50,849 nucleotides of DNA. It comes from a virus (lineage: Duplodnaviria; Caudoviricetes). Position 1 is the first letter of the stretch. The number at the start of each line of letters is the position of its first letter. The DNA lies in the IMG/VR virus record IMGVR_UViG_3300033156_000246, positions 1 through 50,849 of that record. The stretch is one strand, 5' to 3'. This document shows, in pieces, positions 1-50,849 of this stretch. The notes beneath the pieces were generated by a model, which saw nothing but the letters and a program-made list of their open reading frames with translations, did not search any database and was not told the origin of the DNA. The position numbers and the translations under genes were made by a program.

Positions 1-114
1 TTTTTGATGAAGTACAGTGGGTCAGAACGAGCCTTAGCAACTTCCAAGACGTATTTACATGGGTCTTTCAACGTGCTCATCTTTCTATAACCTGATACCA
101 AACCTCTCCCGGCT
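1..114. repeat. Terminal direct repeat (114 bp), copy 1; circular genome overlap
   Basis: Bases 1-114 are identical to 50736-50849; speD and terL reading frames continue across the junction. Confidence 0.95.
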
Positions 115-409
115 TGAAGTAGTCAAGTATGTAGTTAATAAAGCCATAATAATCGTGGCTCTCGGAGCACGTGAAAAAGTCAACGTATGCTTCTCCGTTT
201 TCAGGGAACGTGTGAATTGACGCATGTGATTCAGCAAGAAGTATCACACAGGTGTATCCATGTGGGTCAAATCTGTGTTCAGCAATACGTAAGACAGTTG
301 CACCAGTTTCACGCACAGCGGATAAGATACCTTCCCGTACCCAATCATTCTGAAACAGTTCTATTGATTCAATGCTGCCTAGGTTCATTATAACATGCCA
401 CATATTCAC
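77..409 (-). CDS. speD: S-adenosylmethionine decarboxylase proenzyme
   Basis: HRFDPHGYT and LAESHASIHTFPE (E/S autocleavage site) and VDFFTC motifs; stop overlaps terL start (ATGA). Confidence 0.93.
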   Translation of the reverse strand: MNMWHVIMNLGSIESIELFQNDWVREGILSAVRETGATVLRIAEHRFDPHGYTCVILLAESHASIHTFPENGEAYVDFFTCSESHDYYGFINYILDYFKPGEVWYQVIER

Positions 410-636
410 TTCTTGCTTACCACTTTATTACAAATCGCTATTGCTGCACCAAGTGCTGCGAGTAGTGTTATGAGAAATTCATGTGTGCCGTAGATACACA
501 CATCATCTACGTTGAACAGATACCCTTCCTTGATGTATTCGTCTCCCAACAACGCAAGGATGAAGACTGCTACCCAAAACAACGCCCTTTTAGGCAAATT
601 CTTGACGAGATCTTCTCTACTTGGTCTCCTACTCAT
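406..636 (-). CDS. Small two-TM membrane protein
   Basis: Two hydrophobic segments, basic termini, translational coupling to neighbours. Confidence 0.6.
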   Translation of the reverse strand: MSRRPSREDLVKNLPKRALFWVAVFILALLGDEYIKEGYLFNVDDVCIYGTHEFLITLLAALGAAIAICNKVVSKK

Positions 637-821
637 GTCTTGGCTCTACTACCAAAGTAGAAACCAAATGCTGTACCAAATGCACTTATGAGCCAATCTG
701 GTACTTCTCCCGACCAAAGGTAGATGAACATTGTACCACTAATTACGGATATAGCCAATATCGCCCTTACACTTCCTTTGGGCAAACCAAGTGGCTCTCT
801 TCCCTCAACCATACTTATCAC
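633..821 (-). CDS. Small two-TM membrane protein (holin-like)
   Basis: PLGLPKGSVRAILA followed by two TM helices ending GFYFGSR. Confidence 0.6.
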   Translation of the reverse strand: MISMVEGREPLGLPKGSVRAILAISVISGTMFIYLWSGEVPDWLISAFGTAFGFYFGSRAKT

Positions 822-1327
822 ACGTTCAACACGTTTTCCAACTTACCCATAACCTTGGCTCTGCAGTCATCACAAAGCTCTTCAACAATCAACGTGACAA
901 TCTCATCGAGCTTACGGTTATAATCCTGTAGCTCTACCACAACTTGGTTCTTGTTTATCTTACCGTCAAGCTCAGCAAGCACAGAGAGAACCTGTCTGTA
1001 CTCCTTCACAAGTGATGTCAGTGCATTAACAGTCTTGAAGCTAAGCTCTTCTGCACTGGTGCTCTTGACACGCTTGAGCCACATCTCAAGGTCAAGCAGT
1101 AGCAAGTACAGCTTACGCCTGTAGTTGATTATGTTTTGCAAGTCATCAGTTGGCTGCTCTACGTAACCATTGGGATGATGAATGTGTATGTGCTCAAGTG
1201 CTTGCTCTTTAGTTATGTTGAACAAATCACATATTTGACGAATCGTGACTCTACCTTGGAGATATGACTCAGTGATAAAATAACCCTCAGATCCTGCATT
1301 ACACACTGGACACTTTTCCACTGACAT
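818..1327 (-). CDS. Putative terminase small subunit
   Basis: First gene of late arm, upstream of TerL; CxxC plus HTH-like N-terminus, coiled coil, C-terminal CDDC. Confidence 0.55.
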   Translation of the reverse strand: MSVEKCPVCNAGSEGYFITESYLQGRVTIRQICDLFNITKEQALEHIHIHHPNGYVEQPTDDLQNIINYRRKLYLLLLDLEMWLKRVKSTSAEELSFKTVNALTSLVKEYRQVLSVLAELDGKINKNQVVVELQDYNRKLDEIVTLIVEELCDDCRAKVMGKLENVLNV

Positions 1328-1350
1328 GCTACGACAAATCTTTGCACGTT

Positions 1351-1370
1351 AAGATATAAATACTTTACTA
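1351..1370 (-). promoter_or_regulatory. Late-arm promoter (BRE-TATA)
   Basis: Minus strand AAAGTA-TTTATAT, ~28 nt upstream of ATG at 1327 (near-leaderless). Confidence 0.6.
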
Positions 1371-1464
1371 CTATATCAGAAACAACCGTACCTTAGGTTG
1401 AGCACCCCCGGACCTTAGGTTCACCCCGTCGCCAAGTGGTTTGTCCATTCTCGGCTTCCAACCA

Positions 1465-1575
1465 GCACTCGCTCAGACGCAATCTCAGGCTCTCTGGTGC
1501 AAGATTTGCCACAAGGTGAGGGTCAGCATAGGGTCGCCACGCAGGGTTGCTCAGAACGCCTCAGATTTGATGACC
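1465..1575. repeat. Dispersed quasi-symmetric element, copy 1
   Basis: CTCAGACGCAATCTCAG ... TCAGAACGCCTCAGATT. Confidence 0.75.
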
Positions 1576-1649
1576 ATGACACGTTGTAGCATGGGTAGAT
1601 TTTCAGAACACCACTGTGCTGTATGGTGTCCTGCTGCTATACATAAACC

Positions 1650-2690
1650 CCAATTCTTCATAAAATTTTAGCGATACCATACGTACGCATACATATATTT
1701 ATGTGTGCCAATACGTATCCGCAAAATATGCAATCTCCGAATTTATCTCACATTAATATATACCGACACATGCGATAGTCAAAATTATAGTTATCACTCA
1801 TACGTAAATCGGTAACACTATTTATATTTATACAAATATTTTTATGGTTCTCATTTTTGAGATGCTTCTCATTCCGATAGTTTATCAAAATCGAATCACC
1901 TAAATCCCGGATAAAAGTACCACTTGCGTTTAAAATTCACACATTTTTTACATATAGAAATGATATTTCACAACTTGTCAAAGTATCTCGTAACGGATTA
2001 ATAAGAACCATGTATTTGCGGAACAGAGCCAGTATATCCGATATCCGGAATCCCATCATAATGCTGAGTCCTCATATAAGTGAGTGAGGTTTATAATATG
2101 CTACGAACCCCCCCCTGGGGTATATGTAAATCATGCTACAGTGTAGCAGTATTACTCCCATGCTACACAATACCACTCTATATATCTATCCACACACACT
2201 ATACAAATCTGCAATAATACTTCTCCATACTCCATTTACTACATGCTACAGCCTACATATACCTATATTTCTCAGTGTGTTACCAAATATCATCCTATAT
2301 ATCAACATACATCTACTATACATATATCTACTACTATACTATACATCTACTTATACTACTATATACTATATACGTAATTAATCTAATATGTTATATTATA
2401 TACTTATACTACTACATAACTATAGTATTATATACTTATACGTAATATACTTAATAGTATACTTATAGACCTAGTCCTTCACTTAACGCATAATATAGAC
2501 TTTAACCTCACCTATCGCATAATGAAAACTGCGTAATAGCATGTTATAGACTTATGATCTCCCTATCCTGCCTCTCCTAATTCTTATACGTATATACATA
2601 ACACTATTACGTTATCAGTATATGTAATATGAATATGTAATATAGTATAATGTAATAAGAGAATAGAGTAAAAAGTAGAGTAATAAATTC
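1650..2690. other. AT-rich low-complexity intergenic region; candidate replication origin/packaging region
   Basis: No credible ORF; repeated TACGTA, ATGCTAC and TATACTTA motifs; lies between divergent arms. Confidence 0.5.
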
Positions 2691-2696
2691 ATATAA

Positions 2697-2776
2697 TACG
2701 TAAATTCACATAATGGCAAAACCTAAAGGTTTATAAACAGTTGTGATAAGTTAATGCTGTAAAAAAAAGGAGGTGA
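2697..2776 (+). promoter_or_regulatory. Early promoter unit 1 (upstream box + BRE-TATA + SD)
   Basis: TACGTAAATTCACATA 33 bp before AAAGG-TTTATA, then A8-GGAGGTGA. Confidence 0.75.
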
Positions 2777-2783
2777 TAAAAAA

Positions 2784-3002
2784 ATGGAGATATTTAGAAA
2801 ATACTACGATGGGAGTACATATGCAAGAAAGTATTTCTTAACCTATAGTGGAGAGTACATCCTGAGAATAGATTATGGAGGAGAAGAAGACTACAAGTTT
2901 GAGTTTGAGCACATCAAAGATGTGCTCAAATTCTTGAGAGAAGCAGAAGGTATCAGAGCAGAAGAAATAGTCGACTTCATAATAACGTCTTCTTATGCAT
3001 AA
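2784..3002 (+). CDS. Early hypothetical protein (72 aa)
   Basis: Own promoter, perfect SD, poly-T terminator. Confidence 0.8.
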   Translation: MEIFRKYYDGSTYARKYFLTYSGEYILRIDYGGEEDYKFEFEHIKDVLKFLREAEGIRAEEIVDFIITSSYA

Positions 3003-3010
3003 TTTTTTTT
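3003..3010 (+). terminator. Archaeal poly-T terminator
   Basis: T8 directly after the stop codon. Confidence 0.65.
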
Positions 3011-3092
3011 CCACAATTTCTTTTATCTATATGAAATATATATTTATTCAATCAGCTATTTTTACATTAAACTTAAGATATATTTCACATAC

Positions 3093-3174
3093 TACGTAAA
3101 TTCATATAGTGGTAAAATCGAAAGGTTTATATATTGTTATGAATACTGATAAATTGAAAAAAAAAAGGAGGTGG
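3093..3174 (+). promoter_or_regulatory. Early promoter unit 2
   Basis: TACGTAAATTCATATA 33 bp before AAAGG-TTTATA, then A-run and GGAGGTGG; paralogous to unit 1. Confidence 0.75.
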
Positions 3175-3180
3175 TAAAAA

Positions 3181-3384
3181 GTGTCGGAAGTGTGCGAAGT
3201 GTGCGGCTGTATTATCTGCGAGCATGAGCCGCCATGCTTTAATGTAGTGGCGGCTCATGCATGGTTCGACGAAGATCGGGGCATAGTGGTAATACTATGC
3301 CCCGACTGTCTGGAGGAAATCGAGTGGCGGGATGATCTGAGACCCGCCACCGATGAAGAAGTGGAGATGTATCTATCTGACTAA
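3181..3384 (+). CDS. Small acidic Cys-rich (zinc-finger-like) protein
   Basis: CEVCGC...CPDC; SD; followed by T11. Confidence 0.75.
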   Translation: MSEVCEVCGCIICEHEPPCFNVVAAHAWFDEDRGIVVILCPDCLEEIEWRDDLRPATDEEVEMYLSD

Positions 3385-3415
3385 TTTTTTTTTTTGAAAA
3401 AAAGGAGGTGATGGT

Positions 3416-3523
3416 ATGAACTTGAGAGAGATTGAGTTTGAGAAAGAAAGAATCAGTGGATTATTGAGAGAAGTTGAAAGACTGCAAGCAGAGATACAGC
3501 AATTGAAAAGAGAGGTGAGGTGA
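3416..3523 (+). CDS. 35 aa coiled-coil microprotein (not in ORF track)
   Basis: GGAGGTGA SD; MNLREIEFEKERISGLLREVERLQAEIQQLKREVR. Confidence 0.6.
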   Translation: MNLREIEFEKERISGLLREVERLQAEIQQLKREVR

Positions 3524-3527
3524 TAAA

Positions 3528-3839
3528 ATGGAAAGAAAAGAAATATTGGTTGAATATCTGGATGGGTTGTTGTCGGTGGAGGGTGGTAAAATGGAAGTGG
3601 AAAAAATAGTACTGGAGATTGTAAGAGATCTGAAAAAGGTGGGGTTTAATGTTGGTATAATAGAATCAAATAGAGATACGGAAACATACATAATATCAGT
3701 GAACTACAGCAGTGCTGCGGAAGTGCAGGCGGTAGGACAGATAATAGATAGTTATTGTATGAAACACAAATTAGATCACACAGCACTGCCTGCGAATGGT
3801 ATTTTTACAGCAATAATAAAAAAATGGGAGAATGAGTAA
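3528..3839 (+). CDS. Hypothetical protein
   Basis: GAGGTGA SD, ORF track. Confidence 0.7.
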   Translation: MERKEILVEYLDGLLSVEGGKMEVEKIVLEIVRDLKKVGFNVGIIESNRDTETYIISVNYSSAAEVQAVGQIIDSYCMKHKLDHTALPANGIFTAIIKKWENE

Positions 3840-4302
3840 GATGAGGCATAAGTGTTTTGTTCTGGAGGAGATAGGTAAGTGGTCACCGACAGAGCAAAGA
3901 ATTTTTTGGTTTTACACAAATACAGAAGGAATGACCAGACTTTATACGGCATACCAACAAAAGCAAAACCAAAAACAGTATTCCAGATCAGAATGGCCGA
4001 AAGTGAAAAGTTCTGTCGAAAGAATAGAAAAAGAGGATAAAACAGTGATTGCATGGTTAAAAGACAGTGATGAGCTGGTAAAAGTTGCAAACAAGACTTT
4101 GGAGGGCATCAGAAGTAAGTACTTTTTCAGAAGGTGCAAAAGAAACATTGGGGGAACAGTATTAAGAAAACATGGCATCTCATGGGTTAGAATTGGTGAC
4201 GGAATCTTTGTCCCTACCGCAGATGGGGAAAAATATCCGGTTAGTATGATAACAGGAGTATTATTTGAGCATCAGCATCCTCATCCGTTTTCGTTACCAT
4301 AA
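3832..4302 (+). CDS. Hypothetical protein
   Basis: Coupled to upstream ORF, followed by T19. Confidence 0.7.
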   Translation: MSKMRHKCFVLEEIGKWSPTEQRIFWFYTNTEGMTRLYTAYQQKQNQKQYSRSEWPKVKSSVERIEKEDKTVIAWLKDSDELVKVANKTLEGIRSKYFFRRCKRNIGGTVLRKHGISWVRIGDGIFVPTADGEKYPVSMITGVLFEHQHPHPFSLP

Positions 4303-4321
4303 TTTTTTTTTTTTTTTTTTT
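4303..4321 (+). terminator. Poly-T terminator
   Basis: T19 directly after the stop codon. Confidence 0.7.
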
Positions 4322-4380
4322 GCTCTTTTGTGTTATTTGTTATCAACCCGAATAATTTGCGCATTTTCATAACCATAGAG

Positions 4381-4516
4381 TGAGGAGAGTAGAAGGATAA
4401 TACTCTCCTCATGCATGGCTCCGATTTGGAGACCGTGCAGAGATTAAAACGTGAGTTTAGCCATGGGAGTGACCAGCTTAAGGCTGGTAATTCGGGTTAA
4501 ATTCCCGGCACTCCCA
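4381..4516 (+). ncRNA. Structured RNA: two hairpins followed by a D-armless tRNA-like element (4465-4516)
   Basis: 11-bp hairpin 4381-4411; bulged hairpin 4412-4439; acceptor stem GGGAGTG/CACTCCC+A; 5-bp stem with loop CTTAAGG; T-arm TCGGG-TTAAATT-CCCGG. Confidence 0.65.
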
Positions 4517-4538
4517 AAGCTTGAAAAGAGGTGAGAAT

Positions 4539-5189
4539 ATGGGTTTTGAGGAGTTTAGAGATGTATTGAAAGATTTGACAGCAGAAAAAGAAATAAGGGA
4601 ACTGCTGACACAACAGGTACAGCATGCACAGCAGATAAACGGAATCGAAGAACTGTTTTACAATGTCGGTGAACTAGAGGTCATGAAAGTGGTTGGTAAA
4701 GAGGTCCTAGAGTTTTGCAATGACATGATAACCACTGTGGAAGTTATTGAGCTTGAGAACAGAATAAAAGCAATAAGCAAAGATATCGCTGAGACCAAAG
4801 CATGGATCATCACTTATGCAAAAGAGGGATTAACGAATGATGTTGAAAGACTTGCAAGACAACTTAACGAACTTGAGAATGAAAAGAAGCAATTGCAAGA
4901 GAAGCTCAAGCAGGCAAGACAAAAAGCAAAGAAGGAGAAGAAGCCTTTTGCTGAATCAGCAAAAGACATCAGAACAGAGCTCAAGCAGATTAACGAAAAG
5001 AAGAAGAAAGAATTCGAAGATAACGCTGGCACAGTAAACAGCATGGCAATTGAGAAGTTCATCGAAGTCTTTACTCCACATTATTATGAGCATTTAGCTA
5101 AGATCAAGAAGCAACAGAGAAAGGCAGAAAAGGAGAAGAAAGAAGAAAAGAAGGAAAAGAAGAAACAGGCAAAGAAGAGCAAAAAGTGA
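4539..5189 (+). CDS. Coiled-coil protein with Lys/Glu-rich tail
   Basis: GAGGTGA SD before ATG 4539; heptad-rich; KKEEKKEKKK C-terminus. Confidence 0.75.
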   Translation: MGFEEFRDVLKDLTAEKEIRELLTQQVQHAQQINGIEELFYNVGELEVMKVVGKEVLEFCNDMITTVEVIELENRIKAISKDIAETKAWIITYAKEGLTNDVERLARQLNELENEKKQLQEKLKQARQKAKKEKKPFAESAKDIRTELKQINEKKKKEFEDNAGTVNSMAIEKFIEVFTPHYYEHLAKIKKQQRKAEKEKKEEKKEKKKQAKKSKK

Positions 5190-5192
5190 ATT

Positions 5193-5711
5193 ATGTCTTT
5201 CATTTTTTCTTATTATTCTGCCTATTTTCCACGCACGGATACTTTGCTTATCAGTAAAGACAAAATAACAATAAGACAATATGCCGAGATTCTGAAAAAC
5301 CATAATCACGGCTTATATAAGCTTAAAAAGAAGTATAGGCGTTATGAGATACCATTAAACCATTTGGCAAGGACTCTCACTGAAAAACTAAACGTTAAAG
5401 TTGTCGTACTAAGAAAATATCATCGATTGACTCCTTATCAGTTTAATAATGCATCAAAAAACGGATTATATCCAAATAAGGCAATTGCATTAAGCTATAT
5501 TCTTGAAAAAGCAGGAATTAACGTTAAAACTCTGAAAACCTTCACGGATTACAGATACATCGACAAAAGAGGAAAAGAAAAGACAATCACAAAAGCTGAT
5601 AACGCAGTAATAATCAACAGTAACATAAAAATTGAGTTTATAGATCTACCGATCGGCATTACCTTTAAAATCAATGCACCCCATCAATATATCCAAAGAT
5701 TGTACCCATAA
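5193..5711 (+). CDS. Basic hypothetical protein
   Basis: ORF track; followed by T8. Confidence 0.65.
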   Translation: MSFIFSYYSAYFPRTDTLLISKDKITIRQYAEILKNHNHGLYKLKKKYRRYEIPLNHLARTLTEKLNVKVVVLRKYHRLTPYQFNNASKNGLYPNKAIALSYILEKAGINVKTLKTFTDYRYIDKRGKEKTITKADNAVIINSNIKIEFIDLPIGITFKINAPHQYIQRLYP

Positions 5712-5895
5712 TTTTTTTTCATAGCTAAGTATTAATGCTATTAGTTGACAATATAGTCTAATTGCAAATTACATATAACTTCGATCTAAACTTTTATGTC
5801 AACATATAACATTAAAATGCTTATACGCAGATACAATCAACATTAAAATTTTGTTACATAAACTTTTTCTTTTTATTTTTTTGTTTCATTTCGTT

Positions 5896-5982
5896 TGCCT
5901 CCTGTATTTTAAGGGGGCAGTTTTAAAGGGGCAGCTTATGCTGTCCCATTTTAAGGGGCTGACTTTATGCAGTCAGTCCCAT
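5896..5982 (+). promoter_or_regulatory. Three tandem G-U-containing hairpins associated with TTTTAA(A)GGGG motifs
   Basis: TGCCTCCT/AGGGGGCA; GGGGCAGC-TTAT-GCTGTCCC; GGGGCTGACT-TTATGC-AGTCAGTCCC. Confidence 0.6.
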
Positions 5983-6011
5983 GTTAAAAAATATTTTAAG
6001 GGGGTGAGTGT

Positions 6012-6284
6012 ATGGAGTCCGAAAAAAGAAGAGTTGTGAGTGTTGGTGAAAATACATATCAGGAGATTTTAAGGCAAGGCTTGGAGCATGAAATGTTGTT
6101 TAAAGAGAGAGAGTGGGAAACAAACCACAGAGGACTTGAGAGTTTAAAGGGGGCGGTGTTAATATCGGCATTCCATAGTTCAACACATTGGAAGTTGTTT
6201 TTTAGGACACCAGAAGGAAAGATACTTAGGGTAATTTTACCCGCTGATTACTTCGGCAGACCGTTTGAAGTGAAAGAGCTTTAA
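6012..6284 (+). CDS. Hypothetical protein
   Basis: GGGGTGA SD. Confidence 0.7.
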   Translation: MESEKRRVVSVGENTYQEILRQGLEHEMLFKEREWETNHRGLESLKGAVLISAFHSSTHWKLFFRTPEGKILRVILPADYFGRPFEVKEL

Positions 6285-6296
6285 AGGGGTGAAAGT

Positions 6297-6497
6297 GTGT
6301 CCGGGAGAAAAGTTGGCTACATAATTGAATTGGATGGTACAAGGTATGTGTTAATAGTACCGTCAGAAGTATTGCAAAGAACTATAAGTGACATTTGGAA
6401 AGACTGTAGTGGTGACATTGACGCATTTGAGTATACTCTACACAGAATGGGCTGTGAGATATATGACCTAATAGGTGATGTAGTTTTAAAGGGGTGA
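6297..6497 (+). CDS. Hypothetical protein
   Basis: GGGGTGA SD, GTG start. Confidence 0.65.
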   Translation: MSGRKVGYIIELDGTRYVLIVPSEVLQRTISDIWKDCSGDIDAFEYTLHRMGCEIYDLIGDVVLKG

Positions 6498-6501
6498 ACA
6501 T

Positions 6502-6810
6502 ATGAAATTAAAAATAAATTTTGAAAACAAGACTGTCACAATCGATGGTTACATGAAAAAATATAGCAAAGTTCAGTTGTTAGCCAAAGAAATTGACCGG
6601 ACAATAAGCCAGTATGCAAAAGATGAAAAGCTGCAGAGAGTAACAATAAAGCAACCATTGAAGACAGTTTTTAAGGCGGGATTGTGGGTCAGCAGACCAG
6701 AAATAGTGGCAATATACAACTGGCGATATGCACAGAACACGTATTTTATCCATGACCCAAAGCTGGAAAACATCGTTAGAAACGTACTTCTTAAAAGTTT
6801 AAAGGCTTAA
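6502..6810 (+). CDS. Hypothetical protein
   Basis: GGGGTGA SD; T8 after stop. Confidence 0.7.
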   Translation: MKLKINFENKTVTIDGYMKKYSKVQLLAKEIDRTISQYAKDEKLQRVTIKQPLKTVFKAGLWVSRPEIVAIYNWRYAQNTYFIHDPKLENIVRNVLLKSLKA

Positions 6811-6848
6811 TTTTTTTTGCTTTAAAAGCTTTTAAGGGGGTGGTTGAA

Positions 6849-7118
6849 ATGCAGTTGGTAGTAGGTCTAATCGGAAGCGTAAAAGGAGATAAGATGCAGT
6901 ATAATCAAAAAAAGAAATGGCTGAGAACTGCTGTTAAGTCGTTCATCATGGAGCGTTTTGCAGAGACTATGTTCAATGATGTCGTTTTTGCGGTAAAAGA
7001 CGATAGGTTATGGTATTTAGCATACACTGCCGGACTGCCGACTATCAATGACAAACAATTGTTCAACAGAGCTGAAGTGTTGGTCGATATTGACAAAGGC
7101 ACAATAGTGCTGAGATAA
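6849..7118 (+). CDS. Hypothetical protein
   Basis: GGGGGTGG SD before ATG 6849. Confidence 0.65.
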   Translation: MQLVVGLIGSVKGDKMQYNQKKKWLRTAVKSFIMERFAETMFNDVVFAVKDDRLWYLAYTAGLPTINDKQLFNRAEVLVDIDKGTIVLR

Positions 7119-7135
7119 GTTTAGGCTTTGTGTGA

Positions 7136-7243
7136 GAATCCTCTCAGACGCAATCTGAGGGGGTTCTCATGCAGAATTTTTTGTCACCCAATGGTTTTAC
7201 TCGTGGTTAGTGAATTTGCTCTCAGATGCAATCTGAGCTATTG
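7136..7243. repeat. Dispersed quasi-symmetric element, copy 2
   Basis: CTCTCAGACGCAATCTGAG...TTCTCAT ... CTCTCAGATGCAATCTGAGC. Confidence 0.85.
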
Positions 7244-7328
7244 TTATGTTATAGTTTAACACCCCAGATACCACCAGTCTCGTTTTAAGGGGCTGGTGGC
7301 TGGAGGCAAAAAATAAGGAGGTGATAGT

Positions 7329-7688
7329 ATGGAGCTGCAAGCTCGGTTTGTAGTGGAGTATGAGTTTGAGCCAGATAGTAGTATGAAGTGTAGGGCAACA
7401 GTAAAGCTATATCTACCAACAGAGCCAAACACAGGAGACATCGCCAAAGTTCTCATTGACCCGGATACCAATATATTCGGAAGTGCACTTCGTTCAGTAT
7501 GGGGATTCTACAGTAACGGATATAGATACAGCCGGTATACTCTGAAAGCCAAGACATGGGATGAGCTTGAAAGCAAAATCCATGATCTCATGGATGAAAC
7601 AGTGAGTAAACTCAGAGCTGTAAGAGCAATGAACGAAATCACAGAAGAGAAAAAGCCAAGAGATAAAGAGGTTGTATTTCCTATTTAA
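7329..7688 (+). CDS. Hypothetical protein
   Basis: GGAGGTGA SD. Confidence 0.75.
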   Translation: MELQARFVVEYEFEPDSSMKCRATVKLYLPTEPNTGDIAKVLIDPDTNIFGSALRSVWGFYSNGYRYSRYTLKAKTWDELESKIHDLMDETVSKLRAVRAMNEITEEKKPRDKEVVFPI

Positions 7689-7709
7689 TTTTTTAAGTTG
7701 GGTGGTAGT

Positions 7710-8027
7710 ATGTTGTGGGCTGAAGTTAGGAAAAAGAGAGAGTACCAGCCTCAGGTTGGGGCTGTTGACAACACCTTGCTTGGTGGGGTAGTTGTTAGAG
7801 AAAAAAACCCTTTTAAAGGGGTCTCCATGTCAGTAGAGAAGTACTTGGTTAAAGTCGATAGTGAGAACAAATACGTGCTGTGGAACTTCAAGAACTTGGG
7901 TATAGTGGTAAAAGCCAAGTTGATTGATTGGAACAGTGATGAGCAGTATCCGGAAACTGCATTGAAGCCAATATCACATGAACAGTTTGAAAACATAATC
8001 AAAAAACTTGAGGTGAAGAAGTTATGA
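7710..8027 (+). CDS. Hypothetical protein
   Basis: GGTGGT SD before ATG 7710. Confidence 0.6.
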   Translation: MLWAEVRKKREYQPQVGAVDNTLLGGVVVREKNPFKGVSMSVEKYLVKVDSENKYVLWNFKNLGIVVKAKLIDWNSDEQYPETALKPISHEQFENIIKKLEVKKL

Positions 8028-8449
8028 AAGCAGACAAAGATGTTCTAAAGACACTTATAGCAGGCTTAGAGAATGCATTGGAGTGCTTGAAAAATGATAT
8101 GAAATATTACATCGAAAGTATAAAAGAAACTCGTGCTGTAGAGGACGTCATGCATCTCAAACAACAGCTACTTATAGACTGGCTCAGAAATATGCCAATG
8201 GGTACTGATGAGTGCTACTTCTGTATTCTCTATGATGACGAGTGTGAAAGATGTATATATGCTGAGCATCATGGTATTTGTGCTACGAGTTCTAAAACAG
8301 ACCTTTATACTGAATTGGTAAAACTAATTGACAAATACAGCGATAGTATGGATGACTGGTCAATAATCGATACATTCAAGGACGCACTGATCATAGCAAT
8401 CCAAAAGAAATATTACAAAGGTGAAGAGTATGGAAACGACAAAGATTAG
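8024..8449 (+). CDS. Hypothetical protein with Cys cluster
   Basis: CYFC...CERC...HGIC. Confidence 0.7.
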   Translation: MKADKDVLKTLIAGLENALECLKNDMKYYIESIKETRAVEDVMHLKQQLLIDWLRNMPMGTDECYFCILYDDECERCIYAEHHGICATSSKTDLYTELVKLIDKYSDSMDDWSIIDTFKDALIIAIQKKYYKGEEYGNDKD

Positions 8450-8870
8450 ATTGGTCAACTTAACACCACACAATGTAACACTCATTTTAAAGGGCGGTGA
8501 GCAGCATTCAATACCACCATCCGGGATTGTAGCACGAGTAACGACAAAGCAGGAAACCGTAGAGCTGATTGAGTTAGAAACCGATAGAATTATTGCAACA
8601 GTACCAGTGGTCAAATCAGAGTTTGCAGAAGTGCATGGACTGCCATTAGCATGTGAGAACTGCAAACGATATGACGAGTGTGAGCTGTACTTCAAAGAAA
8701 AGCAAATCTGTGGTTTCCAAGAGCCAGAAGAGTACTACATTGTCAGCTCACTGGTAGCTATGGCTATGCATGGACGAAGGGATATTGTAGCTCCAGATAC
8801 CTCACCTAACGGTGTAGTCAGAGATGAATATGGAAACATTATAGGTGTTAAGAGGTTTCAGAAGTGGTAA
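8430..8870 (+). CDS. Conserved viral protein (NLTPH family) with Cys-rich insert
   Basis: LVNLTPH N-terminus, YIVSSLVA...RRDIVAP, RDEYGNIIG motifs. Confidence 0.7.
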   Translation: METTKIRLVNLTPHNVTLILKGGEQHSIPPSGIVARVTTKQETVELIELETDRIIATVPVVKSEFAEVHGLPLACENCKRYDECELYFKEKQICGFQEPEEYYIVSSLVAMAMHGRRDIVAPDTSPNGVVRDEYGNIIGVKRFQKW

Positions 8871-9157
8871 ACATGGTTGCTATAAAAGATGCTAGAATTC
8901 GTGTCAGAATTATAGAAGATGAGCTGGTCATTTCTCTCTGCGGAAGACGACGGAAGTATAACTACCAAGACCATATTTTTAAGGTCTGTTCAACCAAAGA
9001 TCCACAGCTAATAGAGGAATTTATACAGAAATTCGGACTTGGTGAATTTAAATTGGGTAATTGCCGGGACTATGGATTTCTTCTTGACAAATACCACTCA
9101 CATCCAATATACTGGTTTATATTTAGAAGTGGTGCTAGCAAATGGAAGTTTGGGTGA
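8864..9157 (+). CDS. Hypothetical protein
   Basis: ORF in operon. Confidence 0.6.
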   Translation: MVNMVAIKDARIRVRIIEDELVISLCGRRRKYNYQDHIFKVCSTKDPQLIEEFIQKFGLGEFKLGNCRDYGFLLDKYHSHPIYWFIFRSGASKWKFG

Positions 9158-9166
9158 GGTGATAGA

Positions 9167-9538
9167 ATGGGGGATTTGTATTGTAAAAAGTGTGGTGAGC
9201 CTTGGGAAGCTGCTGGTGTATTGCCAGCACTTGGTGGTAGAGAAGATGAGGCAGATATGACAAAAAAAGAAGCAGAGAGATTCATGAGGGGTGAAGGCTG
9301 TCCATCTTGTGGCTTTGGTCAATACTGTCCACTGTGCAAAGGAACTGGTGAAATAGACGAAGAGGAAGCCAAGTGGTGGGGTGAAGAAGCCGAACCCATT
9401 GACATAAGAGATGACGTCATGTATTTCAGATGTCCCAAGTGCGGTGGAACTGGAAAACCAAAAGGCAGTGATGAGCTCTACTACTCCGGACTTGTAGATG
9501 TTGATGGAGAAGTGGATGTTTTGGACTACATCTTTTAA
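9167..9538 (+). CDS. Zinc-finger protein (CxxCxGxG repeats)
   Basis: CKKCGEPW, CPSCG, CPLCKGTG, CPKCGGTG. Confidence 0.75.
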   Translation: MGDLYCKKCGEPWEAAGVLPALGGREDEADMTKKEAERFMRGEGCPSCGFGQYCPLCKGTGEIDEEEAKWWGEEAEPIDIRDDVMYFRCPKCGGTGKPKGSDELYYSGLVDVDGEVDVLDYIF

Positions 9539-9543
9539 AGGGG

Positions 9544-9789
9544 GTGTTGTGTGTGATAATCGAGAAGTATGGAAATATGGTTAGTTTGTACTATCCTGCA
9601 GATAGAACATATGTCTGTGCTGGGTATAATATATACGCAGTCAGGCTGTGGACTGAAAACAGCATACTACCAGTTGCAACCTTATTTGATGGAGAAATGT
9701 ACATTGACGAAAGTAATATAGTCAACATAAAGTACGATGCAAATAAAAAAGGACAGGTAGTATTGAACATAATATTAAAGGTGTGGTGA
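9544..9789 (+). CDS. Hypothetical protein
   Basis: ORF in operon. Confidence 0.55.
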   Translation: MLCVIIEKYGNMVSLYYPADRTYVCAGYNIYAVRLWTENSILPVATLFDGEMYIDESNIVNIKYDANKKGQVVLNIILKVW

Positions 9790-9794
9790 GAAGT

Positions 9795-10259
9795 ATGGAT
9801 GAGTTGGAAGCTTGCAGGTTGTGGATAAGTAGAGATTTCTCGATGATACCAGCAGCACTGATTGAGAGAGCATATGCTCCAGACTTTGAGGACATAGAGA
9901 TAGTTGCTCCAACAACGGATGCCATTGCAAAGGAGTTCATTGCTAAAGGAGAATGTGATGGAAACTGTGATTACTGTGTGGATTACAGCTGTGAAGAGTA
10001 CTACTACCATGCAGCTCCAAGAATCCCAATGTGGGGTTGGGTATTTGTTCCAGATGTCCCCATAGAACAGTGGTGGATTAAAAACAACGCTCAGGAAATC
10101 TACGAAAAGTGTGGTATTATCGTTTACTACACCGATGAGATTGGAGTCTACCTTGGAATCAACGGAGCTGGTTATGATTTCTACGAAGCTCACTGGTTGC
10201 CACTATACCGTTTAAGGGGGCTGAAGTGGCACAGTCAGGAGGCGGATAATGGCAGGTAG
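9795..10259 (+). CDS. Conserved viral hypothetical protein
   Basis: PMWG and LGINGAGYDFYEAHWLPLY motifs. Confidence 0.7.
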   Translation: MDELEACRLWISRDFSMIPAALIERAYAPDFEDIEIVAPTTDAIAKEFIAKGECDGNCDYCVDYSCEEYYYHAAPRIPMWGWVFVPDVPIEQWWIKNNAQEIYEKCGIIVYYTDEIGVYLGINGAGYDFYEAHWLPLYRLRGLKWHSQEADNGR

Positions 10260-10394
10260 TTTGAGTAGTTGGGACGTTGAGAAGAGAATCAACAGAGCAA
10301 AGAATATTGTAGAGCTGAAAAGAGAACTAATCAGGATTTTAAGTATAATTGTGGAAGACATATGGGAGCTGGAGAACAGAAGAAGGTGATGTGA

Positions 10395-10580
10395 GTGGTG
10401 TTGGGTGAACTATGGATTGATAACAGACACAGTATTGTGTACTTTACTCCACTTGGAAAAGAACGAGATGAGTCATGGTGGTTAGGTAGCTTTGAAAGAC
10501 TGAAAGAATATCTGGGTGATGAAACTACGAGACTCCTTGAAACTGAAGGATATGCTTTTGTTGACTTGACTTTACTCTGA
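10395..10580 (+). CDS. Hypothetical protein
   Basis: AGGTGA SD. Confidence 0.55.
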   Translation: MVLGELWIDNRHSIVYFTPLGKERDESWWLGSFERLKEYLGDETTRLLETEGYAFVDLTLL

Positions 10581-10756
10581 GAGGGTGGTGATTTTATTAC
10601 GGCAACATGGATGGAAGTGATGGTAAATGTTGAAGATATTGGTTGCGTAACAGTAGGGGTATTTTTTGATCTACCTTCTAGTGATTTGCGTATGTTAAAG
10701 GAAAAAATAGAGGAGCTTGGAGATTTTAAGTGTATGATTTTTGTTGGTGAGAGAGC

Positions 10757-10939
10757 ATGACAACAGTTTCTCCTGACCCTGAAGAAGACTTAGATTTGGT
10801 AAAAAGACTGATAGAGTGTAAGACCAGAATCGTCCATCTGGTCAGAAAAGTAGATGATGAAACAGCAAGAGAGCTCAAAGATGTAGAGTCGTCAATGGCA
10901 ATGGTAATAGATAGATTATGGACTAAGTTAAGGGGGTGA
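10757..10939 (+). CDS. Hypothetical protein
   Basis: GGTGA SD. Confidence 0.6.
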   Translation: MTTVSPDPEEDLDLVKRLIECKTRIVHLVRKVDDETARELKDVESSMAMVIDRLWTKLRG

Positions 10940-10969
10940 GTTAATACGTTCCATGTTTGGAGTGACAGT

Positions 10970-11170
10970 ATGGAAGATTGGGAAGAAATAGATTGGGATG
11001 AAAGAAGTGTGCAGCTATTGAAGGAGATACACCGATTGACAAGGGAAATAGAAAAGATAGACAACTATGGCAAAAAACATGCGGTAATAGCACTGATTGA
11101 AGAGTTGACGAGTGAGCCAGTAATTGCTAAAGACTACGTGATGGAAAAAGTGGAGTTACTATTTATGTGA
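10970..11170 (+). CDS. Hypothetical protein
   Basis: GGAGTGA SD. Confidence 0.6.
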   Translation: MEDWEEIDWDERSVQLLKEIHRLTREIEKIDNYGKKHAVIALIEELTSEPVIAKDYVMEKVELLFM

Positions 11171-11176
11171 TGTTCT

Positions 11177-11560
11177 ATGTCTAAGGTCGTTAGAAAATAT
11201 GGTGGTAGACCAGTAGATGCGTATGAGTTGTTTGTTGATTCAATTTTCTATTTGCTACACATTGATGGTAACGAAAAAACGAACTATTATCTGAAGCACT
11301 ATCCAGAAGCGATTGAGGATGCGAGGAGATTCTTCTTGAGAGAGTATGAGTCATGGGAACTAAAGGATGAATATTCGTTTAGGAGATTTTTACAGATACA
11401 AGAGAGTTTCAAAGGTTTGTATCACAAGTTCAAAAAAGAAGTGGCAGTCAAACATATCATTTGTTCAGAGGCAATAAAAGAAACAAATTATACACTCGAA
11501 GACGCTGGAGATTGCTATATGGCTGTGCTCAAGTGTCCTAAGTGTCCATGGAGAAGATGA
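11177..11560 (+). CDS. Hypothetical protein with C-terminal Cys cluster
   Basis: ORF in operon; CPKCPW. Confidence 0.65.
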   Translation: MSKVVRKYGGRPVDAYELFVDSIFYLLHIDGNEKTNYYLKHYPEAIEDARRFFLREYESWELKDEYSFRRFLQIQESFKGLYHKFKKEVAVKHIICSEAIKETNYTLEDAGDCYMAVLKCPKCPWRR

Positions 11561-11570
11561 ATATTTTAAG

Positions 11571-11948
11571 GTGGTGGAAAATTTGGAGGTGATAGATTTG
11601 AGTGAGCATAATATCGTTTTGGAAATTCCTCTCTGTGAACGAGAAATTAGAGATAGACTTAGAAAAATATATTGGAAATTTACTGAAATCTGGGATGGAC
11701 TTTTAAGCGGCTATGAGCCCTTCTTCGACGAGTATGGAAACCAGTGGGACATGCCTTATGTCGTCAAACCAAACAACGGGCAGGTGGTGATAACCTTCTA
11801 CGACGAAGACATCCCTGAGTTCATCGACCCCGAAGACCCCCAGATGCTGGACATGATCTACGATGCTCTAACTTACTCCATACTTGGCTATCTTGGTCTC
11901 GATGAGCAACAGGTAGATGTCTATGTTCCGATGTCCCATCTGTTATAG
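11571..11948 (+). CDS. Acidic hypothetical protein
   Basis: ORF in operon; D/E-rich. Confidence 0.65.
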   Translation: MVENLEVIDLSEHNIVLEIPLCEREIRDRLRKIYWKFTEIWDGLLSGYEPFFDEYGNQWDMPYVVKPNNGQVVITFYDEDIPEFIDPEDPQMLDMIYDALTYSILGYLGLDEQQVDVYVPMSHLL

Positions 11949-12126
11949 AACCTTTAAAACAAACAAAGCTATGCATGAGCACTTTAGAGAGCAACATGTT
12001 GGTAAGCCAACTGTTAAAGGGGCGATATATGCTCTACAACAAGGCTGCAAACCTGAACAACTCCGCAAACACGGTTATCCAGATGAAATTATCGAAAAAG
12101 CTTTAAATGCAATAAAAGGTAGGTGA
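11917..12126 (+). CDS. C2H2 zinc-finger protein
   Basis: FRCPICYRTFKTNKAMHEHFREQH. Confidence 0.8.
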   Translation: MSMFRCPICYRTFKTNKAMHEHFREQHVGKPTVKGAIYALQQGCKPEQLRKHGYPDEIIEKALNAIKGR

Positions 12127-12132
12127 ACCAGC

Positions 12133-12444
12133 ATGAGTAGTAGCTGTCCTTTTGCTGTGGACGACATTATAGTGCCAAAGGAACCAGACTACTACGAAAG
12201 AGTGTATAACATAAAATATAGAGTTATAGATACATTTAAATGTGGTATAATAGTCGAACCATTGATAGAACAAAGGTATATCGAAGAGATACGCAATACT
12301 CTCAGCAAAGAAATATACGAGCTGAACTGCACTTTACCGAGTTTTATCAGCATAAATGCTAAAGTGTCTGTGGATAAAGAAGTATACATATGGGATTTTG
12401 AATGGGAAGACTACGAGGTGGTTGAAGATGGGAGCACTGGTTGA
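12133..12444 (+). CDS. Hypothetical protein
   Basis: AGGTGA SD. Confidence 0.65.
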   Translation: MSSSCPFAVDDIIVPKEPDYYERVYNIKYRVIDTFKCGIIVEPLIEQRYIEEIRNTLSKEIYELNCTLPSFISINAKVSVDKEVYIWDFEWEDYEVVEDGSTG

Positions 12445-12634
12445 TACACTAACTGGATTTGCAGAAAGCGAAAAAGATAGCCATGCGTATATAATCATAG
12501 GTCAAGAGATTGAGCAGCTATACCTGTATTTGAGTAACTTAAAAGAGAGAGTCGAAGCACTGGAGCAGGAGAACAAACAGTTAAAGTTAAGAATAGAAGA
12601 GTTGGAACTGCATTATGGCGGTGCTAAGCTATGA
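12428..12634 (+). CDS. Coiled-coil hypothetical protein
   Basis: GAGGTGG SD before ATG 12428; leucine heptads. Confidence 0.6.
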   Translation: MGALVDTLTGFAESEKDSHAYIIIGQEIEQLYLYLSNLKERVEALEQENKQLKLRIEELELHYGGAKL

Positions 12635-12819
12635 TTGACGAAATAATAGAGGAGCTAAGTGGTATCGTTGGCAAGTCATGTTGGGTATGTAAACACCGCA
12701 GCAAGGAGAACTGGTATGAAGATGAGTTCTGCCACTTCTATCCGGAGCTGTGGGAAAGAGAGATTTTAAAGGGGAAGAAGTGCCCATACTTTGAGTTCAA
12801 AGGTGAAGGTGATGTTTGA
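12631..12819 (+). CDS. Cys-rich small protein
   Basis: CWVCKH...C...CPYF. Confidence 0.6.
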   Translation: MIDEIIEELSGIVGKSCWVCKHRSKENWYEDEFCHFYPELWEREILKGKKCPYFEFKGEGDV

Positions 12820-12973
12820 GACGTGGTATAAGGGACACCACATAGCACAGAACAAGAACGAAGGGGTGTGGATTATTAAGGGGTTGTTTATTGACGAAGT
12901 AGTGAGGTTAGATAGCCTGTTTGATGTGTTTGAGTATATCGATAAGAAGATTGAGGAGAGAAAGAAAAGGTGA
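12812..12973 (+). CDS. Hypothetical protein
   Basis: AGGTGA SD. Confidence 0.55.
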   Translation: MFETWYKGHHIAQNKNEGVWIIKGLFIDEVVRLDSLFDVFEYIDKKIEERKKR

Positions 12974-12977
12974 TAGT

Positions 12978-13184
12978 ATGGGGATTTATGTAATAGCTGA
13001 GTATGATGATGGAAAAGTTGAGAGAAAGGAGGCTGAGAATGATTTCCACGCACGCAATATGGCATATGCTGCAATGTTTATATGTAGGGAAGATGGAAAA
13101 ACGCCTACAAGAGTATCTATAGTGTTTGACTTTAAAGATGGTAAAGGAGTGATTTTGTATGGTGATGACGATGAGTGCACTTGA
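12978..13184 (+). CDS. Hypothetical protein
   Basis: AGGTGA SD before ATG 12978. Confidence 0.55.
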   Translation: MGIYVIAEYDDGKVERKEAENDFHARNMAYAAMFICREDGKTPTRVSIVFDFKDGKGVILYGDDDECT

Positions 13185-13252
13185 CGTACAGGTAGGTGGA
13201 GACCATTATAAGGAAGACCTGTTGATTGAGCTTGAGTATGGGGGTGATGAAA

Positions 13253-13618
13253 ATGCCGTGTGAGTATGAAGATTGTGAGTGGCTTATAGAGGAGATGTTT
13301 GGGACGTTTCCAGCTTTGGCTAACACGCTGAAGGAGATAGCAGACAGAATAGACGCTTTAAGGGGAGTAAGAAAAGTCCACGTTGTCCATGGTATCCACA
13401 CAGGCAGGTACAAGTTGAACGAAGCTGTAGAGAAGTTAGTTGAGGAGTACATAGCCGTCATTAAGCTGAATTCCAAGTTTGCCATAGTCGAAGGAAATGA
13501 CGATTGTTTCTACGTCCTTTATGCATCACCGTATTCAACAACATGGGCTTTTGAGGTTAAGATGGATAGCTTTAAGGAGTACCTCAGCTATGCCGATTGT
13601 TGCACACAGAATCTTTAG
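13253..13618 (+). CDS. Hypothetical protein
   Basis: GGGGTGA SD; exact start uncertain. Confidence 0.6.
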   Translation: MPCEYEDCEWLIEEMFGTFPALANTLKEIADRIDALRGVRKVHVVHGIHTGRYKLNEAVEKLVEEYIAVIKLNSKFAIVEGNDDCFYVLYASPYSTTWAFEVKMDSFKEYLSYADCCTQNL

Positions 13619-13644
13619 AGCACCTCATCCCAACCTCCACTCAA

Positions 13645-13750
13645 ACATCCTCTCAGACGTAATCTCAGCCATTCTGATGAAGAATTTCATCGACCCATAT
13701 GTAATAACACTTCTGATGTGAATTTCCTCTGAGAGCTAATCTGAGCTATA
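13645..13750. repeat. Dispersed quasi-symmetric element, copy 3
   Basis: CTCTCAGACGTAATCTCAG...TTCTGAT ... CTCTGAGAGCTAATCTGAGC. Confidence 0.85.
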
Positions 13751-13774
13751 CCTGTGACATAGCATACCATATAG

Positions 13775-14455
13775 GTGAATGTGATGATGTTCAATATACT
13801 CAAGACAGCTAAAGACTTCGGTATACACTGGACACTTAGAAAATTGCTGCTCAATTATTCAGTAGATAAATTTTACAACAAACCAAACAAGCTTTTAAAG
13901 GAGCTTGCTGAGGCTCAAGCTGTATTGAGATTTATTGAAAAGGCAAGAAAAGCTGATGTAATCTACGACCTTGCGTGTGGACATGGTTTTGTAGCAGCAT
14001 CCAACGCTCTGAGATACCCAAATAAGCTGGTTATTGGTCTTGACCTAAAACAACGTGAAGACTGGTTCAGATATTATCCCATACAAAATCTTCTGATGGT
14101 AGAGGCAAATATGTATGAGTTCAACTTTGATACCTTCAAACCAGACTTTATCTACGCTGTTCATCCCTGCCGCTCTCTTGCAGTCCACTGTATTGACATA
14201 GCGGCAAAATACGACGCCAAGATAGTCCTAATGCCATGCTGTGAAGACCTGAAATACATTCGAAGACTCTTTGACAACCATGATACTGTTTACAAATTCT
14301 TAGCAACTGAAATCTCCAAAGATAGAGCGAGATACATTAACTGGTGTGCGTCACTGGCGATGTATATAGAATCTCTTGGTTACACTGTAAAAGTTCATAG
14401 ACCAAAATTTTTATATAACTATACTCCAAAGGACATTATACTGTACGGGAGGTGA
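13775..14455 (+). CDS. Class I SAM-dependent methyltransferase (HxC...PCC type, possibly RNA-directed)
   Basis: Motif I YDLACGHG, GLD, AVHPCRSLA, LMPCC. Confidence 0.8.
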   Translation: MNVMMFNILKTAKDFGIHWTLRKLLLNYSVDKFYNKPNKLLKELAEAQAVLRFIEKARKADVIYDLACGHGFVAASNALRYPNKLVIGLDLKQREDWFRYYPIQNLLMVEANMYEFNFDTFKPDFIYAVHPCRSLAVHCIDIAAKYDAKIVLMPCCEDLKYIRRLFDNHDTVYKFLATEISKDRARYINWCASLAMYIESLGYTVKVHRPKFLYNYTPKDIILYGR

Positions 14456-14459
14456 TTGT

Positions 14460-14609
14460 GTGAAAGTACCAGTTAAGATATATTTTCCAAGAGCATTGTA
14501 CGACCAGATTAGTGAGACAGCCAAGCAGAATGGTGAAAAGTTCAGCGACACCGTAATTCGACTAATAGAGACTGCTTTAAAGGGCGGTAAGAAAAAGGGT
14601 AAGACATGA
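14460..14609 (+). CDS. Ribbon-helix-helix DNA-binding protein (49 aa, not in ORF track)
   Basis: GGAGGTGA SD; MKVPVKIYFPRALYDQISETAKQNGEKFSDTVIRLIETAL; ATGA overlap with next gene. Confidence 0.7.
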   Translation: MKVPVKIYFPRALYDQISETAKQNGEKFSDTVIRLIETALKGGKKKGKT

Positions 14610-15214
14610 CTGTGTTAGTGGGCTTTGCTGGAGCGAGTGGCAGTGGTAAAACTACACTCATGAACGAGCTACATGAGGAACTGGACAAAAGAGGCTACGA
14701 AGTCGGTGTGGTCAGTGAAGTAACCAGAACTCTATTCAAATCGTATAATTGCAGCAGCATGGATGAGCTGAGACAAAGCGGAGACCTTATGGACTTCCAA
14801 ACAGATATACTGGAGATGCAGTACCTGAAGGAAAAACAGGCTATGGAAATCTACGATATAGTGCTATCTGATAGAACTATCCATGACAACGTGGCTTATC
14901 TACTTATCCACCACAACAAGGACTTGAGTGGACTTATCAACTACTTCACAATCTACAACACCTTTAGACTTTTCCACAACTACGACTTAATCTTCTACTG
15001 TCCCCCACTATACCACGTGGACATTAGAGACGGCTTTAGAACCGAAGAGGACATTAAATCCAGACCCTTACAGGACGCCATAATCAACATCCTACTGGAG
15101 GCGTCTAACAACAAAGTGGAAAAAGTCCCTGCCTTAGTCCTCAGCAGCCCCTCTCACGAGATAAAACTTCGTACTGAATTTTGTTTACGTAAGGTGCTGG
15201 AGTTGATAGAATGA
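14606..15214 (+). CDS. P-loop nucleotide/polynucleotide kinase-like NTPase (NadR/AAA_28-like)
   Basis: GASGSGKTT Walker A, SDRTIHD, YDLIFY, DGFR. Confidence 0.8.
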   Translation: MTVLVGFAGASGSGKTTLMNELHEELDKRGYEVGVVSEVTRTLFKSYNCSSMDELRQSGDLMDFQTDILEMQYLKEKQAMEIYDIVLSDRTIHDNVAYLLIHHNKDLSGLINYFTIYNTFRLFHNYDLIFYCPPLYHVDIRDGFRTEEDIKSRPLQDAIINILLEASNNKVEKVPALVLSSPSHEIKLRTEFCLRKVLELIE

Positions 15215-15417
15215 AACCTGTATATATTGTCGTCGTATTGCAAGATGCTCCTTTTCCAGCAAATGTAGAAGCATTTGCTACATATGATGAAGCAAAGGAA
15301 TTTGCAGATAATGCCAAGATACAGTATGAGAGCAATAGAGTGTATATTTACGAGAGACATATTTGATAACTCTACTGTAAATACTGTAAAGTACTGTAAA
15401 TTAGGAGAGGTGGTATA

Positions 15418-15696
15418 ATGAGTGAAGAGGTATTTTTTGTGAAGTATATCTGCACGAATTGTGGTGCTGAGTGGATAGAGAAATTTAAACCAGATACGAG
15501 AATAATACAGGATTGGAAGGGCGTTGTTGTGATAGAGAACTACAGTAGTGTGTTTGGCAAGAGGAATATCTATCGTGTGAGATGTAATGTGTGTAAGATA
15601 CAAGACGGTGTTAGGGTAGTAGAAAGAACACCACTTAAAGGGGAGTTGATGGACAGTGAAGGACGATTTGACGATAGAAGAAATAATCAAGTATGA
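15418..15696 (+). CDS. Zinc-ribbon protein
   Basis: CTNCG...CNVC. Confidence 0.65.
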   Translation: MSEEVFFVKYICTNCGAEWIEKFKPDTRIIQDWKGVVVIENYSSVFGKRNIYRVRCNVCKIQDGVRVVERTPLKGELMDSEGRFDDRRNNQV

Positions 15697-15787
15697 AGGT
15701 TGGTGTGCAGTTGGATTTGAGTGTAAAGACTGTCCAGATAGGGATACATGCAAGCCAGATGAGTTTCCATTTGAGGAGGACTGATGA

Positions 15788-16018
15788 GTGATGAAGCTAA
15801 TCCCATGTAAGTGGCTTGACTACGAATCTGAGTACGACGCAGAACTTAGGACTTGTGAACCTGATTTTCCTGAGGTTAGATACTGGTACAGACATAACGT
15901 ACCATATAAAGGTGCACCAAGGAGAGTACAGTTCTGCAAAAAGCGTGGCAGAATCAACGGCATTTTTCAGTGTTATACAGGAGAGATGAGTTGCTATGAA
16001 CCAGCTGAGGAGAGCTGA
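15788..16018 (+). CDS. Cys-rich hypothetical protein
   Basis: GAGGAGG SD. Confidence 0.6.
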   Translation: MMKLIPCKWLDYESEYDAELRTCEPDFPEVRYWYRHNVPYKGAPRRVQFCKKRGRINGIFQCYTGEMSCYEPAEES

Positions 16019-16129
16019 TGAGCGATGGGTAAATGTAAAAACTGTCCGTATGAGTTATACCGAATTGTAAGGATTCAGGAAAAGCTACCTAGTGCTTGTG
16101 ATGTTTGTGTGTTTAAGGAGGATGAATGA

Positions 16130-17029
16130 ATGGAGTCAAAACTGCTCTCTTTTCCAAAAGTAAACCGTATAGACAAGCCAGCATTAAAGGATGTGTTGGA
16201 CGGTTTTGTATACGTTTTGGAGAAAGTAGATGGCAGTCAGTTCAGGATTCTAATAGACCCAAAGACTCAGACGTGGGATTGTGGGAGTAAGTCAGTAGAT
16301 GGTAAGGAAAATATAGACTACAAGATGTTTGAGGTTGCCATTAAAAGGGCTGAAGAAGTTGCACAGAGGTATTTCGAGAATTTTGATGACCCAATTGTTC
16401 TATACTGTGAGTATCTAAAAGAGCCAAAACATAACACACTCCAGTATGCACATGTTCCGAAGAACAACTTGTATCTGTTTGCAGCTTATTCCTTGTCAAA
16501 AGAAGATGAGATAGTACCAGAAGGCTTGGAGTATATTGCACGTAAGTTGGAGATAGACCCACCAAATGTTCTTGATTGCGGAGAGTTCAACGTGGAAGAC
16601 TTAGAGAAGTTCTTAGACACCAAGAGCTATCTTGGAAATGAGTTAGTCGAAGGTATTGTTTTGGTAAATACATCCAAGCTTGCACTGCCACCATACGATG
16701 CTTTGAACTGGAAGAAGAGAGCTAAGCTGGTCAGAAAGGAGTTCCAAGAGTTGAATAACCAAGAGTGGAAACAAAAGAAGAAACCACTTGAGACAAGATT
16801 CATTGAGACGTTTGTAAACGAAAATAGACTCCATAAAGTGATAAACAAGCTAAAAGAAAGTGGTGCTATTAAAGGGGAGATGAGTGATTTGCCGTTGATA
16901 TTTGAAGAATATTGGAAGGACTTACTTGAGGAAGAGTCAGACACAATAGCACAGATGACTGTTGATTACTTCAGACGCAGAGGTCAAAAGATTATCACAA
17001 AGTGGTATAAAAATATTGTTAAAAGGTGA
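16130..17029 (+). CDS. ATP-dependent RNA ligase (Rnl2-like)
   Basis: Motif I EKVDGSQ, LYCEY, YLF, EGIVL, AKLVRKEF. Confidence 0.85.
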   Translation: MESKLLSFPKVNRIDKPALKDVLDGFVYVLEKVDGSQFRILIDPKTQTWDCGSKSVDGKENIDYKMFEVAIKRAEEVAQRYFENFDDPIVLYCEYLKEPKHNTLQYAHVPKNNLYLFAAYSLSKEDEIVPEGLEYIARKLEIDPPNVLDCGEFNVEDLEKFLDTKSYLGNELVEGIVLVNTSKLALPPYDALNWKKRAKLVRKEFQELNNQEWKQKKKPLETRFIETFVNENRLHKVINKLKESGAIKGEMSDLPLIFEEYWKDLLEEESDTIAQMTVDYFRRRGQKIITKWYKNIVKR

Positions 17030-17316
17030 TATTTGTGAATATTGAGTATATTGATTTTGAGAACCTTGTTTGGACAGACATAAAGACAGCACCAGTATAT
17101 GGTAGAACATTAGTAGTCAAAAATTTAGGAGGCATAGACCATATAGAGCTATATCTGGTCTACAGAAATTTTGAGGAAACTATAACAGTAACTAAGTACA
17201 TCGGTCATGTTAAAAATGCAGATACAATGACATTTCACAATGTTACATATGTCGAGTTAGCAGAAAACGTATTGAAAATATACATTAAATCTTCAGATTG
17301 CGATTCAATAATTTAA
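17026..17316 (+). CDS. Hypothetical protein
   Basis: Coupled to ligase. Confidence 0.55.
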   Translation: MIFVNIEYIDFENLVWTDIKTAPVYGRTLVVKNLGGIDHIELYLVYRNFEETITVTKYIGHVKNADTMTFHNVTYVELAENVLKIYIKSSDCDSII

Positions 17317-17570
17317 GTGTATCCAGAAGTAAAGAGAAGAAGGTGAAAAAATGAAGGATCTAATAGGATATAGATGTAACGTATGGTGGTTGTATCAGAG
17401 GTGTTGAGCATGGAGTTCTATGAACCAAATGTTGAAGAAGAACATCCAGTTGTGTTCAAGTTGGTTTGTGTTGCTAAGAAATGTAGATATCGAGACAATG
17501 TAGCGTGGCTTGAGCTTACAGATTGTATAGACTGTCCATACTTAAGAGTATATAGAGAATAGGTGATTAC

Positions 17571-17696
17571 ATGAGGGATCTAATTGGTTATAGATGTAAT
17601 ATATGTGACTATGAGTGGTTTGTTCCGAGATGGTTAAACAAACCAATGTGCTGTCCAAATTGCATTAGTAGAGACTTTAAGGAGATGAAAAAATGA
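17571..17696 (+). CDS. 41 aa zinc-ribbon microprotein (not in ORF track)
   Basis: AGGTGA SD; YRCNICDYEW...CPNC. Confidence 0.65.
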   Translation: MRDLIGYRCNICDYEWFVPRWLNKPMCCPNCISRDFKEMKK

Positions 17697-17754
17697 GAGT
17701 AATATCTAAAGACATTCTCAATGAGCTCAAAGATGACTAAATAGGTGAAGAATT

Positions 17755-17964
17755 ATGAGCACTGGCTATACAGTATGGGAACTTAGTGATGAGCAGCTTG
17801 AGGAGTTGTATAATGCTGCAGATGAGGTAGTTCTTGAATACTGTAGTGAGTGTACGTTCAAAGGAGATGTGTGTCGTTATTTCTTTAGATCAATATGTCC
17901 AGCACTATGGAAAGCCATAAGAAGTAGAATTCACGAAGAAATCTCCAAAATGGTGGAAAAATGA
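17755..17964 (+). CDS. Cys-rich small protein
   Basis: CSEC...C...CP; AGGTGA SD. Confidence 0.6.
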   Translation: MSTGYTVWELSDEQLEELYNAADEVVLEYCSECTFKGDVCRYFFRSICPALWKAIRSRIHEEISKMVEK

Positions 17965-18145
17965 GGTGGTGTGAGTATGGGATGCTTTCTTGATGACTTG
18001 CTTGAAAAGCTTGTCCAGAATTTAGACAACACTGAGAAGGCAAAGGAAATTGTCGAACAGATACGTGAAGCATGTATTGAATGCAATCGACGCTGGATGG
18101 CAACGATGATGTACAGCTCCAACTGATGGTTAGACCACACTGCAG

Positions 18146-18271
18146 ACATCCTCTGAGAGCTAATATAACCCACTTCTCATCCACTTTATGAACGGCACAT
18201 ATGTTGTTATACCTTTGGATTTTAGAATGCGTCAGAAGCCGTCATATTGCATCTCAGAAGGTGTTTATATA
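18146..18271. repeat. Dispersed quasi-symmetric element, copy 4, abutting a TATA box
   Basis: CTCTGAGAGCTAATATAAC...TTCTCAT ... TCAGAAGCCGTCATATTGCATCTCAGAAG then TTTATATA. Confidence 0.85.
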
Positions 18272-18301
18272 TCACGAAAAGTAAACGTGAGGTGATGTCA
18301 T

Positions 18302-18775
18302 ATGTGTGAGAAAGCGAGAGAGATAAAGTTTAGAGCTTAGGACAAGAAAAATATGGAGATGGCATATGATATAGTAATCGGAGAAGACTTCTTTGCCACC
18401 GGTTGGTTTGTAGATGATTACGGAGATATTGTCGCAATTTCAGATGACAATTGGAGAAACAGATACGTGATTATGCAGTACACTGGTCTAAAAGATAAAA
18501 ACGGAAAAGAAATTTATGAACACGATATAATCCGCATAGAAAGATGGACACACGAATATATATGCCACAAGTGTGGTTATCGTAGATCCAGTGACGCTCT
18601 GGCAGTTGTAGTTTGGTTAGATGACAATGATATTTACCCAGCATGCTGGGCAATGAAAATTGTGAAAACATCTGCAAGACATACAATGAACAACGTCTAT
18701 CCTATAGACGTAAGCGATTTAAAGGACATCGAAGTAGTTGGTAACATATATGAAAACCCAGAGGTGGTGACATGA
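18302..18775 (+). pseudogene. YopX-family gene with in-frame TAG at the conserved Trp
   Basis: SD plus MCEKAREIKFRA*DKK; MQYTGLKDKNGKEIYEHDI; EVVGNIYENP. Confidence 0.75.
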
Positions 18776-18966
18776 GAATAGTCTTACCTTTAAAGGTTGC
18801 CTGTGATCTGTTGAGGTCTAGAGAACTGCTCGATGAGTTAGGCGACAATTACAATCTAAGAGGTGCATATCTACGTAAGATAGAGAACCTGCTATCGTTG
18901 TATGGTTTGTCAATGGAGTATTTTGACCAGATATGCGAGGCGATACGAAAAGGAAAGATAGTGTAG
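18772..18966 (+). CDS. Hypothetical protein
   Basis: Coupled start. Confidence 0.55.
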   Translation: MRIVLPLKVACDLLRSRELLDELGDNYNLRGAYLRKIENLLSLYGLSMEYFDQICEAIRKGKIV

Positions 18967-19253
18967 TGATAGAGCTGTATCCACGAGTGTGGCGTCTTGG
19001 TATTCTCAAAGATCCAATATTCAGCAAGGCAATAGCAGAGTTACTCAAAGATCCAGTGATTCTTCTCAATATGAGAGATGCTCTTGATAGGCTTGAAATA
19101 CTTGTTGCTAAGTGTGCGTTGAAGGAGTACGAGGAAATTTTAAAAGACGTGGAAGCTGTTTTAGACGAGGTGAGATGCAACTATGAGTGGTGCAAAAAGA
19201 AGTACGGGTGGTGGAGACACGCAGAGAGGGATACCGATTTGTGTAGAGCTTGA
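18933..19253 (+). CDS. Hypothetical protein
   Basis: ORF track; start uncertain. Confidence 0.55.
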   Translation: MRGDTKRKDSVVIELYPRVWRLGILKDPIFSKAIAELLKDPVILLNMRDALDRLEILVAKCALKEYEEILKDVEAVLDEVRCNYEWCKKKYGWWRHAERDTDLCRA

Positions 19254-19797
19254 CCGAGAACACGTTGAGTTTCTTGTGAGATTTGCAGAAGCACATGACT
19301 TGGACTTGAAGGAAACGCTTGAGACGATTATTGAGAGGTTCGTCGCACGGAGTCTCAACCTGCGGACGAGATACGTTTTAAGGGCTTTGGAATTAGCCCG
19401 TTTAAAGGCTGCCAAAATTGAATACGAAATAGTTCTCAAAGCATATAACAACATGATAAGCACGTACAAGATGCTGAGAGAAGATGTGGAAGCACTCATA
19501 CGTGCTCTTGAAGATGAAAAAGTGCTCGTGGAGTTCGATAAGCTCATGGACTGTATAGACATGGTTGGCTTCATGCCAGATAGAGTACGGGAAGCATGCA
19601 GCAAGACCATAGAGAAGATAGAGTGGCATCTGAGCAGATATTACGGTATAGTATTTGACCTTGAAGAGTTCATGCGTGAGATTTGGCTTAAGGACAGGTC
19701 TCCAGAGGAGTATATCATTATGAAGACAAGAAGAGATGACAGCACGTATGGTGAGAAGTATGAAGATATAGATAGTGAGATGTTGGAAATGCGTTGA
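19183..19797 (+). CDS. Hypothetical protein with RHH-like N-terminus and coiled coil
   Basis: ICVELDREHVEFLVRFAEAHDLDLKETLETIIERF. Confidence 0.6.
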   Translation: MSGAKRSTGGGDTQRGIPICVELDREHVEFLVRFAEAHDLDLKETLETIIERFVARSLNLRTRYVLRALELARLKAAKIEYEIVLKAYNNMISTYKMLREDVEALIRALEDEKVLVEFDKLMDCIDMVGFMPDRVREACSKTIEKIEWHLSRYYGIVFDLEEFMREIWLKDRSPEEYIIMKTRRDDSTYGEKYEDIDSEMLEMR

Positions 19798-19996
19798 GTG
19801 GTGGTGTGTTGCCGTATTTGACCATAGACCGACAGATGAGGAGATAAAAAGCAGATTTTGCATGCCAGATGAGGTAGAGAAAGTAGCCACCAAGTTAGAG
19901 CACATCCTTAACAGGGATTTAGACAAGACCATTGACGTGTTGGTTGGTTTGAATAACGACCCAATAGTTGAGAAGATAGAACCTGAACCGTGGTGA
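19775..19996 (+). CDS. Hypothetical protein
   Basis: ORF in operon. Confidence 0.5.
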   Translation: MRCWKCVEWWCVAVFDHRPTDEEIKSRFCMPDEVEKVATKLEHILNRDLDKTIDVLVGLNNDPIVEKIEPEPW

Positions 19997-20174
19997 TGTA
20001 GTATGATAGATGTTCGGAAGAAAGAATGTTGGATAGAAAAGGGTAAAGTGTGTGATGTAAACATGGCTTATTCAGAAATATCGTCAGCAGACTGTATTGC
20101 GTGTCAGTTGGCTAAGCTTCGTAAGACATTGGAATCTGTGATGAAAGATATGGTGGCTCTGGACTAAGACTCAT

Positions 20175-20300
20175 ACATCCCTTCAGAGCTAATCTAAGGC
20201 ACTTCTCATCAACTTTACGACTCAACCATATGTGATTATACCTTTGAAACACAGACTTCATCAGAACGGCTCAGATTGCATCTCAGAGGGTATTTATATA
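20175..20300. repeat. Dispersed quasi-symmetric element, copy 5, abutting a TATA box
   Basis: TTCAGAGCTAATCTAAGG...TTCTCAT ... TCAGAACGGCTCAGATTGCATCTCAGAGG then TTTATATA. Confidence 0.85.
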
Positions 20301-20339
20301 CTACCAAAAGTTTATATACTCTAAGGGGGTGTGGCAGCT

Positions 20340-21035
20340 ATGTATGTGGTAGATGCACGAGATTTTAAGTGGATAGTGAACGGCGTTTTTGAGCACACAC
20401 AGTGTGTCTATCTGAAACCCATTGACGGCAAACTGACAGCTTCTTTCCGTGACCCTGCTATGGCTGCTTTTATCGTCCTATCAATACCATGTGAGCAGCA
20501 ACCTGAAGAACCATTTGACTTGGTATTCGACATGAACAAAACCACAACCAAGTTCATCAAAAAGCTCAAAGACAAAGTGTCTATTGAGCTTGGACAAGGC
20601 TTCTATGTTATCAAAAGCGGTAACTTGACGTATCGTCCACAAATCGTGAACAAAGAGTTTGCAAAATACGAACAACTTGACTTAAATAAATTTAGCTTTA
20701 ACCTGCATGTTACCATCGACGCTAAAGACTTTAAAGATGCAGTGTCCCTTATAGACCAGATTGATATTGCATTGCACATAGATGGAGATACATTCAAAGT
20801 ATACGGTATGGAATATGGCAAAAAGCAAGATATAGAAGCAGAGATAGAGCTGGATGCAGATTATGGTGAATACGTGAGCTACTATGCGAGAGATTATCTG
20901 AAGTATATTGCAGACATGGCTAAAGACACGATAGCATTCCACTTTAACACTCAGCAGGACATCTATCCTTTAAAGGCGGACTTTACAGAAGATAGCTTCG
21001 TGGTATTAGCTCCAAGAATAGTAGAAGATGAGTGA
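20340..21035 (+). CDS. pcn: PCNA-like sliding clamp
   Basis: RDPAMAAFI, YARDYL, YPLKADF, C-terminal LAPRIVEDE; ~230 aa. Confidence 0.85.
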   Translation: MYVVDARDFKWIVNGVFEHTQCVYLKPIDGKLTASFRDPAMAAFIVLSIPCEQQPEEPFDLVFDMNKTTTKFIKKLKDKVSIELGQGFYVIKSGNLTYRPQIVNKEFAKYEQLDLNKFSFNLHVTIDAKDFKDAVSLIDQIDIALHIDGDTFKVYGMEYGKKQDIEAEIELDADYGEYVSYYARDYLKYIADMAKDTIAFHFNTQQDIYPLKADFTEDSFVVLAPRIVEDE

Positions 21036-21603
21036 TATGAGTTACTCAGTTAATGACATTTTCAAGGAGACAAAGTACGTGATATCCAATCGCATAAAGA
21101 CAATAAAAACCAACACACGAAAACTTGCAAGGAGAATAGCTGTGGACTTGGGTAGAGATTTGTTAGATGCTGAGTGTTTCACAATGACTGACTACTACTA
21201 TCTCAAAGCGATGACTAGCGTAAAAGACCTGACACTGGATGAACTTGAAGAGCACATAGACAGCATGTTTGAGAGAGTGCAAGATGCGTTTATCCACGTT
21301 GGCATTGAGAACGGACAGATATACAAGAAGACAAGCAGCTGGTCGGTTTTGTACTACCTGTGGCTGGTGTTGGACAAACATAAGCTGTATCTTGTGCGGG
21401 ATATTGTCAGTTTACTACCAGAGTATTTGGTCACAAGTCCACAGTCATTCACAAACAGACTGAGGTTCTTAAACACACACAACGCATTGGTCAGGGTAAA
21501 CATCAATAAGAGACTCGTGTATTGGGGTTTACCAACTGTAGTGGACGAACTGGAAGACAAGTATGAAAAGGTAGAAGGACAGTTGATATACATTTGCAGG
21601 TGA
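21028..21603 (+). CDS. Hypothetical protein, possible winged-helix DNA-binding
   Basis: Position in replication block; C-terminal wHTH-like pattern. Confidence 0.55.
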   Translation: MSDMSYSVNDIFKETKYVISNRIKTIKTNTRKLARRIAVDLGRDLLDAECFTMTDYYYLKAMTSVKDLTLDELEEHIDSMFERVQDAFIHVGIENGQIYKKTSSWSVLYYLWLVLDKHKLYLVRDIVSLLPEYLVTSPQSFTNRLRFLNTHNALVRVNINKRLVYWGLPTVVDELEDKYEKVEGQLIYICR

Positions 21604-21608
21604 CGGAT

Positions 21609-22109
21609 ATGGATCGTGAGCTGAAGTTTAGAGTATGGGACAAAACACAGAAAGCTATGATACATGCAGATGATTTTATACATGCGGCTTCAGAAAACAA
21701 ACTATGTAAAGAAGTCTGTCCAGCGATAGTAGATGGCATTTTAGATTGTGATGAGTGGTATCCTGTATGTTGGCATAAATTGACATACTTGATATATCTT
21801 TATTCTAAAAAGGACGACTACATTATCATGCAATACAGTGGTCTAAAGGATATGAATGAAGTGGACATATACGAAGGAGATATAGTGTTTTACCACTTTC
21901 CAGCATCTTTGGAAGAGATATATAAACACTACAAATTTGATAACTATATATTCAGTGGATACATGGTTGTAGAATACAGCAAAAACCATGCAGCATTTAT
22001 TGCTAAGACTAAAGATGGATTTTGGAGGCCACTTGCACATAACCACCAGTTTATGGAAGTAGTTGGAAACATTTTTGAAAATCCAGATCTGTATGAGGAG
22101 GTGATGTGA
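21609..22109 (+). CDS. YopX-family protein
   Basis: MDRELKFRVWDK, MQYSGLKD, IYEGDIV, EVVGNIFENPDL. Confidence 0.85.
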   Translation: MDRELKFRVWDKTQKAMIHADDFIHAASENKLCKEVCPAIVDGILDCDEWYPVCWHKLTYLIYLYSKKDDYIIMQYSGLKDMNEVDIYEGDIVFYHFPASLEEIYKHYKFDNYIFSGYMVVEYSKNHAAFIAKTKDGFWRPLAHNHQFMEVVGNIFENPDLYEEVM

Positions 22110-22111
22110 AT

Positions 22112-23089
22112 ATGGTGAGTAAGAGAGAGTTGGTTGAGTATTTAGTGGAAAACGGTCTCAGTGCCGTGGATGCGGAGAAGTTTGTTAACGAAGCCTTTGA
22201 GAAGTGGAGAGAAGCCAAGCCCAATCTTGAAGAGTACCAGATTTGGGACTTGGTTCAGACAAGCGTTAAGTTGTATGCCAGAAAGCTCCGACGTTATGGT
22301 GGAGTTAAGTTCGAAGTGCTTGTTCTCGGTGTAGATAGACCAAGAGACATCTACGAGAGGTTCAAGAGGGTTGCAATGAGAGCATACAATGAAGATCCAA
22401 GTCAGGCAATACTTGATGGCTATGTAAAAGTTGATGACGATGGTAAGGTCATTCCTATTGATTACAGAAAGGAGCTTAGTGATGGTAGACCGAATCCAAA
22501 CTACGGTAAGCCATTGCCAGAAAGAATAGTCAGAGACGCTATTGTCATCGCTAATCAGATTAGTGGTGATAAAGCAATACAGAACAGACTTGCAGTGCTA
22601 TCTGGAGATTTGCCAGAGTTTATTGTTGGCAGAAGATACGTGGTTACAGCAAAGCCAACTGAAAGAAATGGCACACTGTATCTGAACTATGCACCACTTG
22701 GCACTGAAGAAGCTGGAGTGGATGATCCTAAAGAGCTGTACAAGCAGCTTGTCAAAGACCTGACGGACATGGATGCACTTGTTGAGCTGAAGACTGTTGA
22801 ATCATGTGATGGTTACGAGACAATCGTCACAAAGGCACTTGTCATGGATGCAGTAGACACACAGAGGGGTACAATACTGACTGTCGAAGACATCGACAAC
22901 CCAACTGGTGGTATCACAGTCTACTGCGACACAATCGTTCCAGTCGAGCCAAGCAGTGAGGTGCTCATCACCGGCAGAGTTATCTTCAGAAACGATGAAC
23001 CAACCATTAGTGCATTTGGTGTTATCGTAAATCCAGAGACGATACAGGAGGTCAAAGAAGTTCTGATGGACTTGTCCAATATCGAGTGA
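22112..23089 (+). CDS. OB-fold ssDNA-binding (RPA-like) protein
   Basis: Beta-rich OB-like domains (LTVEDIDNPTGGITV, VLITGRV); context between PCNA and ATPase. Confidence 0.55.
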   Translation: MVSKRELVEYLVENGLSAVDAEKFVNEAFEKWREAKPNLEEYQIWDLVQTSVKLYARKLRRYGGVKFEVLVLGVDRPRDIYERFKRVAMRAYNEDPSQAILDGYVKVDDDGKVIPIDYRKELSDGRPNPNYGKPLPERIVRDAIVIANQISGDKAIQNRLAVLSGDLPEFIVGRRYVVTAKPTERNGTLYLNYAPLGTEEAGVDDPKELYKQLVKDLTDMDALVELKTVESCDGYETIVTKALVMDAVDTQRGTILTVEDIDNPTGGITVYCDTIVPVEPSSEVLITGRVIFRNDEPTISAFGVIVNPETIQEVKEVLMDLSNIE

Positions 23090-23222
23090 CATGACACACT
23101 GTCCTTATTTTAATTTTTACAAGAGAAAATGCAGAATAGATGGACATTACAGACCTTGGTGTGCTACCAAGTTTTACAAAGAATGTAGAAGGTATCGTTT
23201 GGAAGAAGTTAAGGTGAAATGA

Positions 23223-23438
23223 ATGAAATGGAGTGAGTTTGAAAGTATTTTATACAACAATGTTCTTCCAGAAGGAACTAAGAGAGCTGAAGTGTTCCAT
23301 GATGTAGCTATTATGTGGATGTTCTATATGCTTGTTGAGGAATTGAATAACAGAGATGTGCAAACAAAGATAGAGGAAGCTATTAAAGCATGCTGTGAGA
23401 TTCTATTGGAAGAAGAAGTTGAAGATTTTAAATGGTGA
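23223..23438 (+). CDS. Hypothetical protein
   Basis: AGGTGA SD. Confidence 0.55.
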   Translation: MKWSEFESILYNNVLPEGTKRAEVFHDVAIMWMFYMLVEELNNRDVQTKIEEAIKACCEILLEEEVEDFKW

Positions 23439-23443
23439 GATGG

Positions 23444-24241
23444 ATGAAGCTGGCTAAGAAGGGTAACGTAAAGGTAGAGCAGGTAGAAGCACCACCGAGA
23501 CCAGTTGGAGAGATATTCAGACCGGCAACAGAGGTTAAGCCGATAGAAGGTCTCAAGATACTCGTTTGGGGAGCTACCAACACAGGTAAAAGTCACTTCT
23601 CGTTGACAGCACCAAGACCGACCTTTGTTATAGACACAGAGTTTGGCATAGCACCGATTAAGCACAAGCACAATCAAGATGATTTGTGGATTCTTGAAGT
23701 GGCTCAGTTCGACCCTGTTGTTAAAGATGTGGACATATCCAGAAGCCTTGAGTTGCTTGAAGAAGCTTTAAGGAGCGTCATATCTTACATAGACGACAAT
23801 CCAGACGTTAAAGGGACGATTGTCATTGACAGCATAACTGACGTGTGGTCTTGGCTTGGTATCTGGCTGGATGAAGAAGCTGCAGAAAAGAGAGACTCAA
23901 GTGGTAAGCCATACCAATTCGAGTGGGGAAAGGCTAACAGACGCTACTACAAGATGATTCTCAAATTGCTGAGGTCTAAGTGGCATGTTATCGCTACAGC
24001 CAAAGAAGATGTAGTGAGAGATGAGAAAGGCAATCCTACGAATCAGCATATGCCAAAAGTCCAGAAAAACACCGAATACTGGTTTGACATCATTATGCGA
24101 TCAACACTCGTTGACAAGAACACGAGGAAGTTTACAATAACCAAGTTCAGATCACTTGATGTGTATACGACATTTACCAATCCAACATGGAATGATGTGG
24201 CTAAGTTCATTGAAGAACAGCTCAAGGCACCAATCAAGTGA
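23444..24241 (+). CDS. RecA-fold ATPase, Sak4/AAA_24-like ssDNA annealing protein
   Basis: KILVWGATNTGKS, IDTE, TIVIDSIT, HVIATAKE, EYWFDII. Confidence 0.8.
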   Translation: MKLAKKGNVKVEQVEAPPRPVGEIFRPATEVKPIEGLKILVWGATNTGKSHFSLTAPRPTFVIDTEFGIAPIKHKHNQDDLWILEVAQFDPVVKDVDISRSLELLEEALRSVISYIDDNPDVKGTIVIDSITDVWSWLGIWLDEEAAEKRDSSGKPYQFEWGKANRRYYKMILKLLRSKWHVIATAKEDVVRDEKGNPTNQHMPKVQKNTEYWFDIIMRSTLVDKNTRKFTITKFRSLDVYTTFTNPTWNDVAKFIEEQLKAPIK

Positions 24242-24262
24242 TTTCCATATTTTTTAGTGCAG

Positions 24263-24673
24263 ATGGTGATTAATATGATTGTAGACACTGCTGGATTACA
24301 GGAGGAGTTAGTAGAGTTGATAAAAGACAATAAACTTGTACCTGTTGTATCTGTGGACTTCTACATACATCCACAATACAACATAATCGGTATAAAAACT
24401 TCTGAAGACAAGATTTACACTATAAGTTATATGTTTCCACAAATTCCAGACGACTGTGAAGAAGACACAGAGTATTCAATACGTAAAAGTGTTGTATTGA
24501 GATCATTGCAAGCATTAATTGAGCCAGTATTTGATGAGATTGTTACTGTTGTAGTAGGTATTGAACCACAGAAAAAGAGAAATCTAATTAAAGAGATAGA
24601 ATCTACTGTAACCATACTACACAACTTACAAGACTATCTCTCCAACCTAAAAAGGAAAATCGTTGAGTTGTAA
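24263..24673 (+). CDS. Hypothetical protein
   Basis: ORF track; start uncertain. Confidence 0.55.
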   Translation: MVINMIVDTAGLQEELVELIKDNKLVPVVSVDFYIHPQYNIIGIKTSEDKIYTISYMFPQIPDDCEEDTEYSIRKSVVLRSLQALIEPVFDEIVTVVVGIEPQKKRNLIKEIESTVTILHNLQDYLSNLKRKIVEL

Positions 24674-24875
24674 CGAAAGAAATTTATTTTTTTAGAGGTG
24701 TTGCGTTGAGTTCTGATGGATTTGTGTGGGTTAGAAAATGTCCAATGAGTTGGAAGGATGAAAGATACGTATCTGTTCACAGAGTGTGCTTTGCATGCAA
24801 TTATTGGCTTGGTTGTAAGAATAATAAGCCAATATTGATAAGAAAAGAGGAATTATACTGATGGGGGGTTGTGAA

Positions 24876-26033
24876 ATGGATAGGTGTAAGCTGTATCTTG
24901 GAGATGCTTTGGAAGTTCTAAAAGAGTTGCCAGAAAATTCTGTTGATTCCGTTGTTACAGACCCGCCATACGGGCTCAGGTTCATGAATCAGAAGTGGGA
25001 TTACGACGTTCCAAGTGTTGAGCTGTGGAAAGAGGTTTTGAGAGTTTTGAAACCAGGTGGCCATTTACTTTCATTTTTCGGAACGAGGACATATCACAGA
25101 GGGGTAGTGAACATAGAGGATGCAGGGTTTGAGATTAGGGATATGATTCAATGGCTCTATGGAAAGGGCTTCCCGAAAGGCATGGACATAAGCAAAGCAA
25201 TAGACAAGGAGTTTGGGAAGTTAGAAGAGAAAAGAGTTATCGGAATTTCTCAAAAGCAACCAGCAGGGTTTATTAGGCATGGTAGAACGGATGAAGAGGT
25301 CTTTTTCGGAACAGATGAACATAGAACACCTGCATTGATAACCAAACCAGCAACACCAGAAGCAGAGCAATGGCAAGGATGGAACACCTCGCTTAAGCCT
25401 GCTAATGAGCCTATTGTTTTAGCGAGAAAACCGATTAGCGAAAAGAATATTGCTCAGAATGTGCTTAAGTGGGGAACTGGTGGGTTGAACATAGATGCCT
25501 GTCGTATTCCTGTAAACACTCCACGCCCCTTGATTATTCTCAAAGGTGGGGTCAGCAAGTATGGTATTTATGGTCACGGTGTTCATAACAGCAAACATGG
25601 TGGTTATACTATGCAAGATCGCTTTCCAGCCAATGTCATTCTCGACGGGGAAGTGGCTAAGATGCTGGATGAACAAGCACCTAACGCTTCCCGCTTCTTC
25701 TACTGTGCTAAAGCTGGTAGAGATGAGAGATTTGCATACTGTAGAACATGTGATGAAGTGATACCACAAAAAGACGCCAATAAGCACAAAGGACACGACA
25801 TGGTATTCCATCCAACTGTAAAACCACTCAAACTTGTGGAGTATCTCGTCAAGCTTGTGACTCCTCCAAATGGAACGGTTCTCGATCCTTTTTTGGGAAC
25901 AGGAACTACCGCCGTAGCAGCACTGAATTGTGGATACAGGGTGATTGGAATTGAGATTAATGAAGAGTATTTCCGTATAGCAAAGCACAGAGTGAGTAGC
26001 ATATCTACATCCATTACTGACTTTTTAAAGTAG
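24876..26033 (+). CDS. DNA amino-methyltransferase (beta class, DPPY; probably m6A)
   Basis: VTDPPYG, HPTVKP, VLDPFLGTGTT, IGIE. Confidence 0.92.
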   Translation: MDRCKLYLGDALEVLKELPENSVDSVVTDPPYGLRFMNQKWDYDVPSVELWKEVLRVLKPGGHLLSFFGTRTYHRGVVNIEDAGFEIRDMIQWLYGKGFPKGMDISKAIDKEFGKLEEKRVIGISQKQPAGFIRHGRTDEEVFFGTDEHRTPALITKPATPEAEQWQGWNTSLKPANEPIVLARKPISEKNIAQNVLKWGTGGLNIDACRIPVNTPRPLIILKGGVSKYGIYGHGVHNSKHGGYTMQDRFPANVILDGEVAKMLDEQAPNASRFFYCAKAGRDERFAYCRTCDEVIPQKDANKHKGHDMVFHPTVKPLKLVEYLVKLVTPPNGTVLDPFLGTGTTAVAALNCGYRVIGIEINEEYFRIAKHRVSSISTSITDFLK

Positions 26034-26043
26034 TGGTGACATA

Positions 26044-26358
26044 ATGAAAGTGGTGTACATTTGCTCACCATTTAAAGGTCGCAAAGAGAATATGGCAAAC
26101 GCAATAAGGTATTGTAGAAAAGTTGTCGATATGGGACATATTCCAATAGCACCCCACGTATACTTTCCTCAATTCATGGATGACAACAATCCATTAGATA
26201 GAAGAAAAGCATTAGAGATGAACAAGAGACTGATGGAGTTCTGTGACGAACTCTGGGTTTTTGGAGATGATATAACTGAAGGAATGGAAAAAGAAATCGA
26301 ATACTTCAAAAAGATTAAAGGCAACAATAAGGTCAAACAAGTTACATCAATCAAATAG
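26044..26358 (+). CDS. Nucleoside 2-deoxyribosyltransferase-like small protein
   Basis: VYICSPF, PIAPH, CDELWVFG, TEGMEKEI. Confidence 0.75.
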   Translation: MKVVYICSPFKGRKENMANAIRYCRKVVDMGHIPIAPHVYFPQFMDDNNPLDRRKALEMNKRLMEFCDELWVFGDDITEGMEKEIEYFKKIKGNNKVKQVTSIK

Positions 26359-26379
26359 CAATTACGGAGGTGGTTCTAA

Positions 26380-27570
26380 TTGGAATGTGTGGTCAAACCA
26401 GAAGAAATGGACGGTCTGCCAGTAAACAAAATCATAAATGGGGATGTTTTAGAAGCTTTGAAAAGGCTGCCATCAGATTCTATTGATTGTATTGTCACTT
26501 CACCACCATATTGGAGTCTCAGAGATTACGGAGTAGAAGGACAGATAGGTCTCGAACCGACACTTGATGAATACCTTGACAAACTTCTTCAAGTTACAAA
26601 AGAGCTTAAGCGGATTCTGAAACCAACTGGCGTTATGTTTTGGAATCATGGAGACAATTACAGTGGGTCACTCAGAGGATTCGATAAGAATGGAAAGAAC
26701 TATGTCAAATCCGAAATACAATTGGGAAATAAAGGTTCATTCGTTATGCCACCAGATTGGAACAAAATAAACATTCCAAGAAAATCACTTTGTCTTCAAG
26801 CCTCACGCTTAGCTATTCGTATGATTGATGAACAAGGCTGGATTCTCCGCAACGACATCATATGGCACAAACCAAATCACATGCCAGAGAGTGTTAAAGA
26901 TAGATTCACAAAAGCATATGAGCACGTTTTTATGTTTGTGAAGAAAGAAAAGTATTGGTTTGACTTGGATGCGGTGAGAGAGCCGCATTTAAACAAATAT
27001 AATACTTGTGCCTCGAGGCGAGAAGATTGTTCAACTAATCAATATGCAAAATCTGCTCACGGGCCAGAAGACTACCATCCACTTGGTAAAAACCCCGGTG
27101 ACGTCTGGGTTATCAACACTGAACCATTTCCCGAAGCTCACTTTGCAGTTTTCCCGACTAAGTTGGTTGAACGTTGTATTTTGGCTGGTTGTCCAGAGTG
27201 GATTTGCAAGAAGTGTGGGAAACCAAGAGAGAGGATTGTTGAGAAAATCGGTAGAGTACAACAACATTGGGCTCCGGGGACAAGCACTAAAGCAGAACTT
27301 GCTAAAGGACGACATGGATCAAGTAGTACTCTTGTAACCGGATATAAATTCATTTATCAAACTATCGGTTGGACAGACTGCGGTTGCAACGCTGGTTGGG
27401 AATCAGGCATAGTGCTTGACCCATTTTTAGGTTCAGGAACAACAGCACTCGTAGCACTGAAATTGGGAAGGAATTTTATTGGTATAGAGCTAAATGAAGA
27501 ATACTGCAAGATGGCTTACAACAGAATCAGAGACCATCTGAATCAACAAAGACTAACAGAATATCTGTAA
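26380..27570 (+). CDS. DNA amino-methyltransferase (beta class, SPPY; probably m4C)
   Basis: VTSPPYW, IWHKPN, HFAVFP, VLDPFLGSGTT. Confidence 0.92.
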   Translation: MECVVKPEEMDGLPVNKIINGDVLEALKRLPSDSIDCIVTSPPYWSLRDYGVEGQIGLEPTLDEYLDKLLQVTKELKRILKPTGVMFWNHGDNYSGSLRGFDKNGKNYVKSEIQLGNKGSFVMPPDWNKINIPRKSLCLQASRLAIRMIDEQGWILRNDIIWHKPNHMPESVKDRFTKAYEHVFMFVKKEKYWFDLDAVREPHLNKYNTCASRREDCSTNQYAKSAHGPEDYHPLGKNPGDVWVINTEPFPEAHFAVFPTKLVERCILAGCPEWICKKCGKPRERIVEKIGRVQQHWAPGTSTKAELAKGRHGSSSTLVTGYKFIYQTIGWTDCGCNAGWESGIVLDPFLGSGTTALVALKLGRNFIGIELNEEYCKMAYNRIRDHLNQQRLTEYL

Positions 27571-27757
27571 CACCAATCAAGTAGTAACTCTTATATTTTT
27601 TAATGTAAAAGCATTGTCATGAATTGTCAGGGATGTCTGTATGCAACACCAATCTATGACGTAAACGAAGATATACCACCCCATCTTTTATACGAAGATG
27701 TTGTGTGGTGTAGTTTTTTAGAAGAATTTATAGTCCAAACACAGGAGAAGTGTGTGT

Positions 27758-28405
27758 ATGCTTTGTATGCTCAAAGATAAATACATAAGGAAATCAATGT
27801 TAATAGACTACTGGTATTGTCCACGTAGATTCAAGTATCGATGGATAGACAGGATTGAAAGAGAAACCTCCTATATGGCACATTTCGGTACAATGTTCCA
27901 CGAAGCAGCAGCACAGTATGCAATCAGCGGAACTGTTCCAGAAACTGAATACGATTTTCTCAACGAGTGGCTATCCAGACTTGTGGTGTTCGACGAAGTG
28001 TATTCGACAAACACGAAAATATACGCTGTAGAGCAGGAATATATCTCAGATGACTTAAAAATAAAAGGCACAATTGACCGCATAGATGTCTTCGACAATG
28101 GCACGTACAGAATCGTGGAATACAAAACTGGAGCTGGAGCAAACTTAGACATGTTACGGAGAGAACTGCACTTCTACTACCTGCTCTTTACCTCTGCTGA
28201 ACAGGACAAAGAAGTCAGCCTGCTTTGTGTCTTCAATCCCAGAAAGGAGCTGTACATCGAATTTACCCCCACCAAACGCATGGTCAACTCTGTGAAAAAG
28301 AAACTCAATCAACTGCGTAGCGACACCGAGTTTAAGATGAAATGGAACGAATATGTTTGCCCCAACTGTTCTTACTTCGACCTGTGTCTTGAGGAGGTGT
28401 TGTGA
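27758..28405 (+). CDS. PD-(D/E)XK nuclease, Cas4/RecB-like
   Basis: CPRRF, GTMFH, GTIDRID, IVEYKTG, C-terminal CPNCSYFDLC. Confidence 0.85.
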   Translation: MLCMLKDKYIRKSMLIDYWYCPRRFKYRWIDRIERETSYMAHFGTMFHEAAAQYAISGTVPETEYDFLNEWLSRLVVFDEVYSTNTKIYAVEQEYISDDLKIKGTIDRIDVFDNGTYRIVEYKTGAGANLDMLRRELHFYYLLFTSAEQDKEVSLLCVFNPRKELYIEFTPTKRMVNSVKKKLNQLRSDTEFKMKWNEYVCPNCSYFDLCLEEVL

Positions 28406-28562
28406 TGCAGGCTACACTTCTTGACTTTGGTTGTATTGTAGAGCCATATAGAATAGTGTATCCAAAGCCGTATTTGTGGAGAAACAAAATAAAAAGCATA
28501 CAGAAGAAGCTATCTGACTTTGGTATGGGGATAAAGACAAGGTCTCTGTGAGGTGACTATGG

Positions 28563-28889
28563 GTGACAGTAACATTCGATGATTTGTTAGATACTATGGT
28601 TGATATTGTTAAGAAAAGCAAAGTTCGTGCTAACGAAGAAAAACTGTATGCTGTTGGACAATACGCTATCGCAGTAGAGTGTATAGATAATGTTTGCTAT
28701 AGTGCATATGACATCGCAATACGTAAAATATCTGTAGATGACGTTGAGACAATAGCTCATGTATTATTGGCATACTGGAACGAAGATTCTGAATTCACAC
28801 TAACAAAAGTAAACATCTATTATTTCAAAGGACTGCTAAAATTTATGGATGAATACCTATCTTGTCGTGGAAATGAAAGCGGTGATTGA
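28563..28889 (+). CDS. Hypothetical protein
   Basis: GAGGTGA SD. Confidence 0.6.
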   Translation: MTVTFDDLLDTMVDIVKKSKVRANEEKLYAVGQYAIAVECIDNVCYSAYDIAIRKISVDDVETIAHVLLAYWNEDSEFTLTKVNIYYFKGLLKFMDEYLSCRGNESGD

Positions 28890-29520
28890 TTCTCGTGAAC
28901 CAGAGTTCTGGAAACAGCAGTTTTCAAAAGCATTCACAAAGAGAGGTTACAAAGTTGACATCAGAGCACTTGAGTTCGGGGATGTGTTAACTAACAATGC
29001 CATAGTAGAGCGTAAGACTGTTTTTGATTTTTTAAATTCCGTTATAGACAACAGATTGGATAGACAAATGAATGGCATTGTTCTGACAGCAGAGAATGAG
29101 GAGAAAGTTCCAGTCTTGTTGTTGCACGGTAGATACTACGACCTGCAAGATGTGATTTGTAACATAAGTAACAATCCACAAAAACTTCTAGAGTTGTTTC
29201 ACGGAGCTATTGCATCGGTTTTATGCAGGTACAACGTCGTGGTTTTGTGGATAGAAAATGACTCAGATGCAGCAGAAGTTCTTGTCAGATTGGTTTCCAA
29301 GATAGACGAAGAGAAGTACCTCATGCCCAGAACCAAAGATAGAAAGTTGCTCCTTGCGAGGTTACTGGGTTTAACCACACGTCAAGTGAGGGAGTTAGCC
29401 AAGCAGTGTGGTTCTGTTTACAACATAGTCAATGCAGACGATAAAGTATTTCTTGGTGTTAAAGGTATAGGGAAGAAAAGGTTAAGTAACATAAAGAAGA
29501 CACTTTTCGATAAGCTTTAA
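28873..29520 (+). CDS. ERCC4/XPF-family structure-specific nuclease with HhH
   Basis: IDSRE, LEFGD, VERKTVFDF, VKGIGKKR. Confidence 0.88.
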   Translation: MKAVIDSREPEFWKQQFSKAFTKRGYKVDIRALEFGDVLTNNAIVERKTVFDFLNSVIDNRLDRQMNGIVLTAENEEKVPVLLLHGRYYDLQDVICNISNNPQKLLELFHGAIASVLCRYNVVVLWIENDSDAAEVLVRLVSKIDEEKYLMPRTKDRKLLLARLLGLTTRQVRELAKQCGSVYNIVNADDKVFLGVKGIGKKRLSNIKKTLFDKL

Positions 29521-29533
29521 AGGGGTGATGTAA

Positions 29534-29734
29534 GTGGATTGGGATGATGGTTTAGTGGTCGGTATCGCCATCATCATTCTGGCAGTGGTAGTAGCCTGTG
29601 CAGTATGGATAGTTGGTTCAGCATTTGAGATACTATTAGGTGCAAGCTGGACTTTGCAACAGAAGGTTGTTGTTGGTGTGGGACTTATGATACTGGCAAG
29701 CCTTGCAGGTGCTAATGTGAATATGAACAAGTGA
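29534..29734 (+). CDS. Two-TM membrane protein
   Basis: Hydrophobic helices; GGGGTGA SD. Confidence 0.6.
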   Translation: MDWDDGLVVGIAIIILAVVVACAVWIVGSAFEILLGASWTLQQKVVVGVGLMILASLAGANVNMNK

Positions 29735-29743
29735 GGTGGTCAG

Positions 29744-30094
29744 TTGCAAGACTATGAGCTATTTGGTCTATCTGAAGAGAGAGGAGTAGAAATAACTGCA
29801 AAAGTGTTGTATTTCATGGTTCAATACGACCCAACAAGTGTAGCTAAGATACTGACCAAAGAGTTCTCTGGTGATGAGCTACACTATGCTATGTTCACGT
29901 ATGGCTACTGGGTTGGATTGTTCAACAGTGGTGAGTATGCACCAGCCGCAGAGAGACTGTACGATGACATAAAGGTACTTGTAATGGTCGGCAATTGCGA
30001 TTACAAAGTGGTTGAAGAGTATATAAAGAACCTGTTCTCCACAGAGAACGATGAAGATGATAGCATAGGTGGAAATATGGACTACATAATGTGA
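29744..30094 (+). CDS. Hypothetical protein
   Basis: GAGGTGG SD, TTG start. Confidence 0.6.
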   Translation: MQDYELFGLSEERGVEITAKVLYFMVQYDPTSVAKILTKEFSGDELHYAMFTYGYWVGLFNSGEYAPAAERLYDDIKVLVMVGNCDYKVVEEYIKNLFSTENDEDDSIGGNMDYIM

Positions 30095-31272
30095 TACGTA
30101 TGATTTACGATGAGATTATTGATGAGCTACGCTCACGCAGTGTTTACAGGTGCGAGACATATGCACCGTACTTCATAGCGTCGATGGCTACTCACCTTTT
30201 CAATTTATACAACAGAGAGAAGCGGGTGTATTATGAAGCTGGCAGAGTGCCATCGTTGAGAGCACACATATTGTTTGTAGCTCCACCGGGTGGAATGAAA
30301 AGCTTCTACTTAGAGCAGTTTCTCAGAGACGAGTACAGCATACTGAGAGACACAGGGATACCGTTTGGTTTTGAAAAGAAGATGACTGAAGCCGGTTTCG
30401 TAGGCAAAATTGAGACGTTCAAAGCATATGGTGAAACTCATTCTAAGATAGTCTATGGTGCTGCAAAGGAGTATGACAAAGGCATAATTGGCTGTGAGGA
30501 GTTTGCAGGCATTACTGCAGCGTTTAAACAAAACTATGGAGCTGGTCTTGAAGACCAACTCCTAACAGCGTTGGATAGTGGTCATATCGAAAAACGTGTT
30601 GGTGATGATAGCATCAAATACAACACTCAGTGCACTCTTTGGGCTGGTACTCAACCAACGAGGATTGATATAAGCTCAGGACTTGGTAGACGATTCATGT
30701 TCCTGCTGTTCATTCCATCAGACAAAGAACGAGAGGAGCTACTGCAACACTGGTGGGAATCAAAGAACAAAAGACCAAACACCAAAAATCTGTTCAGACT
30801 ACGAGAACGCATCTCACGGTTTAGTGAAATGCTCAAAGTGATCAAAAGAATAGATTTTGATGACAACATCCTCAAGTTCTACATGAAGAATGGCATACAG
30901 CCGTATGAAGGGAGCTACTTGGACAGATTACTCATCGGCTATACACTCTCTCGCTATGGTGTTAGTGAAACCGTATACATCACAATAGATAGCAATGAGC
31001 TAAAGCATTTGCTGAAGCAACAGATGGTCTGGAGAGAACAAATAGGATTCGGTGCTGACCTGATGCAGATATACTACATTCTCAAGAAAGACAGTGAGCA
31101 CGATTACACGTTAGAACTGAAAAAGCTGTATAGATTGATCACAAAGATGGGTATTGATATTGAAAGTGCCAACAAGTTCATTGCTAAACTGGCTCAGCTT
31201 GGTATTGTGAAGCGTTCAGGAGCGACGATAAGTCTGGTACATGACATGTGGGATGATAGTGAGGTGATGTGA
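30091..31272 (+). CDS. MCM-like AAA+ helicase (divergent, no N-terminal domain)
   Basis: HILFVAPPGGMKS, TEAGFVG, GIIGCEEF, LLTALDSG, GLGRRF, C-terminal wHTH-like region. Confidence 0.7.
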   Translation: MIRMIYDEIIDELRSRSVYRCETYAPYFIASMATHLFNLYNREKRVYYEAGRVPSLRAHILFVAPPGGMKSFYLEQFLRDEYSILRDTGIPFGFEKKMTEAGFVGKIETFKAYGETHSKIVYGAAKEYDKGIIGCEEFAGITAAFKQNYGAGLEDQLLTALDSGHIEKRVGDDSIKYNTQCTLWAGTQPTRIDISSGLGRRFMFLLFIPSDKEREELLQHWWESKNKRPNTKNLFRLRERISRFSEMLKVIKRIDFDDNILKFYMKNGIQPYEGSYLDRLLIGYTLSRYGVSETVYITIDSNELKHLLKQQMVWREQIGFGADLMQIYYILKKDSEHDYTLELKKLYRLITKMGIDIESANKFIAKLAQLGIVKRSGATISLVHDMWDDSEVM

Positions 31273-31547
31273 TGGGTTATACGGTTTTGAAGTTTACAGC
31301 TACGTGGTGTATGCCGTGCAGGTTGCTGGACAAAGAGATTGATGAGATAAAAGATGAGTATGATTTTGAGCTGGAGAGTATCGACATAGAGAGAAATCCA
31401 GATATGGCATTGAAGTACTCCGTGACAACTGTACCAACAGTGGTCATACTGAAAGACGGAATACCCATCGATAGAGTAAATGGCTACTCTAACCTGTCAG
31501 ACTTTAAACGGTGGTTAACAAGCCATGTCCCCAAGAAGTCTGAGTGA
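31272..31547 (+). CDS. trxA: Thioredoxin
   Basis: FTATWCMPC, VPT. Confidence 0.9.
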   Translation: MGYTVLKFTATWCMPCRLLDKEIDEIKDEYDFELESIDIERNPDMALKYSVTTVPTVVILKDGIPIDRVNGYSNLSDFKRWLTSHVPKKSE

Positions 31548-31821
31548 TCCAGAGAGAACAATACAATGTCCAGTGTGCCAACGAAGATTTAAGAACATAT
31601 GGAGTCTACGAATACACTTTAAGAAGGCTCACCACAATCAAGGGCAGTGTCCTCGCTGTGGTAAAGTGTTCAAAGACCTGCCCAAGCACTACCGCAATGC
31701 TGCATTTAGAACAGGTGATATACTGTACAAAACACTCTACGTGCTGACAGTGAAGAAGACAAGAGGAATACCATCAGAATGGTTAGACCAAGTGGAAGAA
31801 TACCTTACTGTCAAGGAGTAG
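31525..31821 (+). CDS. Double C2H2 zinc-finger protein
   Basis: CPVCQRRF...HFKKAH, CPRCGKVF...H. Confidence 0.8.
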   Translation: MSPRSLSDPERTIQCPVCQRRFKNIWSLRIHFKKAHHNQGQCPRCGKVFKDLPKHYRNAAFRTGDILYKTLYVLTVKKTRGIPSEWLDQVEEYLTVKE

Positions 31822-31823
31822 CA

Positions 31824-31940
31824 TACACATCTAATCTTAGCCGTTCTCATCAACTTTTTTGTTGCACACGTGTAAAACCATTAGGTCAAACCGCAGACGA
31901 GATGAGAGGTGGGTTATATTGCATCTGAGAGGCTTCTGGC
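31824..31940. repeat. Dispersed quasi-symmetric element, copy 6, at convergence of both arms
   Basis: CTAATCTTAGCCGTTCTCATCAACTTT ... TTATATTGCATCTGAGAGG. Confidence 0.8.
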
Positions 31941-32127
31941 AGATGGTTGAAACCGCAGTTTGCAGCAGGTATACTGAGTTTAAAAAATACTATCTGGAAC
32001 AATGGCTATATGTGTTGCCAATACGCAAAGTCGTAGCAGAAGTTACATTCCATTTGGTTATGAGTCTTGCAGTTTGGAGCTGCATTGTTCACATCACTGT
32101 GGGGGTGATAAAGTGTATGCTGTGCAA

Positions 32128-32397
32128 CTAACGAATATAGTTTGCTACTTTTTTATCATCTTCTTCTGCTTTGAACAGGTAATATCCACGTTGATACATG
32201 TGAAAAGACCATATCACGATAAGCTCTTCTATTGTGTTGCACGAATCGATTAGCTCTTCCATGTCAATCTCTTCTTTCTCTGTTATTTTGTCAAGCAACC
32301 ACTGGTTACCATTTTCGATAAACTCATCTGCGTAACGTGTACCTTTGCGTATGCACTTTTTCATTAAAGATTTAAGATAAGATAGGTCACAGGACAT
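32128..32397 (-). CDS. Hypothetical protein
   Basis: GGAGGTCA SD before ATG 32397. Confidence 0.55.
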   Translation of the reverse strand: MSCDLSYLKSLMKKCIRKGTRYADEFIENGNQWLLDKITEKEEIDMEELIDSCNTIEELIVIWSFHMYQRGYYLFKAEEDDKKVANYIR

Positions 32398-33214
32398 TTT
32401 GGATGACCTCCACACGACTTTGTTCGGGGTAGATTTGGACTAAAGGAGAGCCAATTATCAGAGGTTTAAGCAGTTTCCTCTCCACGTAGGATGAGTCTCC
32501 ATTTTCATACGCTCTCAGGTAGCCACCAGTTACCACAAATGTTTTTTCTTTGGTCACCAGTTTACCAGCTTTGTTGACGCCGAAGGTAACAGACTTGGTT
32601 GATATGAGGTCATGAAAGTGTGCTTGCAGGTATATGTCTGCATCAGCTATTTGGGCAAGCTCTTCCAGTTTGCGTACCCTTCCTTGTCTGGTCGATACGT
32701 TAGCTCCACCGTGGACAAGGAACATGGTGTATGATTCATAGTGTGTGCTGCGTTTAAAAGACAGATAAAGCAGTGCTGTCATTCCCATGTATGCTGCACC
32801 AAGCTGTTTGGCTATGTAGCGGGAGATGTCTATCTGGCACTTTTGACGCAGTTTGTCTTCGTGGTTGCCAGTCAGCACACCTATGCATGTGTCTTTGTAT
32901 GGGAGTAAACAATCCACGATTGTGTCCGCATGGTCAAGGATAATATCACCAAGAGAAGAGTTGCGGTAGTCAAATCTTGGGTCAGTTATTACAATGGAGT
33001 CAATCACGTCACCCATCAAGCACCAGTATGTGTTCTCGTTGTCAAGCACTTTTACTGCCCTTTTAAAGGCGTCAAAATCGCACAGGGTAGAACCGTAGTG
33101 CAAGTCACCTAATGGCAGAATAGAAATGTAATCACTTGGTGTGCTATATTCAAATGAAACTTTACCAGTGTACATTATATCATCTGTGTTCTTGTTAGAT
33201 ATAAAATTATCCAA
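32387..33214 (-). CDS. Calcineurin-like metallophosphoesterase
   Basis: GDLHYG, MGD, GNHE, HGG, AHFH; start uncertain. Confidence 0.88.
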   Translation of the reverse strand: MDNFISNKNTDDIMYTGKVSFEYSTPSDYISILPLGDLHYGSTLCDFDAFKRAVKVLDNENTYWCLMGDVIDSIVITDPRFDYRNSSLGDIILDHADTIVDCLLPYKDTCIGVLTGNHEDKLRQKCQIDISRYIAKQLGAAYMGMTALLYLSFKRSTHYESYTMFLVHGGANVSTRQGRVRKLEELAQIADADIYLQAHFHDLISTKSVTFGVNKAGKLVTKEKTFVVTGGYLRAYENGDSSYVERKLLKPLIIGSPLVQIYPEQSRVEVIQNVL

Positions 33215-33471
33215 TTGGCGATAATTTGTATTATCAATATGATCAAGCTTATCTTCAACCCTCTCAGGGAGTTATCCATCTCCTTGTGCCACTCCAGATG
33301 GTGCTGCAGTTTCTCAGATAACACGCCAACATTCACCTCCACTTTGGTCAGTCTATCATGGTCGTCGGAAACGTGTTTCTCAAGCTTGTCCACTCTTTTA
33401 CCCAACTCATTCTGCACTGCTGTCAACCTACCAATATCACCGTTATACGACTTGGTCTCACCCATAACCAA
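33175..33471 (-). CDS. Coiled-coil protein with C-terminal TM (lysis-associated candidate)
   Basis: Heptads then IILIIQIIANWIILYL. Confidence 0.55.
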   Translation of the reverse strand: MVMGETKSYNGDIGRLTAVQNELGKRVDKLEKHVSDDHDRLTKVEVNVGVLSEKLQHHLEWHKEMDNSLRGLKISLIILIIQIIANWIILYLTRTQMI

Positions 33472-33473
33472 CC

Positions 33474-33779
33474 CTACCAGAACATGATATACTCCAACCT
33501 GTCTGATGGGATTATCTGAGTCTCACCGTTGCTGTAAGTGAGCTCTATTTCTCTTTCATATATGCCATATAGATTCGATGTATCCGTCCAGTCGTGCATT
33601 ATTTTGCCATTGCTGGCATCCACTATTGTGCAAGACCCCGAATATGCTACTTCACCAGTAGATATATCTGTGAGCTTTATTGTTATGTCAGAGACGTCAG
33701 TTAAATCCAGAGGAGTGTTGTCATCCCATGTCAATTCTATGACCATTGGAACATTTGTGCCCCTTCTTATTTTAATCAT
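33474..33779 (-). CDS. BppU-like baseplate upper protein domain
   Basis: IRRG, PLDLT, DASNGKI, YEREIELTY..G..QIIPS. Confidence 0.7.
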   Translation of the reverse strand: MIKIRRGTNVPMVIELTWDDNTPLDLTDVSDITIKLTDISTGEVAYSGSCTIVDASNGKIMHDWTDTSNLYGIYEREIELTYSNGETQIIPSDRLEYIMFW

Positions 33780-33793
33780 ATCCTAACATCACC

Positions 33794-34864
33794 TCACTTA
33801 GGTCTGGATTTTGTCTCCACACGACCAAACATAGACCTGACACCTCTACTAACGAGTGAGGATAAACTCCCCTTTCTGACAAACGACGATATTCCCCCTC
33901 GTATATAGTACAGTCCACGTCTCCAAGCACTGTCTATTATATTTATGACCTCACTGAGTGTCCTCTTGACACTTTTGGATGTGCTGTCAACGATGTATAT
34001 GGTTTCTGTTAGTAACAGTTTAAGTTCTAATCTTGAAACGAAGTTATCAATCAAGTTTACTATGTCGTCAAGGTATTTGATTGTACTCCTTTTGATGTTA
34101 TCTGCTAAACTTATACTTTCTACAATAAGCCTCTGCGATTGCTTGTAAATGCTATCAGACACGTTTATTACTTCATCAAATAGTCTCGATGTACCTTTCA
34201 CAACGCTATCGCTCAGAGCCAATGTATCTGCGAGATACTTAGTTATGTTCTTGCCAACGATGTTGTCTACCAAATTGATGCTCTCAGTAAGTTTCAGAAA
34301 TTGCTTAGTAAAGTTGAAGTCCAAAATGTTGACCACTTCCAGTAGATTCTTAGTGGCATTCTTGGCTACTGTGTCAATAAGTGTGAGTGTTTCTGTAACT
34401 AAATGTCCAATGTTTTTCACTGTAGTGTCTGAAAGAGTTATGGTTTCACGTATTAGTTTAGAGCCACTCTTTGTAGTCGTATCGATAATGCCTATTGACT
34501 CGGTTAAAGTGAGTATATAACCTCTGATGTAAGACAATGTATCAGATAGATTAATTGACTCAGCGATGAGTTTGTTGCAAGACTTAATCAGACCATCTGC
34601 TACACCAAATACTTCTGCAAGTAATTTACCTGGTGACCTGGTTAAAGCGTCAACAACACCAATATCTTCGGAGAAAAACCTGCTTGTGATTTTAGAAGTG
34701 CTATCTATGATGTTTATTGTCTCAGCAAGTATATGTTTGAATATTTGTGTACCTATGACTTTGAGACCAATTGATGTATAACCAATGTCTTTAAAGACAA
34801 AGTGCCCTCTACTGTTTACATCTACTGTTTCAAATATGTAATTGCCTTTGCTGTCAAACTTCAT
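33794..34864 (-). CDS. Repeat-rich virion (fibre-like) protein
   Basis: ~18-aa repeats of L.E.I.(I/L).D. Confidence 0.65.
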   Translation of the reverse strand: MKFDSKGNYIFETVDVNSRGHFVFKDIGYTSIGLKVIGTQIFKHILAETINIIDSTSKITSRFFSEDIGVVDALTRSPGKLLAEVFGVADGLIKSCNKLIAESINLSDTLSYIRGYILTLTESIGIIDTTTKSGSKLIRETITLSDTTVKNIGHLVTETLTLIDTVAKNATKNLLEVVNILDFNFTKQFLKLTESINLVDNIVGKNITKYLADTLALSDSVVKGTSRLFDEVINVSDSIYKQSQRLIVESISLADNIKRSTIKYLDDIVNLIDNFVSRLELKLLLTETIYIVDSTSKSVKRTLSEVINIIDSAWRRGLYYIRGGISSFVRKGSLSSLVSRGVRSMFGRVETKSRPK

Positions 34865-34982
34865 ACTAGGTTATATAAGACCTTGACAAGCCAATATGGT
34901 GCTGGTGAACTGAGTTTTGAAACTATCTCGTCTACTGTGTTACCATCTGTCTTTAGAAATCTAATCTCCTCTAAAAGCGTCA

Positions 34983-35315
34983 TTAACCAACCACCTCTTC
35001 TATGTTCATACCAGTCAGCTCCTTAAATCTACCTGCTATGTCTACAAGCTGCTTCATCAACGTGGGCTGTGCTATGGGGTCTGTGAGCTGTGACTTGACT
35101 TCGGTATACTTTGCTATCAACTCCCTTGCCTGTTGCTCTTCATCGCTGTAATCTTTCCAGACTACGAACACTTGATTTGACTCTAAATTGACTCTTATCT
35201 CTGTCAAAGGATACTGAGCCTCAGATAGCTCTCTGAGCTGCTTCTCATATCCACAAGCCACATTCACTACTTCATTCACCACATCTCCAACAACTTCCTT
35301 ACTTTCCGTTCTCAT
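34983..35315 (-). CDS. Hypothetical protein
   Basis: GAGGTGA SD. Confidence 0.6.
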   Translation of the reverse strand: MRTESKEVVGDVVNEVVNVACGYEKQLRELSEAQYPLTEIRVNLESNQVFVVWKDYSDEEQQARELIAKYTEVKSQLTDPIAQPTLMKQLVDIAGRFKELTGMNIEEVVG

Positions 35316-35335
35316 TATTCATCACCTCTTTACGA

Positions 35336-36439
35336 TTAGAAACTTAACACCTGAGGAGTCCCAAAGTTGGCAGGGTCGGTGAACTTTGCGACTGCTATAA
35401 AATCAAACTTCATGTGTCCGCTTTGATATGCTGTATTATAATCACCTACACCATACTGCAGTTGAATGCTTGTTAAACTTGTCGAGCCTTGTTCATCCCA
35501 TTCTGGGCGTTTCCATCTGAATAGCTGATTGGGAATGAAGATTTCCTCGCTAATCTGCCACACATCTGTATTTGCCGTTATACCAGTCCAATTGCTTTGC
35601 CAAACTAGTTGGATAGTAGGTTCAGTTGACTTATCAAAGACTCCACAATCAGAGCCAAATGGGTTCTGGTTAGCCTGTGAGCTGATATAACGGTTTCTCG
35701 TCTTGTTAGCTGAATCGAAAGTGCTTAAGTCCATCACCTTAGCTCTAACTATTATCGGATAATCAAAAGATTGAATGCTCTTTATCCACACTGCACCTCC
35801 GTTTCCGTATAGTTCCAAAATGCTATTGTCAACTTCTAACCGCCAATCTCCAGCCGTTCCACCATATTCCCATTTTGTTGTATCTAACTCGCTTCCTTCG
35901 AAATCATCAAAGAACTCGAAAACCTGCTCTACATTTTCATAACTACTCTTTGTCGCACTCGGATTCATATAAGCGATGTTCAGCTCTGTTGAGCCTGCTT
36001 CCACCTTTACCCATATTGTTGCTTGTTTGCTATCAAAGTCAAAGTTATCTATCCAAAAATACAGTTGAGACTTGGCTTCATCGAATGCTCTAATATCTGC
36101 TCCATCCGTTTTAACGTTAGCCCAAAAATCAGATGCCACGTCACCTTGTGCTTTCTGTGTACCATCCGCTGAATATACAGTAACATTAGTAGAGTCGATT
36201 TCGATTTTGTACTGTGCATACTCAGATGGTGAAGTCATAATTGGGATGTTGATGTATTTCGTCCATGCTCCACCACCATCGTTATCAAAACCTGTGTAAC
36301 CAAGCACACCAAGAGAAATCCACTGTGAACCATTGTAATATTTCAACTTCTTCTCTGACGAATCGTAGTACAATCTACCTTCCACAGCCGTTGGTTCATC
36401 AACTGGTGTCAGGTCTTCATAGCTTGTTTGTACTGGCAT
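35336..36439 (-). CDS. DUF2341-like domain adhesin/receptor-binding candidate
   Basis: VKTDGADIRAFD, LYFWID, IWVKV, FEFFDDFEG, lectin-like C-terminus. Confidence 0.75.
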   Translation of the reverse strand: MPVQTSYEDLTPVDEPTAVEGRLYYDSSEKKLKYYNGSQWISLGVLGYTGFDNDGGGAWTKYINIPIMTSPSEYAQYKIEIDSTNVTVYSADGTQKAQGDVASDFWANVKTDGADIRAFDEAKSQLYFWIDNFDFDSKQATIWVKVEAGSTELNIAYMNPSATKSSYENVEQVFEFFDDFEGSELDTTKWEYGGTAGDWRLEVDNSILELYGNGGAVWIKSIQSFDYPIIVRAKVMDLSTFDSANKTRNRYISSQANQNPFGSDCGVFDKSTEPTIQLVWQSNWTGITANTDVWQISEEIFIPNQLFRWKRPEWDEQGSTSLTSIQLQYGVGDYNTAYQSGHMKFDFIAVAKFTDPANFGTPQVLSF

Positions 36440-36443
36440 ACTA

Positions 36444-36590
36444 TCACCCAGTATACTTTACTTCTTTCCACCCACTACCATCACAGTACTTTAACTTCTT
36501 TTCGGAGTTGTCATAGTAGACTCTACCTTCAACAGGTTCAGGTGAACTATCCAACGGAATAAAATCAATATATGACTTCTTAATTGGCAT
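36444..36590 (-). CDS. 48 aa paralog of the N-terminal module of the downstream adhesin (not in ORF track)
   Basis: MPIKKSYIDFIPLDSSPEPVEGRVYYDNSEKKLKYCDGSGW vs MPVQTSYEDLTPVDEPTAVEGRLYYDSSEKKLKYYNGSQW; AGGTGA SD. Confidence 0.75.
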   Translation of the reverse strand: MPIKKSYIDFIPLDSSPEPVEGRVYYDNSEKKLKYCDGSGWKEVKYTG

Positions 36591-36591
36591 A

Positions 36592-37764
36592 TCATATCAC
36601 CTTCTGCCCTTTAAACCACAGCCCATTCTCAGTAATCTTGAAGATTTCCACACCTTTACTGTTGAGTATCCTCAAGCCATCATTCATCACATTACCATTT
36701 TCATCATACTCCGTAATTCTCCATTTGTTCTTGAATTCAATATCTCCAGAATACACAGTTCCTGCAAAGTAACCATCTTTAAGTTGATTCGAACTGCTTC
36801 CAAGATTATAACTGTTATCTGCAGTTGGAATAAAGTCCCCATCGAAGATGACATCTGATATTGAATGAGAATGTAACTCAGGTGGAAACTCATTTGGCTT
36901 GTCAGGTATGTTATCCCAAAATGGTGAGCTGAAGAAATCAGTTATCTTGCTTCTCGTTAAATCGGGAATTCTTGCAACATCCAAAGTTCCTGAAACTATC
37001 TGACTTGCATCGAGACTTACCTCATCAGCTCCACCAAGCTCGTGCTGAGCAGCATGAAGCTTAGCTGCATAAATTGTGTCGAGAATCTCTTTTGCTGTTG
37101 GAACTGATAACCTGCTACCAACATTACCCTGATAATAAACTCTCACAGTTGTTGACGAACCGCCTGATTCGTATCTTGCATAGAGTTTTAACACTAATCT
37201 GCTTCCACTTGCCATTACGTAATCACTTGGAAGAACGAGTGAAATTAAGAGGTCTTCTCTACCATTTATTACATCACTCAACGCAGATTCGTGGATAAGA
37301 GTTTCAGCACCACCATCCTGACGCTCATACAACCTGTAAAACAACCTAACAGATATGTTGCCTGTTGTTATCTCTGCTTGGCAGTGGAATACATAAACAC
37401 CTAACTTTAGCACAGCCCCATTAGTGGGAGCTATCCATGTAGCTATTTCGTAATCACCTGCCGTATTAGATGAGTATTCAACATATGCTTCAGGTAGTTC
37501 TGGCACAGTTAAGCTCATTGATTTGTACTCTGCAACTTCACTATCCGCAGCGTCTAATAAGAAGTAGTTTATCCCAAGACCGACAGTTGCTAAATCAACA
37601 TATAATTTTCTGGTTGCATCATATGAGTTCACTGGTTCTCCCAAATTGGTGATGAGTAATCCGTTGGCATCTAAGTCAGTTAACAACTGCAGACTGCCAA
37701 TACTTTTTATGTCACTTGACTTTAGCCATTCCTCAGTAAGTCTCAAAGAGGGGGTTCTAATCAT
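36592..37764 (-). CDS. Tail fibre protein
   Basis: ITNLGEP..DATRKLYVD, HAAQHELGGAD, HSHSISDV, P.ADNSYNLGSS fibre motifs. Confidence 0.75.
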   Translation of the reverse strand: MIRTPSLRLTEEWLKSSDIKSIGSLQLLTDLDANGLLITNLGEPVNSYDATRKLYVDLATVGLGINYFLLDAADSEVAEYKSMSLTVPELPEAYVEYSSNTAGDYEIATWIAPTNGAVLKLGVYVFHCQAEITTGNISVRLFYRLYERQDGGAETLIHESALSDVINGREDLLISLVLPSDYVMASGSRLVLKLYARYESGGSSTTVRVYYQGNVGSRLSVPTAKEILDTIYAAKLHAAQHELGGADEVSLDASQIVSGTLDVARIPDLTRSKITDFFSSPFWDNIPDKPNEFPPELHSHSISDVIFDGDFIPTADNSYNLGSSSNQLKDGYFAGTVYSGDIEFKNKWRITEYDENGNVMNDGLRILNSKGVEIFKITENGLWFKGQKVI

Positions 37765-38060
37765 GCTTTTATCACCACCCCATCATATCCAGCAAGTATA
37801 TCTGAAGAACCATTGTTCACAATTTGCAGATACACATCATACGTAACATAGAAGTTGAAAGCAAGCATTGAACCACTTGAAGAATAGACAGATAGTGTGT
37901 TAGTTCCGTCTGTGACTACGATGCTAACATTGGAAACAGAATCAGGTAGAAATATGTTTGTGACAAGCCACGCTTCAGTAGCCGAAGATGGTCTGATGTC
38001 GAGAGTTCCACCGTTGCCTGTTACAGTTGTCAAAGTGGTTATTGGATCACCAACTGCCAT
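37761..38060 (-). CDS. Small beta-rich virion protein
   Basis: Position, Ser/Thr-rich composition. Confidence 0.6.
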   Translation of the reverse strand: MAVGDPITTLTTVTGNGGTLDIRPSSATEAWLVTNIFLPDSVSNVSIVVTDGTNTLSVYSSSGSMLAFNFYVTYDVYLQIVNNGSSDILAGYDGVVIKA

Positions 38061-38095
38061 TGTAAATCACCTTTTTTGTAAAAATTTAAAGGGCA

Positions 38096-38608
38096 TCACT
38101 GTACTGTAACTTCCCATGTGACTATCAATGAATCTCCATCCTGAACGTTGATAGCAGGGAATGTCTGTCTTGCAAGCATGTTTCCGTTTGTGTCTGCATC
38201 AAATATACCGCTTTCTTGTATAGTATACGAACCAGTGAAGTTGAACGTGGCTTCGAACTTGGCTGTATCGTCTGTGACGTTCTTCGTAATAACACTGTTT
38301 GTAGATGCCACTCTGTGTGATTCAGCACCGAGTGTCGTGTTTGTGCTGTCAAGAGCAAGCGTAGTTCCATCGTCAGTACCAATCGCAACGTATCCAAACG
38401 TCGTAGACAGATAGTTTGCAATCATTGCTTTGCCAGTATCAGTAACGAGGTCATCAGCAAACTTCTTGTAACCAAAGAACCTCAGCACTTTGACAAGCCA
38501 CTGCATCAATGGGTGCTTGCTGGCTGTAACTCTGTGTTCAACTATTCTCCCATCTCTTATCAGCTTTACATCTAACTTATCCACAACACCTATACTTTCT
38601 CCAAGCAT
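38096..38608 (-). CDS. Tail fibre-attachment/baseplate protein
   Basis: LVTDTGK, YVAIGT, TIQESGIFD, MLARQTF. Confidence 0.7.
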   Translation of the reverse strand: MLGESIGVVDKLDVKLIRDGRIVEHRVTASKHPLMQWLVKVLRFFGYKKFADDLVTDTGKAMIANYLSTTFGYVAIGTDDGTTLALDSTNTTLGAESHRVASTNSVITKNVTDDTAKFEATFNFTGSYTIQESGIFDADTNGNMLARQTFPAINVQDGDSLIVTWEVTVQ

Positions 38609-38610
38609 TT

Positions 38611-38907
38611 TTACATCACCTCTTTATTCTTAGTCTTAGCTCTCTTCTCCTTGAACTTATTAATAAAGCGATTAATTTTTTCGTCTAACACTTGATCTAC
38701 ACTGTTTTTTCGTTGATTATCTACAATCCTCTTCAGCTCCCACATTAGTTCTTCTTCACTCATCCTATCAACATGCTCTGCTCGGAATCCAACAACAAAT
38801 ATATCGTCTCCATCTTGTATCATAAAATTAACTGTGCCTCGCTCTACCTTTACTTTGATTATATCAAAGTCCACTTCAGGTGATTCTACTATATACGTAA
38901 CCATCAT
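38611..38907 (-). CDS. Hypothetical protein
   Basis: GAGGTGA SD. Confidence 0.6.
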   Translation of the reverse strand: MMVTYIVESPEVDFDIIKVKVERGTVNFMIQDGDDIFVVGFRAEHVDRMSEEELMWELKRIVDNQRKNSVDQVLDEKINRFINKFKEKRAKTKNKEVM

Positions 38908-38915
38908 ATCACCTC

Positions 38916-40778
38916 TTAACTCAAAACAATATGAGTATATCGTCCACCAACGTATACACTGCCTTTTCCACTTGTTGGTACTATTTCTATAACGTTTTCA
39001 CCAGATTGTAAATTTGCAGTTATATCTATTGTAGCCGTTTCTTCTGTACCACCAGTTATTGTGTCTACTGTAGAACCATTTACAATAACTTCTACATTGG
39101 AAGGATATGAAGATACATCTTGAACGTCTTCTGTAACGTTAGGATTATGACCAGTATCACTTGTAATATGACCATGACTGTTGTCTGGAATGGGATTAGC
39201 ATGTTGTTTATCTACAATTGGATGATAGTGCCTACCAACAAAGTATGCATATGCCTTCAGTGTTACAACATCCATGTCAACATTACTGTCAACATTAACT
39301 TCAACACTTATATTATCGCCACCATCATCACGTCCTTCAACAATGAAGCTCACTGGTATTGCTTGATATGTATTAGGAGACACTGCAACATATGTACTTA
39401 ATCTTAATGTATTGTAGTATTCACTTTCTGCATATATTTCAACCATTGCATATCCATATATACTATCATTATTCTCTACTACTAGTATTACAGTCACTAA
39501 TGCAAAAGCAAATCCGTCTGAACCTAGTCCGGAGTCAAGTATAAAAGTCTCGCTAAACGGAACAGAAGAAGAAAGACTAAACTCATAATCTGATGTAACA
39601 ACTGGTGGTATACTTAAATACTCAGTTGATGTAATGTTTGTCAATGCGTTATCTGTTGTTGCAAATCCGACATCACTAGCTGCAGATGTGATATTAGCAT
39701 ACTCAGTACCCGTAGAAAACATTTTCTTGAGGTTGGAAACTGTAACATCTATAGTAAAAGACTCTATGTTGGATACATCATCTATATGCAGTTTGTATTT
39801 AGCTGGTGAAGTACTACTCACAAAGCTCCATCCACCATCATATGTGCTCGTGACCTTTTTGCCCACTTTGACTGTACCAGACATTTCTGTTAGCTTTCCA
39901 CCAAGAACCTCAAAGATGCTCTTTCTTCTAGCGTTGAGATCCATCTTCATCTCGTACATGTCCATATTTATTTCCTGAACAACATATGATGAACCATCAA
40001 CCGTAACCAAGTCTCCTTCGTTGATATTTGGATTCACAGTAGTTGTGATAGATATCCGATGATATGGATTTTGTAGCTCAGAAAGAATAGTACTTGCCAC
40101 TGAAGTGCACTCTTCAGGTGTCTTAGCATCAGCATATTTATAGATAGCTACAGCCGTTTCGTCACTACCAGCTTCACCATATGTATCCTCTTCGTTACCA
40201 AAGACTATTACTTTCGTGATATTTCTCTTGTATGTTTCTTCTTCTACTTCCTTTTTGATATAATCTATTGTACCTTGGTCTGTGCGTGAAGTACCCCAAT
40301 ATACCTTTTTCGTTGAATTATCAAACCACACGTAGTATCCTTTTATTTCCCTAAGCACTTTGAATAATGCAGTAAGCTTATTGGTATATGCAAAAGATAT
40401 GGCTTGTATGGCTGAATTGTCTGAGCTCCCTGCAGTCCAGTCAGTGCCATTTAAGATTGTGCTTATTATATCATCAACGGTTTGATTAGTAAGTGTAAAC
40501 ACATAACTACCAGTGCCATTTTTGACAATTTGTGTTTCTAGCTCTACAGCCCTCTCAATCACAGTGTACCGATAAAGCTTGTCCTCAGTCTCAGTTCTGT
40601 TCTTTATATAACCTATAAATACTATAGAGCCATTATATTTTATTGTGACCTCAGTGTCTAACGCTAAGCTTACAGTTGTAACAAAATCAGCATTGTTGAG
40701 ACTACTAAGTGATTTCGTAATATTAACCTCAGCAATTGGGTATGTGTTTGAACCAACTACTACTTCCCATGTTGCCAT
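38916..40778 (-). CDS. Baseplate hub/central tail protein
   Basis: F.G.I hub N-terminus, second gene after tape measure, beta-rich. Confidence 0.65.
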   Translation of the reverse strand: MATWEVVVGSNTYPIAEVNITKSLSSLNNADFVTTVSLALDTEVTIKYNGSIVFIGYIKNRTETEDKLYRYTVIERAVELETQIVKNGTGSYVFTLTNQTVDDIISTILNGTDWTAGSSDNSAIQAISFAYTNKLTALFKVLREIKGYYVWFDNSTKKVYWGTSRTDQGTIDYIKKEVEEETYKRNITKVIVFGNEEDTYGEAGSDETAVAIYKYADAKTPEECTSVASTILSELQNPYHRISITTTVNPNINEGDLVTVDGSSYVVQEINMDMYEMKMDLNARRKSIFEVLGGKLTEMSGTVKVGKKVTSTYDGGWSFVSSTSPAKYKLHIDDVSNIESFTIDVTVSNLKKMFSTGTEYANITSAASDVGFATTDNALTNITSTEYLSIPPVVTSDYEFSLSSSVPFSETFILDSGLGSDGFAFALVTVILVVENNDSIYGYAMVEIYAESEYYNTLRLSTYVAVSPNTYQAIPVSFIVEGRDDGGDNISVEVNVDSNVDMDVVTLKAYAYFVGRHYHPIVDKQHANPIPDNSHGHITSDTGHNPNVTEDVQDVSSYPSNVEVIVNGSTVDTITGGTEETATIDITANLQSGENVIEIVPTSGKGSVYVGGRYTHIVLS

Positions 40779-40787
40779 CTTGCCACA

Positions 40788-41147
40788 TCACCCCACATAG
40801 AACATACTTACTCTTATTTCAACTGTTTTATAATTCTTAGCGTCATGTTTTAGGTCAATGCTTTCCATCGAGTAGACACCATTTGGTATGTCATCAATCG
40901 TTGAATTAGAAACTGTAATAATCCCATCTGGTGCATTGAAGTTCTTAAAGAAATTGATGATATTGCCATCACTGGTTCTCACCATGAATTCTATGCGTTT
41001 ACTCTCAATGCCTATGTTAACTACAGTTGGATAAAGCACTGGCTTAACCGCATATCTTACAGTGTTCATCACAGTATATGGTTTAACTCCTGATACAGAC
41101 ACTACGTTACTGTTGGGATCTGTATAGCTCAAGTCAATAGACGCCAT
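40788..41147 (-). CDS. Distal tail (Dit-like) protein
   Basis: Immediately after tape measure. Confidence 0.5.
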   Translation of the reverse strand: MASIDLSYTDPNSNVVSVSGVKPYTVMNTVRYAVKPVLYPTVVNIGIESKRIEFMVRTSDGNIINFFKNFNAPDGIITVSNSTIDDIPNGVYSMESIDLKHDAKNYKTVEIRVSMFYVG

Positions 41148-41153
41148 TTTCTA

Positions 41154-42713
41154 TCACCCTAACGAAACTCCTCTATATACAGCATACCTTGTACTCTCAG
41201 ACAATCTCCTTTCAGTTTCTCTCCAATCACTCTCTGACTGTATGTAAAAGTATTGATACTGAGTTATGTTGTTATTTGCAAATTGCTGTGGAAAGAGTCT
41301 CTGCCCAACAATATTAGCTAAATACGGTATAGTCCCCGCAAATGGCACAAGGAATGTACCAAGTTTACCACCAAGACCACCTTTTCCACCTGCAAAACCA
41401 AGTCTGGCACGTAAACTATCAATTGCAGCCATTATCGCTTCTTTAAATACTCTGGTTATCAAACTACCAAGTTTTCTCAGAAGTGCATTATCTCCAGCAA
41501 TCCTATCTATAAATCCTTTGAACCCAGCGTACATTGCACTTAATACTTTACTCTTGAAAGCATCCCACGCTGCTCTTGCCTTACTAGCACCACCTACACC
41601 AAGTATATCTTCAAGTATTCCCCCTTTTCCACCAAATCCAGCTAAAGCACCTAAAGCATCAAGCAATCCAAATACGGCAAATACTGCTACTTGTATTACT
41701 GAAAACAAGCTCTGGAAAAGCGTAATCAGTGGTGTAAGAACAGGTGAAAGTGCAGCTAATCCCCCCATTGCAATGCCAAATTTCTCCACACCAGATTTTG
41801 CATCGAGGATTTCATCTGCTACAGCTTTAATTGCAGGTACTCCAAACCCTTGAAATGTGGACACAAATCCAGCAGCCAAGTCCATGATAAACCCAATAAG
41901 CTTGTCAAATACATCTATAAGGTCTGGTAAGTGAGTGATAAGTGCTTTAACGCCAGTAAGAAGTCCATCCATGAACTCGCCCATTTTGTCGATTAGCTTA
42001 GGGTCAGAGAAGGTTGCTGCAATTACCTCAAAGGTTTCCTTGATGCTCTTTTCCAACTTGGGTGTTGATTTTATGACTCTCGTGAAAAAGGCTAACATCA
42101 ATTCTTGCAATGAGCCAAATGTAGCCTTTAGAAGTAATGAGACATCGACCATGTCTTTAGAGAAGTCTGAGATGCTTTTGTCTCCCAGTATAGCAGATAC
42201 ATCAACACCTTCTCGCCTTGCGATGGACAACCACGTTGCTACACGGAAAGCTGCATTTGCGTAGTCTGAAAGTGCATTTACATTTTGCCTTATGGGGTCT
42301 ACAGTAGATGCAAGCAATGATTGAAGAGACCAGTTCACACCTAGCATTGAAAGAGATGCCCAAACCATGTTAGATGCTGCCCTTCTGAAAGACCTACTCA
42401 TTTTACGTGATCTCTCAGCGATACGTTGCATTAGGGGTAATTCTTCCCGTTGACGACCTTGGACTTCATTAATTACACGCTCATATTTCTTATACTGTGA
42501 GCTAAGCTGTCTAAGTAACTCCATTCTTCTTTCAATTGCAGCACGGTATCTACCAGCTTGCATTACGTCTCCCTGTGCAGCAAAGCGATTCATCTGTTGA
42601 GTAAAACGTACAATGTCAGACTTAGCTTTCTCCATGTTTTGTCTAATATGCTGCAGGACTTTAGACATACCATCTATAGCTTGTATGTCTATTGTTACTC
42701 TCTCACGTACCAT
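41154..42713 (-). CDS. Tail tape measure protein
   Basis: IDIQAID N-terminus, helical A/G-rich, hydrophobic segments, synteny. Confidence 0.8.
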   Translation of the reverse strand: MVRERVTIDIQAIDGMSKVLQHIRQNMEKAKSDIVRFTQQMNRFAAQGDVMQAGRYRAAIERRMELLRQLSSQYKKYERVINEVQGRQREELPLMQRIAERSRKMSRSFRRAASNMVWASLSMLGVNWSLQSLLASTVDPIRQNVNALSDYANAAFRVATWLSIARREGVDVSAILGDKSISDFSKDMVDVSLLLKATFGSLQELMLAFFTRVIKSTPKLEKSIKETFEVIAATFSDPKLIDKMGEFMDGLLTGVKALITHLPDLIDVFDKLIGFIMDLAAGFVSTFQGFGVPAIKAVADEILDAKSGVEKFGIAMGGLAALSPVLTPLITLFQSLFSVIQVAVFAVFGLLDALGALAGFGGKGGILEDILGVGGASKARAAWDAFKSKVLSAMYAGFKGFIDRIAGDNALLRKLGSLITRVFKEAIMAAIDSLRARLGFAGGKGGLGGKLGTFLVPFAGTIPYLANIVGQRLFPQQFANNNITQYQYFYIQSESDWRETERRLSESTRYAVYRGVSLG

Positions 42714-42724
42714 CACTCAACACC

Positions 42725-42886
42725 TCACTTTTCATTCATCGCTTTATTGACCAAAGAGATTACATTGAGGTCAAACAGTAACCTTTCCATCCACTCGTCA
42801 GGATCATTCCACTCGAACAACTCTGAAGGACGCTTGCCACACTGCATCGCTACTAAACCAATAGCGATAAGATCATCCTTCTTGAA
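42725..42886 (-). CDS. Tail chaperone C-terminal extension reached by +1 frameshift
   Basis: Open frame FKKDDLIAIG...KRPSELF...LLFDL fills the gap to the tape measure; TCC-TTT-C at 42884-42890. Confidence 0.65.
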   Translation of the reverse strand, partial: FKKDDLIAIGLVAMQCGKRPSELFEWNDPDEWMERLLFDLNVISLVNKAMNEK

Positions 42887-43205
42887 AGGATTCTTCTGGC
42901 ATCTCCATGTTAAACTCAGTCACCATCTTGGTGAATATTGCAAACTGATCGTCATATGGAATGTCGTCAAATGACTGGAATGGAGACTTGAGTATAATGT
43001 GTGGTAGCACTTTGGTGCACCACTCTTCATACAAGTCTACTATTCTGTCATCTTCGATAATCTCCATTCCAGTTTTCTCAGCATCGTTGGCTATTCTCGC
43101 AAACTTGAGCATAATGCCCATGTGTTTGACACCAATCTGCCCTTTGGGCTTCCACAGCTGGTATTCCCCATTATCCGTCTTAACTGTAACAACCAGCCCG
43201 CTCAT
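42873..43205 (-). CDS. Tail assembly chaperone
   Basis: Between tail tube and tape measure. Confidence 0.7.
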   Translation of the reverse strand: MSGLVVTVKTDNGEYQLWKPKGQIGVKHMGIMLKFARIANDAEKTGMEIIEDDRIVDLYEEWCTKVLPHIILKSPFQSFDDIPYDDQFAIFTKMVTEFNMEMPEESFQEG

Positions 43206-44104
43206 TACTCGGTCACCGTTACTGTTATGTTATCCCCAATCAGTCTCCAATCAAACGACTTAGATAGTGGCTCTTTAGCTGTGACACCAAGTGTACTTCT
43301 TGGATATATCGCAGCGGGTATGTCGATAGTCATTGTGTCTGCACCATCTGACGTCTTGGCAACAATCTGTATATCAGCCATTGTAGGCGTATCCTGTGGT
43401 GAAGTTGCTGTGGTTGAACCAAACAACGCTCTCTTCAGTTCAGCAACCTGTGATGCTTCCAGAGTAACACTACCAGATACTTCAGTACCACCAACTGAAA
43501 TACCATCAAGGTATCGGCTGCCAATGACATAGTTGTCCTCATCAATTCCCCTGTTGATAGTCATACTGAACTCTTTGGCTTTAAGAGTAGAGCCACCTAC
43601 ACTTATAGTTGTGTTCCATATGATATACGGTCTGCCTGCTGATGGTGACGCAGCACTGAATGTGACCTCCTCAATGCTCTTTGCAACGTAGTTTCCAGTG
43701 AACTTCATCACGTCCTTCACGTCGAAGCTGAGCTCTACGCTGGTAAGCAAAACACCCTTTAAGTTATATGCCACATTGTCCTCTGTGCCAACTTCAACCT
43801 GCAGCGATTTTGGAACACTCAGAGAGTAGCTGTACTCACCGTTCACGTCATCGTATGTCTCTGTGCCAAACAATGCTTCGAGAACGTCATTAATCTGACC
43901 TTTTATTGCGTACATAGTGAAGCTATCCCCAATGCTGATTGTGCCATACTCTGCGCCATATGGATTGAATGTCTCGAAATCCTCCAGATAGATTACGTTG
44001 TGGTCAACAGATATGCTGAACTCAGTTGCTCTCACTGCTTGGAGTGTAGCATCACCAGCTCCAAATGAGCTTTCCAGTCCAAGTTTTACGTATCTATTAC
44101 TCAT
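43205..44104 (-). CDS. Major tail tube protein
   Basis: GLESSFG N-terminus, EVSGSVTLE, synteny. Confidence 0.8.
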   Translation of the reverse strand: MSNRYVKLGLESSFGAGDATLQAVRATEFSISVDHNVIYLEDFETFNPYGAEYGTISIGDSFTMYAIKGQINDVLEALFGTETYDDVNGEYSYSLSVPKSLQVEVGTEDNVAYNLKGVLLTSVELSFDVKDVMKFTGNYVAKSIEEVTFSAASPSAGRPYIIWNTTISVGGSTLKAKEFSMTINRGIDEDNYVIGSRYLDGISVGGTEVSGSVTLEASQVAELKRALFGSTTATSPQDTPTMADIQIVAKTSDGADTMTIDIPAAIYPRSTLGVTAKEPLSKSFDWRLIGDNITVTVTE

Positions 44105-44444
44105 AATACACCACCTCTCTGCCTATAAACCTCATAAAACACAAAATCATGTTCCCATCTATTTCGTGGTCAGCACCTTCAAACACATAATTTGGCTCAT
44201 TTAGCGTTTTGATTATTAACTCTTCAAGTTCTACAGCATCAAGACGATTGTTACTGGCAAAACTAACAATTAGCTCTACATCTAAAGTGTATCCACCAGT
44301 AAATCTCTCTTTAACACTGATGCCACCAACGTCTATGAGTATCTCATCATTGCGTCTTAACTCCTGAGGACTGAACACAACCTTATATCTGGTGTTGTTT
44401 TCAATTAAACTCTTTGCAGTTTCAAGCACATCTCTCAAAGTCAT
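44097..44444 (-). CDS. Tail terminator/completion protein
   Basis: Synteny and size. Confidence 0.55.
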   Translation of the reverse strand: MTLRDVLETAKSLIENNTRYKVVFSPQELRRNDEILIDVGGISVKERFTGGYTLDVELIVSFASNNRLDAVELEELIIKTLNEPNYVFEGADHEIDGNMILCFMRFIGREVVYYE

Positions 44445-44932
44445 ACTTTACCTCCAAACCAACGCTTAGCAGCATTTTGTATTGCTTTACGCACTTTTGC
44501 ATAAAACATTCTTTTTAAAGGGAACCTCTTGGTACTAATTCCCGGATGCCAACCTACAAACCTTTCACCATATAACTTCAAGTATAGCGGAATTCTGTCT
44601 TTCCTAAACCTCTTCTCAATAGACGGTATGAATCTGCCTCTTGACCTTCTTGTACCTTTCCAGAAAAATATCGCATGTGGTGGTGTGACCAACTCAAAGG
44701 AATAAGTTTTTGTGGCTACAGCCTTAGCGTGTGGCAATCTTGTAGGCTGGTCTCTACCTGTGCCTTTCCATGCGTCTGCAACTGCCTCTTTCCATGCCTT
44801 CTCAGTGTTTCTCATTAAACCTGCCTTAAATCCACCCCATCTATGCTTACCACGAGGTGTGCTAAAGTCATATGAATCTAACAGACGCTTAACGGCATCG
44901 TAGCGTCTGAGGTGTATTTGTACAGTCATCAT
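44441..44932 (-). CDS. Basic neck/tail-completion protein
   Basis: HAIFFWKGT, HPG motifs; synteny. Confidence 0.55.
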   Translation of the reverse strand: MMTVQIHLRRYDAVKRLLDSYDFSTPRGKHRWGGFKAGLMRNTEKAWKEAVADAWKGTGRDQPTRLPHAKAVATKTYSFELVTPPHAIFFWKGTRRSRGRFIPSIEKRFRKDRIPLYLKLYGERFVGWHPGISTKRFPLKRMFYAKVRKAIQNAAKRWFGGKV

Positions 44933-45336
44933 GGTACTTCTCCAAAAGTACCCGTTGTGGTGAACTGAACAACCCGTTTGCTACTCCCCTCAAAGTCTAT
45001 CGTAAGGTCATCATTAATCACAAAGTCAGAGTTTGGTCTTATAAACATCAGAGCTATGTTACGTAATCTCTCAGCTCTTTCATCCGAATACTCAGGAGTG
45101 CTACCAAGACCTCTTGCAACAACGGAGGTGTAGTTTAAGTATGTGAAATACGTGGCAAGGGAGAAAAGACACTCTTCACGTGTGTCTGCATCTACGTCAG
45201 ACCTGAGAACTAAGTCTAAAAATCTATCTGCTTTTTGTAGAGAACGCAGAATTACCTCATCACTGACGTATTCTTCAGGTACATCACTCAGCTCTTGTCT
45301 AATGTAAAAAAAATATTTGGGGTCAATCATGACCAC
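44929..45336 (-). CDS. Head-tail adaptor
   Basis: Directly after capsid gene; helical, SDEVI motif. Confidence 0.6.
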   Translation of the reverse strand: MVMIDPKYFFYIRQELSDVPEEYVSDEVILRSLQKADRFLDLVLRSDVDADTREECLFSLATYFTYLNYTSVVARGLGSTPEYSDERAERLRNIALMFIRPNSDFVINDDLTIDFEGSSKRVVQFTTTGTFGEVP

Positions 45337-45341
45337 TCAAA

Positions 45342-46187
45342 TTACGCCTTAACACCGGTTATCTTGACAATCCTGTAGTTCTTGCTAGGCTCATCAGGAA
45401 TGACAAAGGTCTTGAAGTAAGCGTTGATTATGTAGTCGTAGCCAACTCCCGGTACTCTTGCCTCTTCAGCCTCTTCATCGGTAAATCTGTAGTGGATAGC
45501 AGTCTCCTCGCTGTTTACAACGACAAGAGCATCAGTGCTCAGATACTTCGTGGGCAGAAGCTTAATTCCAAACTTCTCATCCATGAAGTCAAGAACTGTG
45601 GTATCAGTACCTTCAACCACAGACCTGATGAGGTGTGGGTACACTGGTGATGGTATTGCAACGACAAAGTTCCTGAACGAGTCTTCATTGGTGTTCTCGT
45701 AGATGCTCTCGATAGCCTTTGCAATGTCTTCCCCAATCTTGGGAGTATCTCCGTTCCACGCACCACTTGTCGCAAACGTGTCTCCTACGTAGCTGAGCAG
45801 TTCAGCAAATATCTCGTTGTCCTCAGCTCTTCTGATACCGTTTGCAGCAGCTTCGATAGACCTTCTAACACCAACCTCCGCAGCCCGTCTCTTAATAGCC
45901 TCATCGCTGACCCTGACTTTGACCTGATACTTGTCAAGTGAACCCTTGATGTCACTCCATGTTACTGCCTGAAAGTCCGCAGAACCATACTCGGCAACCT
46001 TCTGTGCAACAAGCTCTGAAGCAGACGGATAGCTAACTATGATGTCAAGTGCATTGACGTCTTCAACTGGAATCATCTGCTTGCCAACAAGCAGCTCGTC
46101 AGCCTTCCTGAGCACATATGTGCTTATCAGCTTCCTAAACAACCCCATGTCCTCGCTCTTAAGAGCCTCAAAAAGCTGGTCAACCAT
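45342..46187 (-). CDS. Major capsid protein (HK97 fold inferred)
   Basis: VAEYG, KY...VSDEAI, EDNEIF, C-terminal IVKITGV; synteny. Confidence 0.8.
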   Translation of the reverse strand: MVDQLFEALKSEDMGLFRKLISTYVLRKADELLVGKQMIPVEDVNALDIIVSYPSASELVAQKVAEYGSADFQAVTWSDIKGSLDKYQVKVRVSDEAIKRRAAEVGVRRSIEAAANGIRRAEDNEIFAELLSYVGDTFATSGAWNGDTPKIGEDIAKAIESIYENTNEDSFRNFVVAIPSPVYPHLIRSVVEGTDTTVLDFMDEKFGIKLLPTKYLSTDALVVVNSEETAIHYRFTDEEAEEARVPGVGYDYIINAYFKTFVIPDEPSKNYRIVKITGVKA

Positions 46188-46200
46188 CTACATCACCTCT

Positions 46201-46605
46201 TTACAGCAACAGAGCCTTAATCTTTCCACCGCTATTCTCAGCCTTGTCCTCAAGTGCAATAGCGATTCTGTCTCCAGTGTTTGTTGCATCATCCTTAAGG
46301 TCGACAACACCAGCGGTGCTAGCATCGACACACAGTGGGTCTCCATAGCTAATCGCCAAGTTGCTTGAGTCAAGCTGAAGCTCAACTATTAGTGCCCTAC
46401 CAACAGGTGCAATTGCAACGTTCTCTCCAGACACAGCGTTACCGAACATGTCAACTGTGCCAGTTAGTGCAACACCAATGACCTCGTCAGAGTCGGTAGC
46501 CTTCTTCACTCCACCATTCGTGGTGTCAAGCGTAAGCACGTATCCGCTGTCGTCAAGTGCGTTCTGACATACAAACACAGGGTATCCTTCATTCACGAGT
46601 CCCAT
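46201..46605 (-). CDS. Capsid decoration/cement protein
   Basis: IGVA, ISYGDPL, AIALE, KIKALL; upstream of MCP. Confidence 0.7.
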   Translation of the reverse strand: MGLVNEGYPVFVCQNALDDSGYVLTLDTTNGGVKKATDSDEVIGVALTGTVDMFGNAVSGENVAIAPVGRALIVELQLDSSNLAISYGDPLCVDASTAGVVDLKDDATNTGDRIAIALEDKAENSGGKIKALLL

Positions 46606-46612
46606 ACCTACA

Positions 46613-47974
46613 TCACCTCTCAAACTTATCTTTCACCAAATTCCAATCCAAACCAAGCCTCTCACACAACTCTTTAGCCTTATCGGCTTCACTCACCTCG
46701 GTCTGGGTTATCTCAACATCAGTCGAAACAACATTCTCTTCTTCACTAAACATCAAATTCTCCTTAATCTTGGTAAGCAGCTCAATCTTCTCTCCGTCAG
46801 ACTTTGCAAACATAAGTAACTCCTCTGGATTCTTGAACCCAAGCTTCTTGACTTCAGCAATAAGCTCCTTCAGTCTGTTCTCCCTCCATGCCATAAACTC
46901 TTTGTACTCATCCTCGCTGAGCATTATCTGTATCTTACTACTGTCCGCACTAGTACCACTCTCCGCAAGCACTGGCTCTGGCTTAACTTCGGTCTCGCTG
47001 ACTGTATGCTCAACACTAACCTCAGTTGTCATGTTATCTTCTACAACATCTTCAGTCGTGTTCTCAACCACCTCTTCGATTGCAGGCATCTCAACTGCTT
47101 CTCCTACAGCTTTCTCTTCAACCTTCTCCTCTACATTCTCTTCAACCGTATCCACGCCACTTTCCATCTCAACAACTGCAACCTCTTCTGCTTTGGCTTC
47201 AGGAACTGCTGGGTTAGGCACGAACGCTATACCAACAATTCTCATGTCTGGGCTAATCTCCGCAGACACCTTGTAGTAGCCATCCCTGAGTATCTTCTCA
47301 AACTGCTCAAAGACATAGCCTTTCCACTTAACCACTGGCTCTCCATCTTCCTCCTCAAGCCATATCTTCGTAGCATATCCTATGTGCTCCCTTATGTGGT
47401 GTGTCAAGTATAGCTTGATGTTTGGCACAGTGTTCTCAACCAGAGCACGAATATCATTATCAGTAAACGTAACTGGTTCTCCACTGAGTGGTGTAAACGT
47501 TCCCGGATATATCAATGTCCCTTCTGCAACAATGACCTCTCCCTGCTTCTCGATGTTGTAGCTGTTTGCAAGCTCTATCTCAACATTTGGATTCTCTTCC
47601 TCCTCAGCCAAGTGGAACTCTGGTGGCTCTTTTCCGAACTCTCTGTAGTGTGCAGCAAGATGGTTGTAGACTTTTCTCATGTCCTCACGTGGTATGTTAA
47701 CTCCTCCTCTTGCACCAAGTAGTGCACCCATTGCAGCTCTCACTGCACTCCACACAACAGCGTGGTTCTTAGGATTGTGATGTGGCAACTTGAGGTCTGT
47801 GAATCTGTCTGGTGGATTCTTTGGTGTCCACGCATAGTGAGCTGCTATGTCTTTCTTCTCGTCAACAGTTAGCTCATCCCATGATTTCTTTGTAAAGTCT
47901 GCAAGATCAGGTTTAGTCCAGTTACTCTCAGCATCAGTCTTGTATGACCACCTATGTTTTGGAACTACCCCCAT
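46613..47974 (-). CDS. Prohead protease/scaffold fusion with extra N-terminal domain
   Basis: Protease H..SAE..GIAFVPNPAV, acidic linker, helical scaffold; N-terminal LKLPHH domain. Confidence 0.75.
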   Translation of the reverse strand: MGVVPKHRWSYKTDAESNWTKPDLADFTKKSWDELTVDEKKDIAAHYAWTPKNPPDRFTDLKLPHHNPKNHAVVWSAVRAAMGALLGARGGVNIPREDMRKVYNHLAAHYREFGKEPPEFHLAEEEENPNVEIELANSYNIEKQGEVIVAEGTLIYPGTFTPLSGEPVTFTDNDIRALVENTVPNIKLYLTHHIREHIGYATKIWLEEEDGEPVVKWKGYVFEQFEKILRDGYYKVSAEISPDMRIVGIAFVPNPAVPEAKAEEVAVVEMESGVDTVEENVEEKVEEKAVGEAVEMPAIEEVVENTTEDVVEDNMTTEVSVEHTVSETEVKPEPVLAESGTSADSSKIQIMLSEDEYKEFMAWRENRLKELIAEVKKLGFKNPEELLMFAKSDGEKIELLTKIKENLMFSEEENVVSTDVEITQTEVSEADKAKELCERLGLDWNLVKDKFER

Positions 47975-47983
47975 AACATCACC

Positions 47984-49435
47984 TCACGGTTTCTTAGTCT
48001 GCTCCTCACTCTGTGGTGTCATTGGAGCAGACGGCTCATCACTTTTTACTACATCATTAACCACATCTGCGATTGACTTATCACCCGCCTTACGTGGTTT
48101 GTTACTAACAACTAACTCATCTTCAGGCAACTCTCCATACCCAAGATGAGCACGAATCTCATTGCGTGTAAACACTCCCAAGTCAGCCATTATTGCTGCT
48201 TGTCTAAACAACTCCATCTTGGATGTCTCAAGTATCAACTCAAGCTTTATATCCAGCTTATCAACAGGCAACGTATCATCGATGACTGTGATGATTTCCC
48301 TTGTAAGCTCAAGCAATGCGTTCTTTATCTTCTCAGCAATACGCATCACTTTTGCAGTCAGGTAACCCGAAACAACCAGCTCTGACGCATATGAAGACCT
48401 GCTTCTACCAGACACAACAGACTCAGGTATGTTCATTGCCATCCACAGGTACTCTGTCATCTGTGTAATCAGCTCATTAGGTGAAGCATATTTACCACCG
48501 CTTGGGTCAATCGTCTTAATCGTAACTGTGTCAAGTGTGACATACCCATGGTCTGGCTCTTGCTCTTTAATCATCTCACCATACTGCCTAATCGTGTTCT
48601 CTGCATCTCTCTTAGCAGCACTTAATCTCTCCTGTATTGTACCACTATAATTTCTCAGGTCAAATGACTCTGAGCTTATCACATGGTGCTCACGTGGTAT
48701 GTTTCTGTAACGCCACAGTATGTCGATAATCATTGCTTCTCTCTTCCACCACACTGGAAACACAGCTCTCATCAACGGTGAAATGGAGTAGATGCCATAA
48801 GTCATTCTGCCCTTGCGATCTTTGAGAAACACAGGTGTGTCTTTGTACTTGATATGAATTACTTGGTCTGCTGGGATAATTCTCTGGTTGCCACGTGGGT
48901 CTCCTTCATTCAACACATAGTATTTTGCTGACGTGATAACATTGTCTCCCACTATACCAACTCTATCTCGTGAGTCAACTATCGTGACATTTTTGTTGGG
49001 CAATATCGTTAGCTTGGGAAAACCAGTGCTGGTTTTCTCTTTGAGAATGTAAACATTGCCATATATCATCAATAGCTCAGTTAGTGTCTCAAACAACTCT
49101 TGGAACTTGTACTTGTCTGATATTTGTCTTGCCAACTCAAGCACACGTCTCTCTTCCTCTTCAACAGTATCTCCTACTCTTTCAATCGTAAAGCCTTTGT
49201 ATGCAAGTGCAACCAGTGCTGACAACCTATCTATTGCTCCCCCAACCTCTGGCTCATATGCATATATCTGTTCGTAGATGTCTTCCATTGACATTTGGTC
49301 AAATCGTGATAAGCTTGATAAGTTTGCGATTAAGCCAGATACGATGGACTTACCAATAGGTCTGTCATACTGGTAACGTATCTCAGGTGTGCTTCCAAAC
49401 TTCAGCAATCCTTTAACTTTATCCCAAATTCTCAT
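47984..49435 (-). CDS. Portal protein
   Basis: LMIYGNVY, VIHIK, YGIYSISPL, TRNEIRAHLGY. Confidence 0.88.
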   Translation of the reverse strand: MRIWDKVKGLLKFGSTPEIRYQYDRPIGKSIVSGLIANLSSLSRFDQMSMEDIYEQIYAYEPEVGGAIDRLSALVALAYKGFTIERVGDTVEEEERRVLELARQISDKYKFQELFETLTELLMIYGNVYILKEKTSTGFPKLTILPNKNVTIVDSRDRVGIVGDNVITSAKYYVLNEGDPRGNQRIIPADQVIHIKYKDTPVFLKDRKGRMTYGIYSISPLMRAVFPVWWKREAMIIDILWRYRNIPREHHVISSESFDLRNYSGTIQERLSAAKRDAENTIRQYGEMIKEQEPDHGYVTLDTVTIKTIDPSGGKYASPNELITQMTEYLWMAMNIPESVVSGRSRSSYASELVVSGYLTAKVMRIAEKIKNALLELTREIITVIDDTLPVDKLDIKLELILETSKMELFRQAAIMADLGVFTRNEIRAHLGYGELPEDELVVSNKPRKAGDKSIADVVNDVVKSDEPSAPMTPQSEEQTKKP

Positions 49436-50815
49436 CAGAACACCTTAACCTGTGATGGTGAGAACTTAATCTTCGTAGCAGATGCAATTTCGTCATTTTG
49501 TGTTAGCATCCAAATTACGTTGGCTACACAATCTGACACATCTTTACTGCCACCATAGGGATGATCTACACGTTTGTCGTTAATTACAAGCAACGATTCA
49601 GCTTCTTTTCTCAAAATATCATACTCACACACTCTAACTGTACTTTCATCCTGCATTTCCTTCCATCTATCGTAATCTTCTTTCTTAACAATGTGCTGAA
49701 CAACAATTAGACCAAGCTCATCCTGCATCCACTCTATTAGCTCAGGATACATCCACGTATCAAACACTACTGCAAAGATATTATAACGAGTGACTATGCT
49801 GTATAAGAACTGCTTTATTTCCTTAGGAGAGATGAAGGGTTGGTCGGTTTCACGGGTAAAGCGATAAGCACCGTCTATGACCACAGTCCCATCTTCAGCG
49901 AGGTAGCCAAAGGCAAGTCCAAAGGCATCGTTCCTCACAGCAGGGTCTATAGCCAGCACCCTGAGGTAGTTAGTGTCTCTCACGTCGTTAAGCAGGGCTT
50001 TGTTTTCTCCTTCCAGTTTGACCCCATTGGGGAACTCCAGCATAGTTGTTACAGTTGGTTTACACCCGTAGTCTCTCCAGAACTCAGCAGGGTTGTGCTT
50101 GTGTTCCTCCCAAAGCTGTTCAAACGTGAGGTTCGGATTCACCTCCCAAGTTGGTGTCACATAGACGAGAGCACTTGGATCGTCCTGATAGTTCTTAGCA
50201 AGTGTCATGATTATGTCGTTTGGATGCTTCGGAGAGGATATTGCTATCACTTTACCGTGCTGCCCAAGTGTGTCTGTGGATTTGCTCAACCTTGTGTAGA
50301 TTTCCCATGCACCTCTCTTACCAGTGTTCTCCTCAAAGTAGCTTATCTCGTCGAATACGACAAGCTTGGACGTTCTACCAACTGCTGTGTTAGTCCACGA
50401 AGACAACAACTGCAGCTTGACATTCTTATCCTCACAGAATATGAAATCCTTTCTGAACTCAAGGTTCAGCACTTCGTTGATGAAATCGTTGTACTTCATC
50501 AAGTGGACAATGTGCCCAAATACTGCATCATCTGCTGTATCGGTCGATGTGGCAACAATATTGATCTGGGTCTGATAGTGTGCAAAGTGAAAACAACTCG
50601 TATGCAGCTATCCACGCAGAAAGCAAGCTTTTTCCTGACCTCATCCCTGAAACCCAAACCAATTTGCGGTAGTCTCCTGAATAGAATTTACGTATGATTT
50701 CTTCTTGCTTTGGAAATGGAGTACTACCGAGGATATTTTTGATGAAGTACAGTGGGTCAGAACGAGCCTTAGCAACTTCCAAGACGTATTTACATGGGTC
50801 TTTCAACGTGCTCAT
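49435..50815 (-). CDS. terL: Terminase large subunit, split by a +1 frameshift near 50560-50595
   Basis: PFPKQ, Walker A GMRSGKS in ORF1; INIVATS, Walker B VFDEI, ISSP, AIDPA, KDVSD in the +1 frame. Confidence 0.85.
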
Positions 50816-50849
50816 CTTTCTATAACCTGATACCAAACCTCTCCCGGCT
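50736..50849. repeat. Terminal direct repeat (114 bp), copy 2
   Basis: Identical to 1-114. Confidence 0.95.

Follow-up and report, generated by a model that had tools for sequence, protein, structure and literature searches.

A methylase, a P-loop kinase and an RNA ligase in one gene block of a probable archaeal tailed virus may act as separate accessory enzymes

RESULTS

Three enzymes of known families in a 3.3-kb stretch

Analysis of a 50,849-nt viral DNA (the window, which is the whole stretch analyzed) showed that the methylase, the P-loop kinase and the ligase encoded within 3.3 kb of it are new members of known families. The initial annotation had combined them into one anti-defense module that heals, seals and methylates broken RNA. 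This proposal is only partly borne out, and an integrated module is unlikely, since the kinase is not Pnkp/Clp1-like, the cluster lacks a phosphatase, and the three genes do not co-occur elsewhere. We lean toward three accessory enzymes that act separately, not one integrated repair machine.

The viral record is complete (50.8 kb) and is bounded by direct terminal repeats. A Pfam scan found portal, capsid, and tail-tube genes, and ERCC4-HhH, Cas4-like, and AAA_24 genes are also present; this is probably a tailed virus with an archaeal host. All genes from ~3.5 to 31 kb run in one direction and are tightly packed, and the 3.3-kb stretch is a piece of this dense early/middle gene block. The ORFs that had been named are all present at the positions given for them, on the + strand except for a metallophosphoesterase on the − strand, and the cluster genes are more than chance ORFs, since the catalytic motifs of each are kept in its homologues. 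The Pfam scan, which covered 49 ORFs of the window, found none of the Pnkp, HAD, RtcB, RlaP, NMNAT, and PnuC families. A "tRNA mimic" said to lie elsewhere in the genome was not recovered: the whole window had 0 tRNA or tmRNA genes by ARAGORN and, at gathering thresholds, 0 Rfam matches.

Directly upstream of the methylase gene, a repeat search placed a 52-nt copy of repeat family D3 (13718-13769, + strand), further copies of which lie at 7210-7261 and 13641-13692. The copy next to the methylase gene holds an internal inverted repeat (CTCTGAGAG...TCTGAG). A small ORF of 49 aa (14460-14609, + strand) follows the methylase gene. It had been called a ribbon-helix-helix (RHH) regulator, and although the ORF is there, its assignment as an Arc/CopG-like protein is weak (Pfam RHH_5, E 0.015; PHROG 7906 Arc-like, 4.6e-4). 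A gap of 4 nt separates this ORF from the methylase stop, and its end shares 4 nt with the start of the kinase gene, which makes the methylase, RHH, and kinase genes translationally close-packed. Between the kinase and the ligase, the ORF list has four small ORFs (51, 92, 42, and 76 aa; 15211-16018, + strand), two of them Cys-rich and zinc-ribbon-like, with weak Pfam matches (DUF7204, E 0.0029; zinc ribbons, E 0.1 or worse).

The ligase is Rnl2-like

Judged from its sequence, the 299-aa protein encoded at 16130-17029 (+ strand) is, as had been proposed, an Rnl2-like ligase; it is an ATP-dependent RNA ligase, probably of two domains. It matches Pfam PF09414 (4.5e-11) and PHROG 548, "RNA ligase" (6.5e-20). 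A single-sequence search gave no PDB relative; the profile of a 22-sequence alignment (A1) had T4 Rnl2 as its best solved relative (2hvq, E 6.5e-7), with residues 21-270 aligned to 25-301. Motif I reads EKVDGS, aligns to KIHG of T4 Rnl2, and contains a lysine, K32, that is invariant in 22/22 sequences. E94, F117, E174-G175, and K199, which we take to be nucleotidyltransferase motifs III, IIIa, IV, and V, respectively, are conserved in the same 22 sequences. In T4 Rnl2, a nucleotidyltransferase domain with motifs KxDG, III, IIIa, IV, and V leads into a helical C-terminal domain, an arrangement that the window ligase probably shares at only about 15 to 20% identity. The C-terminal part is covered by the 2hvq alignment up to residue 301 and by a weak Pfam T4_Rnl2_C match (E 0.074). 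Where T4 Rnl2 has the second lysine of motif V, the aligned residue is an invariant V201, followed by R202. The one isolate-collection match is annotated "ATP-dependent DNA ligase."

The neighborhood of the ligase family was read in 80 other viral loci (±8 kb). RNA repair genes were found in 16 distinct loci (Pnkp, comprising kinase and HAD, in 9; RtcB in 6; RlaP in 4). The commonest recognizable neighbors were replication genes. PolA occurred in 16 loci and DnaB in 14, and an RNase H-like exonuclease occurred in 15, lying no more than 1 kb away in 10 of these. Pnkp, RtcB, or RlaP is often near ligases of this family; the virus studied here has no Pnkp partner. For the haloarchaeal virus HGTV-1, two Rnl2-family ligases are reported in PMC8651126.

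The methylase is TRM13-like and not Hen1

The class I SAM methyltransferase ORF (13775-14455, + strand) encodes 226 aa. Its true start is probably ATG 13784, giving 223 aa, because this codon is preceded by AGGTGA and because both the Atlas record and P0001, a 223-aa protein that is 99% identical and carries PF13679 in the precomputed table, begin there. The best Pfam family is PF13679 (Methyltransf_32/TRM13-like; E 8.4e-6), at 26.3 bits, under the gathering cut-off of 27. No Hen1 family appeared at E ≤ 1 in Pfam, and the two best BFVD matches are TRM13-like (5.4e-9 and 2.2e-6; others 2.2e-5 or weaker), in keeping with the non-Hen1 methylase that had been suggested. PF13679 was also present on 23 of 30 Atlas feature matches, and the best structural cluster had a TM of 0.84. 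Searches against PDB folds matched class I methyltransferases only, none of them standing out.

All three motifs noted initially could be read in the ORF: motif I (DLACGHG), HPC after strand β4, and PCC after strand β5. In the family alignment (A2), H130, C132, P154, C155, and C156 are invariant in 35/35 sequences, and in the AF2 model (pLDDT 93.4) strands 125-129 and 149-153 precede the HPC and PCC motifs. A His-x-Cys after β4 and a Cys-Cys after β5, on a class I fold, are presumably typical of the Methyltransf_32/TRM13-like methyltransferases of PF13679 and PF05206. The window methylase shares them and differs in being minimal (223 to 226 aa), with a helical N-terminal segment as its sole extension. 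It is a member of a small, mainly viral clade; relatives at E ≤ 1e-10 numbered 4 among 1.84 billion representatives.

Because the protein probably belongs to the Methyltransf_32/TRM13-like group, an RNA target, probably a tRNA 2′-O position, is plausible. Trm13 is a tRNA position-4 2′-O-methyltransferase, and known TRM13 enzymes act on internal tRNA positions rather than on broken ends. The PF13679 protein PA14_68100 of P. aeruginosa is reported, in bioRxiv 10.1101/2024.07.01.601603, to make tRNA Gm/Cm, also at internal tRNA positions and not at broken ends.

The P-loop kinase resembles nucleoside and nucleotide kinases

The kinase (14606-15214, + strand, 202 aa) is a stand-alone AAA_28 P-loop protein (Pfam 1.3e-19; 71.4 bits, cut-off 27); AAA_33 gave 18.5 bits, under its cut-off. 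The P-loop and DR motif of the initial annotation are both there (GASGSGKTT and SDRT), but membership in an RNA repair kinase family was not borne out. The kinase profile (A3) matched TMPK (8e-7) and NadR (5.6e-6) in the PDB, the latter aligned through the lid, DDGFR. The AF2 model (pLDDT 91.1), compared by VIA-align, was closest to the ribosylnicotinamide kinase (RNK) domain of NadR (6gye, Z 20.4, rmsd 2.2, 175 residues; 8x7f, Z 19.8). Deoxynucleoside kinases (dNK) and TMPK score nearly as high (Z 16 to 18). The alignment to 6gye takes in Walker A, the aspartate of Walker B, and the DDGFR motif of the lid, the NadR lid range being taken from PMC7221760. This places the kinase with NadR-RNK, dNK, and TMPK, near the dNMP kinases that had been named as counting against an RNA repair role. 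A Pnkp/Clp1-type polynucleotide kinase was considered and rejected: no Pnkp or Clp1 was among the best 50 VIA-align matches listed or the ~50 Foldseek matches listed, and an HMM of a viral Pnkp cluster matched no window ORF at E ≤ 1.

Phages carry NadR-like enzymes of the NARP3 pathway, according to PMC13464706. However, the window kinase lacks the NMN adenylyltransferase domain that NadR has beside its kinase domain, and neither a PnuC-like transporter nor NMNAT (CTP_transf_like) was present among the 49 ORFs scanned. In nine other viral loci of the kinase, 93 neighboring ORFs were examined; primase, PolB, dCMP deaminase, ERCC4, and Cas4 are among them, and none is an RNA ligase, Pnkp phosphatase, NMNAT, or PnuC. 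In the closest viral relative, the kinase gene is flanked by Cas4-like and ERCC4-HhH genes, without a methylase, and the nearest isolate homologue was labeled thymidylate kinase by its depositors. From its fold, its motifs, and its neighbors in other viruses, the kinase would serve nucleotide supply for replication. The fold would also be compatible with an RNA end as a substrate, because nucleoside kinases phosphorylate the ribose 5′-OH, which is the same chemistry as that of an RNA 5′-kinase.

Complex prediction, which had been proposed as a check, weakly suggests contact between methylase and kinase. The predicted complex scored 0.38 compared to 0.00 for the best of 3 controls, with contacts agreeing at least 90% between runs and partner pLDDT of at least 82. 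Of 80 solved complexes, 58 reached the mark used, as did 2 of 110 mismatched pairs, yet passes at a score of 0.60 or under comprise only 7 of these solved complexes and both of the mismatches that passed.

The three genes rarely occur together

Conserved co-occurrence of the trio, which had been named as a check, was absent across the ligase, kinase, and wider methylase families. The kinase family was in 0/80 ligase loci and 0/27 loci of the wider methylase family, and neither ligase nor methylase was in any of 13 kinase loci (0/13). The methylase was in 1/80 ligase loci, as a marginal match (E 8.5e-4). Whole records gave a similar result. Among 50 ligase-bearing records, the methylase was in 0 and the kinase in 1, marginally and by its P-loop only. 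Of 27 wider methylase records, one had a strong and another a weak ligase match, and a weak ligase match was also present in 1 of 13 kinase records. As a positive control, this search recovered the window itself.

The neighborhood check was more favorable in the methylase's own small clade, where one partner was nearby in both informative distant loci (2/2), in contrast to 0 strong ligase matches within ±8 kb in 40 comparison loci. In locus L097, the methylase is 44% identical to that of the window and a PF09414 ligase lies 2 kb upstream (HMM 2.5e-40); no kinase was found within ±10 kb. In locus L098, the methylase is 43% identical and an AAA_28 kinase lies 0.6 kb downstream in the same order (HMM 6.4e-20). 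This kinase is 29% identical to the window kinase and has substitutions at several positions that do not vary within the family of the window kinase. A Cys-type DSP-PTPase phosphatase lies 1.5 kb upstream, no ligase was found on the 13-kb contig, and the ORFs before the kinase had no RHH match. All three genes together were found in neither locus. L098 is a syntenic relative of the window with three further genes in common, so its methylase-kinase order may be simple inheritance.

No phosphatase lies in the cluster

No 3′-end-healing enzyme or phosphatase was found by Pfam within 13.2 to 17.3 kb, and HAD was absent from the 49 ORFs scanned. The metallophosphoesterase previously noted elsewhere in the genome is indeed present (32387-33214, − strand) as a calcineurin-type protein (Pfam Metallophos, E 1.9e-4; 22.4 bits, cut-off 21.5) with motifs GDLHYG, GDVID, GNHE, and AHFH and without a PDB or NCBIfam match. 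It is 15 kb from the cluster, on the opposite strand, at the end of the tail-gene block, and homologues were found in 3/80 ligase loci after jackhmmer. There is no evidence of a tie between this gene and the cluster.

DISCUSSION

The closest known arrangement is that of the bacterial Pnkp-Hen1 and Pnkp1-Rnl-Hen1 systems, in which, according to PMC4411300, kinase, ligase, and methyltransferase genes are close together and the ligase of Pnkp1-Rnl-Hen1 is a separate protein, as in the window. However, the window kinase is AAA_28/NadR-like without a fused phosphatase, the methylase is of the TRM13/Methyltransf_32 type rather than a Hen1, the searches revealed no conserved operon, and the sole sign of a complex is the weak methylase-kinase prediction. 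These differences weigh against the reading in which AAA_28 is a 5′-OH RNA kinase, the junction is 2′-O-methylated by the TRM13-like enzyme and sealed by the Rnl2-like ligase, and either the host or the distant metallophosphoesterase provides the 3′-phosphatase. All three activities lie within 3.3 kb on one strand, the ligase family is tied to RNA repair genes in 16/80 viral loci, the methylase is TRM13-like, its clade has a ligase in L097 and a kinase with DSP-PTPase in L098, the complex prediction is weakly favorable (0.38 versus 0.00), and the three-protein Pnkp1-Rnl-Hen1 complex of bacteria described in PMC4411300 is a precedent. We nevertheless consider this reading improbable. The kinase sits nearest NadR-RNK, dNK, and TMPK, with Pnkp/Clp1 absent among the matches listed and the Pnkp HMM silent; the wider families do not co-occur and neither L097 nor L098 has the full set; the order in the syntenic L098 is possibly inherited and its kinase departs at family-invariant residues; the only phosphatase candidate lies 15 kb off beside tail genes on the other strand; and TRM13/PF13679 enzymes target internal tRNA positions, not broken ends. 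A narrower form, with slightly less chance of being right, is a kit of this archaeal virus clade in which AAA_28, as a 5′-OH RNA kinase, would form a complex with the minimal TRM13-like 2′-O-methylase to heal and immunize RNA ends. If true, the Rnl2-like ligase (window and L097) or the Cys-type phosphatase (L098) would be a lineage-specific addition.

The methylase and kinase could instead form a conserved gene pair that, independently of the ligase, targets a single small molecule or RNA end, for example, in the synthesis or salvage of a methylated nucleoside or nucleotide. Tight methylase-RHH-kinase packing, the order kept in L098 despite identities of 43% and 29%, the weakly favorable complex score, and the nucleoside kinase fold all fit, but the pair recurs in only one further locus, a syntenic relative, with the kinase in 0/27 wider methylase loci and the methylase in 0/13 kinase loci. 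The closest viral kinase relative lies between nuclease genes without a methylase, and the TRM13-like relatives of the methylase suggest RNA rather than free nucleotides, so this too has only a small chance. An antitoxin-like RHH protein with a zeta-toxin-type kinase is very improbable. The 4-nt overlap of RHH stop and kinase start and a weak Zeta_toxin P-loop match (E 0.0017, under cut-off) fit such a pair; the full-length fold and motifs, which are NadR-RNK/dNK-like, do not, nor do the lack of an RHH match before the L098 kinase and the absence of such a pairing from the Pfam tally of the kinase's other viral loci. For the ligase, a role in replicating or repairing the viral DNA (by closing DNA nicks or nicks with an RNA 3′-OH strand) rather than in tRNA repair is unlikely, though it has the best claim among these alternatives. 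PolA, the RNase H-like exonuclease, and DnaB are its family's commonest recognizable neighbors (16, 15, and 14 of 80 loci), the one isolate-collection match is labeled an ATP-dependent DNA ligase, no second ligase was present among the 49 window ORFs scanned, and the invariant valine replaces the second motif-V lysine of T4 Rnl2. On the other hand, T4 Rnl2 is the best solved relative, with the alignment extending into the C-terminal domain, PHROG and Pfam both say RNA ligase, Pnkp, RtcB, or RlaP is nearby in 16/80 loci, and at least 6 kb separates the ligase from the recombination genes of the window.

We therefore return to three separately acting enzymes. By homology, ATP would adenylylate Lys32 of the ligase, AMP would pass to a 5′-phosphate, and attack by a 3′-OH would close a break in RNA that is folded or double-stranded, for instance in a tRNA that has been cut. 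Since the virus has no recognizable means of making 3′-OH/5′-P ends, host enzymes or nucleases would have to supply them. The P-loop protein would be a nucleoside or nucleotide kinase with a NadR-RNK/dNK/TMPK fold that feeds replication with nucleotides. The methylase, going by its relatives, most likely methylates RNA, probably the ribose 2′-OH of tRNA, and such a methyl group would stop cleavage at the methylated site. The ligase and methylase may each help, independently of one another, to preserve usable tRNA when the host attacks, with tRNA protection as a possible common theme.

Genome context and layout of the cluster

Direct terminal repeats in the 50,849-bp record indicate a complete virus. 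Its portal, capsid, tail-tube, and tail genes are grouped on the minus strand between 50.5 and 32.4 kb, and small, tightly packed co-directional genes form a plus-strand block from ~3.5 to 31 kb. The latter encodes an AAA_24 ATPase, a Cas4-like nuclease, an ERCC4-HhH nuclease, and two N6/N4 DNA methylases (24861-26033 and 26380-27570) on either side of a DUF7768 gene (26044-26358; Pfam 2.1e-36). Neither a DNA-level search nor a search with the portal protein matched isolate phages. The host is likely an archaeon, judging from the ERCC4-HhH gene and from the primase large subunit of archaeal/eukaryotic type that lies beside the kinases of relatives.

Several sequence features of the early gene block were also apparent. 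Many early genes are preceded by an extended, strong Shine-Dalgarno-like box, AGGAGGTGAT, followed after 2-5 nt by ATG (sites at 3397-3421, 5993-6017, 7310-7334, 11578-11602, 12959-12983, and 17958-17982). Two YopX-family paralogues (18353-18775 and 21594-22109; Pfam 4.8e-19 and 2.3e-20) have a 35-nt repeat in common at their 3′ ends (18728-18762 and 22053-22087), and a 140-nt direct repeat with 75% identity occurs at 18143-18282 and 20172-20311, 2 kb apart.

All of the open reading frames (ORFs) named in the initial annotation were recovered at their coordinates. The methylase gene (13775-14455, plus strand; likelier start at 13784) encodes the motifs DLACGHG, HPC, and PCC. It is followed after 4 nt by a 49-aa ribbon-helix-helix-like ORF (14460-14609), which overlaps the start of the P-loop kinase gene (14606-15214) by 4 nt, and four small ORFs separate the latter from the ligase gene (16130-17029). 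A 52-nt direct repeat with an internal inverted repeat occurs at 7210-7261, 13641-13692, and 13718-13769, with 62-73% identity to the reference copy. The copy at 13718-13769 is directly upstream of the methylase, where two copies stand in tandem; the repeat may have a regulatory role or mark transcript ends.

The initial annotation also named two elements elsewhere in the genome. No tRNA mimic was detected in the window by ARAGORN or Rfam. The metallophosphoesterase (32387-33214) is real, with readable catalytic motifs, but its Pfam score is low; it closes the run of tail genes, 15 kb from the cluster and on the opposite strand to the cluster, and homologues occur in only 3 of 80 loci of the ligase family. 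NCBIfam gave no match for the methylase, ligase, or metallophosphoesterase. A Pfam scan covering 49 ORFs of the window showed no HAD, HD, 2H, RtcB, RlaP, NMNAT, or PnuC family, and regular expressions for Cys-phosphatase and 2H motifs matched the window in shadow ORFs only.

The ligase is Rnl2-like

The ligase matches Pfam RNA_ligase (4.5e-11) and, over its full length, PHROG 548 "RNA ligase" (6.5e-20). A word-based search yielded 23 related proteins, and the alignment of 22 sequences showed conservation of EKVDGS (K32), E94, F117, E174-G175, and K199. T4 Rnl2 was the best solved relative of the ligase profile (E value, 6.5e-7), with an alignment that extends into the C-terminal domain, whereas Pab1020, NgrRnl, and a DNA ligase scored worse. 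The annotation as Rnl2-like is thus borne out, with one difference: where T4 Rnl2 has its second motif-V lysine, the ligase family has an invariant valine. The closest known systems are T4 Rnl2 and the Rnl2-family ligases noted for the archaeal virus HGTV-1 (PMC8651126).

Scans of viral contigs with the ligase, the methylase, or the kinase as a single protein returned no relatives. When viral contigs were scanned with a pattern, 179 relatives of the ligase emerged; 80 loci were kept and their neighbors counted within ±8 kb. Canonical Pnkp (kinase plus HAD phosphatase) was present in 9 of the 80 loci, each time downstream and within 2.3 kb, RtcB in 6, and RlaP in 4, together 16 distinct loci. 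In some viruses, then, the family is genuinely linked to RNA repair; no Pnkp, RtcB, or RlaP partner is present in the window. PolA (16 loci), an RNase H-like exonuclease (15 loci), and DnaB (14 loci) are as common near the family as the repair genes, and a role at replication forks is conceivable though less probable.

The methylase is probably TRM13-like and its clade is rare

The methylase scored 26.3 bits against Pfam Methyltransf_32 (cutoff, 27). When 1.84 billion representatives were searched exhaustively, 84 relatives were obtained at an E value of ≤1e-3 and only 4 at ≤1e-10, all of them metagenomic proteins; the clade is rare and almost wholly uncharacterized. Among 35 aligned sequences, K42, E43, E46, H130, C132, P154, C155, and C156 were invariant. 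In the predicted model (pLDDT 93.4), strand 125-129 leads into HPC and strand 149-153 into PCC, and these loops, from what is known of class I methyltransferases, are presumably active-site loops. The presence of RumA/RlmCD among the matches raised the idea that HPC and PCC might mark a pyrimidine-C5 methylase, which was put aside.

Comparison of the model with PDB folds gave a flat list of generic class I methyltransferases only (Z scores, 15.5 to 12.7), and nothing diagnostic emerged when the profile and the C-terminal half were searched against PDB sequences. In a comparison with viral models, giant-virus TRM13-like proteins took the first two places (5.4e-9 and 2.2e-6; next match, 2.2e-5). 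Trm13 is a tRNA 2′-O-methylase. In the Atlas, the methylase fell in PF13679 clusters, some of which have TRM13 matches too. According to mutant data in a preprint, the PF13679 protein PA14_68100 accounts for most tRNA Gm in Pseudomonas aeruginosa (bioRxiv 10.1101/2024.07.01.601603). The enzyme is therefore as first described, RNA methyltransferase-like and non-Hen1, and can probably be placed in the Methyltransf_32/TRM13-like group. On the strength of the TRM13-like and PF13679 matches, the PA14_68100 report, and the activity of Trm13, our best guess is that it would methylate RNA ribose, at internal positions and not at broken ends.

The wide alignment of 35 sequences was too varied to yield a usable scan pattern, and a scan with the close-clade alignment found nothing in viral contigs or species genomes. 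Members of the wider family (~200 aa) lie near PrkA, DUF444, SpoVR, and a DnaJ-domain gene in 10 or 11 related phage contigs, and no RNA-repair theme was apparent across 27 viral loci. The PrkA/DUF444/SpoVR block, resembling the yeaG/yeaH/ycgB trio, is conserved in loci L109, L111, L112, L114-L116, L118, L119, L125, L132, and L135.

The kinase resembles small-molecule kinases

AAA_28 was by far the best Pfam match of the kinase (71 bits). AAA_33, the family matched by the kinase half of viral Pnkp proteins, scored 18.5 bits, below its cutoff. Relatives are labeled thymidylate kinase in PHROGs, and a profile of 8 sequences matched thymidylate kinases (8e-7) and, over the whole length including DDGFR, Lactococcus lactis NadR (5.6e-6); by the ranges in PMC7221760, the DDGFR stretch lies within the lid of the ribosylnicotinamide-kinase domain. 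The best fold matches of the predicted model (pLDDT 91.1) were NadR kinase domains (6gye, Z score 20.4, root mean square deviation 2.2 over 175 residues; 8x7f, Z score 19.8), followed by deoxynucleoside and thymidylate kinases (Z scores, 16-18). The tRNA-directed P-loop proteins PSTK and Kti12 reached Z scores of 11-12, and neither Pnkp nor Clp1 was among the 50 fold matches listed. Foldseek gave the same picture, and 28 of 30 Atlas matches were in AAA_28. A role in NAD salvage was set aside, since neither NMNAT nor PnuC turned up among the 49 window ORFs scanned.

The kinase alignment had no match in species genomes. Its neighbors in nine other viral loci (93 ORFs) include primase, PolB, dCMP deaminase, PAPS reductase, ERCC4, and Cas4, and no RNA ligase, Pnkp phosphatase, or NMNAT was present among them. 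The closest viral relative, with 52% identity over residues 3-103, is a 125-aa ORF in region 3358-9333 of locus L082 that seems to be truncated or frameshifted; it is flanked by Cas4-like and ERCC4-HhH genes, with an archaeal/eukaryotic-type primase large subunit upstream. The proposal of a Pnkp-like RNA kinase is not upheld, as the protein groups with small-molecule 5′-OH and phosphate kinases. The dNMP kinase named beforehand as the contrary outcome is closely approached by the NadR/deoxynucleoside/thymidylate kinase-like fold. RNA ends are an unlikely substrate rather than an excluded one, because phosphorylation of a ribose 5′-OH is RNA kinase chemistry too. Although the gene lies beside a ligase and a methylase, it should not be annotated as Pnkp.

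Co-occurrence of the three genes

The kinase family was absent from all 80 ligase loci, and the methylase family gave one marginal match (E value, 8.5e-4). Whole records were searched for 50 of these loci (21 at least 90% complete); the kinase gave one marginal, P-loop-only match and the methylase none. Ligase and methylase were absent from 13 of 13 viral kinase loci, whose whole records gave one weak ligase match. For the wider methylase family, 27 viral loci contained no kinase, Pnkp, or RtcB, with RlaP in two and weak ligase-like matches in two; in their whole records a ligase was strong in one (~20 kb from the methylase) and weak in one. The window itself was recovered as a positive control in the ligase search of the methylase and kinase records.

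The methylase's own clade was reached through a metagenome scan. L095 and L096 (methylase 84% identical) are too short for neighbor evidence. L097, a 42-kb contig (methylase 44% identical), carries a PF09414 ligase 2 kb upstream, with only 25% identity to the window ligase, and no kinase within ±10 kb of the methylase. A ThiF-family (E1-like) gene (14006-14764) lies on the same contig, 3.4 kb downstream of the methylase. On L098, a 13-kb contig (methylase 43% identical), an AAA_28 gene follows 0.6 kb downstream, matching the gene order of the window; its product is 29% identical to the window kinase, with several family-invariant residues changed, and no ligase is present on the contig. This arrangement may be inherited, since three further genes are common to L098 and the window. 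Upstream of the L098 pair, at a distance of 1.5 kb, is a Cys-type DSP-PTPase (867-1595; "Swiss Army Knife" phosphatase domain PF22784, E value 2.1e-7, CCEGGHGRTG loop). The three genes are thus not generally linked in the ligase, kinase, and wider methylase families, L097 and L098 each have one partner gene, and in no locus other than the window were all three genes found together.

Separate accessory genes or one repair system

We somewhat favor the view that the cluster holds accessory genes for an Rnl2-like RNA ligase, a TRM13-like RNA methylase, and a nucleoside/nucleotide kinase, each acting on its own. Both ligase and methylase may help to preserve functional tRNA during an attack. The integrated heal-seal-methylate system of the initial annotation, for which the closest known counterpart is the bacterial Pnkp1-Rnl-Hen1 complex (PMC4411300), is improbable. 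It retains a small share of our belief mainly because of the partner genes in L097 and L098 and a weak complex score. The methylase-kinase complex prediction was graded "weak support" (score, 0.38; best of three controls, 0.00), and most passes of this kind are false unless the pairing was likely beforehand. The runs agreed in at least 90% of contacts, with partner pLDDT of at least 82. In calibration, 58 of 80 solved complexes and 2 of 110 mismatched pairs passed, but passing scores of 0.60 or under came from only 7 of the 80 solved complexes and from both passing mismatches.

If the integrated system did exist, no earlier RNA repair system would have combined a nucleoside-kinase fold with a non-Hen1 methylase, and it would be a rare case of virus-encoded RNA repair in archaea. 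If the three genes act separately, the value lies in annotation: the Rnl2-like ligase and TRM13-like methylase would join the tRNA-directed genes of archaeal tailed viruses. A tRNA ribose methylase with which a virus forestalls tRNA-cutting defenses would be of interest.
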